This document shows, piece by piece, positions 1 to 64,000 of a DNA stretch of 64,000 nt. The stretch is from Ancylonema sp. (Eukaryota). Every line of letters begins with the position of its first letter. The stretch's first letter is position 1. The notes under the pieces are model-generated. The model ran no database searches. It was not told the DNA's origin and worked only from the letters and a program-made list of their open reading frames with translations. The position numbers were made by a program, and so were the translations under genes. The DNA is taken from assembly GCA_050230475.1 (NCBI GenBank), contig JBFLGF010000148.1, positions 1 through 64,000 on the forward strand. Reading direction: 5' to 3'.

Positions 1-627
1 TCCGAATAAAGACGAGGAACTCGCCGACAATTGGACGTTGCCCCAGACTCCTCGGACGTTGCCCTAGCTAAGCCCCAAAAAAAAATGCCCGAGACGACAA
101 ACAAGGGATAAATTCTACTCGAGGCCACACGGCCTACAGGGTTGCAGATTGCAGGGCTTTCACACGCAATATTGTACTATTTTCTCATATACAACTTCAT
201 TTCAATGGAACGAATCTGACGCGACATACATATGCAGCTAACCCGGGGCGTTGAATTTGAAGGCATAAAGTCAATAAACTAGTTAGTTATAATACTGATT
301 GACTGACTGATTGAGCGTATGTAACTACATGGATACCATTTGATCTGATTGACGCATTTCTGTCTATCTACTCATCTGGTTTGAAGATTATATATACGAT
401 GTCTTCTCTCGCAAGTACAGCTTTTCTTCGGTCGAGCTGGGATACCTGCTAGCTTATTTGCACTTTGTGGCAGAACGTCCGACACCGGTGCTTCGTCCTA
501 GTAGTTCGCAGAAGACCTACTCTTCCTAGTAACCCTTGGAGGATCCTTCGCGCGAGGATAATAAAAGCGGTACCACGAAACGCTTGCGCCAGTTTGTTCG
601 AGCTGCCACGATCATACTGTCGCGGTC

Positions 628-2728
628 ATGGGCACCTTGGAGTTCCCCGACCTTGGGCGCCACTGCTCTGTGGATACGTGCCAGCTCATCGACTTCCTCC
701 CCTTTAATTGCGATCAGTGCAAACAGGTCGGCTGTTCTGTACCAACCACCACGCATGTGCTACCTACCGATTTTCGAAGGGGGGGGGGAGACCTCGATAA
801 CTGAGTCACCCTCATGAATCAGATCCGCGATATGAACATACTGGTCTTGTAAGTCATTCAATCTAAAACTCGAGGGGTAGCAAATCACAGAATAATAGGG
901 GTCTGATTGTCTCACAAGAAAGTCATGCCAAAAGGCTCTTTTTGGTATGACTTGTCTAGAGGCGTCCCATGATTTGTAAAGACATATACAGACACACACA
1001 CATACACACAAACTTACACACACACACACGCACGCGCACGCACGAGTTTACATATTAGCCTTCTCGGGGCTTTGGAAGACACGAACCTGTTGGGTATGAT
1101 GTGACTGATGATGTTGATGATGATTACGATGATGAAGATCATGATGATGATGAGGAGGAGGATGATGATGATGATGTTAATGATGAGGATGATGATGATG
1201 ATGATGACGATGGCGATGATGATAGCGATGACGATGTGAGCTTTTACAGGTTTCATATCGAACAAGTTAATACTGAGAATCCTGTGACCAGCACGTTGAT
1301 TACACCCATCCCCTCCCACACTGGAGTTCTCATCACACTATCACTTCTCTTTCCCACCCCACCCCCACCCGCCCCTCCCTTCCGCCCCCCAGACCTTCTG
1401 CCTCGACCACCGCCAGTACTCCACCCACAACTGCCCAACCGCCGCAGCGGGCGATGCCTCCGTCATCCTCTGTCCAGTGTGCACCAGATCCGTACGGATT
1501 TTGGCCAACGAGAACCCAAACCGTACTTGGGAGCGACATGTGAACACGGACTGCAACCCGGATGACTTTGCCAAGTGAGTCCAGCTGTCCAGGGAAAGGC
1601 AAGGGCGAGACAAGGGACAAGGGAAGTCTTTATTACCCATATCAGTCTCGTTCAGGAGGTGTACAGTTGGGTTTCAATGGCACCCGTTGGATGGTATTAT
1701 GATATTTTTAGTGCCTGTGACGAGATTGGGCGTTCAGGAGGATGTAGATCTTATCGGTTGTCTGAGATTTGGTACCGGAAATTGGGTGCCTATACAGAGG
1801 TGGTGCCATTCACAGGGAGGTGCTTTTGGAGAGGGATATGATTGTTCACAGGAAGTGCAATGCAAAAAACAGATGAGCAAAGACTTCTTTGGTATCTTAA
1901 CTGCTGTCTATCTCCCCCCCCCAACACCCCCCCCCCCATTTTTTTATTTTATTTTTATTTTTTTAAAATTAAAAACCTGACCTCTTTCGCAGGGCAGCCA
2001 AGAAAAAGCGGTGCCCCGTGAAGGGTTGCAAAGAGTTCCTCACCTTTTCCAACACGGTTACCTGCAAGGAATGCCATCAGGCCACCTGTTTGAAGCACCG
2101 CTTCGGACCCGACCACGGCTGCGCGGACACGGTAAAGCAGAACCGGGCCAACGCCCGGGGCAACTTCTGGGGCGGGGCGGGTACCAACACGGTTAACCGG
2201 ACACGGGCACCCGCCATGGGTACCTTCTTTGGAGAGAGCCTACTCACATCCCTCAGGGAATCGGTTGGGCTCTCCGCTCCAGCTGAGAGTGGGAGGCCTG
2301 GCAGGGGGGCGGGGCAGAGGGGGGTTGGGGGCGGGATGGGCTCTGCTGCGGCTGCTGCAGGGGGGGGGGGGGGGGCAGGAGGGAAGCCCCCTGGGGGGGG
2401 CAGAGGTTCTGCTGGGACAGGCAGACCTGTGGGTAAAGGGACAGGTGTCACCACCCCGTCTGCTAACGATGCGTCCAATACGGTGAAGGGCAGTGCGCAT
2501 AGGAGGGCGGATAGGAAGAAGCAAGCAGAGGCACAGAGCAGGGATTCGGGTTCAGGTTCAGGTTCAGGTCCAGGTCCAGGTCCAGGGTCAGGGCCTGAAA
2601 AGTGCCCCCAATGGGAGCGGTGCCCGAAATGTGCGAAGGACTTTGGGGATGTTGTGGCGCTCATTGCACATGCGGAGAAAGAGCACACGGGGGCCCCTGG
2701 GGATGGTTCAAATTGCACGATAAGTTAA
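628..2728 (+). CDS. AN1-type + C2H2 zinc-finger stress-associated protein (plant SAP11/SAP13-like, ZFAND2/AIRAP family); exons 628-726, 1393-1574, 1993-2728
   Basis: Spliced translation gives [47 protein letters not shown]...[78 protein letters not shown], i.e. two AN1 fingers. A C-terminal C2H2 ([22 protein letters not shown]) and a terminal CTIS (CaaX-like) follow. Introns are GT-AG with consistent phases. Confidence 0.93.
992..1043. repeat. (CA)n / (CACG)n microsatellite in intron 1
   Basis: Direct dinucleotide run. Confidence 0.9.
1106..1236. repeat. Imperfect (GAT)n microsatellite in intron 1
   Basis: GAT/GAC/GAG triplet run lying between exon 1 and exon 2. Confidence 0.9.
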
Positions 2729-3427
2729 GGAGGGAGAGAGGCGAGTGGTTGGGGGGGGGGGGGGGGAACAAAGGGAAATTCGTGTGTTTAATAATATATT
2801 TAGGGGGCGTAGTGATTGAGACGCTTGAGTATTTGAGAGCACAGGCGGGTTTCGCCTTATATGTTTTGGCAGTCCTTCTGTACCTCCTCCCTACGAAGAG
2901 GATTAGGACAAAGCATCATTCTTATTTTGGAGCCTTGCATGAGTGGTCCGTTTGAGTATCGTCCCGTTGGTGTGTGGGCTTGATGTTGAAGAAGGATGTG
3001 TCCTTCGACAAACAAATAATCGTTTCCGATGTTGAGAAATACCGTAATGGAAGTCGCTCAGCAACGATCAAAGATACGGGAATGGTTTTGAAGACGGTGG
3101 TTGCACACAATGAAAATGGTGCTTGTTACAAACAATTGTAGTCAATCTTCATTCAACATACTGAGCCACACTGTATTATTTGACAGAGAGATTGATTGGG
3201 TATATGACAATTTTGTCGTATTCAAATCAAGTAAGCAATAAACTTACTCACTGATATGAGCATGATATATTTTGTAACTTCCTTTGCTGGTTTTTGGGAT
3301 TGAGAGGACGCCGAGTTTACTTCGTCAGAACAGTAGTTTATTGGTAGAATGAAAATTCAAGTGAGTTTCAAGAAATTCTAGTACGAATTGAGATTGGAGT
3401 GGGCAATTGTCCAATGTATATTTCTCA

Positions 3428-3726
3428 TAGTTGCGTCCCGGACCGTCCGGAGATCTCCGGATGCGTCTGGGATGCGTCTGGGATGCGTCCGGGATGCGTG
3501 TGGGATGCGTCCGGGCTCGGGCGCGTCCCGGACCCGGACGCCTCAGCCAAAATCTGATATCCATATTTTTGGAACCCCCATAGTTGTGTGGATGGAAACC
3601 TTTTTTTTTTTTTTGCAACTTAGTTGCGTCCCGGACCGTCCGGGGATCTCCGGACGCGTCCGGGACGCGTCCGGGGTCGGACGTGTTCCGGACGCATCCG
3701 GGATCCTCGTGTCCGGGACGCAACTA
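3428..3726. mobile_element. MITE-like element with TIR TAGTTGCGTCCCGGAC and internal ~10-bp GGGATGCGTC repeats
   Basis: TAGTTGCGTCCCGGAC occurs at 3428 and again at 3621, with its exact reverse complement at 3711-3726. No clear TSD. Confidence 0.55.
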
Positions 3727-3889
3727 ATATCTTTCTACTCTCCTTTTGTCTATTAATTTGGTTATGAGAGCTACCGTTGATCTTGATTTTTGGTGCCACA
3801 ATGGCAAACATTGAAGCATCATACGATTACAAACAATTAAGGCGAGTGAAGCATCGCATCCAGCCCGTCCAACCAGAAATATGTAATTA

Positions 3890-4470
3890 CCGTACCGGCC
3901 AGGCTTATAGCCCCGGAAAACAATTACCAAAGTGTTGGGGCGGGGCAGGGATATTAATTCAAACATATATAAATCGGGGCCTTAAGTACCTGTAAATTCG
4001 GGCAATGTTTCGGCCTGGGGCATTATCCAAAATTCATTTTTTTCCGCTCGGGGGCGGGAGATCACAATACATGTGATCTCCCACCCCCGACATCCGGAAA
4101 GGCTGTTGGCTACGAGCCCGTCTACGGGCTTCGGGCTGCGGCCCGGAGATATTTGCCCCTCAAAGCTCCCTCAAGGCCGGGAGCCCATGATATTTGCCGG
4201 GAGGCCAACTTGGAGGGGCTCATATTACAGGCTACCAGCAGATACGGGAGGCTTTTTAGTATCAATTTGAATTAAGCAAAACCCCGTTACCGTGATAATG
4301 GGGTGGGGGCTTATCTTTGCTTGGGCAACTAAAATATTTGCCTAAAATGGGGTGGGCTAAGGGTGGGGCCTAAAATTTTATTGGTACGGGGCTGGGGCAT
4401 AAAATATACGGGGCTGGGGCATACTAAATATTTTTTCGAAAAGGTGGGACTAAAAACCTGGCCGGTACGG
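3890..4470. mobile_element. Tc1/mariner (pogo/Tc2-like) MITE
   Basis: TIRs CCGTACCGGCCAGG / CCTGGCCGGTACGG, flanked by TA on both sides (3888-3889, 4471-4472). No ORF. Confidence 0.8.
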
Positions 4471-5121
4471 TATATCATTTTTTCGCAAAAATTGATGCAT
4501 AATCGTTTATTATTGGTCGCATGAGATGCGATTCAACTAGCAAGTACGGACGGCGTCACTTTCCGAATGGTCGACTTTGTTGTGGTTTAAATCCTTCATG
4601 TAAGTTTTACTATCCAAAGAGGACGTTTTGTTTATATTATTGGGAACCGGTTTCGAGATGAAACGGTTGGAACCGGCGAAACCGGGTGATTTTCGGGGTT
4701 CCGATGGAGAACCAAATCTTTGGGCCTGCCAAGAGTTTAAGTAGTGTCGGTCTCTGATTTTACAAAGTAAATTGTGTAAGGATCATTTGAGTGAAAAGGT
4801 CAAGTGATTTAGAGGAGTACGAAGGTTGTCACGGAATTTTGAGGTTTGGTGCATTTTCGTTAATAATTTTGTATGTTCGTTTATAGCATACCGTACCCGC
4901 CATAAAGAATGTGGAGTGCCGCGCGTTCCCCTAGTAACATATGGAAGGGAACCGACTCAGCTACAACCAAAATTATAATACATTCAAGTTCGGAGATCAT
5001 TGGCAATTGTACGCGGAGTTTCAAGAAGGTTGTGCGGTCACAAACGGCCACAAACTACCTTTAGTTTTCCAGAGTATGAAGGCCGAAAGTCTAAAGTCTG
5101 AGCATAATATCCACTTATCTC

Positions 5122-5335
5122 TAGGGTGGCGGTAACCCGCATTTTTTTTGGCCGGTTTAAAATTAACCCGCATATACCCTCAAGTAACCCGCAAATACCC
5201 TAACGTACCCCTGATTACCCCCACCGTACCCTTAAAACCCCTTCAATACCCCTATCCCTAAAATATATATCCCTAAAAACCCTCAAATACCCGAATAACC
5301 CTAGCATATCCTAACATACGCCGAGGGTAGTATAT
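5122..5335 (+). mobile_element. Probable hAT-like DNA transposon end fragment
   Basis: Begins TAGGGTGGCGGT followed by multiple AACCCG/ATACCC subterminal repeats. A related end starts at 29225. Confidence 0.35.
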
Positions 5336-5864
5336 CCTATCAAAAGCTAGAAAAAAGTCCCATTTTTTTATTAAAAAAATGTATTACTAAAATTTGAATG
5401 TTAAGAGAGTCTCTTTGAGGACATGCAATTGTAAATCCGAGACGTTGTATACACGAGTATTTGACGGTATCGCTGTAAAAAACATGGAGCATGTCAACCA
5501 TAGTGACTCACTCGTCTTATTCTTTAGGTATATGTAAGAAAATGAGACTTATAGATCCTTTCAGTAGTGTTGTAATTATGATTTGATGGGCACTTACATG
5601 ATGTTTGGGTGACGCTTGTATGATACTTGTGTTATGCGCGACATACAACTTGTGATTGTGTTTGTTGTGATGCGCCTATTTGCCATGTCATCGATGCTAT
5701 CCTTTTTCTGACACTTGATAGTATGAAATAGCATAGCATGCGTATTATTTTCAAAAAATATTGGAAAGGAGATTGATAAATATTTACAAACACCCTAATT
5801 GATCCACGAGTTGCCATTATCATATTCTATAACCTCGAATCAATAAATATATTCACAAAATAAA

Positions 5865-8435
5865 TGTCATGACGCTAGAGATCGTTAAGGGTAAAACCCC
5901 TTTGTAACAATATCCAGACCTCTCTAGTAAAATACCTTGTTAGAAGTAACCAGATTCGATATAGAGATTTCATGATTTTGTGTGAAGTTAGAATCAGTAC
6001 TCTGCAAAATCCAACAACTTTTTGTAATCTCGAAAATAACGCGTGGCGTATTTTCCGAGTGTAATATCCAGCAGTCGTACAATTTAGACTACGTGTCGAC
6101 TTTTCAGCGCTTAGCGCAACTTTGCTATCGACGATGATATTTCTGACGTGTCGATATTATCTCGGCGATAAAATCCAGCCGTAGAATATTTGACGTCTAT
6201 ATTTGTAGCGTCCAGATTAAATAGAACTTTCTAGAGTACAGCCTGTCGATTAACCATGTCGATTAATTCTAGTTAGTTTGACGGATTTGACGATTGTAGG
6301 ATAAATACATTTTCATTGTACTGATCTGCCAGCTTCCGCTGTCAGATTTCGCCGTCAATAAACTTTCAATATCTTTTTTTCAGAAATCCTGTCTATTGTG
6401 TTATCTGAATTTTGCAAATCCTGGCTGACGCCAGTTCTTGCCATCATCTTTGTGTCTTGTCTACGATTGTTCGTGCAACTACCGTCGACGAATTCTGTAA
6501 GTTGACCGAAGTGACCTTTGCAACTTCCTATCATTACTTGTGTTGTTTCGTTGACGCTCTCACAGAGCCAGCCTGTAAACTTGTTGTGTACCATCACAGC
6601 TTTGTGCTGACGTTCTTACTGAGCCAGCCATAACCATCTACCACGTTGCTGACGCTCTTACTTAGCCAAAACTACTTTGTCGATTTACATCGATTTGTTG
6701 TCGCCCGTACTGAGCCAATACGATAACGACGCGCAACCACTTGCTGACGTTCGAACTGAACGAGCACATCACATCCATCAATTATAATCTGTCAACACAC
6801 CGTTTTGACAGCCGAACTTTCTACTCAAAAGTTTACCTTTCGGCTGTCGACCTTAATATTCTACACCAGAATATTATTCACAAGCGTTCCACAGCTGGGG
6901 GGGGGGAGTGAGAGCAGCCGGACCACCAAGTCCACTTGAGACCCTTCGATCACCTACGAACATCATCGATATCAACCTAGTCGACATCATGGCTACTCCA
7001 CCGCGAGCATTACCACATGCATCATTATGAGAAACATCCGGGAACAAAGGTCACAAAGTATGAAGAATATCATTTTAGGCGGCCGACTCCAAACAACACG
7101 TCAGCTGTCATGACGCTAGAGATCGCTTGATCAAAAACCTCTCTAGATTAATACTCTGCTATAACGAGAGTATTCTATATAACGACTTTCTAGAATTAGT
7201 ACTTTGCCGAGAAAATAGTGAAGTACGAAATTTGTACGACTCGAAAATAATGCGTGGCGTATTTTTCGAAGTCTAGAATCCAGCAGTCTTCAACAAATAG
7301 CTGCGTGTCGATTTTGTTAAAATCACAAGTCCCTTTCGACTTGTCGATAATCCCGGCGATTAAATCCAGCCGTAGAACTAGAGGAATATCTCGCGGCCGC
7401 TTTCATCGGAGCGCCAAGATTAATTGTAATGTTCTAGAAGCCAGCCTGTTGCTAGCATCGACAATTTAACTCTGGTTAACTCTGCCGGTTAACACCGCGC
7501 AACAACTTTGTGATAAAATTCAATTTGTACTTTCAGATCTGCCAGCTTCCGCTGTTAGATTGCGCTGTTAAGAAATCTCTCCCAACAATCTTCTATGTTA
7601 TCTGAATCCTTTGCAATTTTGTGAATATTGCATCCCTTCGCTTACGCGACTTCGCAACGTGCTCGTCTTCCGACTCAGCCTCACATCCGTCAGCCAGCCG
7701 GTAAGATTGCAAATCATTCTTTGCAATCTGTGTTATTTGATATATTTGATCTGATACATCTGAATTTGTTGGTGACGCTCTTTTTGAGCGAGCTTGTTCA
7801 TTGACTGTAATTTCTTACATCGATTAGCTGACGCTCTCTCTGAGCGAGCAAGCTTGCGTGTGTGTGTTAAATATCTGTCGATTTGCCCGCGTTCGCTCCG
7901 AACCGGCAATTTCATTTGTGTGCGTGTGTTTGTTGTCGCTCGCTCCGAGCCAGTATTTGTTGTTGACACCTGTCTGCTGACGCTTTTTTTGAGCCAGCAT
8001 CTATTATCGACGCGCCGTCGATACTTTGCTTTCGCACCGAAAGTAACTCTTACGGCTGTTAACCTTGATAGTTTGCTCCAGACTATCTTGTTTGTTTTAT
8101 AGTATTTTACACAGACTTTTGTACTATAAACCATCTGTTAGCTCGCCCTCAGCGTTAAGTAGTGAATTTCACTAGACCGCTGAGACGTGTGATAGATATA
8201 ATATTGATATCTCAGCAGAGACTCAATCTGCAATACTACTTGTGAGAGCAGCCGGACCACCAGTCACCTGAGACCCTTCGATCACCTACGAACATCATCG
8301 ATACCAAACCAGTCGACATCATCGCTACTCCATCGCGAGCATTACCACATGCATCATTCTGAGAAACATCCGGGAACAAAGGTGACAAAGTATGAAGAAT
8401 ATCATTTTAGGCGGCCGACTCCAAACAACACGTCA
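5865..8435 (+). mobile_element. Internally deleted split-repeat retroelement, family 1: A1 5865-~6880, PPT 6897-6908, B1 6909-7103, GC, A2 7106-~8241, B2 8243-8435
   Basis: TGTCATGACGCTAGAGATCG at 5865 and 7106. A near-identical ~195-bp B (TGAGAGCAGCCGG...CACGTCA) occurs twice, with G10AG directly before B1. No coding region. Confidence 0.8.
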
Positions 8436-11400
8436 CCATGATGCCAAGATGCAGATATGTATGGTGTTCCAGGTTTCAACATGCTAGCTGTGATGCCAAG
8501 TTTGGTTGCAACAAGTCTGCCTTTATTTTTTTTGATAGCACCAGTGTCCACTGCCACTTTGTTTGGTTTTTAATTCATGATTGTTAGAGGCGTCGAAAGG
8601 ACTGTTCTAGCAATATTTATTACAAGTGCACTTCAAGAGTATGATGGTGAAATGGCCGGAATGGTTATGATGGCATGAGCCGGAGTGGAGGGTTGGTTTG
8701 ATGTATAATGGCAACTCCCTAGGAGTGCAAGTACATGAGTTGATAAGAATTCTCTAAAGGAATTCATATGGACTAAATATAGGAAATCGGCTAAAGTATG
8801 AATCAAGACTACAAGTGAGATAACTAGAACTCGACATAAGAGTAAACTAGAAAGTTGAGGGCAAACACTCGTTATAAGGACAAAGTCGCTAGGGACAGAT
8901 ATCTTACTATAAAGGGGCAGAACTCGATATAAGAGTAAACTAGAAAGCTAAGGGCAATAACTCGTTATAAGGACAAAGTCGCTACTAGCACCCTAGGGTT
9001 AGTAGCATGGTGCAGGAGGCACACTCTGGAGACACTCTAGTGGCTATAGAGGGGCATTCCTAACAATGATGATTAACACGCCACGGTTGTTGCGAAGGAG
9101 TGCAATACCATAATTGGTGTCCTGAGAGTTGCGTGCTGAAGTGGTGTTGTGGTCATGACTGGGTGTACCGGGCTGCAGGTTCTTGCATGGAGCTGACAAG
9201 TGCGGCCGCGTTGTCACGTGCCTTTTCTTCAATCTGCAGTTGCACACGTAAAACATTGACATGGTCATGAAGCATGTCAATGGAAAGTTTGTGCCTCGGG
9301 TAAGGGCATGGGTGGTGGTGCAGCAGTATCATGGACTGGGTTCATATTGGTAGTTCCAGCTTCTAGGATGTTAGGAAAGTCAGGTACAAATGAGTCCGGC
9401 ATCAATGAACTGTATCCCTCTCTGCGACCATAATCCTCCCCTTCCCTGGTGCATTCCTTGACCAAAGTTTCAGGGTAAAGCTCCGGGTATGGAGTGGTTG
9501 AGGTGCTTGGTTCATGATTAGGTAGGTAGTGTAAAGGTAAAGGATCAGGCAAGGGTGGTATTTGCGTGTCAGCCTCAGATGCATCAACAGGTGGGGTGTG
9601 ATAATATGTGGTAGACTCAGATCGTGAAGGTGCATCCGAACTCAAAGTAACCACTAGATCATGGAATTGGGTGTGCTTTTGGATTGTAGCTTGTTTCTTT
9701 TTCTCTTTGGCTGCCACACGTCATGAACGTCTAGTAGACATCAAGTATTGCCACGGAATGGTATGGTCAATTACCTTAAATGATGCTTTCTGGTGCGACA
9801 TGTTTTCGAACTCTCGTTGGTGTGCCAAGTCGTCTACTTGCATGGCCAAGTAACTCGTCTGGGTCTCAAGGGTCTTCCACCCGATCTGTTTGGGTGGTGG
9901 TTCTGCAGTGAGTGGTGCACTGAGAGTTAGTAAGTTCTTAGCCTTTGCAAGTTTTTGACATTGGTCTCGGGTGTGATGTTTCCCATTGCAGTATTCACAA
10001 AAAAAATCAAAAGTCTACTGCTTCGCGTCAAACTGGTGAGGGCGTGGTGTAAAAGGTTGTGTGTTTTCCGTACCGTATGCGCCTCCCCTGAACTATGAGC
10101 CTAAGTTTTGGTTGGTTTTGGTATTCTTGTATGACGGGTAGCCTGATGACTGAGAGTTGTTTTGTTTCCGTGGTGGAGGACAATCACGCGAAAGGTGCCA
10201 AGTCTGATGACAGTTGTAGCACTCCATGCTATTATATTGTCGTGGTGTCAATGCGCCTAATGGTTTAGGAGCAATGCAAGGAGTAGAAGGAGTGTAAGTA
10301 GGTATTTTGGGAGATCTGGTTATCCCAGCTGCGCGTTTCTTTGCGTCTTGTTTTATACGTAGTAATTCAGCCTTGTTAGCTTTTTTCATGATTTCTTTTA
10401 TGGTGATAGGAGGATCTGGTGGAGTTTTGTAGTACCTAGCCTCTGACTCACGAAAGTGCGAGTCATCGATGTAAGGCTATAATGGTAGTGGAATGTGTGG
10501 TAGATACCTCCTATCGAGATGTTCTTTCGTCATTGCTCCTGCCTCTTGAACAATTGTGGCTGGTTCGTAAAAGCGTGCAGAAGTTGTCGCCACACTCTTG
10601 GTGTGCCAAGCTGTAATATTTTCATTTGTGTGACAAATTTTGCAATTGATGTTCGGAAACGATTTTTGATGATTGTAATGAACTGTTCCATTTCGGTTGG
10701 TTCTGCCATCGATGTCGTTGGTTTGGTTGGTAGAGGTTGTCCGTCCAATCTACCCTGAAGAAGGTAATATGCCACATTTGCATTATGTTCGCGAAACAGA
10801 TCTCAGACATCTTCCGTAGCAGTGGTACCACGATTGTCTTGAACAAATTGTTGCCACTCTCGGTAGATTATGCTTGCATATACTCACCGGCTACAAGAAC
10901 TGAGTCCCACTGTACGTGCCCCATATGCTGTGTGCGTTGTTGGGTTCGGTCTAATTGTCGTAGACTGTCGAAAAACTCGTCTTATTTGACACCACTTTCG
11001 TCAGTATATGTCAGTAACGGCACTGGGTTGGCCATGATTGAGTGTGTCCCACCTTGTATCTTGGGTCGATAAATTGGTGTGGCTGCAACGCTTGGCGGCG
11101 CTGCTGGGTTCACACTTGTCGATGGTCCCGCCATAAGTGTTGTGGGATCGACGATTTGGTCCTCCAATGTGGAAATGAACAGCACAGGTTTGAGGTTAAT
11201 GGAGCCGGTAGGTAGGCGTTCCAATGATTGTTTTGGTTCCGAAGTAGTTATGGTCTTTTTTTTTGGTACAAATGTATGTTCTGCTTGGATTGCAGAATCA
11301 ATATCGAGAAAATTGGTAGGTAGATGGAAATAGAGATATCGAGAGCCGGTGCAACTATATTCTCAATATCAATAGGAAGTGGTCTGCTATCGACAGCTGA

Positions 11401-12452
11401 TGCAGCTGGAGAATCGATCGTTACAATATCTATCTCACGTGAGTTCGGAAGGTTAGAATTGTCGACAGCTAGGGCAGCTGGTGAGTCGACATTTTCCACA
11501 GGTTTAGTTGTCTGCAATTTGGTCAATCTTCCTCTACTATTTTGTGACCACTGTATACACTACTCTTGTGGAGAAGAGCACATTTGAAAATTACAGATTG
11601 TTGAAAATAAGTACTAAAAAAACACTTGAGGTAAGGTTACCTTAATCTGACTTTAAATCGTTTAAATTTCAACGCCTTCCGCTGTCGGATTGAAGCAGTA
11701 TTGCACATTGAGTCTCTGCTAAGATATCAATATTATATCTATCACACGTCTCAGCGGTCTGGTGAAATTCACTACTTAACGCCGAGGGCAAGTTGACAAA
11801 TGTACTACAGTACGAAAGTCGTGGAAAACACTATAGCACAAACAGAATAGTCTGGTGCAGACTACTAGGGTCAACAAAGACAGATTCAAGCACGATGCGA
11901 AGTCGCGTAAGCGAAGGGACGCAAATACACAAAATTGCAGGATTTAGAATACACAAGAATTGTTGGGGACTTTCTTAATAGCGCAATTTGACAGCGGAAG
12001 CTGGCAGATCAGAAAGTAAAATTGTATTTTATCAAAGTTGTTGCGCGGTGCTAACCGGCACAATTAAGTAAAATAGTATATCGAAGATTACGACAGGCTG
12101 GCTTTTGGAACTTTCAAATCAATCTCGACGCTACGATGAAATGGCGCGAGATATTACCTCTAATTCTACGGCTGGATTTATCGCCGGGATTATCGACAAG
12201 TCGAAAGTAACTTGTTAATTTTACATAAATCGACACGCAGCCAGTTGTTGAAACTGTTGGATTCTAGACTTCGGAAAATACGCCACGCGTTATTTTCGAG
12301 TTGTACAAAATCGTTCTCACTATTTCGCGTGCAAAGTATTAATTTTATATATCGTTGTATCGAATACTCTCGTTGTAGAGGAGTATTAATCTAGAGGAGT
12401 TTCTGATCAATTGAGAGGGGTTGTCTCCTTAGCGATCTCTAGCGTCATGACA
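8436..12452 (-). mobile_element. Family 1 split-repeat element, 5' part: A1 (12452-~11693), self-primer site, degenerate gag with two zinc knuckles, aspartic protease start; 3'-truncated
   Basis: Reverse-complement A terminus ends at 12452. Motifs: ECYNCHQTWHLSRDC (~10185-10230), CEYCNGKHHTRDQC (~9958-9999) and KVAVDTGA (~8538-8561). Colinear with 40660-42490. Confidence 0.8.
8582..9065. mobile_element. Canonical solo LTR (484 bp) inserted just upstream of the protease motif of the family 1 element
   Basis: TGTTAG...CTAACA termini with 5-bp TSD ATGAT (8577-8581, 9066-9070). Contains an internal ~65-bp duplication (8826-8891 / 8919-8984). Absent from the paralog at ~41460. Confidence 0.88.
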
Positions 12453-13560
12453 AGTCACTCTATCGTGACGCTACGACAACAAGATCTAGCAAATGACGTT
12501 GCAATCCTTGTGTACCAATAGCATCACTCCTAATTGAGAAGACCGCGGAAGGTGCTTTCGGACTACCCTTATAGCGAGACGTTCTAGAGTAACTGTTCCC
12601 CGGTGTACACACAAGGCTGGTTATATAGGTTGAAAGCCCGCGACACACCCGACGATGCCAAATACTACGACAGGACAACAGATGTGTGCACCGCAGGCGA
12701 GGATATCAATGTATTATTGTATATATGACACATAACAATGAAGGCGGAAACATAACGATTATCGGTGTTTATCGCAACGCAGCCGGAGAAACATCAGACG
12801 ATATTATTAGTCGAACAATCAAAATCCATAAACGAAGCTGAAGGGATCGAGATTATAATACGTACATGCACTACGTCACTCTATACCACTTCGTAACTTC
12901 TATCTCGCATATTTTTGGACCTTAACTAACTTCACCTGGAGTACGCGAATGCGATGTAGTTGTAACTCTGACACACGAGCCAGATTCGCTTCCTCTTTTA
13001 TCAGGAACAAACTCTGTCTGGAGGGAATTTTGCAAGGATGGAATGCAGCGAAACATGGGAGACGGGAGAGGATAGCCACCCGTATCCGACTTAAACGGAC
13101 GGAATGATAGTCAGGCATCGTGGCAAACTATGAACGAAGTTCGATCCATATCATGTAGTTTGTCGTATCGTCACACAATTGTCAAACCGTCAAATAACTC
13201 GAAGTAACGCAGGGACAAAAGTGACGCGTTACTTTCGGTTTTCAAATTTTCGGGTGTTCGTTATGTAGACAAAAAGTAACAATGCACAAAAGCATCGTGA
13301 ACACGGTAGAAAGTCATGCAAACAACGCGCTCTCGTTTTCCTCCCGAAAACTGACGGGGTTTTTGGCTCCCGTGAGTCACGCGGGTCCACGAAGAAAACC
13401 GAGTAACGAATATCCGAAAAGACCTACTCAAAACTGGAGTGCTGCCAACGATGCCCTTCGATTAATTATGGGGGTCTCCCGAACCAAAGTAGACGAATCC
13501 TCAATCCCATAAATTGAGCTCCGGAGCCGAACTCAAGAACACTAAGTATCACCCTAAGCT

Positions 13561-13608
13561 ACTAGTTGTTTGGGCCCGCCTTGCGCGTGGCGCAAGACCC
13601 GCTCTAGT
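13561..13608 (+). mobile_element. Helitron-like 3' terminus (hairpin + CTAG|T)
   Basis: CTTGCGC-gtg-GCGCAAG hairpin (13580-13596) lies 7 nt before CTAG (13604-13607), followed by T. The 5' end was not identified. Confidence 0.4.
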
Positions 13609-14187
13609 TTGTTATACAATAGAACCTCTATAAAACAACACTCTTTTAAAAAAATAACATCTCTTAAAGAAAATATAATTTATCCCCCCGAACGTTAGGG
13701 AGTAAAATTGTTCAGACTATCTAAATAAATGACCGGTTTTTTTGTGAATTATAAACATCTATATTTCAATATTTCAGATTACTGTACTGGACAAAAAAAA
13801 AACCCGGGTTTTAGAAGATAAATTAAATTCGACTAATGAACCACCAATTGACCCAACCGCGCACCCGATATAAAATTTCCCAATGTCTTGGAATACTTGG
13901 AATATGAAAAGGTGAATATAGTTGACTATAGTTGTATGATAAGGTGACTAAAATGATAGAGGTACCCACTTTCTACTTCAAAAAATGGATTTTGGACCCG
14001 ACCTCCCCTTTCCCCTCCCCTTAATTACTCTTCATCAATTCGTGGAATACTTATTACATTAGTTTCCTCACATAATCTATCGCAACCGTCTAAAATCAAT
14101 GATGTACACTTAAAATGCATGATCCATAGTCCTACCATATTATATTTTCATATGTTTTATATGTTTTTTCGACGAATCCAAGGTCGA

Positions 14188-14884
14188 CGAATCCTCAGTC
14201 CCATAAGCAATGCTCTAATGAATACGCAAGTCTCCCTTTTCCCGAAGTGGAAGGATCCACGGCAACGACTACCCCGTCCGCCAAAGGTTTCGCGGCGGGG
14301 ACGCAACAGCGGCGGGGAACGAGGTCCGAATGGAGTCCGACAAGAAAGTCGCTGGTGATTGAGGTAACGACACGCGGCCGCCTGAAGTGCGCCAATGGCG
14401 AACTCGTGATTCTGACTCAGTCAATTATTGGTTCTGAAAGTTTACATCTCCACCTGGCAAGCCACATGTCGTTTCCTAGTACTAACTGGCGTCCCGTCTC
14501 CACGTGGATCAGAGAGGATTACGGTCCCGTTCACACGCTTAAAAAGTTAAGCATATAGAAATTATAAAACTGTGTTTTACTGGACATCGTGACCTCAGAT
14601 GGCCTCAGATCGAACTGTCTTTTAGAATCTGTTCTGTTCCAGTAAGAACGAAGAAAGCCTAAACAAAGTGGCAGTGACCTCTTTCAGAACCAAGAGTTGA
14701 CTGAAAGAGCGAATCACGAGTTCGCCAATGGCACACTTCAGGCGGCCACGTGGACCTGGTTCCCCGCCGTTGTTGCGTCCCCGCCGCGAAACCTTCGGCG
14801 GACGGGGTAGTCGTTGCTGTGGGGTGCTTGGGAAAGGGAGACTTGCGTCTTCATGAGAGCATTGCTTATGGGACAGAGGATTCG
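14188..14884. repeat. Long inverted repeat (arms 14188-14440 and 14681-14884) immediately upstream of the LPLAT start codon
   Basis: The arms are reverse complements, e.g. CAACGACTACCCCGTCCGCC / GGCGGACGGGGTAGTCGTTG. The left arm has an extra ~40 bp; the spacer is 240 bp. Confidence 0.9.
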
Positions 14885-14925
14885 ACGAGGGAAAATATAG
14901 AAGCTGTGTTTCAGCTGGCGGGAAA

Positions 14926-17900
14926 ATGGTTACGTCAGAGGATGTCTTGGAATTTCTAGGAATATCTGCTGCCGTCGGCCAATTCCTGTTATTCTTTGTC
15001 TCAAGCATCCCCTGCTGCTGGCTTCATAGATTCATCCATGGCACAACCCTGCGACATACGTTCTCCGCAGCGAGTGGCGCGATTCTCTCATATTTGGCCT
15101 TTGGAGTGGGTGCAAATCTGCACTTTGCAGTGACCATTTTACTAGGCTACACCGCGATGCTCGTAGATAGGAAGAGGAGTGGGCTTATCACATTTACATT
15201 AACCATGGCATTCCTGATTGGATGGTAAGCTGACTGTCCCGCCATCAAATCTGAAGGCATTTTTCATATCAACTCGCCTAATTGACTGCTCATATAAAAT
15301 GTTGAATTCGAAAAATAATTGACCTTCTTTTTTGCGTTACCAGTCATTTGATTGTTACAGGTGCCTACAAGAGGTTTTTTATTGTCCAGGTGCCTTAGTA
15401 ACAGTGGACTTTGTTTTGTTGTCTGGCTGAAGAGACTTTGTAAATCTTGCATTTGAACGAGTATGATGTTGCATGGTGTATGTGTGAATTCGCCGACTAG
15501 TGGGAAAATATGCCAATGAGTTAGGAAAAAACATGCCTGTGAAAGTATTCGTTATATTTGATTAATGTTTTTAAACTCCTATTTAAACTTCTTCAATCCG
15601 TTTTTGATTTTGTAAGTATTTGTTCAACGTCTGTGTGTACGGGATGTGAGTTATACCTTCGAACGCTGTGTTCTGCCAAGGTCTTTATGTGTTTTATGTA
15701 GGAAAGATGAAGGCCTATGCAGTCATTGTGGTTTTCTTCGTGGCACAGCGATAAAGTGCCTGAGAAAAAAAAAAAACTCCCTATAGTCCCATTGGTTTTG
15801 AAGTATGCAACTTTGACAGGGGTATGTTGCTGAATTCCTGGCGATGCTATTTTCTTTTGGTCGCAGCCACGTTTGGTACATGAGCGGCAACGCATGGACA
15901 GACGGCGGCATCGACTTCACAGGTAAAACGGACTTGATCACATAATTAGAGTCACGTTGTACTTGTCACTGCAGGTCTTATAAATTCTGAAGTAATTCTG
16001 AAGTCATTCACTATTTGTAGCCTTTTGGTCTGCTTGTGGTCACAGAAGAGTATGTGAATGTTGTTCCCTCTGTGTTGTGCATGCAATTGAAGGTATTTCT
16101 GACTCATTACTAATCCGCCCGAATTTAACCTTGAATATCAGGAGCGCTGATGATTATCACGCTAAAGACGATCGGAGCTGCGTTTGACTACCAGGATGGC
16201 TTGCTGTCTGAGGCTGATCTCAAGGAAGCGCAGAAGCAGAACTTCATTTCTCGACTTCCCAGTATCCTGGAGTACATGGGATACTCCCTCAACTGCGGCA
16301 CACATTTTGCAGGCCCAGTGTATGGCATTCGTGCATACTTAGATTGGACAAGTAGAAAAGGGGTAAGTTTATCCGGAAAAGGTTATTGTCCAGGGTATTT
16401 TCGGGCATTTCTTTGTCAGTTGTTACAATAAACGGAGCAGTGGTGAAGGTTTAAGGTGCTATGCTTTCATACAGCCCCAGAAAGAATACCGCACTGTCTA
16501 TCTGTGCTATCTGTGCTGTCTATTTGAACCTGTAAATATGCGCACAAACTGGTAGTCTTCAGAGGCTATGTTGAAGTCAGGATGAACAATGCTCCTTCTC
16601 TGTAGCGTTTCTCCCGATCCGTAGTTTGCTGCAAACGTTGTTGCCAAGGGAAGGTTTTTGGACACTGGTGCAGGTCTGGAGTGACAAGCAGGAGCACCCT
16701 CCCCCCACGCCCTTCCCTGCCACAGGGCGAGCACTGGTGCAGGCTGTGATCTGCATGATATTGTGCATCAGAATTGTACCCCTCTGCCCCCTCACCATCT
16801 TCACGTCTTCGGAATTCCAGACTCTGCCAGCCTGGAGGTGCTGGGTTTACATGTACATAGCTTGTGTAGCTACCAGACTCAAGTATTACTTTATATGGAG
16901 CATAGCGGAGGCATCCATGGTCATGTCAGGCTTAGGGTTTAGTGGCTGGAAGAGCTCGGACACAGAGGGCAAGGAGGGAGGGAAGGTGGAGGCGAGTTGG
17001 GAACGGGCGAAAAACTGCAAAATATTGAATGTGGAGTTTGCAGACTCGGCTGTGAGGTTCCCTCTCAACTGGAATATTTCAGTCAGCAACTGGCTGCGTG
17101 TGTGTATCCTGCTCACCGCCTTCCACTTCCTTTATACCCTAAACAAAGAGCCCAATAACCAGACAACTTTGACTGGACATTTTGAAACTAATTTCCCCTG
17201 GCATATACATTCTGAATTCAATCAATCCTTTGCTTCAAATTGCGAGCATTTTTCGCACTGGTATCATCCACGTAGAGTGTGCAGATTGAGGGTCAAAGGT
17301 GGTCGTAAAAAGCGTTGTTGGTTATGACCTGTCAGCATTCCCTGTACCGCCTCCGCATAACCATGGATGTACCAAAGACTTTGATTGCTCTAGACTCGGA
17401 AGTGATTTTTGGTTCCTGGAATTTCTTAACCCTGAACTGGTTCTTCAGATGTGTACGAGAGATTGACTCCTCTGGGCAAGAAGGGAGGGTTCAAGGAGCT
17501 CATGGCCACCCAAATCACCTCTGCACTATGGCATGTAAGTTTGGCAGGACACTAATTATACACAGTTGTGTTTGATCATATCGGACATTCAAAGATATTG
17601 TTTCAATACTCCAAGGTGGGTAGGATATCATGACTTTAAGGGGGTTCAGGATTTCAAAACATCTTTGGCACCTACTTACGAACACATTCTTCAGCATGTT
17701 CAAAAGATCTCACTACTAGTCCTAAGGCATCCAGAGTGATCTCACACATCCGTCGTTGACATTTGTTTTCTGTGTGACAACTTTTCGTAGAAAGTCGGGA
17801 ATGGGGAGTGAGAGAAGGTGCACGTTTTTGGGCCAACAATAGAATGTGTATCGCATACTTCGAGGGCGAAATCGACTGGTGCTGAATCAACTCTGATCCG

Positions 17901-19223
17901 TTGTGTGTGTGTTTTTAGCGTGTCACCAGGGCCTCTACCCTGGATTTCTATTCATGTTTGTCGGCACAGGGCTCATGATGTTTGGATCCAGAGGTCAGTT
18001 GGGGGGGGACAAGTGGACGGTGTTGAGGATACTTTATGACCCCATTTTACAAGTCGAACAAGTGTAGTAAACTCTAATGTAAAGTCTTGCGTACCATGTT
18101 AACATTTTATGTTAGGAGGAATCGATGGATATTGTTGGGAGAGGCGAAGGCCCTTTTGGCCGGATGGAGAACGATATAGTTCTCCTGCCGTGTACCTGGC
18201 CAATTTCATTTTTCGTTTTTCTTTTTTTCCTGCACATGAAATGTCTACTTTGCTGTGATGACTACTCACTACACCACCTGTTGTTGTCCCAAGGTTTGAC
18301 TAAATGCCATGAGGACTTGCTGTGGCAGTTGACAAGAAGGTGAAGATTCTCTTCAGGGATCTGTACATGATATTTGAACCTGTTTCTCACTGATAAAAGG
18401 TATAGAAAGCTTGCATACGGAAAGCAACCAGAACCATTTAAGGGGCTGCGTATTGTGTGAATCCAACCTCTTTGAATGCGGCACCTGACTGCCTACCCTC
18501 GCTTCTTGGTGGCAGTCATCTACCGCGTCCAATCCGCGATCCCCCCCAAGCAGAAAGCAGTCCGGCTGTGTGCCAAGATCGCCCATGGCCTGTATGCCGC
18601 TTTCTGCAACAACTATGCAGCCACTGGGTTCATTGTAAGCCTGCATCCCATAGGCGGGTGGGGTACAGCCAAACTCGTGCAAAGGCAATCTCTGTACAGG
18701 CACATGCCTCACCTATGCATTAAAAGTTAGCAAACAGAAATCAGTCACCCTGAAAATTTCATCTTCTGTTATGGCATTCCCTCCATTAAAAACAATAAAA
18801 ATAGCGTCAAACTTGTGCCTTTTGAGAAGTTTGACTGCACACAGACTGTAAGCTGAGACATTCTGTTGAGGATGCTCTATTTTATGTGCCCCTGTTTAAT
18901 GAAAGAGCACCTTGTGCATGGTCTCTGCTGTTCATTTGTGGAGTACATAATTGGTCAGCAATGCACCGTTATCTTTATACATGTCATCCATGGCATTGCA
19001 TTTTCCACTCATGTATAAGGCCCTCGTCCTACAGGTTTTGTATACTCGGGATACCCTGATGGCATACAGAGGTGTATACTACCTAGGCACAATTGTTCCC
19101 GTCACCATCATCATCATTGGGGCTGTCTTCCCTCCCAAGAAAGCATCACGCAGAGCAAAGACAGAAGGAAGTTCGCCCGCGGCGGACCGGAGTGGGGAGA
19201 AAGAAATAAAGAAGGAGTTGTAG
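14926..19223 (+). CDS. LPCAT: MBOAT-family lysophospholipid acyltransferase (LPLAT/LPCAT); exons 14926-15224, 15867-15922, 16142-16362, 16674-17103, 17449-17534, 17930-17993, 18516-18634, 19035-19223
   Basis: Spliced translation contains CHVWYMSGNAWTDGGIDFTGALMIITLK, HFAGPVY, KYYFIWSIAEAS, WNISVSNWLRVYVYERL and the catalytic SALWHGLYPG, matching plant LPLAT1/2. All introns are GT-AG with consistent phases. Confidence 0.95.
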
Positions 19224-20204
19224 GGACGACGGAAACTTTAGGCTCAAAAGTCTGTTGGTCACCTAGATTGAGGCACTTTGTAGCTTTGTATTCGTTATAA
19301 TTTGTCTTTGTAGGTACGAATACTAAGATCAAATAAAAACTACTACTCTCAAGATCGAAAATATTCTTTCTCACATTCGTAATCCCACTGTTGTGACCCT
19401 CAGTTTTGAGTTGTCCCTCAATTAGTATTATTTTTTCATGTGTGAATGGAATCGTTTCACTTAAGGGTTTTCGCGAGTTTTTGATCTCAATCGGAAAATC
19501 CTGATTGTGGTTTCATTACTATCTTTGCTGAATGTGCTTCTCGCCATGTCACCAATGTCAAGCGGGAAGTTCTATGTACCTCAGCTCCAAGTTTGCTTGA
19601 ATAAGTTTCCGAGCAAAGCTTTTGAAATATTTATAATCGACCTTCAACGACAAGCTCACACTCCATCTATCCTTGGCTTGTTTTGGGCTCAAACATGGCT
19701 CCATTGTTCTCATTTCTTCGTGGCAGGTTGGATTCGTAGTTATGTAGTACCACATTTTGAGCAATCTGGGATATGACTGAAGATATTGCAACAATTCTGT
19801 ATAAGACTCATACAATACTGTTGTAATATCTTAAGTCATATCCCGTATCGCTCAATATGTGGTACTACATAACTAATAAATTTGACTCATATTATGAGTC
19901 AAATTTCTTGTACATGCATTATATGATAGGAGGTGCTTGTGGTATGAAGGAAATTATATTTGTACGCTAAGACACACACGTAGACGTCTCGACTTGTACA
20001 CCTCTACAGGTTCACATAAATATTGATAACATTTATTGTATTTTGTGATATTATTTAGAAGCCATGTTTCCCACGTAACGATGACGTGAGATCCCGTCAA
20101 GTGCCACAAAAACTATGGTCGTGGACTAGGATGTATAATATGTTTTCAATGTGTTTTTATATTTTTATATTTTTATATTTTTTTGATATTTTTATGTGTA
20201 TGTT

Positions 20205-20448
<244 letters not shown>

Positions 20449-21469
20449 GTGTTTTTTTGTTGTTTTTTATTTTTCTATTTTTATCGCATCATACCACGTC
20501 ACGCCACGGAGTCGGACTCATGAGTGACATTAGATGATGTCAAACTTGTGGCGTATGGTGCACATTGTGCAAGAAGTCGGTTTTGAACAAAATCAACCAT
20601 ATCTCCGCACTGCGGCATTTTTTGGTAAAAAGGTTTTTTGGCCTGTGGCCCCGCCCCGCAAATTCCGCCCCGCTTTTCGCCCCGAGCGAAATTGCCCCGG
20701 GCAAGAAATCTTTCACCCGGGGCAGGGCCTTCTGGGCCCAGAACCCGGACCCGGAGGCCAAAGGAGCCGGTTTTAGAGCGGTGGTAGACCAGATGGTAGT
20801 AGACCAGATGGTAGATTGGTGGTAGACCAGACTTGGCGGGTGGGGGGGGTGAGGCGGGTGGGGTTGGTGGGAGGGGTAGTCTAGATGTGGCGGGCGGGGG
20901 GGATGAAGGAAGTGAGGCGGATGGGGAGGGCGGCCAGGAATCTGAAGATGCTCAACACTGCCCTCGATGCGGAGTCAGCCAGCCATCAAGTGAATTTGAG
21001 CCGGGAATAGCCGTTTGTATTAGAAGAAGACAAAAGAAAGCACATGGCCGTGTGAGGGGGGAGGCATTAAGAAGAGCCCTACTTTGAGAGGAAAGTGGAA
21101 AAAAATGGTGCACAGGATGCGGGGCTTCCACCTAGAAAGCGTTTTTGATGGCGACAATAAGACATGTAGGATCAAGTTATAAAAAGTAAGATTGGGTAGG
21201 CAGGCGAAAAAAATAAACTCCTCCAAGGCCTGGTCTCCTCTAAACCAATTGCGCCCAGCTAGCCAGCAATAATCGGAGCCAGGACAAGAGCAACTGGACG
21301 CCAAGTGCTCCCGGAGCTGAATGGGCTGAGGACAAAGACGGTTGGCATTGCTCGGGATGCAAACGAGTACGCGGCATTTATAATGGTAGTGCGTTATGGC
21401 GTTATGCTTGTCAACAAAGTGAATATAGTGGATGAAACGGTTTTAGAGCCCGGGACCGGAATTGGGATC

Positions 21470-23240
21470 GGAGCTCATGTCTCATTAAAATTTTACAAAA
21501 AAACAAGAAAAAGTAGCGTGCTTATATCTATAGAACGTTGATTGCCAGGGGAAAAATCATATAGTGCGTGCATGATTTGTTGTTTTTTTTGTTTTGACAT
21601 GGGACATTCAATCGCGATAATTTTGCGTAGCATGTCAACATAAACAAATGTGGTATACCGTAGTGGGCACACTTCATGTTTCGTGCTATTCCAAATCGAA
21701 TAAACCAATCAATAATTCGTAAAAATTGTTTCGGAAATCCGGTACTTCCTATCAATTACTTCTAGATATTATTCCGGGATACCTGTATATCAAATAAAAA
21801 TAAAATAAAAAAATATAGTGAATGTCAATGATTTATAGCCAACCAGTATACCTTCTAAGGAATTAACACAAATGATTGATTTCGGGTTTGAATATTTACA
21901 TATAAATAATCAAGTATGCCCGGTACGGTGAACGACATGGAATACTGTTATCGAAATATTGATGATTGACAAACGGTGTTGGTTGTTCACGTTGTTTCAA
22001 GTGCCGTTCAACTTAGTTACATTCTCGGAAAATGTGAATCAAATTCAAACACAACACTCAGAGATAGTCTGATATTTTATGATTTCTATACAAAAAACAC
22101 TTTGATAGGCGGACATCATACATATTATAAGTTTTGTATTTGCGTAATATAGAATGATCATATGAGAACTTATTGTGACAATTTATTCGAGTCACGCACA
22201 ATTTATCGACAAATCACCAAATATTGTCATCAGTTTACGAACGATATTGGATACTCATGAAGATATCGAAAATTGTAGGATTGTTGTGGTATTTCAAATC
22301 TTGTTCAAATATGATCACTAGTAGAGCTCATATCATGCATGGATAACAAAACGAGTAATTCTAATTGAAGTGGATATTTCAAATGTAAAGCGCATTGTTT
22401 TTTTTAGAGTACGGACATCGCCTAAATGAGAACGAAGACGGAACATGTCCAAACCACTTTTAAAATAATAATAAAAAAAAACAAAAAAAAAACGACAAAA
22501 GACAGAAGGCAAGACTGTAGACATAAAATCGCAGTGAGTCCATGACGATTTACGCAAACTACATCCAAAATCACGTCCCGACACCAGTGTTGCAAAAAAA
22601 TGGGGATGCGACCGTCTACACCGGCTTGCATCCTCGACCGACTCGAACTACATCTTGGATGCTCGAGAGAACTCTCTCATATCCGTCGTTCATACATCGT
22701 ACAACACAACACGGATTCCAATTCGATGAATTCAGTTTGAAAGGTATTCAATCGACACCAACGATCGGAAGTTGTACACCACTTGTAACTTTAGTGTGTA
22801 CATTTTAAGATTCAAAACCAACAAACTCTTGGGGAGCCCAACCGAATGACCTGGGCTCCAAGCTCCGGAAGATCCGGGCTTAAATTCGGCGCCCAGAACC
22901 CGGAACCCGGAGGCCAAATCCCGGAGCTTGATTAAGAGCCCCGAGCCGAGTCCGGAACTTGGCTCGGAGCTCAAATCTTATGGTTTTTTTGACAAGAGAG
23001 GTGAAACAGTATCTACTAATAACGAACATTGATTGTCGGGGTTTTTTTTCATTAGAGTGCGTACATGTGGAATATAACATGTTGACATGGGGCATTCAAT
23101 CGCGATATATCCATTGAATTCCGCGTTGTATGTAAATAATAAACCAAAACGAGTATGCCGTACGGGGCAAACTTCATGGTTCACCCTTTTACCAAACGTA
23201 TACATTCATTAATGATGTGTAAAACTTAATCCGGGTACTT
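21470..23240. repeat. Diverged ~280-bp direct repeat (21470-21760 and 22960-23240), probably decayed DNA-transposon sequence
   Basis: Shared blocks such as TTGACATGGGrCATTCAATCGCGATA, GGGCAmACTTCATG and GGAGCTCA...TCttA. Confidence 0.55.
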
Positions 23241-24097
23241 GCAATTGTTACCTAGAATATGATAAGTTTCATTTAAAAAAATATATTTATTCACCGGAAG
23301 TTATCTTTTTCGCCAAACAAGCATTTTGCACGTAGTAAAATCTAATGTCCACCGAGAAACATATTTTTTCACCGCAATATGCATTTTTACCCAATCTGGC
23401 ATTGTAAACTTACATACATTTTTGTGTCGAACGTGCATTTCATAACAAAATACGAATTTTCACCAAACCATGCATTCTTTACTACAATTACGTTCTACTT
23501 TATTTTACCGAAACTTGTTTTGTTTGGGTAAGCAAAAAAGAGAATGCAAACATATCGTCGTCGCGATAGGAATCGGTTGCTTATAGCGGATACGCCCCCG
23601 TTATAGCCGATTGGTTAGTGGCTCTCCGCCTTAGCCGGGCGTTATTTATGTGTTCTTAGGAGTTACATGTTCACCGTGTACCACGGGCCCTTGCAAGTGA
23701 GATCACGATTGCTGGCCGTGGCCTCTGATTGGCTTAGGGAGATTTCATCGTAAACGTTACGCTCTTAGAGTTGCCGCTGATTTCGCACGTGCGGGGGTGC
23801 CTCACCCACTGCACTAAATGAGGACCAGGAGTAGCGTTGTACCCTAACTTTTCTGATAACTTCCCGGAACTTCTATCATCGCCTCGCACGTGTCTTGTAT
23901 TAGTCTGTGTATTGATACCGTTGCGTTGAGTTGTGTTTGGAAGTTGGCGGGAACCCATTAGCCGAACAGATCGCCAGCTCACGGCGTATTTGGGCGACCA
24001 AGGTCTCCATTGCCTTGGATGGTTTATCGGAAGAGTTGCATCTATCAGTTGGGTCTGACTAAGCCCGACCCCCACCCGCTGCGCACATGACTGCTGA

Positions 24098-25700
24098 ATG
24101 TCATGGCGACGTAGTGGAAGTGGCCGTCTAGGTCGTAGTTTATCAGACAACACTCTCGCGTCACGACCCGCAGGCTCGCGGTCCGGCTCTCCAGCTGACG
24201 AGACAAAAGAGACCACATCACCGCTAGCTCCGCGGGAGGTTTTGCTCAACCGACAGATTCTAGAAGACGACTCTGAAGACATGGGCGACTCTATCGCTCA
24301 CTACAACGGGGAGATAGGCTCCCACCAAACAAACTTCTTCATTGATGCCCGCGGCCTCTATTACAAGGTCGCGATGCGTCCGGCCCGCATCAAGAAGGGC
24401 TATGGAGAGATATAATTCCTCCTATATGACTTGGCTCCTTTCCTCGGGCGGGATGCCAGGAAAGTTCTGACCAGCCACGTCACCGAAAGGACTGCGGTCT
24501 TTCTAGCCGGCCATGCGGATCACCAGCGGCAAGCAGATAGAGTTGCCGCCCGCAGAGCCTAGACGACCTCCCGACCCAGCACATCCTCCTCAGCCTCCGC
24601 TAGTCGATGAACCGGACGACATCGAATCTTTCTTCGTTGCCATCCGGCTGCGGTTCATCAGCAACGTTACCGGAGCCTTCAACAGGCTGCGTAACTTCTA
24701 GGCGGACCCACACGACTCCGTCCACATGATCTTCACGAAGATCGATAAAGATGCCACTGCCTGTGAGCAGTGTGGACGGACCATCCCGAGGGAGGGGGCG
24801 TTGCGGTTCTACAACGCTCTACCTAGAGTTGACAAGATCGAGATGGACGCTGACTACAGAGCTGAGGAGGCGAGACGGCTGGCTGCAGGCTTGCGAGCCA
24901 TGGGCCGCGATAAGATTCGCACCATCGCTGCTGCAGCGGAGAATACGCTGCACGCCAGGACGGTTGAGTTCCGTAACTTCGGGTTAGATCCGGCCAACAA
25001 CAACGTCACCAACCTGATTTTGCAGCCCGTGGCGAGGAGGGTGCAGATATTGCAAGGGAACTCAGGCCACCAGTAGCAACAACAGCGGTCATCTAGGAGG
25101 CAGAACTCTGCTCCCACTTGCTCCAACCTACCCTCAGTCTCTACTCCATCTCCTACTCCTGCCTACTCTGGCCGCCACGACCGTGCCTGCCACACGTGCG
25201 GCCAGAGAGGTCATTTGATGCGACATTGGCCGTCCAAGCCGACATCATCGGGAGCTGGCCAATCGCAGGCAATTGCTAGCAGAGGTGGCCAGCAGCAATG
25301 TCAGACACAGTAGCGTCCTTCTACATCTGCTGCCTCGGGAGCTGCAAGCACACCTCCATCTGCACCGTTGTAAAGGTGGAACCTCACGGATGCAGATCGG
25401 ACGAAGCGTGTCAAGTGCACTTTTTTCCACACGATGCACCACACCGAAGCGGAGTGCAAGCAAAAGCAAGCTGGATACTCTCCACCTTCCTCCCATGCCA
25501 CCCAACATGCTCTGCAAGCTCAACAAGGCACCATGATGCAGCACATCGACGAGCTGCACAAGCCTGAGCCTCGCTACCTCAACCACGGCTATGTGGTGGA
25601 GGATGACCCCTTTCTACAAGGGTGCCGACTGCCTCTCAAGTCGGCATTGAAGTTGCAAGCAGCAACACATGACCTGAATCTGAGGAGATCTTCCAGATAA
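24098..25700 (+). pseudogene. Degenerate gag of family 3
   Basis: ORF fragments broken by stops and frameshifts. Zinc knuckle CHTCGQRGHLMRHW (~25188-25229) and a second HHTEAEC knuckle remnant. Confidence 0.7.
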
Positions 25701-25859
25701 GGTGCAAGGGAGGCTGCCGGCAAGAAAGTAGCCTGGGATCCGGTGACGGAGGAGCCGATCAGATATGAAGAGTCCGGACCACTCTTGTCCGAGTCTGCTT
25801 CCAAAATGGGAGAGCGACTGGCCACGCAGCCAACTCCTTCCATCTCTACTGATCCGAGC

Positions 25860-26423
25860 AAGTTGCGTAAGCGAAGGGATGCAATATTCACAGAATTGCA
25901 AGGATTCAGATAACACAGAAGATTGTAGGAAGAGATTTCTTAACAGCACAATCTGACAGCGGAAGTTGGCAGATATGAAAGTACAAATGGTCTTTTATCA
26001 AAAAATTGTTGCGCGGTGCTAACGGGCATAGTTAACTAGAGTTAAGCTATCGAAGATAACGACAGGCTGGCTTCTATAACATTACAATTAATATCGGCGC
26101 TCCGATGAAAACGGCGCGAGATATTCCTCTAGTTCTACGGCTGGATTTAATCGCGGGGATTATTGACAAGTCGAAAGTGACTTGTGATTTTAACAAAATC
26201 GACACGCAGCTATTTGTTGAAGACTCCTGGATTCTAGACTTCGGAAAATACGCCACGCGTTATTTTCGAGTCGTACAAAATTTCGTACTTCACTATTTTT
26301 CTTGTAAAGTACTAGTTTAGAAAATCGTTATATCGAACACTCTCGTTATACACAATATTAATCTATAGGGGTTTCTAATCACTCTAGAGGGGTTTCGCCT
26401 TAGCGATCTCTAGCGTCATGACC
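25860..26423 (-). mobile_element. Fragment of a family 1 A repeat, located where the PR-RT-RH region of family 3 is missing
   Basis: Nearly identical to 47225-47789. Ends in the reverse complement of TGTCATGACGCTAGAGATCG. Confidence 0.85.
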
Positions 26424-26430
26424 CCCTTTC

Positions 26431-27879
26431 CCACCAGCAGGCGACATCTGGGGTGACCAACCGGTTCTGGACCTATTGAAGCACCATCGCCATGCTGATG
26501 GCGCCTCTGCCAGGGATAAGGACCGCGTCTACAGACGGGCCGTGGGGTACAGGTGGCTGGGGGGGCACGTCTACAAAGTCTTCCCGGGGGGGGTGCTACT
26601 GATCGTGCCTCCCCCTGCTGAGCGTCTCTCCCTCATCAAGCGAGTCCACACTGAGATGGGCCACTTTGGGGAGCTACGCGTCCACAAGTTCCTCCAGAAG
26701 GCCTACTAGTGGGAGGGGATGGGCGCAGACGTGAAAGGGGTGCTGAGGGGGTGCTAGTCCTGTGCGCGTGCTCAGGCAGCCTTCAAGGACCCCCAGCAGC
26801 AGTTTCAACCCCTTCCCATCCGAGGTCTGGGGTACCGCTGGGGCATCGACTTCGCTGGCCCCTTTCCCACTACCAGCCGTGGCAACCGCTACGTGTTGGT
26901 GATGACCGAGCACTTCTCCAAGTGGGTAGAGCTGGTGCCCTGCGTCGACAAGTCCGCAGACACCGTCGCCTACGCCTTCCTTATCTCTGTGCTGAGCAGG
27001 TTTGGAGCCCCAGCTGAGGTGGTGTCAGACCAGGGGTCTGAGTTCAGGGGCGCCTTCAAGTCCCTTCTCAACCAGTTTGGCATCGACCACGGGCTGGCCA
27101 GCCGCGAGCACCCGCAAGCCGATGGGCTGGCTGAGCGCCTGGTCCAGACGATGAAGCAGAGCCTGCGCAAGTCCGTGCTGGAGCGCTGCGCTGCAGACTA
27201 GGACCTGGTGCTGCCCTACGTTGCCATGGGCTACAGAATGACTCAGCAGCGTGCCCTATGGTACAGCCCATATTTCATCCTCTACGGCCGTCATCCCATC
27301 TTCCGTACCAAGATCCAGGATCTGGAGGACCAGCAGTTGCCTGACCTTGACGACCCCGAGGCCCTCCGCCTCTTTCTGGACGCCCGGGGCCACATCTTCC
27401 AGAACGTGATGCCGCTGGCCCTCCGCAACCTGGCCACAGCGCAACACCGCGACACAGTGCGCTTCATGAAGGTTCGGGGCACACCTTGGGACGCCCCAAA
27501 GACTTATGTGGAGCCTGGCGACTTCGTGCTGGTGAAACGGCCTACTGAGGGGACTCTTGACGTGCCCAGCCACCCTCACATTCTGCAAGTTGTGCGAAAG
27601 AAGAGCTCAAGGGTGGTGGTTCTACAGGGGCAGAATGCAGCGCGCATAGAGGAGCAGATCAATAATGTGGCTCCCTGTTCCCTTCCCATCCTTAACATAA
27701 ATATCTACCCGGAGCGCTACTTCAGCGGGGATCTGGTTCACTGCCGCGAGTGTGGTAGTCGTGAGAAAGAGGAGTCAATTGTGCTCTGTGACCAGTGCCA
27801 AGATGGCTTTCATATTCGGTGTTTGACCCCGCCTTTGCCTCATATTCCCCTAGGATCTTGGGTATGCCCATATCACTAA
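26431..27879 (+). pseudogene. Ty3/gypsy DDE integrase (HHCC + rve core) with C-terminal PHD finger; 3 in-frame TAG stops
   Basis: One reading frame carries HTEMGHFG...C*SC, WGIDFAGPFP, VVSDQGSEF, HPQADGLAERLVQT, SPYFILYGRHP, and the PHD CRECGSREKEESIVLCDQCQDGFHIRCLTPPLPHIPLGSWVCPYH. Stops at 26707, 26755 and 27199. Confidence 0.93.
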
Positions 27880-29224
27880 GCTGCTCTTTGTTAGGGAGGT
27901 GTGTTGGACTTGGGGGGGCTTTCTTTCTGTATTGTCTTTCAAGTTGTCAACCTCTGACTTCGGTTCTCAGCCGAGAACTTGGGGGGGGAGTAAAATAAAA
28001 TTGTATGTTTGTAGTCTCGCTAGGCATGTGAGTTGTGGTTGTGTGTGATGCTATGTGTGTTGACATGCAAGTAGTTAGCGCTTGCTTGCTATGTTGTTCG
28101 GAACGTGTTCGGATCTCTATCCACACGTGTCCGCAAGTGTCCTTAGCATGTTTGAGGTTGCCCTACAAGCCGCACGTGTAGTGACGTCATCGATCTCTAT
28201 AGGTACGTCAGCTGTCGTAGCGGTAGGAATCGGTTGCTTATAGCGGATACGCCCCCGTTATAGACGATTGGTTAGTGGCTCTCCGCCTTAGCCGGGCGTT
28301 ACTTATGTGTTATTAGGAGTTACATGTTCACCGTGTACCACGGGCCTGCAAGTCACATCACGATTGCTGGCCGTGGCCTCTGATTGGTTTAGGGTGATTT
28401 CATCGTAAACGTTACGCTCTTAGAGTTGCCGCTGATTTCGCACGTTGCGGGGGTGCCTCACCCACTGCACTAGAATAGGAGTAGCGTTGTACCCTAACTT
28501 TTCTGATAACTTCCCGGAACTTCTATCATCGCCTCGCACGTGTCTTGCATTGCTCTGTCTGTGTATTGATACCGTTGCGTTGAGTAGTGCTTAGAGGTTG
28601 GCAGGAACACATTAGCCGAACAGATCGCTAGCTCACGGCGCATCTGGGCGACCAAGGTCTCCATTGCCTTGGATAGTTTATAAGTAAAATCAAATTGTAT
28701 GTTTGTAGTCTCGCTAGGCATGTGAGTTGTGGTTGTGTGTGATGCTATGTGTGTTGTGATGCAAGTAGTTAGCGCTTGCTTGCTATGTTGTTCGGAACGT
28801 GTTCGGATCACTATCCGCACGTGTCCGCATGTGTCCTTAGCATGTTTGAGGTTGCCTTACTAGTCGCACGTGTAGTGACGTCATCGATCTCTATAGGTAC
28901 GTCAATATAAAAATACTATCACAATAATTTGAACAATCATTCACCAAAACATGCATTCTTCACCAAAACATGTATTTTGAAATAATATATACGATTGGTG
29001 GGTATAGACCGCCCACCAAACGGATTTTTGATTGTTTTTGTGTTTTTTAATTTGTTTGGTCGCCTCGGGCTACTTTAATTGAGACGGAATTAAGTAATTT
29101 TAGGAAATAGTATTTGCTCTCGCAAGAGGACTTTGGACGAAATACAACGCATACTCCTTTTCCCGATCGTTATTCCTTTCTACTCGGGGAAGCAACCCGC
29201 CACTGTATTCAAGGATGAGATAAG

Positions 29225-29450
29225 TAGGGTGGCGGTCTACCCTTCACCCGGACAACCCTTAACCCGTAACCCTGAGGTATTGACCCGCAAATAACCCGGC
29301 AGCCAAAAACCGGGTTAAAAACCCGCAATAACCCGGAATAACCCTCGTACCCGAAAATACGTGGACTACCCCAGAGGGTTTGAGGATATTTGAGGGTATA
29401 TGAGGGTTTTTCAGAGTATTTGAGGGTATTCCAGGGTACATCAAGGTAGG
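29225..29450 (+). mobile_element. Probable hAT-like DNA transposon end fragment
   Basis: TAGGGTGGCGGT start with AACCCG repeats, similar to 5122. Confidence 0.35.
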
Positions 29451-31579
29451 TTATGGTAGATTCTTCCGGGATTTTATTTTCATTTATAGGTCTCTGATCG
29501 CCTAATTTCAGTTACGAATCTGTGCGGCCTGACCGTGGCCAAGAAAACCTTGTTGCAAACGGCGCGAACCCTATCCCCTTTGTCGGCGACAAGTTGTCGC
29601 TGGTGGCTTAGAGAGTCCGTGGGGGAGGAACTTCAGGCCGCAAAAAGTAAACGGGCCATGTTTGACGCACCGCCGCGTCCGATTCAATGCTCGAAATACT
29701 TATATATATATATATATTGAAAAAAATGCTAGATTTTGTTCAGAGCTTCATAAATTTAACTTATTTTTGAAAGCCGATGACGGACGGTCGAGATACGGGC
29801 GTTTTAGTGACGAAAAAGTGAACGGGCCATTTCTCGTGCGCCAAATTCCTCGGAATGAGGCTTTTGAATGGCTTTTTAACGGCTTTTGAACGGGGACTTG
29901 ACGGAAATTAACGAGATTTCCCGAATCCAAGAGTGATACTTAGCTTCGGCGAATGAAGATGCAATGGAGGGAACGGTGAGGTCTTCTACGAGTGTGGTGG
30001 CCTCAACCCGGTGGTGGATCTGATGGGTGACATTGAGGAGGACGCTCCCACCATGAATCCCATCGGCGTAGAAGAACGCATCCGTGAGGGTCGGGCGCGA
30101 TCAGCATTCAGGTCCTTTGGATGAATTGTTGGCGAGAGTGAGCCAAATGTTTTCGACGAGATACCACTTGGCGCGGATCCGTCTGCGCCAACAGTTCCTC
30201 CAGCGCAAGTCGGAATCCCAGCAAGGGGCGTACCTCCCAAGGGACAGTGGGGATGGAGAAAATCTTCCCTCGCAAATTTTTTATCGGATGCATTGGAGCC
30301 CCTTAGCACAAAACAACGATGCCGCAGATAATTATTATACGATTTTTTTATTAGATCATTGAATGGTCGTTCCTACCTTGGTATGACTAACGTGCGGTTT
30401 GGAGTCGGTTGCTTACAAAGAGGTTGTTGAGGTATATCTGAGTTACATGTTTATCAATTTATTGTTTTGATAAACTGCTGCGTTGATGTAGATCTTTACT
30501 GGTCTTGATGTAGATGTCGATAGTAGATGGAGTAGGACTCTGTTGCTCTCACTAAGTTGGGTTGCAGATTGAGTCTCTACTGAGAACTAGGTGTCACGCT
30601 AGTTCTATCACACTTTCTCGTGCGTGAATGTGTGGAACACTACTTGACGCCGAGGGCGAGTCGACAATTACTATCAACAATAGAAAGTTTGGAAAGGATT
30701 ATTGATGGTAAACAGGAGCTGGGAAACAAGAGCAGACGAGGTTGTATAAGAACATGACAAAAATATGCCGTGGTTGAGTGGCATAACTGGAAGGTAAAGG
30801 TAAGACAGGATCATCAGTAGAAGGTAATCGTGTACTTAATAATGCGAACAATGCATCAGGGTCAGGTGCACATCCCTGAGTATAGGTAGGAATGGTAGAC
30901 TCATCCAAATATGTATAAACGGTATGTTCATAATCTGGGGAAGATGGTACTTGTAGCAAGTCTGGTAGACTATCGGGTATGCTGAGAGAATCCGAGATTG
31001 TGGATAGTGAGGTAGAATATGGTGATAAAGAAAAATGTAGTTGTACAGGTGGTACTGAAGGTGGTTCCGATGGTTGGTATTGAAAAGTGTGGTTGATGAA
31101 AGAGAAATCTTCATGATGTTTTTGATGGTGTTTCCTCGTGTGGTAAGAGGCAGCATGAGATGTTGAATGAGATTGTCGTCTTAGTTGGTTGGATATCCAA
31201 GTGATGTTTGGTAGGTCTGGGATGGTTGTTGGCTGATGCCGAGTGTTACTCTGTTGACCAGGTAAGGACCGGAGACCAGAATTTCGTGGACCAGAAGGAT
31301 CAAGTTTGACCCTTGAGTTGTTAGGCCTTATTTTGGTTGGTTTAGCTGAATTTGAGGACCGTGGTCTTGGACCGGGTTTCGATACCATCTTAGGTCCTAA
31401 ATTGGTTTGTTGACTTTTGGCCGTAGTGTGGTTGTGACTGTTGATTTTGGAATTGGATTTGTTCCGTCCGTGTGGTTTGACGGGATTGGTTGAAATATGT
31501 TGACCAGAGGATCTAGTGTCCCTCCCCCCAGAGTTGAGGTTGGTAAATACCTTTGTTCCGAGGTGAGGGGTGATCCCTA

Positions 31580-32563
31580 TGGTTTGGTGCCCTGGAGGAT
31601 TTCCGCCAGGAAAATGATGAGTCGGCCGTCCATCATGTGACCCAGGTGGGAGGCACACATGGGATCTGTGATGCAACCAGGGGCTGTGTAGCCCACAAGT
31701 CGTCCCAGGGCTTGCTCGATCTCGAATGGAGAAGGTGGCACGTACTTCAAAGATGGTGCATCGAACAGCATCCCGATGCCGGGTCGTCCATCCGATCGAA
31801 GCGTATTATCGCATGTCTAGAGGTAAGGACTCGGAGTGGGAAACACAGCCAAGCGGTTGCCCATGCGGTTGAGTTTGTGATTCACCAACTCGGGAAGTGT
31901 CATGATTTGTGCAGTGTGCCCTGGTTGCAGAAGGTTTTGCAGCGGCTCCCGGGTCTGCCTGTTGGGTTGCGCAAGTTCCAGTTCGCGTGGTGTAATGCAG
32001 TTGGTCCACACCTTGGTTGGGCGATGGACGTGGCCTTTGAACTGGAGTGGTTGGAGCTCTGCAGCGTTACCAAAGAATGCATGCGCCAGGTGGTACAGGT
32101 CGTCCACCCAAGGAGGGTACTCGGGTGTGCCGATGTGGGTGTAGAAAATATGCACCGGGAAGAATTGTGCGAGCCGTGCGCTGTAGTGCATCCATTTGAT
32201 GACAGCGAGAAGTGGAGCGAGGCGATGGTCTTGACCGCCACGGAGAGGGTTGCAAGTGCGTTCCACTTCCGTGTGATAGTTACCACCGACCACGTCGAAA
32301 GGGCCTTTCCGACGGAAGAGTGCGTCCATCTGCTCCGTTGTCGTGTCGGTGACGCTGGTAGACAGGATTTCATCGCAATGTTCGATCGCAGAGTTCGGCA
32401 GCTGGTTTGGAAAGCGGAGTTGAAGTTGTCGCAGCTTTTGGCGGTAGCGGTTTTTGGTGTGGATGCAGTCCGTCTCCGGCGTGACGTGGGAAACGATGGA
32501 GCCTCCCTCGAGACAAATCTCCACAATCTCTAGGTTGCCGAAAGGAATGTAGATGTGCAGGCC
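31580..32563 (-). pseudogene. C5-cytosine-methyltransferase-fold domain lacking catalytic residues (family 1)
   Basis: GLHIYIPFGNL (motif I position), QLQLRFPNQLPNSA, GPFDVVGGNYHTE (motif IV position), HRPTKVWTN (VIII) and PSPFEIEQALG...HLGHMMD (IX/X). One in-frame stop at ~31817. Confidence 0.7.
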
Positions 32564-33145
32564 ACGAGCCTCAGAAGTTGGTTGCGTGGAGATGATGGTG
32601 CGGGGAAGTTCGTATGCACCTTAAAATGTAGGACCACACCATTTGAGTGATGGTGGGAGTGGTTGGTAGTCATACTGCATTTTGAGATGTGCCTTTCGTA
32701 TATGAATTCGGCCATTCCGCCTGATGGTTTGGTAGTGAGCGTCTCCGTAATGCAGGATAGTTGGCGCGTAGATGGAATCTGCCAACTTGCTGCGATTTGT
32801 TCCGGAGAAGGCCTTCGGGATGGCACCCATGTTGAGAAGGTGTGCCATAGCCGGTCGAACGAATGGTTGGCGGAAGGTAAAATCTGACACACTAGTGTTT
32901 GTGCGTGCCAGTCGTTGAGCAAACATCGGTTTTGTCTCTGAGGTCGCGCAGGTGTGCGTAGGCACCGAGTGGTTTGTTCTTCACCGCTTCCTTCTCCATT
33001 TGACAATGGATTGTCCCTGGGTCCTCCGCCGTGGGTAGGTGGGATGAAGAGCTGGGAGTTGTAGGTGTAGACCGCCGACTATCCATCAGGTAGGTCTCTA
33101 CTCGATGTGTTGCCGCGACTGGTGATGCTCACTGCATGCGCTGCC

Positions 33146-36100
33146 GGTTAGAATATTTTGGATAGCCATATGTTATGCTTGCTAGTCCAGTTGTAACCGG
33201 TTACTCTAACCGGGAGCAATATTCTAGATGTGCCTGTATGCGGGGCCCCCCAAGTTTGTGCCCGGGCACCTGACATGTTTCCGACGCTTAGAGACGTTAT
33301 TTGTTTGAAGCGTCGTGATTGGCTTGGTTAGTCGTGTCAGAAATGTCCGGGCATGTGCCGTTGACATGTAGAAGAGCTGTCAGTCAATGATGGCCGACGG
33401 TCAATTGTGCCGACCGTCGGCACAACAATCTGTAAAGCGCATCGGGTATTACCATCCCCCCCGATGCAATCACAATAACGTCCACACACGCAACTCCTGT
33501 CTTGATCATCAGTGATAGATACTTTTGCGTACGGTTCGTTTTGTCGCCCACCTAATTATTCCGGCACGTCTAATCACTCAAAAGCAGGTTATGGGCCCAC
33601 GTGCGGTCTAGTTCAAACCGTGTTGGTTAAAAACTAAAGGCTCCATGCGATTTCGCTGCGGTAATCTCTGTGAACGGTATATTCTGCCTGTGAGCGCAGC
33701 AAATATATTCGTAGTTGTTAAGGTCTGCTGCACGTAGTAATTTTGACATTGCGCTGCAAGTTTTCGAGCTGAGTGCTGCAGTGCAGGAATTGCACTAAGA
33801 ACTCGAGCTGAGCGAGAAATTTTGTGAAATCCTACACAATAGCTGCCACAATGACGGATAGGTCGCAAATCCCTCAGTTAACTGGAGCTGATTATATAGG
33901 ATGGGCCTTCAAGGTCAAGTATGGGCTGGCGGACAAGAAACTGCATCGTTTGGTGATGGATTGGGACAGCTTGCCGGCGAAAGTGTCGCCCAGACGTTAT
34001 CCTTCCATGACACCACACCTGACAACTGACACCTGACAACGAGCTGCAATTTGCCGCCAGGGGGGTCGACGTGGAGGTCGAAATATTGGTCAGACAGCAG
34101 CAGATTTCCCAGCAGCTGCTGGAGCGGGAGAAAGGGGATGAAGACAATCTGGCTGCTCTGTCATACATTGTGAAGCACCTAGGTCCTTCGGAGCTGACGC
34201 ACGTCACGGACTGCGGGATGCCTTGAGGACATTCTACCAGGTGCAGGGTGCGATCGAGATCGCAAATACGGAAGCACTGCTGAGCGGATCATTCAGACAG
34301 AGGCGGAGGACCTCAACGTGTACGTCAAGCGTCTGCAGCAGCTGCACCAGGACCTGAAAAATCTGGGGGCGCCAGTATCTCCGACGAAGCAGGCGATCAA
34401 CCTGCTGAACTCTTTAAACACGCATTACAGCCCAATGGTCTCAACGCTGATGCCATGGTCCGAGTCGTCGCCACACCTCTTCACTATTCCCCACATCGTG
34501 AGTGCGCTGCTGCGCGACGACGTGAGGAAGGAGCTGAGAGCGGAAAAGGACGGGGGGCGCTGCCAGGAGGTCACCAAGCGCATTATGGTGGGGGGGACCT
34601 GGGGGGGGAAACGGAGCTGGAAACAGCAGCAGATCTGGAGGTGCGACTGGAGCTGGTCGCAGAGACGTTGCAGGCGTCGAATGCTTCGGTTGCCACAAAT
34701 TCGGGCACATCAGAGCGAACTGCCCTTCACCAGCTCTTGGCGGAGGCCATGCCGGAGCGTGGAAATGTCACAGGTGCCACCAGGCAGGCGGCAGGCCACC
34801 GAGCTGCTCAGTGCCCTGCGACATCGCCAGCAGCTGTGCGCACGCTACTCAGGGAAGTTCAGGGGGGAGGCAGAAGTGCAGATATTGCAACATTGTAGGG
34901 CATACGATTGAACAATGTAGAAAACGTACGTCTGACATGGCTCTAATGAACCCAGAAGCTGCTCGAAGGGCTGATGCACAAGCTAGACTTGCTCGCTTTG
35001 CTGACAAACCTTTCCGACGCTAATGTGGATTATTTAGCTTTCGGTGCTTTCTCGTTCGATGTTGCTCGGGCATTGTCTGCTGGTTCTCACACAGACTCCT
35101 TGATCCTGAATTCAAGTGCTACAGACCACATTTTCACGGAACGTGAACCATGTTGTGGAGTCCACACCTACCCTGAGCACGCAGAAGGCCTACATCACCA
35201 CTGCCGACGGCTCGTCACACAAGGTGGAGGGCACTGGTTTCGTGCACATCCGAGTGAGGACCTGGCGACGCATTTTTTATGCAGCCACTCAGCTCGATCC
35301 ACGTCCCTACCTTTGCCTGCACCCTCGTGTCGACATCGTGCCTCGTCAAAAGAGGTGGGCTGAGCTTCTACAGCTGCCCCACGGGTCCAATAATTAAACA
35401 AAGGGAAATGTGAAATAATGGGCTGATGTGCTGCAGCAGCCTAGTGGTCTGACGTCGCTTGCTGCCACCATCGTCATGCCTGGATCTCATGATACGAGAG
35501 CAAATTTGTCCACAGGCATGGTCTGGCATCACAAACTGGGTCACCCCAGTTCTGTTCTGATGTGATGTGATGTCAGATTTTGTTGTCAGACGTGGTGACA
35601 TCCCAGAGTTAAGTCTCAGGGAGAATTAACTGAAGTAAAGGGGATGTCAGGTTTGTTGTCAGGGGAAGATGATTCAGCTCAGTCATGCTAAGGTCTCAGT
35701 GAGGATCTGGGGACATGCCCCAAGATGGGTCGCATCCACGGATCTCATTGGACCACTGTCTGTCAGGTCTGCTAACGGAGGATTTACATATGCTCAGAAA
35801 GGGATTGAGGTATCCACACGTCTGTCATTTGTCAGTTTGCTAAAAACAAAGGATGAAGCACTGAACCGAGCAAAAGTCACTATACAATTGCTCGAGGTCC
35901 AGTCAGGGTTGCCACTACAGTCTATACGGACAGACAAGGGTGGGGAGTATGTGTCTCAGGACTGGATAAACTACTGTGGGGGGAAGGGTATTGACAAGCA
36001 AACCACAGAAGCATATAGTCCTGAACAAAACGGAATCTGTGAAAGACTGAATAGAACATTGACCGAAAAAATGCGATGCATATTAATCTGGTCAGGTCTA

Positions 36101-39100
36101 CCGAAGTCGTATTGGGATGTGGCATTATTACATGCAAAACTGGCTAAGGAACAGAACTCCCACTGTCGCTTTCTGGCAGAATCCCAATTGAAGTCTGGGA
36201 GGGAAAAACATGAAAATGAACAAAAGTCAAATTTTGGGTGTCTGGTTCAATACTTGAAGGTTGGGGGGGAAAAGAACAGTCAAGGGGACAAGTTTGCCCC
36301 TCGCACTTGCTTTGGTGTGTTTTGGGGATGGCTGCGGGGAGTGCAGGCTACAACGTCTTCGACCCCCATAGGGTGGGGGTGATATCACGGCATGGACGTG
36401 GCGGTTTCTTCGAGGAGGTGCCCGGGGTACCCGAAAGCTCATGCGGGGGAGAGGCTCCCCAGGTTTTAGGAGGCAGCAGAAAAACACTTTTTCTACCTTT
36501 TCCCCGACCCTCAAGATGAACCAGCTGCAGCAGTTGTGCCAGCAGCAGCAGTCCACCCCAACATGCCCAGCAGCAGCAGTCCACCCCAACATGCCAGCAG
36601 TTCTGCAGCCGATGCCAGCAGTTTTGCAGCCAATCCCAGCACCAGCAGAAGCAGCAGTCCCTGAGCCAGCAGCTGCCATCGACTATCCGCTGCCATCGAC
36701 TATCCGCACGACAAGCTGCTGAGGTCCCTAACGCCACGATTGAGTTGTCCGACAGTCAGTCAGGGATCAACAACGCAAGAGGTGGAGATGCAGGGGAGGA
36801 GGAGGTGCAAGGAGGGGGTGCAAACCCAGGAGTGGGGGAGCCCCGCCCTTGGGGAGCCAGGCAGCGTAGCTGATCGGGTGATGGCCAGAAGGCGAGCCAA
36901 CTTTGCCGAGTATGGGGATCTCGTGATGTGATGGGGAGGAGTTCGATGACGCAGCACACGCCAACTACTCAGCGACTGAGTGGGAGCCCAGCAGTTTCTA
37001 CACTGGCTTCAACGGTCTTGTAGATCCGGGCTACGCATGCGTAGCATCTAAGAGCAACTCCTCCGAGCCACTCACCCTCAACCATGCGATGATGAGACCA
37101 GACTGGGACCAGTGGGACAGGGCCATTGTGGAAGAGCTCGCTGCCACGTTCAACTCCTTTGAGGTGTGTGTGCTTCCTCCAGGTAAAAAGGCTGTGGGGT
37201 GCAGATATGTTTTTAAGGTCAAAACAACACCACAGGGGGATATAGAAAGATATAAAGTCAGACTGGTCGCACAGGGATTCTTACAGCAAGAGGGTATTGA
37301 CTATAATGAAGTATTTGCACCAGTAATCGACAGTACATCTATCACTCTACTCCTCTCTATAGCCAACCAATATGACTGGGAACCGGAACAGATGGACGTA
37401 ATCACAGCGTTCCTGCATGGACGTCTGGAAGAAGAAGTTTACATGAAAATACCACCACGGATGCATATCAATGGGGGTGCTGAGGGAAAGGTCTTACGAC
37501 TGAAGGGAGCTTTATACGGTCTAAATCAGAGTAGCCACGTGTGGCAAGAGATGTTCAGAAAGTTTATGATATCTGAAGGGTTTACACAGTGCGTAATGGA
37601 CACATGTATATATATGAGGGGGGAAGCAGACAGCAGAATCATACTGGGCATACATGTAGATGATCAGGTGATCACAGGTCCTAACGCAATGGTCGTCAAA
37701 ACTTGACATGAAGATATGGGTAAAAAGTTCAAAGTCAAGGATCTGGGTCCCCTAACCCATATCCTGGGGGTGGAAGTGAAGAGGGATAGACAGAGAAGAC
37801 TGCTCACACTGGGACAGTCAGGAGTCTTAAGGGGAGTACTCGAACGTTATGGGATGCATGAGTGTAATCCAACCAAACTCCCCCTCGCCCCTGGAACTCA
37901 ATTTACACAAAATGATGAACCAACTCTTTCCCCTACCCCTGAAGAAATAACAGACTTTCGAGGGAAAGTGGGATCTCTCATATATGCCATGAAACAAACC
38001 AGACTGGACATCGGGTATGCACTTGGGGTACTGGCAAAACACCTGGGAAATCTTGGGGTCGCACACATAAGGGCGTTACATCAACTATTCAGATACCTTA
38101 AAGGGACTGTGAACCACGGACTGACGTTTGTGGGTAAGGACATATTTGAAGTAAAGGGTTACTGCGATGCATCATGGAACAGTTGCAGCATGACAGGCAA
38201 GTCAGTCACAGGATGGGTAACCACGGTTGGGGGGACAGCACTGAGTTGGAAGTCGCAGAAGCAGTCCATTGTTGCACAGAGCACTGCTGAGGCTGAATAT
38301 ATCGCTGCCTGTAGTGTGTCTAAAGAATGCTGTTATCTAAAGTCTCTCTTGAAAGAACTCAATTCCCAAACCAAATCACAATCCACACTGACTCAACCTC
38401 AGTCTCCATGATCCAGAATCCTGCAACGACAGAAAGCAAAACACTTTAATGTGGTATATCACTGGGTACGGGAATGCCACAGCACGGGGAGACTAATATG
38501 TGTATCTTGCAGGCGCCAATCAACCAGGATATGCTAACTAAAGCTCTTCCCCAAGTTTTAGTGGACAGACACAGCAAAAGTCTAGGTTGGACGGTTATAC
38601 TGAACTGGGGGTGTCAGTAGTTTTCTTTTATTTTTATGATCGAAGGTTTCGAATGCCATGCATGTTGGCAGGGGGTGTGTTGTTATGTTTCTTTTCAGGC
38701 AGAAGTAATGGGGAGGTACACCAACTTCAGCTCATCCAGCTAAGTCACATCTTACCTTAATACCTTGAAAAGACACTTGAAAACGCTTAAACGTTTAAGG
38801 ACACTTTAAAATCAGAAAGTGTGAATCTGCTCAACTTTAAACTTGTTCTGAATTTTCGTATGTATGTCCTAATCATGTTCAAAACTTGTGTCAAAAGTTG
38901 GTGCTGATAGGACTGGTAATTTTGAAGTTATGTTTTGAGATTTTTCTGACTGGAAAAGTTTCAGAATCGTGAAGTTGAAAAAGTTAAAAAATCAAAAATA
39001 TATTTTCATAAGTTTTTTTGTTTTTCGCCTAACTTGTGGTATTTGATTGTATGTTCAGGGCTTCGGCCTGAAAAACGACTAAGGATCTGGAGCGATCGAC

Positions 39101-39758
39101 TTCATGGAGAGTTCCGATCGGCTCGGCTTCCGAACGGCTGCATTTTTCGATAGAATCCCCTAGCAACGTTTTTTATGCCAGGGAAGACCAACACTGTTTT
39201 TTATATGTTATGCAATGGGTCTGCCATGATTTGGCAATGACTTGGGTACTCCTTTTGATGTCTGCACTATGCCAACTTTAGCATGCATCCGAGGGGGTGT
39301 GTTAGAATATTTTTGGATAGCCAATATGTTATGCTGCTAGTCCAGTTGTGAACCGGTTACTCTAACCGGGAGCATCTTCTAGATGTGCCTGTATGCGGGG
39401 CCGGGCAAGTTTGTGCCCGGGCACCTGACATGTTTCCGACGCTTAGAGAAGAAGACGTTATTTGTTGTTTGAAGCGTCGTGATTGGCTTGTTTAGTCGTG
39501 GTGTCAGAAATGTCCGTCCGGCATGTGCCGTTGTCATGTAGAAGAGCTGTCCGTCAATGATAGGCCGTCGGTCAATTGTGCCGACCGTCGGCACACAACA
39601 ATCTGTAAAGCGCATCGGGTATTACCATCCCCGATGCAATCACAATTTCGTTCCACACACGCAACTCCTGTCTCGTTTTGATCATCAGTGATTTTTGCGT
39701 ACGGTTCGTTTTGTCGCCCACCTAATTTCCGGCACGTCTAATCACTCAAAAGCTTATA
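33146..39758 (+). mobile_element. Ty1/copia LTR retrotransposon, copy 1 (LTRs 33146-33586 and 39300-39758; TSD CTGCC)
   Basis: PBS GGTTATGGGCCCA at 33587-33599. Gag, PR, IN (DLIGPL, RTDKGGEY, EQNGICERLNRTL), RT (RYKVRLVAQGF, QMDVITAFLHG, IHVDD) and RH (GYCDASW). PPT GAGGGGGTG. CTGCC at 33141-33145 and 39759-39763. Many frameshifts. Confidence 0.95.
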
Positions 39759-40659
39759 CTGCCGGTTGGCGGGACGTACTTCACTCGGGGAAATTGGTTG
39801 AGTGGAATACGCCTCTCGTTTGCGCGCAGCAGTTGTAGTGGGTTATATGGCCTTCGAGGTGTCCATGGTATCACCCCCAGTGGAGGTAGGGGCGATTGAA
39901 GCAGGAGAAGGTGCAAGATTGATGGATGTTGAGGGTGCGGAGCTGGTAGGTGAGGAAACGGGAATCGCTGTTGACTGTTCTCCTCGCAACACATTTTTGC
40001 CGATTTCCATCTATAGCCTTTGTTCCAGACGAGCAGCTTCTTGGCGAACTTCCAAGAGCTGCGTTGCGTGAAGTTTGACCAGGTCCCGCATCTTGTCTTC
40101 CAATTTGGAATGCAGGTTGTCCACTAGAAGATCATACTCTTGGATCCATTTGCTCTTTTCTTCCTCCCGAGCTGTGGCGATGTCGACTTTTGCTTGCACA
40201 TCCTTGCAGATAAGCACCGATTCTTGTTCCTTGATGAGTTGTGCGATTCTTCGTGTAATCGTTGCCTCTGCCTCAGTTTTGGCCATTTTGAATACGACTG
40301 CCTAGAAACGTTTCTGTAGCGTGATCATAGTGTGGTAACGGTCTCGCAATACGTCCTCCGTGAGCTCGTGTAGCTCATCTGATTCGAAGGTGTCAGGTCG
40401 AGAAAGCTCGAGAAAGCTCGAGAAAGGTCGAGACAGCTCGAGAAAGGTCTGTATCAAAAGGAATGGTTGAAATGAACTGAGTGTCAGGTAGAGAAGGTTG
40501 AGGTGATGTAGGATTGGTTGGAATGTCTGAGGATGGAATGGTTGATGTATCTAATTCCATAAGAGTAGGAGTTTCTTTAAATCCAGTAGCGCGAAAGAAT
40601 GTCTGACACACACTATTGCGAGATGAGATGACTTGATTGAAATCTATAAACTTTGCTTG

Positions 40660-41583
40660 TTAAAGTGCTTCACGAATGCACTTGCGTTTGATTTTCTCCT
40701 CGATTTCAGCATACAGTCGTTTGCGTACTACTGATTGGTGAGGTGTATCCGAAATTTCTTGTAGTTCCCCATAGTCCGTTGTGAACTCAGGCAAAGGGTC
40801 AATGCGTTTGGAGCCAGGTGTAGGTGGATAGTTATCCTCATAATCACCTGCTGCCACTTTGACCGGTGATAAGGTAGGCAAGACGGCCTCCTCTGGTTGG
40901 GAGCCGAATTGAATGGAACGGCGTGGGCTGACACGTACAGATTCACTGTCTTTGGCAGATTGGTCTGCTTTGGCCTTCTTCTCCTTCTGGTGGAGAGGTG
41001 CAGCAAGATCCCCAGGTATGAGGGTCAAAGATGGTGAAGCACTGTTTGTCATATACACTTCCAATTTTTTGGATTGATGTCGGACTGTGAGTGGTAATGA
41101 TGCTAGGCATAACCCACCCCTTTCCCAATCTTCCCTATAAAAGAATAGATGTTGCCAAGGGTCAGAGTATCCACCAATTTGTCCAATAATTTCATTGCCC
41201 AGTAAGACGTCAAATTCTCTGGATGGAGACATGTGGAGTTCCATATAAATGGTGGTTGGATTGGGTGTGCCTCTGCCAGTGGTAATCGGAAATTTTTCCT
41301 TGGTTGAACCGAGACTGATTTCTTGAGCACCAGATGCGGTGATGTATGGTGTCCCAGGTTTCAACATGTTTGGTGTGATTCCAAGTTTGGATGCCATGAT
41401 TCTGCCAATCATGGTTTTGATGGCACCACTGTCTACTACCACCTTGTTTGGTTTCTCATTCATGATTGTGAACACCCCACGGTTGTTGCGAAGGAGTGCA
41501 ACATATTTGGTGTCTTGAGAGTTGCGTGGTGAGGAAGTGGTGAAATCCTGACTGGTGGTGTATTGGGCTGCAGGTTCTTGCAT
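40660..41583 (-). CDS. Retropepsin-like aspartic protease ORF of family 1 element
   Basis: KVVVDSGAIKTMIG and FDVLLGNEII motifs in an open 307-aa frame. Confidence 0.8.
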   Translation of the reverse strand: MQEPAAQYTTSQDFTTSSPRNSQDTKYVALLRNNRGVFTIMNEKPNKVVVDSGAIKTMIGRIMASKLGITPNMLKPGTPYITASGAQEISLGSTKEKFPITTGRGTPNPTTIYMELHMSPSREFDVLLGNEIIGQIGGYSDPWQHLFFYREDWERGGLCLASLPLTVRHQSKKLEVYMTNSASPSLTLIPGDLAAPLHQKEKKAKADQSAKDSESVRVSPRRSIQFGSQPEEAVLPTLSPVKVAAGDYEDNYPPTPGSKRIDPLPEFTTDYGELQEISDTPHQSVVRKRLYAEIEEKIKRKCIREAL

Positions 41584-44500
41584 GGAGTTGACAAGTGCAG
41601 CCGCGTTGTCTCGTGCCTTTTTGGCGATCTACAACAGTTGTGCACGCAAAACATTGACATGGTCATGAAGCATGTCATAAAGAGCTTGTGCATGTGGTAG
41701 AGGTATGGGTGGGGGGGCAGCAGTATCATGGAACTGGTTCATGTATGTAGTGCGAGCTTCCAAAATGTTAGGAAATTTAGGTACAAATGATTCTGGCATT
41801 TTTGTACTGTATCCCTGTCTGCGACCGTAATCCTCCCCCTCTCTTGTTCGTTGTTCAAGAAATGTCTCTGGATGGGGCTCCGGGTATGGAAGTGGTAGAA
41901 CTACTTGGTTTAGGATCAGATTGATAATGAATTGGGGTAGTTTCAGGCAAGGGTGGTACTTGTGTTTCATTCACAGGTGTATCAACAGGTGGAGTGTGAT
42001 AATATCTAGTGGATTCCGATGGTGAGACTGCATCAGAGCTGAGGAGAGTGACCACAAGAACATGAAATTGAGTTTGTTTCTGAATGATCGCTTGTTTCTT
42101 CTTCTCTTTTGCAGCCACCCGTGGTGAACGTCTGGTTGACATTAGGTATTGACATGGAATGGTATGGTCAATTACCTCAGAGTCCGTTGTCTGGAGTGCG
42201 ACATGTTGTCGAATTCGCGTTGGCGTGCCAAGTCGTCTACTTGCATAGCCAAGTAACTTGTCTATGTCTCAGGAGTCTTCCACCCGATTTGTTTGGGTTG
42301 AGTATCTGCACTGGGTGGTGTACTGAGAGTTAGTAAGTTTTGTGCCTTGGCAAGTTTATGACATTGGTCTCGGGTGTGGTGTTTCCCTTTTGCAGTATTC
42401 AGCAGTATTCACAAAATGCATTAGCGGTGTACTGTTTTGCATCAAACTGGCGAGGTCGTGGTTTGAAAGATTGTCTATTTTCAGTACCGTACGCACTTCT
42501 CCCCTTACTAGCTCAGCACCGTCCAACTCCCCAAGTACCGCACCCTCATCTGTCACCAGCTCCCTAGTACCAACAAGTGCTGACCAGATGGATACTTCAG
42601 AGGTTACCAAGCCTGCTATTGCGACTGCTCGCAAACGAGATGCTCATCCAACCATCCCCATCTCTCCAAGTGACAAGCGCCCAACCAACAGGCAGCGCAT
42701 GCATACCGCATCCCCATTTGTGAAACCACACAAAGTGGAGGAAACCCTTATGGACGCCAGACGCTCTATCCTCGTCCCAACCACCACCTCTAGTCGACCC
42801 GGGGCAAGCCATCGTCACCGCAATGGAGCTCGAGTCTCTGCAGCATAAAACACTCAATTGCTACGAACATCTGCGCGATCCCCGTGATAAAACCGACATC
42901 GCCCAACGTCTGGCACGCACAAACACTAGTGTGTTAGACTTCACTTTCCGTCAACCATTCCAACGTCCTGCCATGGCACACTCGGTAAACATTGGTGCCA
43001 GTCCCCACTTCTACCCTCGGTAAGACAAAAAACGGTTGGCGGCTTCCATCTACGTACCTCCAGTCTTCTGCGATGTTTTCCACCAGCTAGAGTTACGTGG
43101 CTAGGAGCGTCTTTGCACAACTCATTTGAAGATGCAACACGACCACTAGTCGCAAACCACTACAGTCACCTGGACAGGGCAGACCTTTCAAAGAGATCAT
43201 ACTTTGCCTCGGACGATCATCACCACCCATTTCGATTCTTAATTCATGGGCCTGCACGTCTACCTACCATTTGGCGGCCTGGACGTGCTCGAAATCGTCC
43301 TCACAGCCGGTTTCAAAGTCGCCCACGTTACCCCGCAAACAGACTGCATCTACACCAAAAACAAGTGGCAACTATCACACGGAGGTAAAGCAGACATACA
43401 ACCCCCTCGCACGGAGATTTCGACAATCGCCTGCATCCACTCCTTGCTGTCATCAAATGGATCCACCGTAGTGCCAAGGTCAAGAACTACTACCTAGTGT
43501 AGTACTTCTTCACCCACATCGGCACATCCGAGTACCCTCCTTGGGTCCACGATCTCTACCACTTGGCGCGCGCCCTCCTCGGCAATGCCGCTTAGCTGCA
43601 ACCTCTTCGCTTCCAAAGCCATGTTCATCGACCCACCAAGGTCTGGACAAACTGCATCACACCTCGGAAGCTGGAGCTGTGGCAACCAAATAATATCACC
43701 CGTCAACCACTCTCCGACATCTTGGAACCGTGCCACATAGCTCAATTGCTCACCATTCCTGATATGATCACTCCTACACTCAACCGCCTGGACAACCGTC
43801 TGGCAGTCTTTCCAACCAGGAGCCTTACTTGTGATTAGCATAGTATTCCATTTGCTCGGATGGTCGACTAGGCAACGGCATGTTGTTCGACAGACCTTTG
43901 CTGCGGTATGTACCACTCTCACCTTTCGAGATTGAGCGAGCACTCGGACGACCCATCGGCCACACGGCGCATGCACGCATCCCCAAACCGTTGCGCGCAT
44001 CACACTTGGCCCACATGATGGATGATCGCCTCATCACTTTCCAGGCGGAAATACCCAAGGCCAACCGGACATAGGAATCACCCCTCAACTCGGAACAAAG
44101 GTACTACCCAACCTCAACTCTGGGGGGGAGAGAAACTAGATCCTCTGGTCAGCAAATTTCAACTAATCCTGCGAAACCACGCAAAAAAAACAAAACCAAC
44201 TCCAAAGTCAACACTCAACCTGGAGTCACGGGCCCACATACCCAAGTCCACACCCAACCAACCGAAAGTCGACGAACCAAATTACGACCTAACCACTCAT
44301 CGAAACCCGGTCCACGACCACGGAACCAAATTCTACCAACCCGACCAGTCATTCCAAAGTTAAGGCTTCACAACCCAACGGTCAAACCACCACTTTCTGG
44401 TCCGCACCATTCTAGTCCACGACTTTATCCTCGTTTACGGCCACACCGAGCACCTTAGTCTACACACAAACTTACCACTCGGGACATAACTTGGATGTAA

Positions 44501-46456
44501 ACTAAACCCAGTAGACCATCCAACCCTACCTCTCATGTTCCATCATACCAAACACGCAAAAAAAAAATACAAACAACATGTGGATTTTTCGTGAGTTTCT
44601 CACCAATTCTAGTATCGACCACCACCACCACCCACAGTACCACCTGTACGGCTTCATTTTTCCCTTTCAGCATATTCAACATCTATTTCTACCATTTCGG
44701 ATACACTCAGTATACGAGACAGCCTACCAGAGCTTCTTGAAATACCATCTTCACCCGATTATGACCACACTATCTTTCACTATGTCGACGACCACACTTT
44801 CCCTATTTAGGCAACCATTATACCTGGACCTGAACCTCATCCTCACTTACTTCTGGCATTAACAGCTGCACGGTTACGCACTCAGACCCGTGCTACTTTA
44901 CTAGATAACTCCACCACACACCTCAACACTACCTCACCACCACGGCGTTTTTTTTCCTTCTTACACCAACTAGTCTGCTGCTATTTCCTAGCTCCTACAC
45001 AAGCGTTCCACAGCAGGGGGGGGGGAGAGAGAGTAGCTGGACCACCAATACCACCACAGACCCTTCGACCACCTCACATCGTCATCAATACTGGCGCAAT
45101 CAACATCATCGCCAGGCCGCCCAGGGCATTACCACATGCATCATCATGAGAAATATATGTACCAAATTGTCAAGTACAACATCTTGGGCGGCCGACTCTA
45201 AACCGCACGCCACCTGTCATGACGCTAGAGATCGCTAAGGAGACAACCCCTCTGAATTTATCAGAAACTCCTCTATATTAATACTCCTCTACAACGAGAG
45301 TATTCGATACAACGATATATATAATTAGTACTTTGCAAGAAAAATAGTGAGAACGATTTTGTACAACTCGAAAATAGCGCGTGGCGTATTTTCCGAAGTC
45401 TAGAATCCAACAGTTTCAACAAATGGCTGCGTGTCGATTTATGTAAAATTAAAAAGTTACTTTCGACTTGTCGATGATCCCGGCGATAAATCCAGCCGTA
45501 GAATTAAAGGTAATATCTCGCGCCATTTCATGGTAGCGTCGAGATTGATTTGAAAGTTCCAAAAGCCAGCCTGTCGTAATCTTCGATATACTATTTTACT
45601 TAATTGTGCCGGTTAGCACCGCGTAACAACTTTGATGAAAGACAATTTTACTTTCTGATATGCCAGGTTCCGCTGTCAAATTGCGCTATTAAGAAAGTCC
45701 CCAACAATTCTTGTGAATTCTAAATCCTGCAATTTTGTGTATTTGCATCCCTTCGCTTACGCGACTTCGCATCGTGCTTGAATCTCTCTCAGCTTGACTT
45801 CCGTCACCCATACTATGAGTTGTCCAAATTGTCATTTGCAACTTGTTGTTTCATGCCTGTAGGAATCGTCAGCTAGAAACCCCTCTGTTTTAATCAGAAT
45901 ATTAAAATAGCCGCACCGCTATGTTTTTCCGCCATGCCACGACTCCGCCCCCGCTCATTTCATTCCGAGCTTCGTCGGTGACCGGCGCCCTGTTATTAAC
46001 TTTCGAGTAGGCAATCTTTGACTAGCTCCACTTTGTATTTGAATTGATTGGACCACGTGTCAGACTTGTCACCAAAATCAATCGTGACCGTAGCTCTTTA
46101 GATCAACAACTCAGAATCAATTAGAGATGCCTGCACCCAATTATAGCGTGTGCGCCGAGTTGATTTAGATATTCCTTGCCACGCGTATCCCAACGAGCGC
46201 GCGAGTAGAATATTCGAGTTTGACAATAAAGACTCCAGTACAACTTTCAAATCTCAGCTTTCGCTGAATTTGACGCTGAAGAGATTTTCCTGCACACCAT
46301 TATTTTCCTCGACACTCTGAATTCTTTGCCTGGCGCAATTTGTGATCTTTTGCTTTCGCAACATCGTGTGTATCGAGCGTTCGCTCATTTGTGATTACTT
46401 TGCATCAAGCTGTCGCTTTGCAATTTGTGAATTACCATCGTTACCTAAGTTATCGA

Positions 46457-47789
46457 TGACGTGCTTTTTGGAGTCGGCCGCCCGGAATGATGTTCTTCAT
46501 ACTATGTCACTTTTGTTCCCGGATGATTCTCGGAAGGATGCATGTGGTGGTGTAACGATGATGTCAACTGGATTGGTATCGATGATGTTCGTAGGTGGTC
46601 GAAGGGTCTCTGGTGGACTTGGTGGTCCGGCTGCTTTCACTAAGTGGTATTGTAGATTGAGTCTCTGTTGAGATATCAATATTATATCTATCACGCGTCT
46701 CACCGATCTGGTGATATTCACTACTTAACGCCAAAGGCGAGCTAACAGATGGTTTATAGTACAAAAGTCTGTGAAAATACTATAAAGCAAACAAGATGGT
46801 CTTGTGCAGACTATCAAGGTTAACAGCCGTAAGAGTTACTTTCGGTGCGAAAGCGAAGTATCGACGGCGCGTCGATAAAAGATGCTGGCTCAGAAAGAGC
46901 GTCAGCAGACAGGTGTAAACAACAAATGCTGGCTCGGAGCGAGCGACAACAAACACACACACACAAATGAAATTGCCGGTTCGGAGCGAACACGCAGGCA
47001 AATCGACAGATTCTTTACACACACACGCACGCTTGCTGGCTCGAGAGAGCGTCAACGATCGATGTAAAAAATTACAGTCAATATTAGAGCTGGCTCATAA
47101 AGAGCGTCAGCAACAGATTCAAATGACTCTGATTACACACACACACAGAGATTGCAAATAATTATTTGCAAACTTACCGTCTGGCTGACGGATGTCAGGC
47201 TGAGACGAAAGACGAGCACGTTGCGAAGTTGCGTAAGCAAAGGGATGCAATATTCATAGAATTGCAAGGATTCAGATGAAACATAAGATTGTAGGAAGAG
47301 ATTTCTTAACAGCACAATCTGACAGCGGAAGTTGGCAAATATGAAAGTACAAATGGTCTTTTATCAAAAATTTGTTGCGCGGTGCTAACGGGCATAGTTA
47401 ACTAGAGTTAAGCTATCGAAGATAACGACAGGCTGGCTTGTATATTATTACAATTAATATCGGCGCTACGATGAAAACGGCGCGAGATATTCCTCCAGTT
47501 TTGCGGCTGGATTTAATCGCCGGGATTATCGACAAGTCGAAAGGGACGTGTGATGTTAACAAAATCGACACGAAGCTATTTGTTGAAGACTGCTAGATTC
47601 TAGAGTTCGGAAAATACGCCACGCGCTATTTTCAAGTCGTACAATTTCGTGCTTCACTATTTTTCTTGTAAAGTACTAGTTCTATAAAATCGTTATAACG
47701 AACACTCTCGTTATAGCAGAGTATTAATCTAGAGGGGTTTCTGAACAATCTAGTGGGGTTTCGCCTTAGCGATCTCTAGCGTCACGATA
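46457..47789 (-). mobile_element. Solo A+B unit of family 1 with 4-bp TSD TCGA
   Basis: TGACGTG...GTCACGATA flanked by TCGA (46453-46456, 47790-47793). The empty site AGTTATCGATGGTCTGAC is visible in the A2 copy at ~62351-62368. Confidence 0.9.
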
Positions 47790-49708
47790 TCGATTGTCTG
47801 ACATGCTGCGCAGTCATAAATCACATGTTTGATTTACCGAGCGTTCGCTAATCCGTGCAATCCATTTGCACATCTCTTTTGCTGCTATTGACAAGCTTTG
47901 CAGTACTGTATCATAATCGATTGCTTGCTGATCAAGAATCGACGCATTTGTTGTTGTAATTTTGTGTCGCTCTCGTTACTTTTAAGCCGTCAAGTAAAAG
48001 GAGCGTGTGATAGCTTGCTAGCAGTGAGCAGTACAGCGAATAAATATCGAAAATTGCCTCGTTTGTGTGATTGTTTACAATCACTGCCGCGATTCAAGCG
48101 AGCACCGTACTCTCAAATTTAGCGAAAGGGTCTCTGACCACCAACTACGTGACTTCGACGGCTTTTCGTTCAAGAAAGGTACGTGAAAAGTGCATGTTTT
48201 TTTCCCCTACCTCTTTGCGTTGGCATAGAATCATATATGTGCATCGAGGAGTAGCTCGAATTGATATTTGTACGATTTGCGTAGTTTATATGTGAAATTG
48301 CTGCGAAATTTGCGTGTTGAATTATCATCGTGAAAGTTATTTCGTGAAATTGTGAAATTCCTATCATCTCTGTCATCTAGATTCTTGCAATCTTTGCTTT
48401 GGCTACCGTTCGTTACCGGTTGTTACTGGATTTACCGCTTTGTGACTAAGAGAACCACGAATGTACTTCATAGAGTTAGTTCCAGAATCTGGATCACGCA
48501 GTACCGAGTCTGTCACGCCAGTAAGGGAGAGACAATTTCTTGCAAGATCGTTTTGCTTTTTTTGTGACTCTTTACAAATACGAGAAGAAGAATTACCCAT
48601 ACCCTGCCCAAAATTTTACCAGGCGACCTTGTAACGGAGTGACGTGTGCACTTGTGCATTACTCTGGTTGTGTCGATAATTAAGTTAATTATCGATTGCG
48701 CCTATAAGTAGAGTTGCTTATAGAGAGGGACGCCGGCCTCGGGCCTGCGCCCCGCCTAAGTATTATTAATACTTGGCGCAATGTTGCGCCAATTAATACT
48801 TGTTTAATATTAGATATTACCGTCCCCGCGTGGAGCCGGTAACTGTCTATTATTTCGACGGGTCCTTTGACGGGTCAAAATCCCCGTCCGTTCGTACGGA
48901 TTCAGCCGTACATGACGCACAACCGTCGTTTGCGGAATTCCATCCCGCATCGACAGAGCTCGTAGAGCTCTTCCAGTGGCCTCGGCGAACCGCTGTCAGC
49001 TGAGGTGCGATTCACCCTCAGCTCAACATGAGCTTGTGCACGATTCGATCGTGAGCTCCGCCTTCAAACATACACGCCGCAGCCTGCAGAGTACTCAACA
49101 CTCAATTCACTGATTGAACAAGCTCTAGCTGGTGCAGACCGCGGACACAGCGTGTCGATTACGTTCGAGTCGTATGTGTTTTTTATTCGCTAATAACGTT
49201 ATTTATATTTCCCTGTGGCGATACATTACAGACCTCACGGTCCTCCCAGACCCGATTCGAATTCACTTGACCGAGCTCAATTCATTGGACATCACAGTTC
49301 TTACCACTCGTTTTACAGACAGTTCTACAAATATATTATTGTCTCGTATTGTTTACTCTCAAATTCGGAATATTGACACCGTAAGTAATTTTCTGGACCG
49401 ATACCGTACTCTCAAATACCGTGAATATTATACAAATTGACAGTATATCGTCAAGTTTTTGTTTTCCTTTACTGTCTACACCACTACAAGGTGCTTCCAC
49501 CGACATTCTTTTGCTGCTAAACGCACTAAGAACTGCTCACCCGGAACAATTGCACGCTTGAGAAGTATCGACAGCCACTCCTTAACCGGATATATACGTT
49601 AAAAAATAAACAAAACTTAAAAAAAAACCACCGTACACAACTATTATTATCCAAGAATTATCACAATTTGCGACCAAGTAATATATACACCGTGAATTCT
49701 ATAAGTTT

Positions 49709-52700
49709 ATGCCGTGGAAACGTATTAACGGAAGACTAACGAAAATTTCCGATTTAGAGGATTTACAAACGGGACTCACAGTAGCCATCCCTCCTGGAAC
49801 GTTTACTTTAACTTTACCAAACGTTTTGTTCGACAACAGTGATTATGAAAAAGATAGTGTAAGGTTAACCAGACAGTTGTCTCAACCTAATAACTACAAA
49901 AGTTCACCTCGAAAGACAGAACGAGAATTACCAACCGAAAAATCAACACCAGACAATACAACTCCAGTACAAAGAAATCAAAACAGTGCACCACCGACTG
50001 TATTTGATTCTCATGATTATCGACACAACAACTATCCATCTATAATATTATTTGGATCAGCACCTATTACTAGGGCAACTAGCCCATCCTTAGGATCGAC
50101 TTCAGATAATCCTAAAAGTCTAGACCTAGCTCCAAACCGAGAAGTACCTACACCAATCCAACCACCGACTCCACCATCACCTACACAACCGTCACAACCA
50201 CCGCCAACACCACCGCAAGCTGTACAGACATATCACAGACAGAATATAAATTGGGGAGATAATATTACATCCTTACCGCCAATCACACCGTATCACGGAG
50301 CATTGGGCACTACTCAAGACGAATTTATTAACTCAGTACTAAGTCATCACGAAATCCTTAAACGGCGGGAAAAACGGACTGGCTATATAGAGATGGATTT
50401 AGTTCGAAACCTAGGGGCTTATTGTAAAGGAGAAGCTCAACGAGAATCAAAGTTTTATGACAGACCATGAAGGAGACGCCAACACAAGAGATTTACGCGA
50501 AATGTGGCGTGCTTATTCTATCGATAAATTTTACTACCGATTTCATGGAAGAGGCGATGGTATGAGTGAACTACAGCCACCGAGTCAACCAGAACCACAC
50601 GAATTACAAGCATTTATAGATGCAATTAAAACGAGATTCCGTACCTCATCTGCAGAATATTTGATCAAACTGGACAATATGGTTTGTTCACCAACGGATA
50701 CAGTCTCATCAATTTACGCCAAGTTTAATGATGCAGCTTCACTGATTGAAGGTTCAAATGCAATGACTTCCGAACAGCTTGCACTTCGTTTACTTCAATT
50801 GATTCCTTTACCGATCCAATATCATATTAAGAAATGGTATTTTGACACCAACAAGCAACGGTTCTTTGCAAATCCACGAGAAGCACCATTAACAAGGAAA
50901 GAGATCATGACAGAAGCCAATGAAAGTGAATTATACATGGCAAAACAAGAACTTGCATGAGAGCTGCGGGTGGAACAAAAAAATCATCCAACTCTTATGC
51001 GCCGAAATCGACAAATTTTTACCAAAAGGCTTATACACCAAGTACTCCAACGTACAGACAATCGGATCGACAAAACGACTGATCTCAAGAGACACCTACA
51101 GATCGACAAAATACCAATGGCGAACGACCACCTATAACATGTTACAATTGTTAGAATATTTTGGATAGCCATATGTTATGCGTGCTAGTCCAGTTGTAAC
51201 CGGTTATACTCTAACCGGGAGCAATATTCTAGATGTGCCTGTATGCGTGGCCGGGCAAGTTTGTGCCCGGGCACCTGACAGGTTTCCGACGCTTAGAGAC
51301 GTTATTCGGTTGAAGCGTCGTGACTGGCTAGTTTAGTCGTGTCAGAAATGTCCGGCATGTGCCGTTGACATGTAGAAGCTGTCAGTCAATGATAGGCCGA
51401 CGGTCAATTGTGCCGACCGTCGGCAGACAACAATCTGTAAAGCGCATCGGGTATTACCATTCCCGATGCAATCACAATAATAATTCGTTCCACACACGCA
51501 ACTCCTGTCTCGTTGTGATCATCAGTAAGAGATCCTTTTGGTACGGTTCGTTTTGTCGCCCACCTAATTATTCCGGCACGTCTTCACTCAAAAGCTTATA
51601 GGTTATGGGCCCACGTGCGGTCTAGTTCAGACCCGTGTAGGTTAAAAACTAAAGGCTCCACGCGATTTCGCTGCGGTAATCTCTGTGAACGGTATATTCT
51701 GCGAGCGCAAATATATTCGTGGTTGTTAAGGTCTGCACGTAATTCTGTTGACATTGCGCTGCAAGCTTTCGAGCTAGTGCTGCAGGCAGGAATTGCACTG
51801 AGAACTCGAGCTGAGCGAGAAATTTTGTAAAATCCTACACAATAGCTGCCACAATGACGGATAGGTCGCAAATCCCTCAGTTTACTGGAGCTGATTATAC
51901 AGGATGGGCCCTTCAAGGTCAAGTATGGGCTGGCGGACGACAAGAAACTGCATCGTTTGGTGATGGATTGGGACAACTTCTTGCCGCGAAAGTGTCGCCC
52001 AGACGTTATCCTTCCATGACACCACACCTGACAACGCAATTTGCCGCCAGGGGGATCGACGTGGATGTCGAAATATTGGTCAGACAGCAGCAGATTTCCC
52101 AGCAGCTGCTGCAGCTGGAGAAATGGGATGAAGACAATCTGGCTGCTATGTCGTACATTGTGAAGCACCTAGGTCCTTCGGAGCTGACGCACGTCACGGA
52201 CTGCACGACAGGTGCCGGAATGTGGGATGCTCTGAGGACATTCTACCAGGTGCAGGGAGCGATCGAGATCGCAAATACGGAAGCACTGCTGAGCGCGATC
52301 ATTCAGACAGAGGCGGAGGACCTCAACGTGTACGTCAAGCGTCTGCAGTAGCTGCATCAGGATCTAAAAAATCTGGGGGCGCCATCTCCGACGAAGCAGG
52401 CGATCAACCTGCTGAACTCGTTAAACACGCATTACAGCCCAATGGTCTCAACGCTGATGCCATGGTCCGAGTCGTCGCCACACCTCTTCAATTCCCCCAC
52501 ATCGTGAGTGCGCTGCTGCGAGACGACGTGCGGAAGGAGCTGAAGGACCGTAAAAGGGGGGCGCTGCCTGGAGGTCACCAAGCGCATTATGGTGGACCTA
52601 GGGGGGGGAATGGAGCTGGAGGTAGCAGCAGATCTGGTGGTGCGACTGGAGCTGGTCGCAGAGACGCTGCAGGCGTCGAATGCTTCGACTGCCACAAATT

Positions 52701-55700
52701 CGGGCACATCAGAGCGAATTGCCCTTCACCAGCTCCTGGCGGAGGCCATGCGGGAGCTTGGAAATGTCATAGGTGCCACCAGGCAGGGCCCACCGAGCTG
52801 CTCAGTGCCCTGCGACATCGCCAGCAGCTGGAAATGTTGCGCACGCTACTCAGGGAAGTTCAGGGGGGAGGCAGAAGTGCAGATATTCAACATTATAGGG
52901 CACACAATTGAACATTGTAGAAAAAGAACATCTGACATGGCTCTAATGAACCCAGAAGCTGCTAGGAGGGCTGATGCACAAGCTAGACTTGCTCGCTTTG
53001 CTGACAAACCCTTCAACGCCAATGTGGATTATTTAGCATTCGGTGCTTTCTCGTTCGATGTTGCTCGGGCATTGTCTACTGGTTCTCACACAGACTCCCT
53101 GATCTTCTGGATTCAGGTGCTACCGACCACATTTTCACGGCACGTGAACATTTTGTGGAGTACACACCTACCCTGAGCACGCAGAAGGCCTACATCACCA
53201 CTGCTGACGGCTCGTCACACAAGGTGGAGGGCACTGGCTTCGTGCACATCCGAGTGAGGAATGGCGACGCTTTTTTTGTGCAGCCACTCAGCTCGATCCA
53301 CGTCCCAACCTTTGCCTGCACCCTCGTGTCGACATCGTGCCTCGTCAGAAGAGGTGGGGGCTGAGCTTTCTACTACTACAGCTGCCTGCCCGCCGGGGTC
53401 CTGAATTAACAAGGGAAATGTGAAATGGGCTGATGTGCTGCAGCAGCCTAGTGGTCTGACCTTGCTGCCACAATATCGTCAATTGCCTGGATCTCATGAT
53501 ACGAGAGCAAATTTGTCCACAGGCATGGTCTGGCATCACAAACTGGGTCACCCCAGTTCTGATGGGATGTCAGATTTTGTCAAACGTGGTGACATCCCAG
53601 AGTTAAGTCAGGGAGAATTAACTGAAGTAAGGGGATGTCAGGTTTGTTGTCAGGGGCAGATGATTCAGCTCAGTCATGCTAAGGTCAGTGAGGATCTGGG
53701 GACATGCCCCAAGATGGGTCGCATTCACCTGGATCTCATTGGACCATTGTCTGTTGCTAACGGAGGATTCACATATGCTCAGACAGGGATTGAGGTATCC
53801 ACACGTCTGTCATTTGTCAGTTTGCTAAAAACAAAGGATGAAGCACTGAACCGAGCAAAAGTCACTATACAATTGCTCGAGGTCCAGTCAGGGTTGCCAC
53901 TGCAGTCTATACGGAGAGACAAGGGTGGGGAGTATGTTTCTCAGGAGTGGATAAACTACTGTGGGGGGAAGGGTATTGACAAGCAAACCATAGAAGCATA
54001 TAGTCCTGAACAAAACGGAATCTGTGAAAGACTGAATAGAACATTGACCGAAAAAATGCGAATGCATATTAATCTGGTCAGGTCTACCGAAGTGTATTGG
54101 GATGTGGCATTATTACATGCAAACTGGTTACGGAACAGAACTCCCACTAAGTCGCTTGCTGCAGAATTCCAATTGAGTCTGGGAGGGAAAAACATGAAAA
54201 TGAACAAAAGTCAAATTTTGGGTGTCTGGTTCAATACTTGAAGGTTGGGGGGGAAAAGAACAGTCAAGGGGACAAGTTTGCCCCTCGCACTTGCTTTGGT
54301 GTGTTTTGGGGATGGCTGCGGGGAGTGCAGGCTACAACGTCTTCGACCCCCATAGGGTGGGGGTGATATCACGGCATGGACGTGGCGGTTTCTTCGAGGA
54401 GGTGCCCAGGGTACCCGAAGCTCTCATGGGGGGGAGAGCTCCCCAGGGTTTAGGAGGCAGCAGAAAAACACTTTTTCTACCTTTTCCCCGACCCTCAAGA
54501 TGAACCAGCTGCAGCAGTTGTGCCAGCAGCAGCAGTCCACCCCAACATGCCCAGCAGCAGCAGTCCACCCCAACCATACCAGCACCAGCAGTTATGCAAC
54601 CGATGCCAGCAGTTCTGCAGCCAATCCCAGCACCAGCAGAAGCAGCAGTCCCTGAGCCAGCAGCTGCCATCGACTATCCGCACGACAACTTCTAGCCACA
54701 AGCTGCCGAGGTCCCTAACGCCACGATTGTGCTGTCTGACAGCCAGTCAGGGATCAACAACGCAGGAGGTGGAGATGCAGGGGAGGAGGAGGTGTGCAAA
54801 GGGGGTGCGAACCCAGGAGTGGGGGAGCCAGGCAGCGTAGCTGATCGGGTGATGGCTAGAAGGCGAGCCAACTTTGCCGAGTATGGGGATCTCATGTGAT
54901 GTGATGGGGAGGAGTTCGATGACGCAGCTTACGCCAACTACTCAGCGACTGAGTGGGAGCCCAGCCAGTTTCTACACTGGCTTCAACGGTCCTGTGGATC
55001 CGGGCTACGCATGCGTAGCATCTAAAGCAACTCCTCCGAGCCACTCACCTAACCATGCGATGAGAGGCCAGACTGGGACCGTGGGACAGGAGCCCATTGT
55101 GGAAGAGCTCGCTGCCCTGGAGCGTTCAACACCTTTGAGGTGTGTGTACTTCCTCCAAGTAAAAGGTTGTGGGGTGCAGATATGTTTTTAAGGTCAAAAC
55201 AACACCACAGGGGGATATTGAAAGATATAAAGTCAGACTGGTCGCACAGGGATTCTTACAGCAAGAGGGTATTGACTATAACGAAGTTTGCACCAGTAAT
55301 CGACAGTACATCTATCACACTACTCCTCTCTATAGCCAACCAATATGACTGGGAACTAGAACAGATGGACGTAATCACAGCGTTCCTGCATGGACGTCTG
55401 GAAGAAGAAGTTTACATGAAAATACCACCACGGATGCATATCAATGGGGGTGCTGAGGGAAAGGTCTTACGACTGAAGAAGGGAGTATACGGTCTAAATC
55501 AGAGTAGCCACGTGTGGCAAGAGATGTTCAGAAAATTTATGATATCTGAAGGGTTTACACAATGCGTAATGGACACATGTATATATATGAGGGGGGAAGC
55601 AGACAGCAGAATCATACTGGGCATACATGTAGATGATCAGGTGATCACAGGTCCTAACGCAATGGTCGTCAAAACTTTTAAAGAAGATATGGGTAAAAAG

Positions 55701-58281
55701 TTCAAAGTCAAGGATCTGGGTCCCCTAACCCATATCCTGGGGGTGGAAGTGAAGAGGGATAGACAGAGAAGACTGCTCACACTGGGACAGTCAGGATTCT
55801 TAAGGGGAGTGCTTGAACGCTATGGGATGCATGAGTGTAATCCAACCAAACTCCCCCTCGCCCCTGGAACTCAATTTACACAAAATGATGAACCAACTCT
55901 TTCCCCTACCCCTGAAGAAATAACAGACTTTCGAGGGAAAGTGGGATCTCTCATATATGCCATGAAACAAACCAGACTGGACATCGGGTATGCACTTGGG
56001 GTACTGGCTAAACACATGGGAAATCCTGGGGTCGCACACATAAGGGCGTTACATCAACTATTCAGATACCTTAAAGGGAGTGTGAACCACGGACTGACGT
56101 TTGTGGGTAAGGACATATTTGAAGTAAAGGGTTACTGCGATGCATCATGGAACAGTTGCAGCATGACAGGCAAGTCAGTCACAGGATGGGTAACCACGGT
56201 TGGGGGGACAGCACTGAGTTGGAAGTCGCAGAAGCAGTCCATTGTTGCACAGAGCACTGCTGAGGCTGAATATATCGCTGCCTGTAGTGTGTCTAAAGAA
56301 TGCTGTTATCTAAAGTCTCTCTTGAAAGAACTCAAGTTCCCAAACCAAATCACAATCCACACTGACTCAAGCTCAGCTCTCTCCATGATCCAGAATCCTG
56401 TGCAACGACAGAAAGCAAAAACACTTTAATGTGGTATATCACTGGGTACGGGAATGCCACAGCACGGGGAGACTCTAAAATATGTGTATCTTGCAGGCGC
56501 CAATCAACACACCCGAGCAGATATGCTAACACCCTAAAGCTCTACCCCAAGTTTTACTGGACAGACACAGCAAAAGTCTAGGTTTTGGACGGTTATACTG
56601 AACTGGGGGTGTCAGTTAGTTTTCTTTTATTTTTATGATCGAAGGTTTCGAATGCCATGCATGTTGGCAGGGGGTGTGTTGTTATGTTTCTTTTCAGGCA
56701 GAAGTAATGGGGAGGTACACCAACTTCAGCTCATCCAGCTAAGTCACATTTTCACCTAATACCTTGAAAAGACACTTGAAAACGTTTAAGGACACTTTAA
56801 AATCAGAAAGTGTGAATCTGCTCAACTTTAAACTTGTCAGTTGTTCTGAATTTCCGAATGTATGTTCTAATCATTGTTGCAAAACTTGTGTCAAAAGTTG
56901 GTGCTGATAGGACTGGTAATTTTGAAGTTATGCTGTTTTGAGATTTTTCTGACTAGAAAGTGTAAAGTTTCAGAATCGTGAAGTTGAAAAAGTTAAGAAA
57001 TCAAAAATATTTTCATAAGTTTTTTGTTTTTCGCCTAGCTTGTGGTATTTGTTTGTATGTTCAGGGCTTCGGGCCCGAAAAACGACTAAGGATCTGGAGC
57101 GATCTCTTCTGGAGTTCCGATCGGCTTCCGATTCGTCTAGCGTCGTCTTCCGAACGGCTGCAGTTATTGATAGAACCCCTAGCACGCTTGTATGCTAGGG
57201 AAGACCGAAACTGTTTTATATGTTATGCAATGGCCATGATTTGGCAATGACTGGGGTACTCCTTTTGATGTCTGCATCTATGCCAACTTTAGCATGGCAT
57301 CCGAGGGGGTGTGAGAATATTTTGGATAGCCATTATGCGTGCTAGTCCAGTTGTGACCGGTTAATCTAACCGGGAGCAATATTCTAGATGTGCCTGTATG
57401 CGGGGCCGGGCAAGTTTGTGCCCGGGCACCTGACATGTTTCCGACGCTTAGAGACGTTATTTGTTTGAAGCGTCGTGATTGGCTTGTTTAGTCGTGTCAG
57501 AAATTTCCGGCATGTGCCGTTGACATGTAGAAGAGCTGTCAGTCAATGATAGGCCGACGGTCATTGTCCGACCGTCGGCACACAACAATCTGTAAAGCAC
57601 ATCGGGTATTACCATCCCCGATGCAATCACAATAATAATCGTTCCACACCGCAACTCCTCTCTCGTTGATCATCGTGATAGAATCCTTTTGCGTACGGTT
57701 CGTTTTGTCGCCCACCTAATTATTCCGGCACGTCTAATCACTCAAAAGCTTATAACAATTGCAACCAAGTCGGACACTACAAGAAATACTCCAATTTACC
57801 AATGAAATTTGCAGCACCTACCGGACCTACGCAACCTTATCGACCTTCAAATTAACAATCTACCGGTCAAAAACCTCAAGGAAATTACAAAGGAGATTCT
57901 TATGGACAACAACGCATGAATCAAGTTCCTAAACCTCGACAGTTCGGACCAAAAGCTTACACGAAAGGAGCAACATACACTAATTATGGCAAGATGAACC
58001 ACATAGCTCCACAATGCCAACGACCACGCAACGGTCAACACTTGACGTCACCCGTCCCTCCAATCTCATTGGATCTACCGGCAGTACCAGAAGTACAACG
58101 CATCACTTGGAAGGACCAGCAACAACCTGATCCAAGCCTCACATTCATGGAAAAAGAACCTGCAAATGACATCGATCCAATGCAAGAGTCTAGTGTCGAT
58201 GACCTCGCCGACATAACCTATTTGCAATTCCTTAAGAAGTTCAAATCCTTCAAAAATTATGGCAGGAAGCGGTTAAGGTAG
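49709..58281 (+). pseudogene. gag of family 2, split by copia copy 2 inside the first zinc knuckle
   Basis: Removing the copia and one TSD restores ITCYNCNQVGHYKKYS. A second decayed knuckle reads TYTNYGKMNHIAPQC. Frameshifts are present. Confidence 0.75.
51149..57754 (+). mobile_element. Ty1/copia LTR retrotransposon, copy 2 (LTRs 51149-51600 and ~57312-57754; TSD ACAAT)
   Basis: Same family as copy 1. PBS GGTTATGGGCCCA at 51601-51613; IN ORF 53420-54241; RT-RH ORF 55140-56429. ACAAT at 51144-51148 and 57755-57759. Confidence 0.95.
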
Positions 58282-58899
58282 ACATACCACAACAAAATAC
58301 GCTTACCCCAAGAAAATCCCCAAGAGTTGCGCAATTTGAACTTCGTCGGCAAACTTCGAGTTTACCAGAATCCTCTACTTCACTACCTAGACCAACGTTG
58401 ACATCACTTCCACCTGAACGCGAAACTCAAGCATAAGAAGAAGCAACAATTACCAATCATCCTGTTACTCGCAATGATGTATACCCACCAGAACATGAAG
58501 ACACAGGACGTTTTTATGTAGAAAGACCAGACTATGGAAGAAGACGTGGATATAGCGTTGAAATGCCGGAAACATGGATTCCTGAATTCTTTGATAATAT
58601 CACACCAGGCACGGTTAACTTGGATGACCCAACGTTCACTGACCCGCCACCACCATTACCCCTTCCTCAGGCACATGCGGTTACCGATAAACTTATCATG
58701 ATGCAAATCGAGCTCCAAAAACTCGTCATCAACCAGAGTAAGGCCATAGCCATGGCATACGACCTCGTCCACAAGCGAGAGAACCCCTCTCCTCAGCTGT
58801 CGGCAATCCTCAAGGCTACGAAGGAAATCCCGATGGAAAACACCTACAAGCCTCCACACGCAATAAAGAAAAGTGAGCTCACCATGGATACTTATCAAA

Positions 58900-59340
58900 T
58901 CACAACGATTGATAATAACACCGGAATTTGCCACATGAATGGAAAAATACCAACGAAACCTGTCATTGATTCGGGAGCACAAAATACTATGATTGGTATT
59001 AATTACCGAAAGACTCTCAACATTACCGATGACGATTTACGACCTGGTTCGCAATACACTACGGCATGAGGCGACATTCAAACGAGCATGGGCAGCACAA
59101 AATAAAAAATTCCCATTATCTTGGGAGCGGGCACACCAAATCCAACAACGGTGTGGACAGAGTTGCACCTTTCCCCATCCAAAGATTTCGATTTACTTAT
59201 GGGCACTCTTTTCATCGCCACACTCGGAGGATGCATCGAATCCCGAGAAAATAAGTTATTCTACCGAGCCGATTGGGCTCATGGCGGACATTGCCTCACA
59301 AGCGTTCCCATTACCGTCCAAGGACCTCCCAAGGTAATTC
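58900..59340 (+). pseudogene. Aspartic protease of family 2 (one in-frame stop)
   Basis: KPVIDSGAQNTMIG, GAGTPNPTTVWTELHLSPSKDFDLLMG; homologous to 40660-41583. Confidence 0.8.
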
Positions 59341-59826
59341 CACAAATCCACATGGCAGACTACCATATTAAAAATCGAACAACAAATGACATGCATCGAA
59401 ACAAAGTCTACGACAACAACATTCGACAACAACCATTATCTGCTAGTGTGTTGTCCCTGCCCACTCCTCATTTACCCAACATACGAAAATCGGTGATAAA
59501 AATTGCAACATTACACATATTTACTCATGAGGACAAAGAATACGAGTACCCTGCATGGATGGTTACCCCTTCTAATCGAACATTCAGTGACTTTCTACGA
59601 AAAATACTTTGACGCTGCATCTCCGTATATTGCACGCAAGCATGACTACCGCGCGAAACAAATGGCGTTTGACAATCTTATGCTCAGTCAAGAAAGTGAA
59701 CAACTTCTGCACAAGATGCTGCTTACCGCAAAAGCAAAGTCCCCATGGCAACCCGTTTGGCCTGGCATTCTATATGACGACTATAATTGCATTACCCCAC
59801 CAGTTCGACTGATCGACCCAAAATAT

Positions 59827-60843
59827 GGCCTTCAAGTATGGTTACCATTCGCAGGTATCGACCTTTTTGGACTCATCATGCTACTCGAAGGATGATTCCG
59901 CATCTCTACCCTTACCACTCAAGAAGAAGACCCGGAGGCACGTATGTCACAACGTCGCCAAGTGAAAGACATTCAAACACTCTTCCCATACCAATTACCT
60001 AACTTTATGTTACATGGCTTTGATACAAGATTACCAAACTCATTGGTGAATACAACGAGTACCAATCTCTCCAACATGATAATGACTCACGGACCAATCG
60101 ACTTCATGTGCGGCAATTGGCACACCGAGGCGATCCGTAATCAGACACCCGTTACCACAATTAAAGATCCTCGAGTGGCAGCCCTGTTTACACTACTAGC
60201 ACTCGTTCAACAACTTCAGAAGATGCAGCCATTCATACCGACATACATGTTTTACAACCATACCAAACCAACTGATTACCCTCAGTGGTCTAAGGAACTC
60301 GTACATGCAGTATCAAAATTTCTTGGAGAAATGATAACAGTCAATGCTTTACAACTTGGTTCCCACTCTTACCGACAAACACATATCTGGCAGAATACAT
60401 TTCCTAATGGACATCTTCGAGCAGCTGTTCCCAACGATAGATGGATTTCAAAAATCGAACGGTTGCTCAACCCTAGACATCAAGAACATGACAAAGGCGC
60501 CAACAAATATAAGTATCAGAGCAACTATTACCAATCCCTTGACGAGAAACAATTCATGCCACCAATTACCCCTTACCAAGCCACCCCAGACTATGTTTTA
60601 CGATGGCGACCACATTTATGCCAGTACACATACGGCGAAGGGATGTTGAAAGACAACACCAACAACCATTGGGTGTCACCAACACCTGACGAGCGTGCGA
60701 GATTTTTACATTACAGCTTGGATGATATATCCATGCCTGCCCACCCGGATACCAATTACCTCAAAAAAGGCAACTGCCAACTCCTTGGAAGAATGATGGA
60801 CACTAAAATTTGTGCTTGGTATGGCGGTCTACTTGGTGCATTT
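59827..60843 (+). pseudogene. C5-cytosine-methyltransferase-fold domain lacking catalytic residues (family 2)
   Basis: GLQVWLPFAGI, GPIDFMCGNWHTE (60091-60129), LVQQLQKMQP..PTYMFYN, NALQLGSHSYRQTHIWQN, PTPDERARFLHY and LLGRMMD. One stop at 59893. Confidence 0.72.
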
Positions 60844-63800
60844 CATCAACAATCCCAGAATCTGGGGGGTAGCGTCACTACAACACCAACAATTCCCCAG
60901 CCAGAGCCGATTCCATCTACATCCAACACCCCTCTCTCGGACTTTGAGTTTGAAACATCCGACACCAGTTCTGACAACGATTACCCTTTCTCCTTCCCCG
61001 TACATGTGGACTATATGGAAGAAGATATCAATACAACTCCACTTGGTTCGAGCTCTACAGTTTCTTCATCCACAACAGCCGCGACCATCCCAAAAAACAA
61101 AGACAACAAGACATTACTAGACTTACCCTAGAGTCTCCCGATTGACTTCAAAGATCCCAATCCTCAACACAATGTGCAAATGATACATTACTAGGATGAA
61201 CCAGTGATACATTTATGCCCACAACAAGTTACCAAGACTCACAAAAATGAACATACCATAAAAAAAGAACATGTTTTAGACCCTGTCAAGACAACATGCG
61301 ATGACACATACTTGTTTATCGATGGCATTTATGGTTTTGCAAAACACAAGTTACCTTTGATATCGGAATCTGAATCCAAAATATTTTTACTTCCATTTAC
61401 ATCTGCTACAATATCTGCATACCCTGATGCTGTGATGACTACACCTTCAACAATATCGACAACTTGTCATTTTTTAGCTTCAGAAAGCAATCGTTGTGCT
61501 ACATCCTTACATGCTACAATTTGTGATTGTGATCCTAATCACTTTACCCTCTTCTATTGATTAACCACATGTGAACGCATAGCTCTTCAATTTGGGGGGG
61601 GGGAGTTACGATATTCCAGCCCCCTATCCCCACTTCCACTACATCGACAAGACCCCCTTCTGTCGATACATTAAGTGCGATTACCCCTTCATCGACTGAT
61701 TCCATCATCGATGACCCATTTACCCTACCGATCTCATCTAGCACGTCACCTGTCATGCCTGTATGAATCGTCAGCTAGAAACCCCTTTGTTTTAATCAGA
61801 ATATTAAAATAGCCGCACCGCTATATTTTTCCGCCATGCCACGACTCCGCCCCCGCTCATTTCATTCCGAGCTTCGTCGGTGACCGGCGCCCTGTTATTA
61901 ACTTTCGAGTAGGCAATCTTTGACTAGCTCCACTTTGTATTTGAATTGATTGGACCACGTGTCAGACTTGTCACCAAAATCAATCGTGACCGTAGCTCTT
62001 TAGATCAACAACTCAGAATCAATTAGAGATGCCTGCACCCAATTATAGCGTGTGCGCCGAGTTGATTTAGATATTCCTTGCCACGCGTATCCCAGCGAGC
62101 GCGCGAGTAGAATATTCGAGTTTGACAATAAAGACTCTTGTAAAACTTTCAATTCTCAGCTTTCGCTGCGCTGAATTTGTCGCTGAAGAGATTTTCCTTG
62201 CGCACCATTGTTTTCCTCGACACTCTCAATTCGTTGCCTTGCGCAATCTGATTTGCTTTCGCAACATCGTGTGTATCAAGCGTTCGCTCATTTGTGATTA
62301 CTTTGCATCAAGCTGTCGCTTTGTGATTTGTGAATTACCATTGTTACCGAAGTTATCGATGGTCTGACCTGTTGCGCAGTCAGAAATCACTTGTTTGAAT
62401 TACCGAGCGTTCGCTCTCCGTGCAATCCATTCGCACATCTATTTTGCTGCTATTGACAAGTTTTGCATATCTGTATCATAATCGATTGCTTGCTGATCAA
62501 GAATTGACGCATCTGTTGCTGGAATCTTGTGTCGCTCTCGTTACTTTGAAGCCGTCAAGTAAGAGCAGAGTGTGATAGCATGCTAGCAGTGAGTAGTACA
62601 ACGAATAAAGCTCGAAAACTGCCTCGTTTGTGTGATGGTTTACAATCACTGCCGCGCTTCAAGCGAGCACCGTACTCTCACTTACGATATTCCAGCCCCC
62701 TATTTGCACTTCCACTACATCGACAAGACCCCTTTCTGTCGATACTTTGAGTGCGATTACCCCTTCATCGACTGATTCCATCATCGATGACCCATTTACC
62801 CTACCGATCTCATCTGGCACGTCATGTGTGTGTGTGTGTGTGTTTGTTTAATTCAATATGAATCTGTTGGTGACGCTCTTTCTGAGCCAGCCGTATAATC
62901 GATTGCAATTTCTTGCGTCGATTCGCTGACGCTCTCTCCGAGCCAGGAAGCGTGTGTGTGTATGTGAAATCTGTCAATTTGCTGACGTTCGCTCCGAACC
63001 AGCACTGTAGTTGTTTCATTGTTGTGTATGCTCTTGCTCGCACCGAGCCAACAATTGTTGTTTACATTTGTCTGCTGACGCTCTTACTAAGCCATTATCG
63101 TTTATTTATACGCCACCAATACTTTGCTTTCGCACCGAAAGTAACTCTTACGTTTGTTGACCCTAGTAGTCTGCACCAGACTATTCTGTTTGTGCTAAAG
63201 TATTTTCCACGACTTTAGTACTGTAGTACATTTGTCAGCTTGCCCTCAGCGTTAAGTAGTGAATTTCACCAGACCGCTGAGACGTGTGATAGATATAATA
63301 TTGATATCTTAGCAGAGACTCAATGTGCGATACTACTTAGTGAGAGCAGCTCGACCACCAATACCATCAGAGACCCTTCGACCACCTCAGACCATCATCG
63401 ATACAAGCGCAGTCAACATCATCGCCAGATCGCCAAGGGCATTACCTCATGCATCATTGTGAGAAACATTTGTACCAAATTGTTGAGTACAACATCCTAG
63501 GCGGCCGAATCCAAACCGCACGTCAGATTTGGGGCAGCCTATTGTTACATGTGCGGTGCCCAAGTTGGCGTCCGGGCCGAAGCGGCGCCACATTTTGCGA
63601 CCCCTTTGGTTCCCCTGTAGCACTTGCTCTCTTAAGGTGTATATACACTTCATTGTACTCCTCTTTCTGGGAACATTTCCCCTTACACTTTTGACTTTCG
63701 GCCGTGTACATGTCGTTCTCAACCTTTGCATAACGATTTCAATTGAGTGGTAGGAATGTCTTTTAATCTATCGCACGTGTGTTTTTCATAGCGTGCGTGA

Positions 63801-64000
63801 CACCCAAGCGTCATTCCGCGCCTTGGCTAGTCGTTCCCGGAAAGAATAATGAGCCCACGATTTGATGTCGTGGCTTCGCGACAGTAACGGACGCCTTGTT
63901 CGAAGCAGCTGCAGCGGCCCTAGCAGTTCAGACTCTAGTGCTGAATCCTCGGACGCTCGCTTTCTATGAGCTGCGACACTTGGAGCAGAAGAACCACGTG

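Follow-up and report, generated by a model that had tools for sequence, protein, structure and literature searches.

A split-repeat Ty3/gypsy element with a DDE integrase and a candidate route for its integration

The element at 23556..28904 of the window (the whole stretch of 64,000 nucleotides that was analysed) is a broken, dead copy from a split-repeat Ty3/gypsy clade; sequence comparison gave the order A1-internal-PPT-B1-GC-A2-B2 (PPT, polypurine tract), enclosed by an exact 4-bp target duplication. Judging from sequence, reverse transcriptase (RT) in this clade probably makes a cDNA with two LTRs, each B-GC-A, after which the DDE integrase would cut at a palindrome within the 5' LTR and the natural cDNA ends would be joined, giving A-internal-PPT-B-A-B. 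If true, this would be the first DDE retroelement in which internal cutting of an LTR-LTR-like junction is the normal route, convergent on the layout of DIRS elements.

The main element and its neighbours in the window

The features of the element are collected in Table 1. Both element-flank junctions were spanned by assembly-independent contigs (run X1) at the depth of the flanks, and the B1/A2 junction was spanned by such contigs in run X4. The layout first read from the letters, A..PPT-B-GC-A-B with an ATAT duplication, was recovered, except that the 'AG' placed between A2 and B2 is the start of B and the linker there is one extra A (28682).

Table 1. Positions of features of the main element in the window
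Feature	Position	Strand	Basis
Left target-site duplication, ATAT	23552..23555	+	sequence
A1 repeat, promoter-bearing part of LTR	23556..24027	+	92% identity to A2
A1 start, right half of cut att site, TG decayed to CG	23556 on	+	
Last 4 nt of A1, also first 4 nt of primer-binding site		+	sequence
Putative TATA-like box, about 30 nt before self-primer	23814..23821	+	sequence
Predicted self-primer, 5' end of transcript	23845..23859	+	15-nt duplex with 24024-24038
Primer-binding site, complementary to self-primer	24024..24038	+	predicted duplex
Broken gag-like frames with degenerate zinc knuckle, weakly supported	24098..25700	+	motif
Foreign fragment, start of A repeat of second family	25860..26422	-	82-93% identity
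Integrase (HHCC, rve core, D-34-E) fused to PHD finger, three TAG stops	26422..27879	+	
Polypurine tract, G8	27981..27988	+	directly adjoins B1
B1 repeat, start of copied LTR, ends ACGTCA	27989..28210	+	96% identity to B2
Intact internal att site ACGTCA-GC-TGTCGT, core palindrome CAGCTG	28205..28218	.	GACAGCTGTC at same place in relatives
A2 repeat, ends with 4 nt of primer-binding-site copy	28213..28681	+	
A/B joint, TTAT + one extra A + AGT	28678..28685	+	probable junction of two cDNA ends
B2 repeat, ends at CA of cut att site	28683..28904	+	
Right target-site duplication, ATAT	28905..28908	+	sequence

Pfam matches to rve and PHD were found at 26758-27876 in a single, broken frame, in agreement with the integrase and PHD finger originally proposed. 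The proposed gag showed a degenerate zinc knuckle, but had no Pfam match and no tblastn match to relatives. Protease, RT and RNase H (RH) are missing from the element, and the foreign fragment, which is reversed and matches 7128-7652, 11900-12451, 45216-45767 and 47226-47787, sits at the deletion that removed them; the region that would hold a DNA methyltransferase (DNMT) has also been lost.

Recurrence of the layout had been claimed at 5865-8435, 42495-63525 and 45849-62824. PPT-B-NN-A-B was confirmed in all three, giving the layout at four of four PPT-B ends in the window, but a matching A1 was found only in 45849-62824, the target duplication of which is ambiguous, lying inside a TG repeat; 42495-63525 lacks an A1 altogether, and in 5865-8435 A1 is diverged (72% over 161 nt) and there is no target duplication. 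The other two families of the window carry protease and DNMT-like frames, with no RT or integrase within the window. The window is rich in nested insertions.

Relatives and clade membership

Relatives were gathered by an integrase search, which gave 87 loci, 46 from one large family and 41 from outside it. Complete relatives encode Ty3-type RT-RH-DDE integrase-PHD, and the best solved relative was Ty3 (E 7e-100). PF00589 was absent from the 150 longest frames of the window, from 50 frames of eight relatives and the window (among the top 5 families listed per protein) and from the listed domains of 120 matches; full-length copies thus bore out the expectation of Ty3-type RT, RH and integrase with no tyrosine recombinase. 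The catalytic D..E pair was kept; its spacing was 34 in all 71 clade proteins that were parsed and 35 in all 17 others. In an RT tree built from the relatives (the main element having no RT), protein P0050 of Klebsormidium nitens (DNMT-RT-RH-IN), whose D-34-E integrase is 46% identical to that of the main element, fell inside a 63-sequence clade with SH support of 0.995; volvocine and other chlorophyte proteins fell in the same clade, and chromodomain-bearing matches were separate from it. A DNMT domain was found in L014, L029, L081 and L004, and in diverged form in the other two families of the window.

Features of Ty3/gypsy elements found here were the RT-RH-IN order and Ty3-like RT (in complete relatives), the DDE integrase, CA ends and a short target duplication; two whole flanking LTRs, TG...CA and adjoining PPT and primer-binding site, were not found. 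Split direct repeats are shared with DIRS elements, but there is no tyrosine recombinase, and 4-bp duplications of varied sequence are present instead of none. A-coding-B-A-B repeats with Gypsy domains, and the same sequence clade, are shared with KnitGypsy-Dnmt3, which P0050 appears to be from its organism and domains.

Had genomic copies carried ordinary LTR pairs, the layout would have been a by-product, as the original prediction recognised; of the 36 distinct insertions in the large family, 17 (five of them complete) had B-A-B, as did L082, and the split-repeat layout is not a by-product. That it comes from nested or tandem insertions of ordinary A-B LTRs, or from assembly error, is barely credible: nested insertions abound in the window and a solo A-B unit (46457-47789, with TG...CA ends and a 4-bp duplication) resembles an ordinary solo LTR, but no copy with PPT-A or a B-primer site was found, PPT adjoins B in every family having a PPT, the same layout occurs in unrelated repeat families and hosts, and independent contigs span the junctions. 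The 4-bp duplications were exact in 6/11 complete or solo units and one transition off in 3/11, and varied in sequence (ATAT, GGTC, ACCT, TACA, TGTT, TCGA). Two insertions (L026/L027 and L065) terminated exactly at the end of A.

There were no relatives among 21 pattern matches in a viral collection, and a search of the five genomes behind L081-L087 yielded only two contigs already known. Circular contigs L039, L079 and L081 were not taken for real circles, as collapsed repeats look alike.

LTR boundaries and a proposed route of integration

The copied LTR would be B-GC-A, because the self-primer site fixes the end of A and the PPT fixes the start of B; the B-NN-A unit originally proposed is upheld by the same two landmarks. 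The primer-binding site lies directly after the A repeat and is the complement of what is predicted to be the transcript's 5' end, as in the Tf1 type. When the duplex was compared with shuffled sequences, none of 200 was as good for the first family of the window, L014 or L046, 1-2 of 200 were as good for L029, L053 and L074, and 2/200 for the second family of the window (18/200 using the A of another copy); of nine further loci, four beat all 40 shuffles. The duplex was not significant in the third family of the window (13/200) or in the remaining five loci. A transcript start at the self-primer is predicted from this complementarity and from TATA spacing: L014, L029, L053 and L046 each have a clear TATAAAA with equal spacing, and family variants at 23819, 23820 and 23824 bring the TATA-like box closer to TATA. 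Priming by tRNA at TGGTTTAT was not favoured, because the same bases pair with the internal self-primer and other families have no TGG there; on the pairing pattern, the primer would be the predicted self-primer and not a tRNA.

A 10-bp palindrome (GACAGCTGTC) was found inside the copied LTR across unrelated LTR families, and the proposal of a CA-NN-TG site internal to the LTR held across families. Outside the large family, 16 of the 41 loci had it after the PPT, and nine loci having >600 nt after the integrase showed none following a PPT. Inserted copies start at the TG and finish at the CA of this palindrome, with 4-bp duplications.

The A/B joint took seven forms in 17 copies, part of which could be later mutation in copies that are 5-15% decayed, and the start of B was intact in 16 of the 17. 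Added bases usually corresponded to the beginning of the primer-binding site, and the joint, ragged on the primer side, was almost without exception exact on the PPT side. B2 was closer to its own B1 than to the B1 of others (distance 0.095 and 0.126, permutation p 1e-4), and a separate B2 lineage was not found in the B alignment. The ragged joint and the resemblance of B2 to its own B1 are as expected if B2 is recopied from B1 and the two cDNA ends are joined anew in each cycle, and the ligation of cDNA ends in the original prediction gains support from a joint that looks freshly made.

Textbook LTR elements integrate linear cDNA with its own ends trimmed, and integration by way of a cut circle junction is regarded as a side path. 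Here, Tf1-type priming would yield a linear cDNA, B-GC-A...B-GC-A, and the integrase, instead of trimming the cDNA ends, would cut the palindrome within the 5' LTR. A staggered CA^GC-TG cut on both strands would leave 2-nt 5' overhangs like those of 3' processing, to be followed by normal strand transfer. End-joining, by host NHEJ or through a template jump of RT, would unite the two natural ends. This could precede insertion, in a 2-LTR circle that already has integrase on one of its sites, or follow it, when the remaining chromosomal break is repaired. Bias to the 5' site may arise, at a guess, because the 5' LTR would be double-stranded once about 0.5 kb had been synthesised and the 3' LTR would need about 9 kb, which would lead integrase to take the 5' site first.

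The original prediction differed in invoking a free 2-LTR circle, with integrase cutting either of two equal internal sites. Layout and ragged joint would be no different with such a circle, circle junctions can be cleaved by retroviral integrases (PMC1180852, PMC4372172), and the large family has 16 PPT-B-flank ends to 17 PPT-B-A-B ends, near the 1:1 that a symmetric circle gives. It also predicts the mirror layout, A-B-A-internal-PPT-B, in half of copies, yet this was seen in none of the complete two-repeat elements, a test that rests on seven elements (p = 0.5^7, about 0.008), and recombination between A repeats, which could remove mirror copies, should not have removed every one of them with B-A-B still present. 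Nor does it foresee the single-repeat form, A-internal-PPT-B, which is about as common as B-A-B. Single-repeat elements with a visible left end numbered only three (L024, L061 and L046), each beginning with a single A, so that mirror forms could be present among the family's 13 other PPT-B ends; L051 (a reverse copy) and window 12452 also have left ends with no B before A. The missing mirror layouts and the roughly equal single-repeat form mean that the free circle needs amending, and as it stands we consider it unlikely.

With cutting at the 5' palindrome, the single-repeat form would come from cutting of a one-LTR intermediate, or from later B-B recombination, and is predicted to be a dead end. 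Its copies did not differ in age from B-A-B copies (mean distance 0.103 and 0.109, p 0.28), in keeping with either direct insertion or later recombination; the two labels changed 8 times on the tree compared to 11 when shuffled.

A reverse transcription like that of PAT and Ngaro, in which RNA runs into B2, template switches at the internal B-A junction restore both ends, and integrase acts on an ordinary linear TG...CA cDNA that inherits its joint, would account for a layout equal to that of split-repeat DIRS elements, requiring no ligation and yielding no mirror form. Against this, the primer site makes the end of A the limit of the minus strand and leaves B2 untemplated beyond it, the joint varies between close copies with its commonest forms in both subgroups of the B alignment, and the PPT at the start of B is unexplained; we hold this route to be quite unlikely. 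A tyrosine recombinase acting in trans, with the integrase a passenger, is very improbable. Apart from this clade, split repeats go with tyrosine-recombinase elements, and the palindromic site has a short core, but 4-bp duplications and CA ends are marks of DDE integrases, the duplications are varied, no PF00589 was found in any relative examined and DDE residues are kept across the clade.

It is fairly likely that an old clade, spread over green algae and other streptophytes, has given up end processing entirely, its D-34-E integrase acting as a sequence-specific nuclease for the internal LTR palindrome and every insertion being a circular permutation of the cDNA that relies on the joining of its two ends. 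If so, a DDE integrase would work as a site-specific double-strand cutter, with cDNA ends uncoupled from att sites, and the single 10-bp palindrome offers a simple in vitro test of the model. LTR finders needing paired TG...CA LTRs should miss or mislabel split-repeat elements, which are abundant in the host, and split repeats are not by themselves diagnostic of a DIRS element.

Comparison with known systems

PAT, TOC1 and Ngaro have the repeat order A...B-A-B, and the same order is given for SymbioDIRS-Dnmt3 (PMC5890265); in contrast to all four, the present clade has a DDE integrase, 4-bp duplications, a PPT and a Ty3-type RT, and no recombinase. Self-priming Ty3/gypsy elements of the Tf1/sushi type (PMC4600332, PMC6317226) likewise have, right behind the repeat, a primer-binding site that matches the predicted transcript 5' end in complement, but as described have plain LTR pairs and chromodomains, whereas here the att site lies inside U3 and the accessory domain is a PHD finger. 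Foamy virus and HIV-1 provide a precedent for the proposed cut, their DDE integrase cleaving a palindromic CA..TG LTR-LTR junction into processed ends (PMC1180852, PMC4372172); there, in these accounts, the palindrome is made of ligated cDNA ends on a side path that restores a normal provirus, whereas in the present clade the palindrome is part of the LTR itself and a permuted product results.

Chlamydomonas REM1 and Gypsy-7a_cRei are green-algal Gypsy elements with a PHD finger in Gag-Pol, for which a figure legend speaks of 'LTR subparts' and the text consulted states no split layout (PMC9940879). REXdb Chlamyvir was rejected on its 5-bp duplication, tRNA primer site and chromodomain, compared to 4 bp, self-primer and PHD here. 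REXdb Phygy, compared by description only, was rejected on its NCGN duplication (one of six exact duplications here is NCGN) and tRNA-Trp primer site; its duplication length of 4 bp fits. A literature search, with subscription papers and theses mostly outside its scope, found no paper on the mechanism of a split-repeat gypsy layout.

The layout, which the original prediction had regarded as possibly new, was already stated for KnitGypsy-Dnmt3 of K. nitens, for which the legend to Fig. 4c of de Mendoza et al. (2018, PMC5890265) gives A-coding-B-A-B with Gypsy domains; the main text of that paper gives no target duplication, priming, att site or mechanism for the element, and 'circular' and 'target site' have no matches in it. 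The main element differs in having a PHD finger and in having lost the DNMT-bearing region. To the published layout the present analysis adds the placing of boundaries by self-primer and PPT, the conserved internal palindrome, the ragged joint with B2 apparently recopied, and the D-34-E spacing.

Structure of the element and its neighbours

The predicted split-repeat layout of the Ty3/gypsy element at 23556-28904 (A1-internal-PPT-B1-GC-A2-B2, where A and B are the repeat halves) was borne out: ATAT lies on either side, A1 matches A2 (92% identity) and B1 matches B2 (96%), and a G8 run, the PPT, directly adjoins B1. The sequence across B1|A2, the internal att site, is ACGTCA-GC-TGTCGT, while the A2|B2 linker is a single A and not AG as originally predicted. 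Integrase and a PHD finger share one frame, which is broken by three TAG stops; no database support was found for the proposed gag, and at 25860-26422, where protease, RT and RNase H have been lost, part of the A repeat of a different family lies in reverse orientation. Contigs of sequencing run X1, which may be the window's source, span both element-flank junctions at flank-level depth (114 and 140), with a summed contig depth of 8,000-27,000 in the interior, and a contig from another study (run X4) spans B1|A2.

The A repeat of the second family at 25860-26422 reached a summed contig depth of approximately 10,000 times that of the flank in X1, which is not a copy number, and 92 loose ends of low agreement (0.36) were located at its TG end. 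This points to a very abundant family that inserts by its A start.

PPT-B-NN-A-B was present in all three further examples proposed for the window, but only 45849-62824 was complete; A1 is absent from 42495-63525 and a target duplication from 5865-8435. Neither RT nor integrase was found in the window's two non-autonomous split-repeat families, and the catalytic Pro-Cys of the methyltransferase is not kept in 59896-61128. Judging from the matches of one gene, MBOAT, the host is a streptophyte.

Other features of the window
Feature	Position (strand)	Remarks
Two non-autonomous split-repeat families	45849-62824; 30383-33146/39759-42495 (minus); 42500-45015	Both have protease together with a diverged frame resembling cytosine methyltransferase
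Methyltransferase-like frames	59821-60879; 31595-32659 (minus); 43548-44041	Two non-autonomous split-repeat families
Solo A-B unit	46457-47789 (minus)	Exact 4-bp duplication TCGA; empty site visible at 62354-62357; mimics ordinary solo LTR
Ty1/copia, ordinary, paired LTRs	33147-39758; 51150-57754	Two copies 91% alike, nested in split-repeat families
A starts, head to head	12452-12473 (minus at 12452, plus at 12461)	8 nt between
Host gene pieces, AN1 zinc-finger and MBOAT	1300-2725; 16135-17324; 20139-20446	MBOAT matches 33-49% to streptophyte algae, moss, seed plants
(TA)121 array		

Relatives of the element

Searching for longer relatives yielded 135 proteins. Of the 120 listed, the best 76 (28-53% identity) were mostly RT-RH-IN-PHD, many with PF00145 and none with PF00589; their named sources were Klebsormidium, Pleodorina, Chlamydomonas eustigma, Tetrabaena and Pseudoscourfieldia. 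In an RT-RH tree (FastTree) that took in no DIRS or REXdb references, 63 such sequences were placed on one side of a branch and 37 other Ty3/gypsy matches on the other (SH 0.995). The spacing from the second D to E was 34 residues in all 71 parsed clade proteins (71 of 77 were parsable) and 35 in 17/17 parsed proteins outside the clade. Among solved relatives, Ty3 was nearest to an intact pol.

In all, 87 loci were retrieved: 80 metagenome stretches, the best of 546 confirmed, plus 7 genome-bin contigs. Of these loci, 46 belong to one large repeat family and were merged by shared flanks into 36 insertions. These end in PPT-B-NN-A-B in 17 cases, the remainder ending in PPT-B-flank (16) or PPT-B-NN-A-other (2) or being cut off (1). 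Five were complete A-internal-PPT-B-A-B elements (L014, L029, L031, L053 and L074), with exact duplications in two (GGTC, ACCT) and duplications differing by one transition in three. The two scanned, L014 and L029, encode DNMT, RT and RH, L014 also having IN and PHD matches, and neither gave a tyrosine recombinase match. The split layout marks the whole clade. Seven contigs from prokaryote genome bins (L081-L087) hold these eukaryotic retrotransposons, presumably due to binning contamination.

Outside the large family, GACAGCTGTC was found downstream of the PPT in 16 of 41 loci, in otherwise unrelated repeats, with GGCAGCTGCC in its place once; of the other 25, 3 end at the palindrome's left half, 13 have <600 nt after integrase and 9 are without the palindrome. 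Its middle two bases in the large family are GC, AC, GT, AT or TC, and we infer that these variants are mostly those expected from methyl-cytosine decay of CAGCTG.

cDNA ends and route of integration

The sequence just 3' of A1 is complementary to an internal part of A. In the main element 23845-23859 pairs with 24024-24038 (0/200 shuffles as good), and five large-family loci, in which TATAAAA or a related sequence lies ~30 nt upstream, gave 0-2/200. Window family 2 gave 2/200 (18/200 using another copy's A) and window family 3 gave 13/200 using its A2, its own A1 pairing over 15 nt by eye; in an unguided scan the pairing at 4 of nine additional loci was better than in any of 40 shuffles. Given a PPT at the start of B and a primer site at the end of A, standard reverse transcription would yield B-GC-A at both ends, and no RNA beyond the primer could serve as template for B2.

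The A|B joint took 7 forms in the 17 large-family insertions, the A core being followed by nothing (7), AT (5), A, T, ATT, ATC or a small deletion, while the start of B was intact in 16. The large-family primer site starts AATT, so that most additions correspond to its first bases; alternatively, the commonest form may represent a 2-nt microhomology. In the main element the joint retains TTAT from the primer site followed by one A, and three of four joints in window family 2 are exact. B2 was nearer to its own B1 (0.095) than to other B1s (0.126; 16 elements, P =1e-4), and the B2s form no separate lineage. Joint and similarity together indicate that B2 represents the left end of the cDNA and that it is rejoined in every cycle. 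In two insertions the element stops precisely at the end of A, as would be expected if a join had failed or a linear end had been captured. At L006:1805-1929 B runs from its CA end straight into part of A in inverted orientation, resembling a product of autointegration or of insertion into the repeat of another copy.

These sequences probably reflect an integrase that engages the 5'-LTR site first, a reading favoured over a symmetric free circle or an inherited joint. Cutting CA^GC-TG on both strands would give the usual integrase ends, and the cDNA ends would be joined before or after strand transfer.

The original prediction, a finished 2-LTR circle cut at an internal att site, agrees with the ability of retroviral integrases to cut palindromic circle junctions, as described in PMC1180852 and PMC4372172, and the 16:17 ratio of PPT-B-flank to PPT-B-NN-A-B in the large family fits a symmetric cut (no left end is visible in 15 of the 16). 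Two equal sites, however, predict the mirror layout A-B-A-internal-PPT-B in half of the copies, and it was seen in none of seven complete two-repeat elements (P ~0.008 for equal sites); moreover, all three PPT-B-flank elements whose left end is visible are plain A-internal-B, which makes a symmetric free circle unlikely. Their duplications are exact in L024 (TACA) and L061 (TGTT), from a second family, and imperfect in L046, where the CA end is separated from the duplication by four extra bases that start like the uncut site (L046:11690-11700). An inherited A|B joint seems slightly less probable again. Single- and two-repeat copies intermingle on the tree and are similar in age, so both forms arise from the same parents, either at insertion or through later recombination.

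Comparison with known elements

TOC1, PAT and Ngaro are split-direct-repeat elements (A...B-A-B). The sequence evidence points to an integration route differing from that of ordinary LTR elements, and no paper on this mechanism was found in the literature searched, which was thin for subscription papers and theses; with the same coverage, the name KnitGypsy-Dnmt3 occurs in only one paper. There, a figure legend describes KnitGypsy-Dnmt3 as having DIRS repeat structure with Gypsy domains, the main text, as far as accessible, giving no mechanism (De Mendoza et al. 2018, PMC5890265). The split structure is real and had already been glimpsed; here it marks a whole clade. For Gypsy-7a_cRei, the available portion of Craig et al. 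(PMC9940879) mentions PHD and 'LTR subparts' and states no split layout. The clade differs from REXdb Chlamyvir and Phygy, as outlined in PMC6317226, in duplication, primer and domains. Its pairing pattern is the self-priming pattern of Tf1 as described in PMC4600332.

Follow-up and report, generated by a model that had tools for sequence, protein, structure and literature searches.

Why retrotransposons keep DNA methyltransferases is an open question, and one that becomes directly testable where such a domain has been kept in an altered form. The window considered here (the whole stretch of DNA that was analysed, 64,000 nucleotides from Ancylonema sp.) holds three copies of a domain in which the residues needed for methylation are replaced by others. 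An earlier note had assigned these copies to two strongly diverged families with the motif order of C5 DNA methyltransferases (C5-MTases), and this proved right: the motifs lie where the note had placed them, and the domains of families A and B are 26% identical (91/346 residues, E 3e-37). The copies and their motifs are as follows.

59827–60843, plus strand: pseudo-DNMT3 domain of family A (copy A), with a stop at 59893
31580–32563, minus strand: pseudo-DNMT3 domain of family B (copy B), with one internal stop
43248–44074, plus strand: pseudo-DNMT3 domain of family B (copy B′), with a deletion and frameshifts
Copy A, plus strand, motif starts: PFAG 59845, GNWHTE 60112, YNH 60253, RQT 60373, GRMMD 60787
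Copy B, minus strand, motif starts: PFGN 32545, GNYHTE 32284, YTH 32143, RPT 32023, GHMMD 31642
Copy B′, plus strand, motifs: PFGG in the frame starting at 43249, GNYHTE 43367, then FTH and RPT downstream

All three window copies are broken. The domain of copy A, besides its stop, lies in a frame that differs from that of its protease; copy B′ lacks around 50 codons upstream of GNYHTE, is spread over several frames, and is 55–69% identical to copy B across four pieces.

Homology and Fold of the Domain

The domain is almost certainly a full-length DNMT3-like C5-MTase fold that comes from a Gypsy-borne DNMT3 lineage. Searched directly against Pfam and against PDB sequences, the window proteins matched nothing, and PF00145 in particular was absent from the results for both proteins (0 families at E up to 10), so the link to PF00145 goes via relatives. 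Word-index homology searches (near or longer lengths) gave no match, scans of metagenome and viral contigs found no relatives, and a motif-pattern scan of the metagenome and viral contigs gave one match each, both of which were unrelated by profile. In the ESM Atlas, all 30 of the 30 matches to copy A were clusters bearing PF00145 (the top one at 0.96, with 191 features shared and only 14% of its members carrying PF00145); the result for copy B was weaker, with PF00145 in 5 of 30 and no common Pfam family in the top 12.

With copy A as the query, phmmer found 50 matches at E up to 0.001 among 1.84 billion representatives. The domain is present in 49 of these matches, and PF00145 in at least 34; P0012, a protein with SEA repeats, was a spurious match and was dropped. 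The best full-length relative of copy A is P0005 (E 6e-22, 26% identity). A 36-row profile of relatives has DNMT3B and DNMT3A as its best solved structures (E 4e-20). A profile made from the 34 active-type rows only, which had themselves been found with copy A as the query, aligns to almost the full domain in both copies, with 166 bits for copy A and 110 bits for copy B, and the likeness is therefore not due to chance. This 34-row set and the trees described below omit rows of less than 150 residues and the near-duplicates P0053, P0054, P0058, and P0060; the pseudo-type fragments and P0050 were kept despite this rule.

An AlphaFold2 model of copy A from the 36-row alignment, which includes active relatives, is confident (pLDDT 80.5, pTM 0.82). 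The comparison with C5-MTase folds proposed in the earlier note was made on this model: Foldseek ranks DNMT3B first (E 1.3e-12), and VIA-align superposes the model on DNMT3B with Z 24.2 and an rmsd of 3.2 over 275 residues, as against far lower values for DNMT3L (Z 8.6, rmsd 3.6, 167 residues aligned). C5-MTase motifs I to X are present in order in the profile, in the model, and in the structure comparison. In a control for alignment bias, copy B was folded from the pseudo-type rows alone, which gave a pLDDT of 35; the fold assignment consequently rests on homology, which is firm.

A Rebuilt Active Site

In DNMT3A, the catalytic residues are given as Cys710, Glu756, and Arg792 in the relevant part of PMC10034213, and their equivalents in the window copies were found by profile alignment to DNMT3A and DNMT3B, with residues mapped by motif. 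The earlier note had read motif IV as GNWHTE or GNYHTE, motif VI as YNH, YTH, or FTH, and the second Arg of motif VIII as Thr, and all of these readings are seen. Its reference for motif IV, GxPCQ, needs correction: in most of the closest relatives the motif is G[GS]W[EQP]CQ (with EN[VT] and AHR[LV]R at motifs VI and VIII), so the Trp of motif IV is inherited.

60112–60135, plus strand: rebuilt motif IV of copy A, GNWHTEAIR, with N103, H105, T106 (the Cys position), E107, and R110
60253–60306, plus strand: rebuilt motif VI (YNH) of copy A and, after it, a new conserved patch, YPxW...L.H
60373–60396, plus strand: motif VIII of copy A, RQTHIWQN, with the first Arg retained and Thr in place of the second

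The Cys position of motif IV is occupied by Cys in 32/33 of the active-type rows and by Thr in 3/3 copies; the Glu position of motif VI is Glu in 33/34 of these rows and Tyr, Tyr, and Phe in A, B, and B′; and the second Arg of motif VIII is Arg in 31/33, where the window copies have R-x-T. The residues T, Y, and T, which A and B share at these three positions, are absent from all active-type rows. Further residues common to A and B are N103, H105, E107, R110, H151, Y157-P158-x-W160, H166, and M329, all rare in or absent from relatives. Where both differ from the consensus of their relatives, the replacement is the same one in A and B at 8 of the 10 such positions within motifs IV, VI, and VIII, but at 41 of 193 in the rest of the alignment (p 2e-4 by Fisher's test, for motif bounds that were set after the alignment was seen). 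These comparisons of sequence indicate that the active site was rebuilt rather than that it decayed. Since the C5 reaction needs the Cys, which is lost, standard methylation is very unlikely, and there is little doubt that normal C5 catalysis has gone.

The earlier note had also held that SAM-site-like segments persist. This is true of PF[AG][GN] and of the acidic residue after strand 2, which are kept in A and B, but not of the whole site: motif I has D, E, and D in the copies where relatives show G, C, or A (judged by eye, in a gapped column), and motif X has Met in place of the relatives' Ala, Cys, or Ser. With new residues in both motifs, SAM binding is not assured.

The substitutions that A and B share likely reflect one old loss kept in both families rather than repeated loss. 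In a tree from which the motif columns had been removed, A, B, and a third branch (P0008 and P0020) form one clade with support 96/94, which carries a long-branch warning; as a check on long-branch attraction, A alone and B alone were each placed beside P0050 (support 73 and 95), and a small tree holding both does not settle the join between A and B. P0008 and P0020 are fragments only, and their motif IV reads NWNQE, which keeps only the Asn and the Glu. Another sequence, P0038, reads ANLIEI, ANT, and YRQTHI (the last in common with family A) and is sister to P0030 (PHD, PCIF1_WW, DNMT) with support 100/99, which suggests a separate and independent catalytic loss.

Selection on the Domain

Purifying selection acts on the domain in both families. 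The dN/dS calculation that the earlier note had proposed gives 0.17 for B against B′ (261 codons; dS 1.38, dN 0.24; bootstrap 95% 0.11–0.25), a value obtained by a counting method with dS near saturation; in family A, pN/pS per site is 0.18, with 25 synonymous and 15 non-synonymous changes among the 40 variants listed of 66. Both ratios are far below 1. The family A variants come from contigs aligned to 60090–60400, and the two runs that supplied them, X1 and X2, are one sample, which may be the source of the window. Were all 26 unlisted variants non-synonymous, the ratio would be 0.50 (p 0.005). Among the variants listed, those in the codons for Thr106, Asn150, and His151 are synonymous only. 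The proposal in the earlier note that the domain has been selected for a non-methylating role thus draws support from the fold match, the low dN/dS, and the shared new residues, taken together.

Structure of the Elements

The domain order in both families is gag–protease–domain, and their repeat plan is A–coding–B–A–B. Neither these split A–B–A–B repeats nor the lack of reverse transcriptase (RT), RNase H, and integrase in the A and B copies was part of the earlier description. Besides its domain, element A comprises the following features.

45849–48115, plus strand: 5′ repeat A1, identical to A2 at 875 of 923 positions (94.8%), with no B repeat before it
46457–47789, minus strand: solo A–B unit of family B that interrupts A1 of element A, with a duplication TCGA or TATCGA
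49682–58281, plus strand: gag region with two CCHC-like knuckles, broken and interrupted by a nested Copia (51149–57754)
58437–59340, plus strand: linker and aspartic protease, with stops (DSGA at 58968; PF13975 E 0.006)
60844–61603, plus strand: low-complexity tail (around 750 bases) and polypurine tract (61594–61603)
61604–62824, plus strand: 3′ block, made of B1 61604–61748, a CC spacer, A2 61751–62680, and B2 62681–62824

The gag label was given from position and from the knuckles, with no Pfam match. The protease of element A is identical at 67 of 138 residues to the protease region of family B and matches the protease of P0049 (E 9e-7). The features of family B, and of a third family to which we return below, are these.

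40660–41628, minus strand: protease ORF of copy B (PF13975 E 2.5e-6; E 5e-12 to P0049)
45016–45848, plus strand: polypurine tract, B1 (45026–45212), and first part of A2 of copy B′, into which element A is inserted
62825–63525, plus strand: remainder of A2 and B2 (63339–63525) of copy B′
23556–28904, plus strand: third split-repeat Gypsy family, with integrase–PHD (26434–27879), a gag knuckle, the junction ACGTCA-GC-TGTC, and a 4-bp target duplication ATAT

The earlier note had put the domain after the protease in all three copies. It follows directly in A, but in B it does so only across a nested Copia (33147–39758) and a linker of around 2.3 kb, and copy B′, which is 5′-truncated, has no protease. 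The family B linker (39759–40659 and 32621–33146, minus strand) is longer than that of A and contains a coiled-coil-looking stretch and a region conserved with copy B′; it has no informative Pfam match. The two families are nested in each other between 45026 and 63525, element A lying within A2 of copy B′, and the solo unit of family B within A1 of element A.

In element A, B1 and B2 are identical at 137 of 145 positions (94.5%), and the sequence ACGTCA-CC-TGTC marks the B/A junction at 61743. Contigs switch to varied flanks at this junction (33 + 31 contigs behind 61748 and 39 + 51 before 61751, with an agreement of 0.35–0.37), and since they break exactly there, the B/A junction must correspond to the ends of the element. 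A first reading of the repeats as a canonical two-LTR structure was rejected on account of these contig breaks and of the split-repeat junctions. The window has four junctions of the form ACG[TC]CA-NC-TGTC, spread over families A and B and the third family. Copy A is not alone in having the short 3′ end, since diverged contigs span its tail, tract, and B1 (61301–61669, with 63–67 differences), and in copies B and B′ the domain is likewise followed by a tail and then by repeat sequence. At 61438, nine contigs continue upstream into other sequence, which is perhaps that of a longer relative.

Missing Integrase and a Proposed Mode of Integration

The A and B copies in this window are without RT, RNase H, and integrase: a profile of the RT–RNase H of relatives had no match in the six frames of the window, and an integrase profile matched only the third family and the Copias, with none in the A or B copies. 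No helper with RT is seen in the 64 kb either, the copy of the third family at 23556–28904 itself having no RT. Members of A or B elsewhere in the genome may carry RT. The third family is a candidate donor of integrase, its own sharing 36–40% identity with those of relatives that bear a DNMT.

The split-repeat elements have TG...CA ends and 4-base duplications (ATAT, TCGA), which suggests that a DDE integrase was provided in trans; no clear duplication can be made out around element A itself, which is inserted in a TG repeat. Membership of the DIRS/Ngaro group was considered in view of the split direct repeats and rejected, since no tyrosine recombinase had a Pfam match in the 25 and 31 frames scanned and the ends and duplications fit a DDE integrase.

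The polypurine tract precedes B1, yet the TG...CA ends lie at B/A (61594–62824, 27981–28904, and 6896–8435), and at A2/B2 the end of A meets the start of B. One explanation that would account for both is a two-repeat circle: a linear BA–coding–BA cDNA would circularise and then be cut at the internal B/A site, giving A–coding–B–A–B. Foamy virus integrase reportedly cleaves 2-LTR circles. The repeat anatomy thus provides a testable model for the integration of these unusual A–B–A–B Gypsy elements.

What the Domain Might Do

The reading that we tentatively prefer, while holding it to be far from assured, is that the pseudo-DNMT3 is a particle-borne, non-methylating binder of the element's own cDNA. 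The element would be transcribed and translated into a Gag–protease–pseudoDNMT polyprotein, which might co-assemble with a helper family that has the common CA-NC-TG junction and that would provide RT and integrase. From its position after Gag and the protease, and from what is general in the biology of retroelements, the domain would be packaged and then cut free by the element's own protease, within the particle and beside the new cDNA. It could hold this cDNA via its retained target-recognition region and the rebuilt pocket, with no covalent Cys adduct, and the bound domain might either compete with active DNMT3 from the helper or the host or steer the integration complex, so that new copies would start less silenced. 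Non-catalytic binding of nucleic acid is favoured because conservation is highest at the old substrate pocket and because the DNA-binding half is kept, unlike in DNMT3L. The use of a captured epigenetic reader by a retrotransposon is described, in the account given by PMC6673714, for CopiaMBD. Against a binder, it may be that the bulky replacements do no more than fill the pocket. No marked excess of basic residues is seen in the target-recognition region (K+R against D+E is 16:14 in A and 10:10 in B, as in active relatives). In A, many positions of this region that the family conserves have changed, and model confidence there is low (pLDDT <50 at 231–246 and 257–262).

Another possibility, which we consider rather unlikely, is that the domain is a DNMT3L-like partner that binds an active DNMT3, whether from a helper Gypsy or the host, by a hydrophobic FF-type face and either stimulates or poisons it, the pocket then being a stabilising plug. 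Hydrophobic residues on the helices after motifs IV and VI are indeed kept in A and B, including a Phe before the invariant Gly173, and we take these to correspond to the FF face of DNMT3A, onto which they were mapped via the profile alignment. Moreover, the second of these helices opens with the new conserved patch (Y157-P158-x-W160, L164, and H166), which the 30–34 active-type rows lack. Inactive DNMT3L and DNMT3B3 do act as partners in the parts of PMC11555716 and PMC7608744 that deal with them, but known partners have shed the catalytic loop and the DNA-binding region, both of which this domain retains, with new residues fixed in its pocket; in addition, a helper of this kind would presuppose that the genome has a family with an active DNMT3.

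The fixation of new pocket residues also bears on a third reading, an improbable one, in which His105, Glu107, Arg110, Tyr149, His151, and Thr106 would form another catalytic or metal site that acts on a flipped base or on RNA. These replacements at the old catalytic positions are polar, are capable of catalysis, and have been fixed across 74% divergence; the restriction of Thr106, Asn150, and His151 to synonymous variants, among those listed, is in keeping with this, and a solved relative of the fold, 8yf3, is a carboxymethyltransferase (Z 17.9). The third branch, P0008 and P0020, nonetheless keeps only the Asn and Glu in its NWNQE. The HxE of the rebuilt motif IV resembles, as we take it, that of zinc deaminases, but the partner motif of the latter, PCxxC, is absent from the A and B translations. 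None of the tests run separates the binder, the partner, and the new chemistry from one another.

It seems quite improbable that the domain serves the particle as a structural part or an RNA chaperone, with no bearing on methylation. This role would suit the last folded domain of a Gag–protease polyprotein, and the sole one retained after the loss of RT and integrase, but it leaves the peak of conservation at the old active site unexplained. Neutral decay of a dead domain carried without function is scarcely credible, since the stops, frameshifts, or deletions in all three window copies, and the changes nearly private to copy A (6 of 8 non-synonymous), are what post-insertion decay of single copies would give, while dN/dS is 0.17 between lineages and 23 of 32 segregating family A variants are synonymous.

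Relation to Known Elements

The ancestry of the domain in Gypsy-borne DNMT3 is known; what is new is the rebuilt pocket kept in split-repeat elements without RT. The closest published case found is KnitGypsy-Dnmt3 of Klebsormidium nitens, for which the sections of de Mendoza et al. (2018, PMC5890265) concerned with it describe DIRS-like A–coding–B–A–B repeats, a DNMT3-like domain with conserved key residues, and a Pol ORF that holds this domain with RT and RNase H; the same sections report that activity could not be shown for the Gypsy enzyme. By this description, the Ancylonema elements resemble KnitGypsy-Dnmt3 in having a DNMT3-like domain in a Gypsy-type polyprotein, in their repeat plan, and in purifying selection (Ka/Ks <0.2 there, 0.17 here), but differ from it in the replacement of the Cys, Glu, and Arg and, in these copies, in the lack of RT, RNase H, and integrase. 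Only that paper and a preprint (bioRxiv 10.64898/2026.05.21.726589) were found on KnitGypsy or Gypsy-DNMT3, and a literature search that left most subscription papers out of reach found none on a dead retrotransposon DNMT of this kind.

Among the relatives, P0016, P0043, and P0051 are Ty3/Gypsy polyproteins of the order RT–RNase H–DNMT–integrase–PHD, and P0027 has the order DNMT–RT. P0049 and P0040 are like A and B in their order of gag knuckle, protease, and DNMT, in an ORF without RT. All six of these active-type proteins (known here from proteins alone, without their DNA context) differ from A and B in keeping W[EP]CQ, ENV, and AHRxR, and are 21–26% identical to copy A.

DNMT3L and DNMT3B3 are likewise catalytically dead members of DNMT3 with the fold retained. 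They are, however, host genes with ADD domains, in which deletions have removed SAM-site residues, the PC loop, or the DNA-binding region, DNMT3L having lost both its catalytic loop and its DNA-binding region in this way according to the pertinent part of PMC7608744. Unlike DNMT3L, the pseudo-DNMT3 is transposon-borne and full length, has changed by substitution, and has a protease rather than an ADD upstream. TR-GAG elements, as outlined in PMC6022998, are LTR elements with gag only or with gag and protease, and no RT; the A and B copies share this content but add a pseudo-enzyme domain under selection and have split repeats instead of two canonical LTRs. CopiaMBD, the DAM-LTRs, and the EpiLTRs are also retrotransposons with captured epigenetic readers or writers, but with other domains and in elements described with RT or integrase; for the DAM-LTRs and EpiLTRs this follows the portion of the preprint bioRxiv 10.64898/2026.05.21.726589 that presents them, where the DAM pocket is described as preserved.

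Selection on the fold after the loss of RT, integrase, and catalytic residues means that the domain has a value apart from the writing of methyl marks, and specialists would hardly expect a rebuilt pocket to outlast RT and integrase. It is conceivable, though on the doubtful side, that A and B represent a class of non-autonomous split-repeat retrotransposons in which the sole cargo beyond Gag and protease is a converted DNMT3. This would be either a reader or catalyst, with a pocket of His, Glu, Arg, Tyr, and Thr for flipped or modified bases, or a particle-delivered anti-methylation factor, and the elements would be mobilised by a helper integrase that cuts the internal CA-NC-TG site of a two-repeat circle. 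As the domain is invisible to Pfam, such elements would be filed as plain gag–protease derivatives. The domain is a small, defined protein, and its short list of residues lends itself to tests of DNA binding, DNMT3 inhibition, and new chemistry.

Other Sequences in the Window

The two Copias (33147–39758 and 51149–57754), which were recognised by an LTR pair and by their domains, are 91% identical, and each is nested in a pseudo-DNMT element; the LTRs of both seem to end in CTTATA, not in CA. More remnants of family B are present as a gag–protease fragment (9066–10602, minus strand) and as a polypurine tract–B–A–B block (5865–8435), and a piece of the A repeat of family B lies inside the third family (25860–26421). 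The host is represented by exons of an MBOAT acyltransferase (16575–17327), presumably similar to plant lysophospholipid acyltransferase, and of an AN1 zinc finger (1973–2728), and there is a long (AT)n run at 20186–20447.
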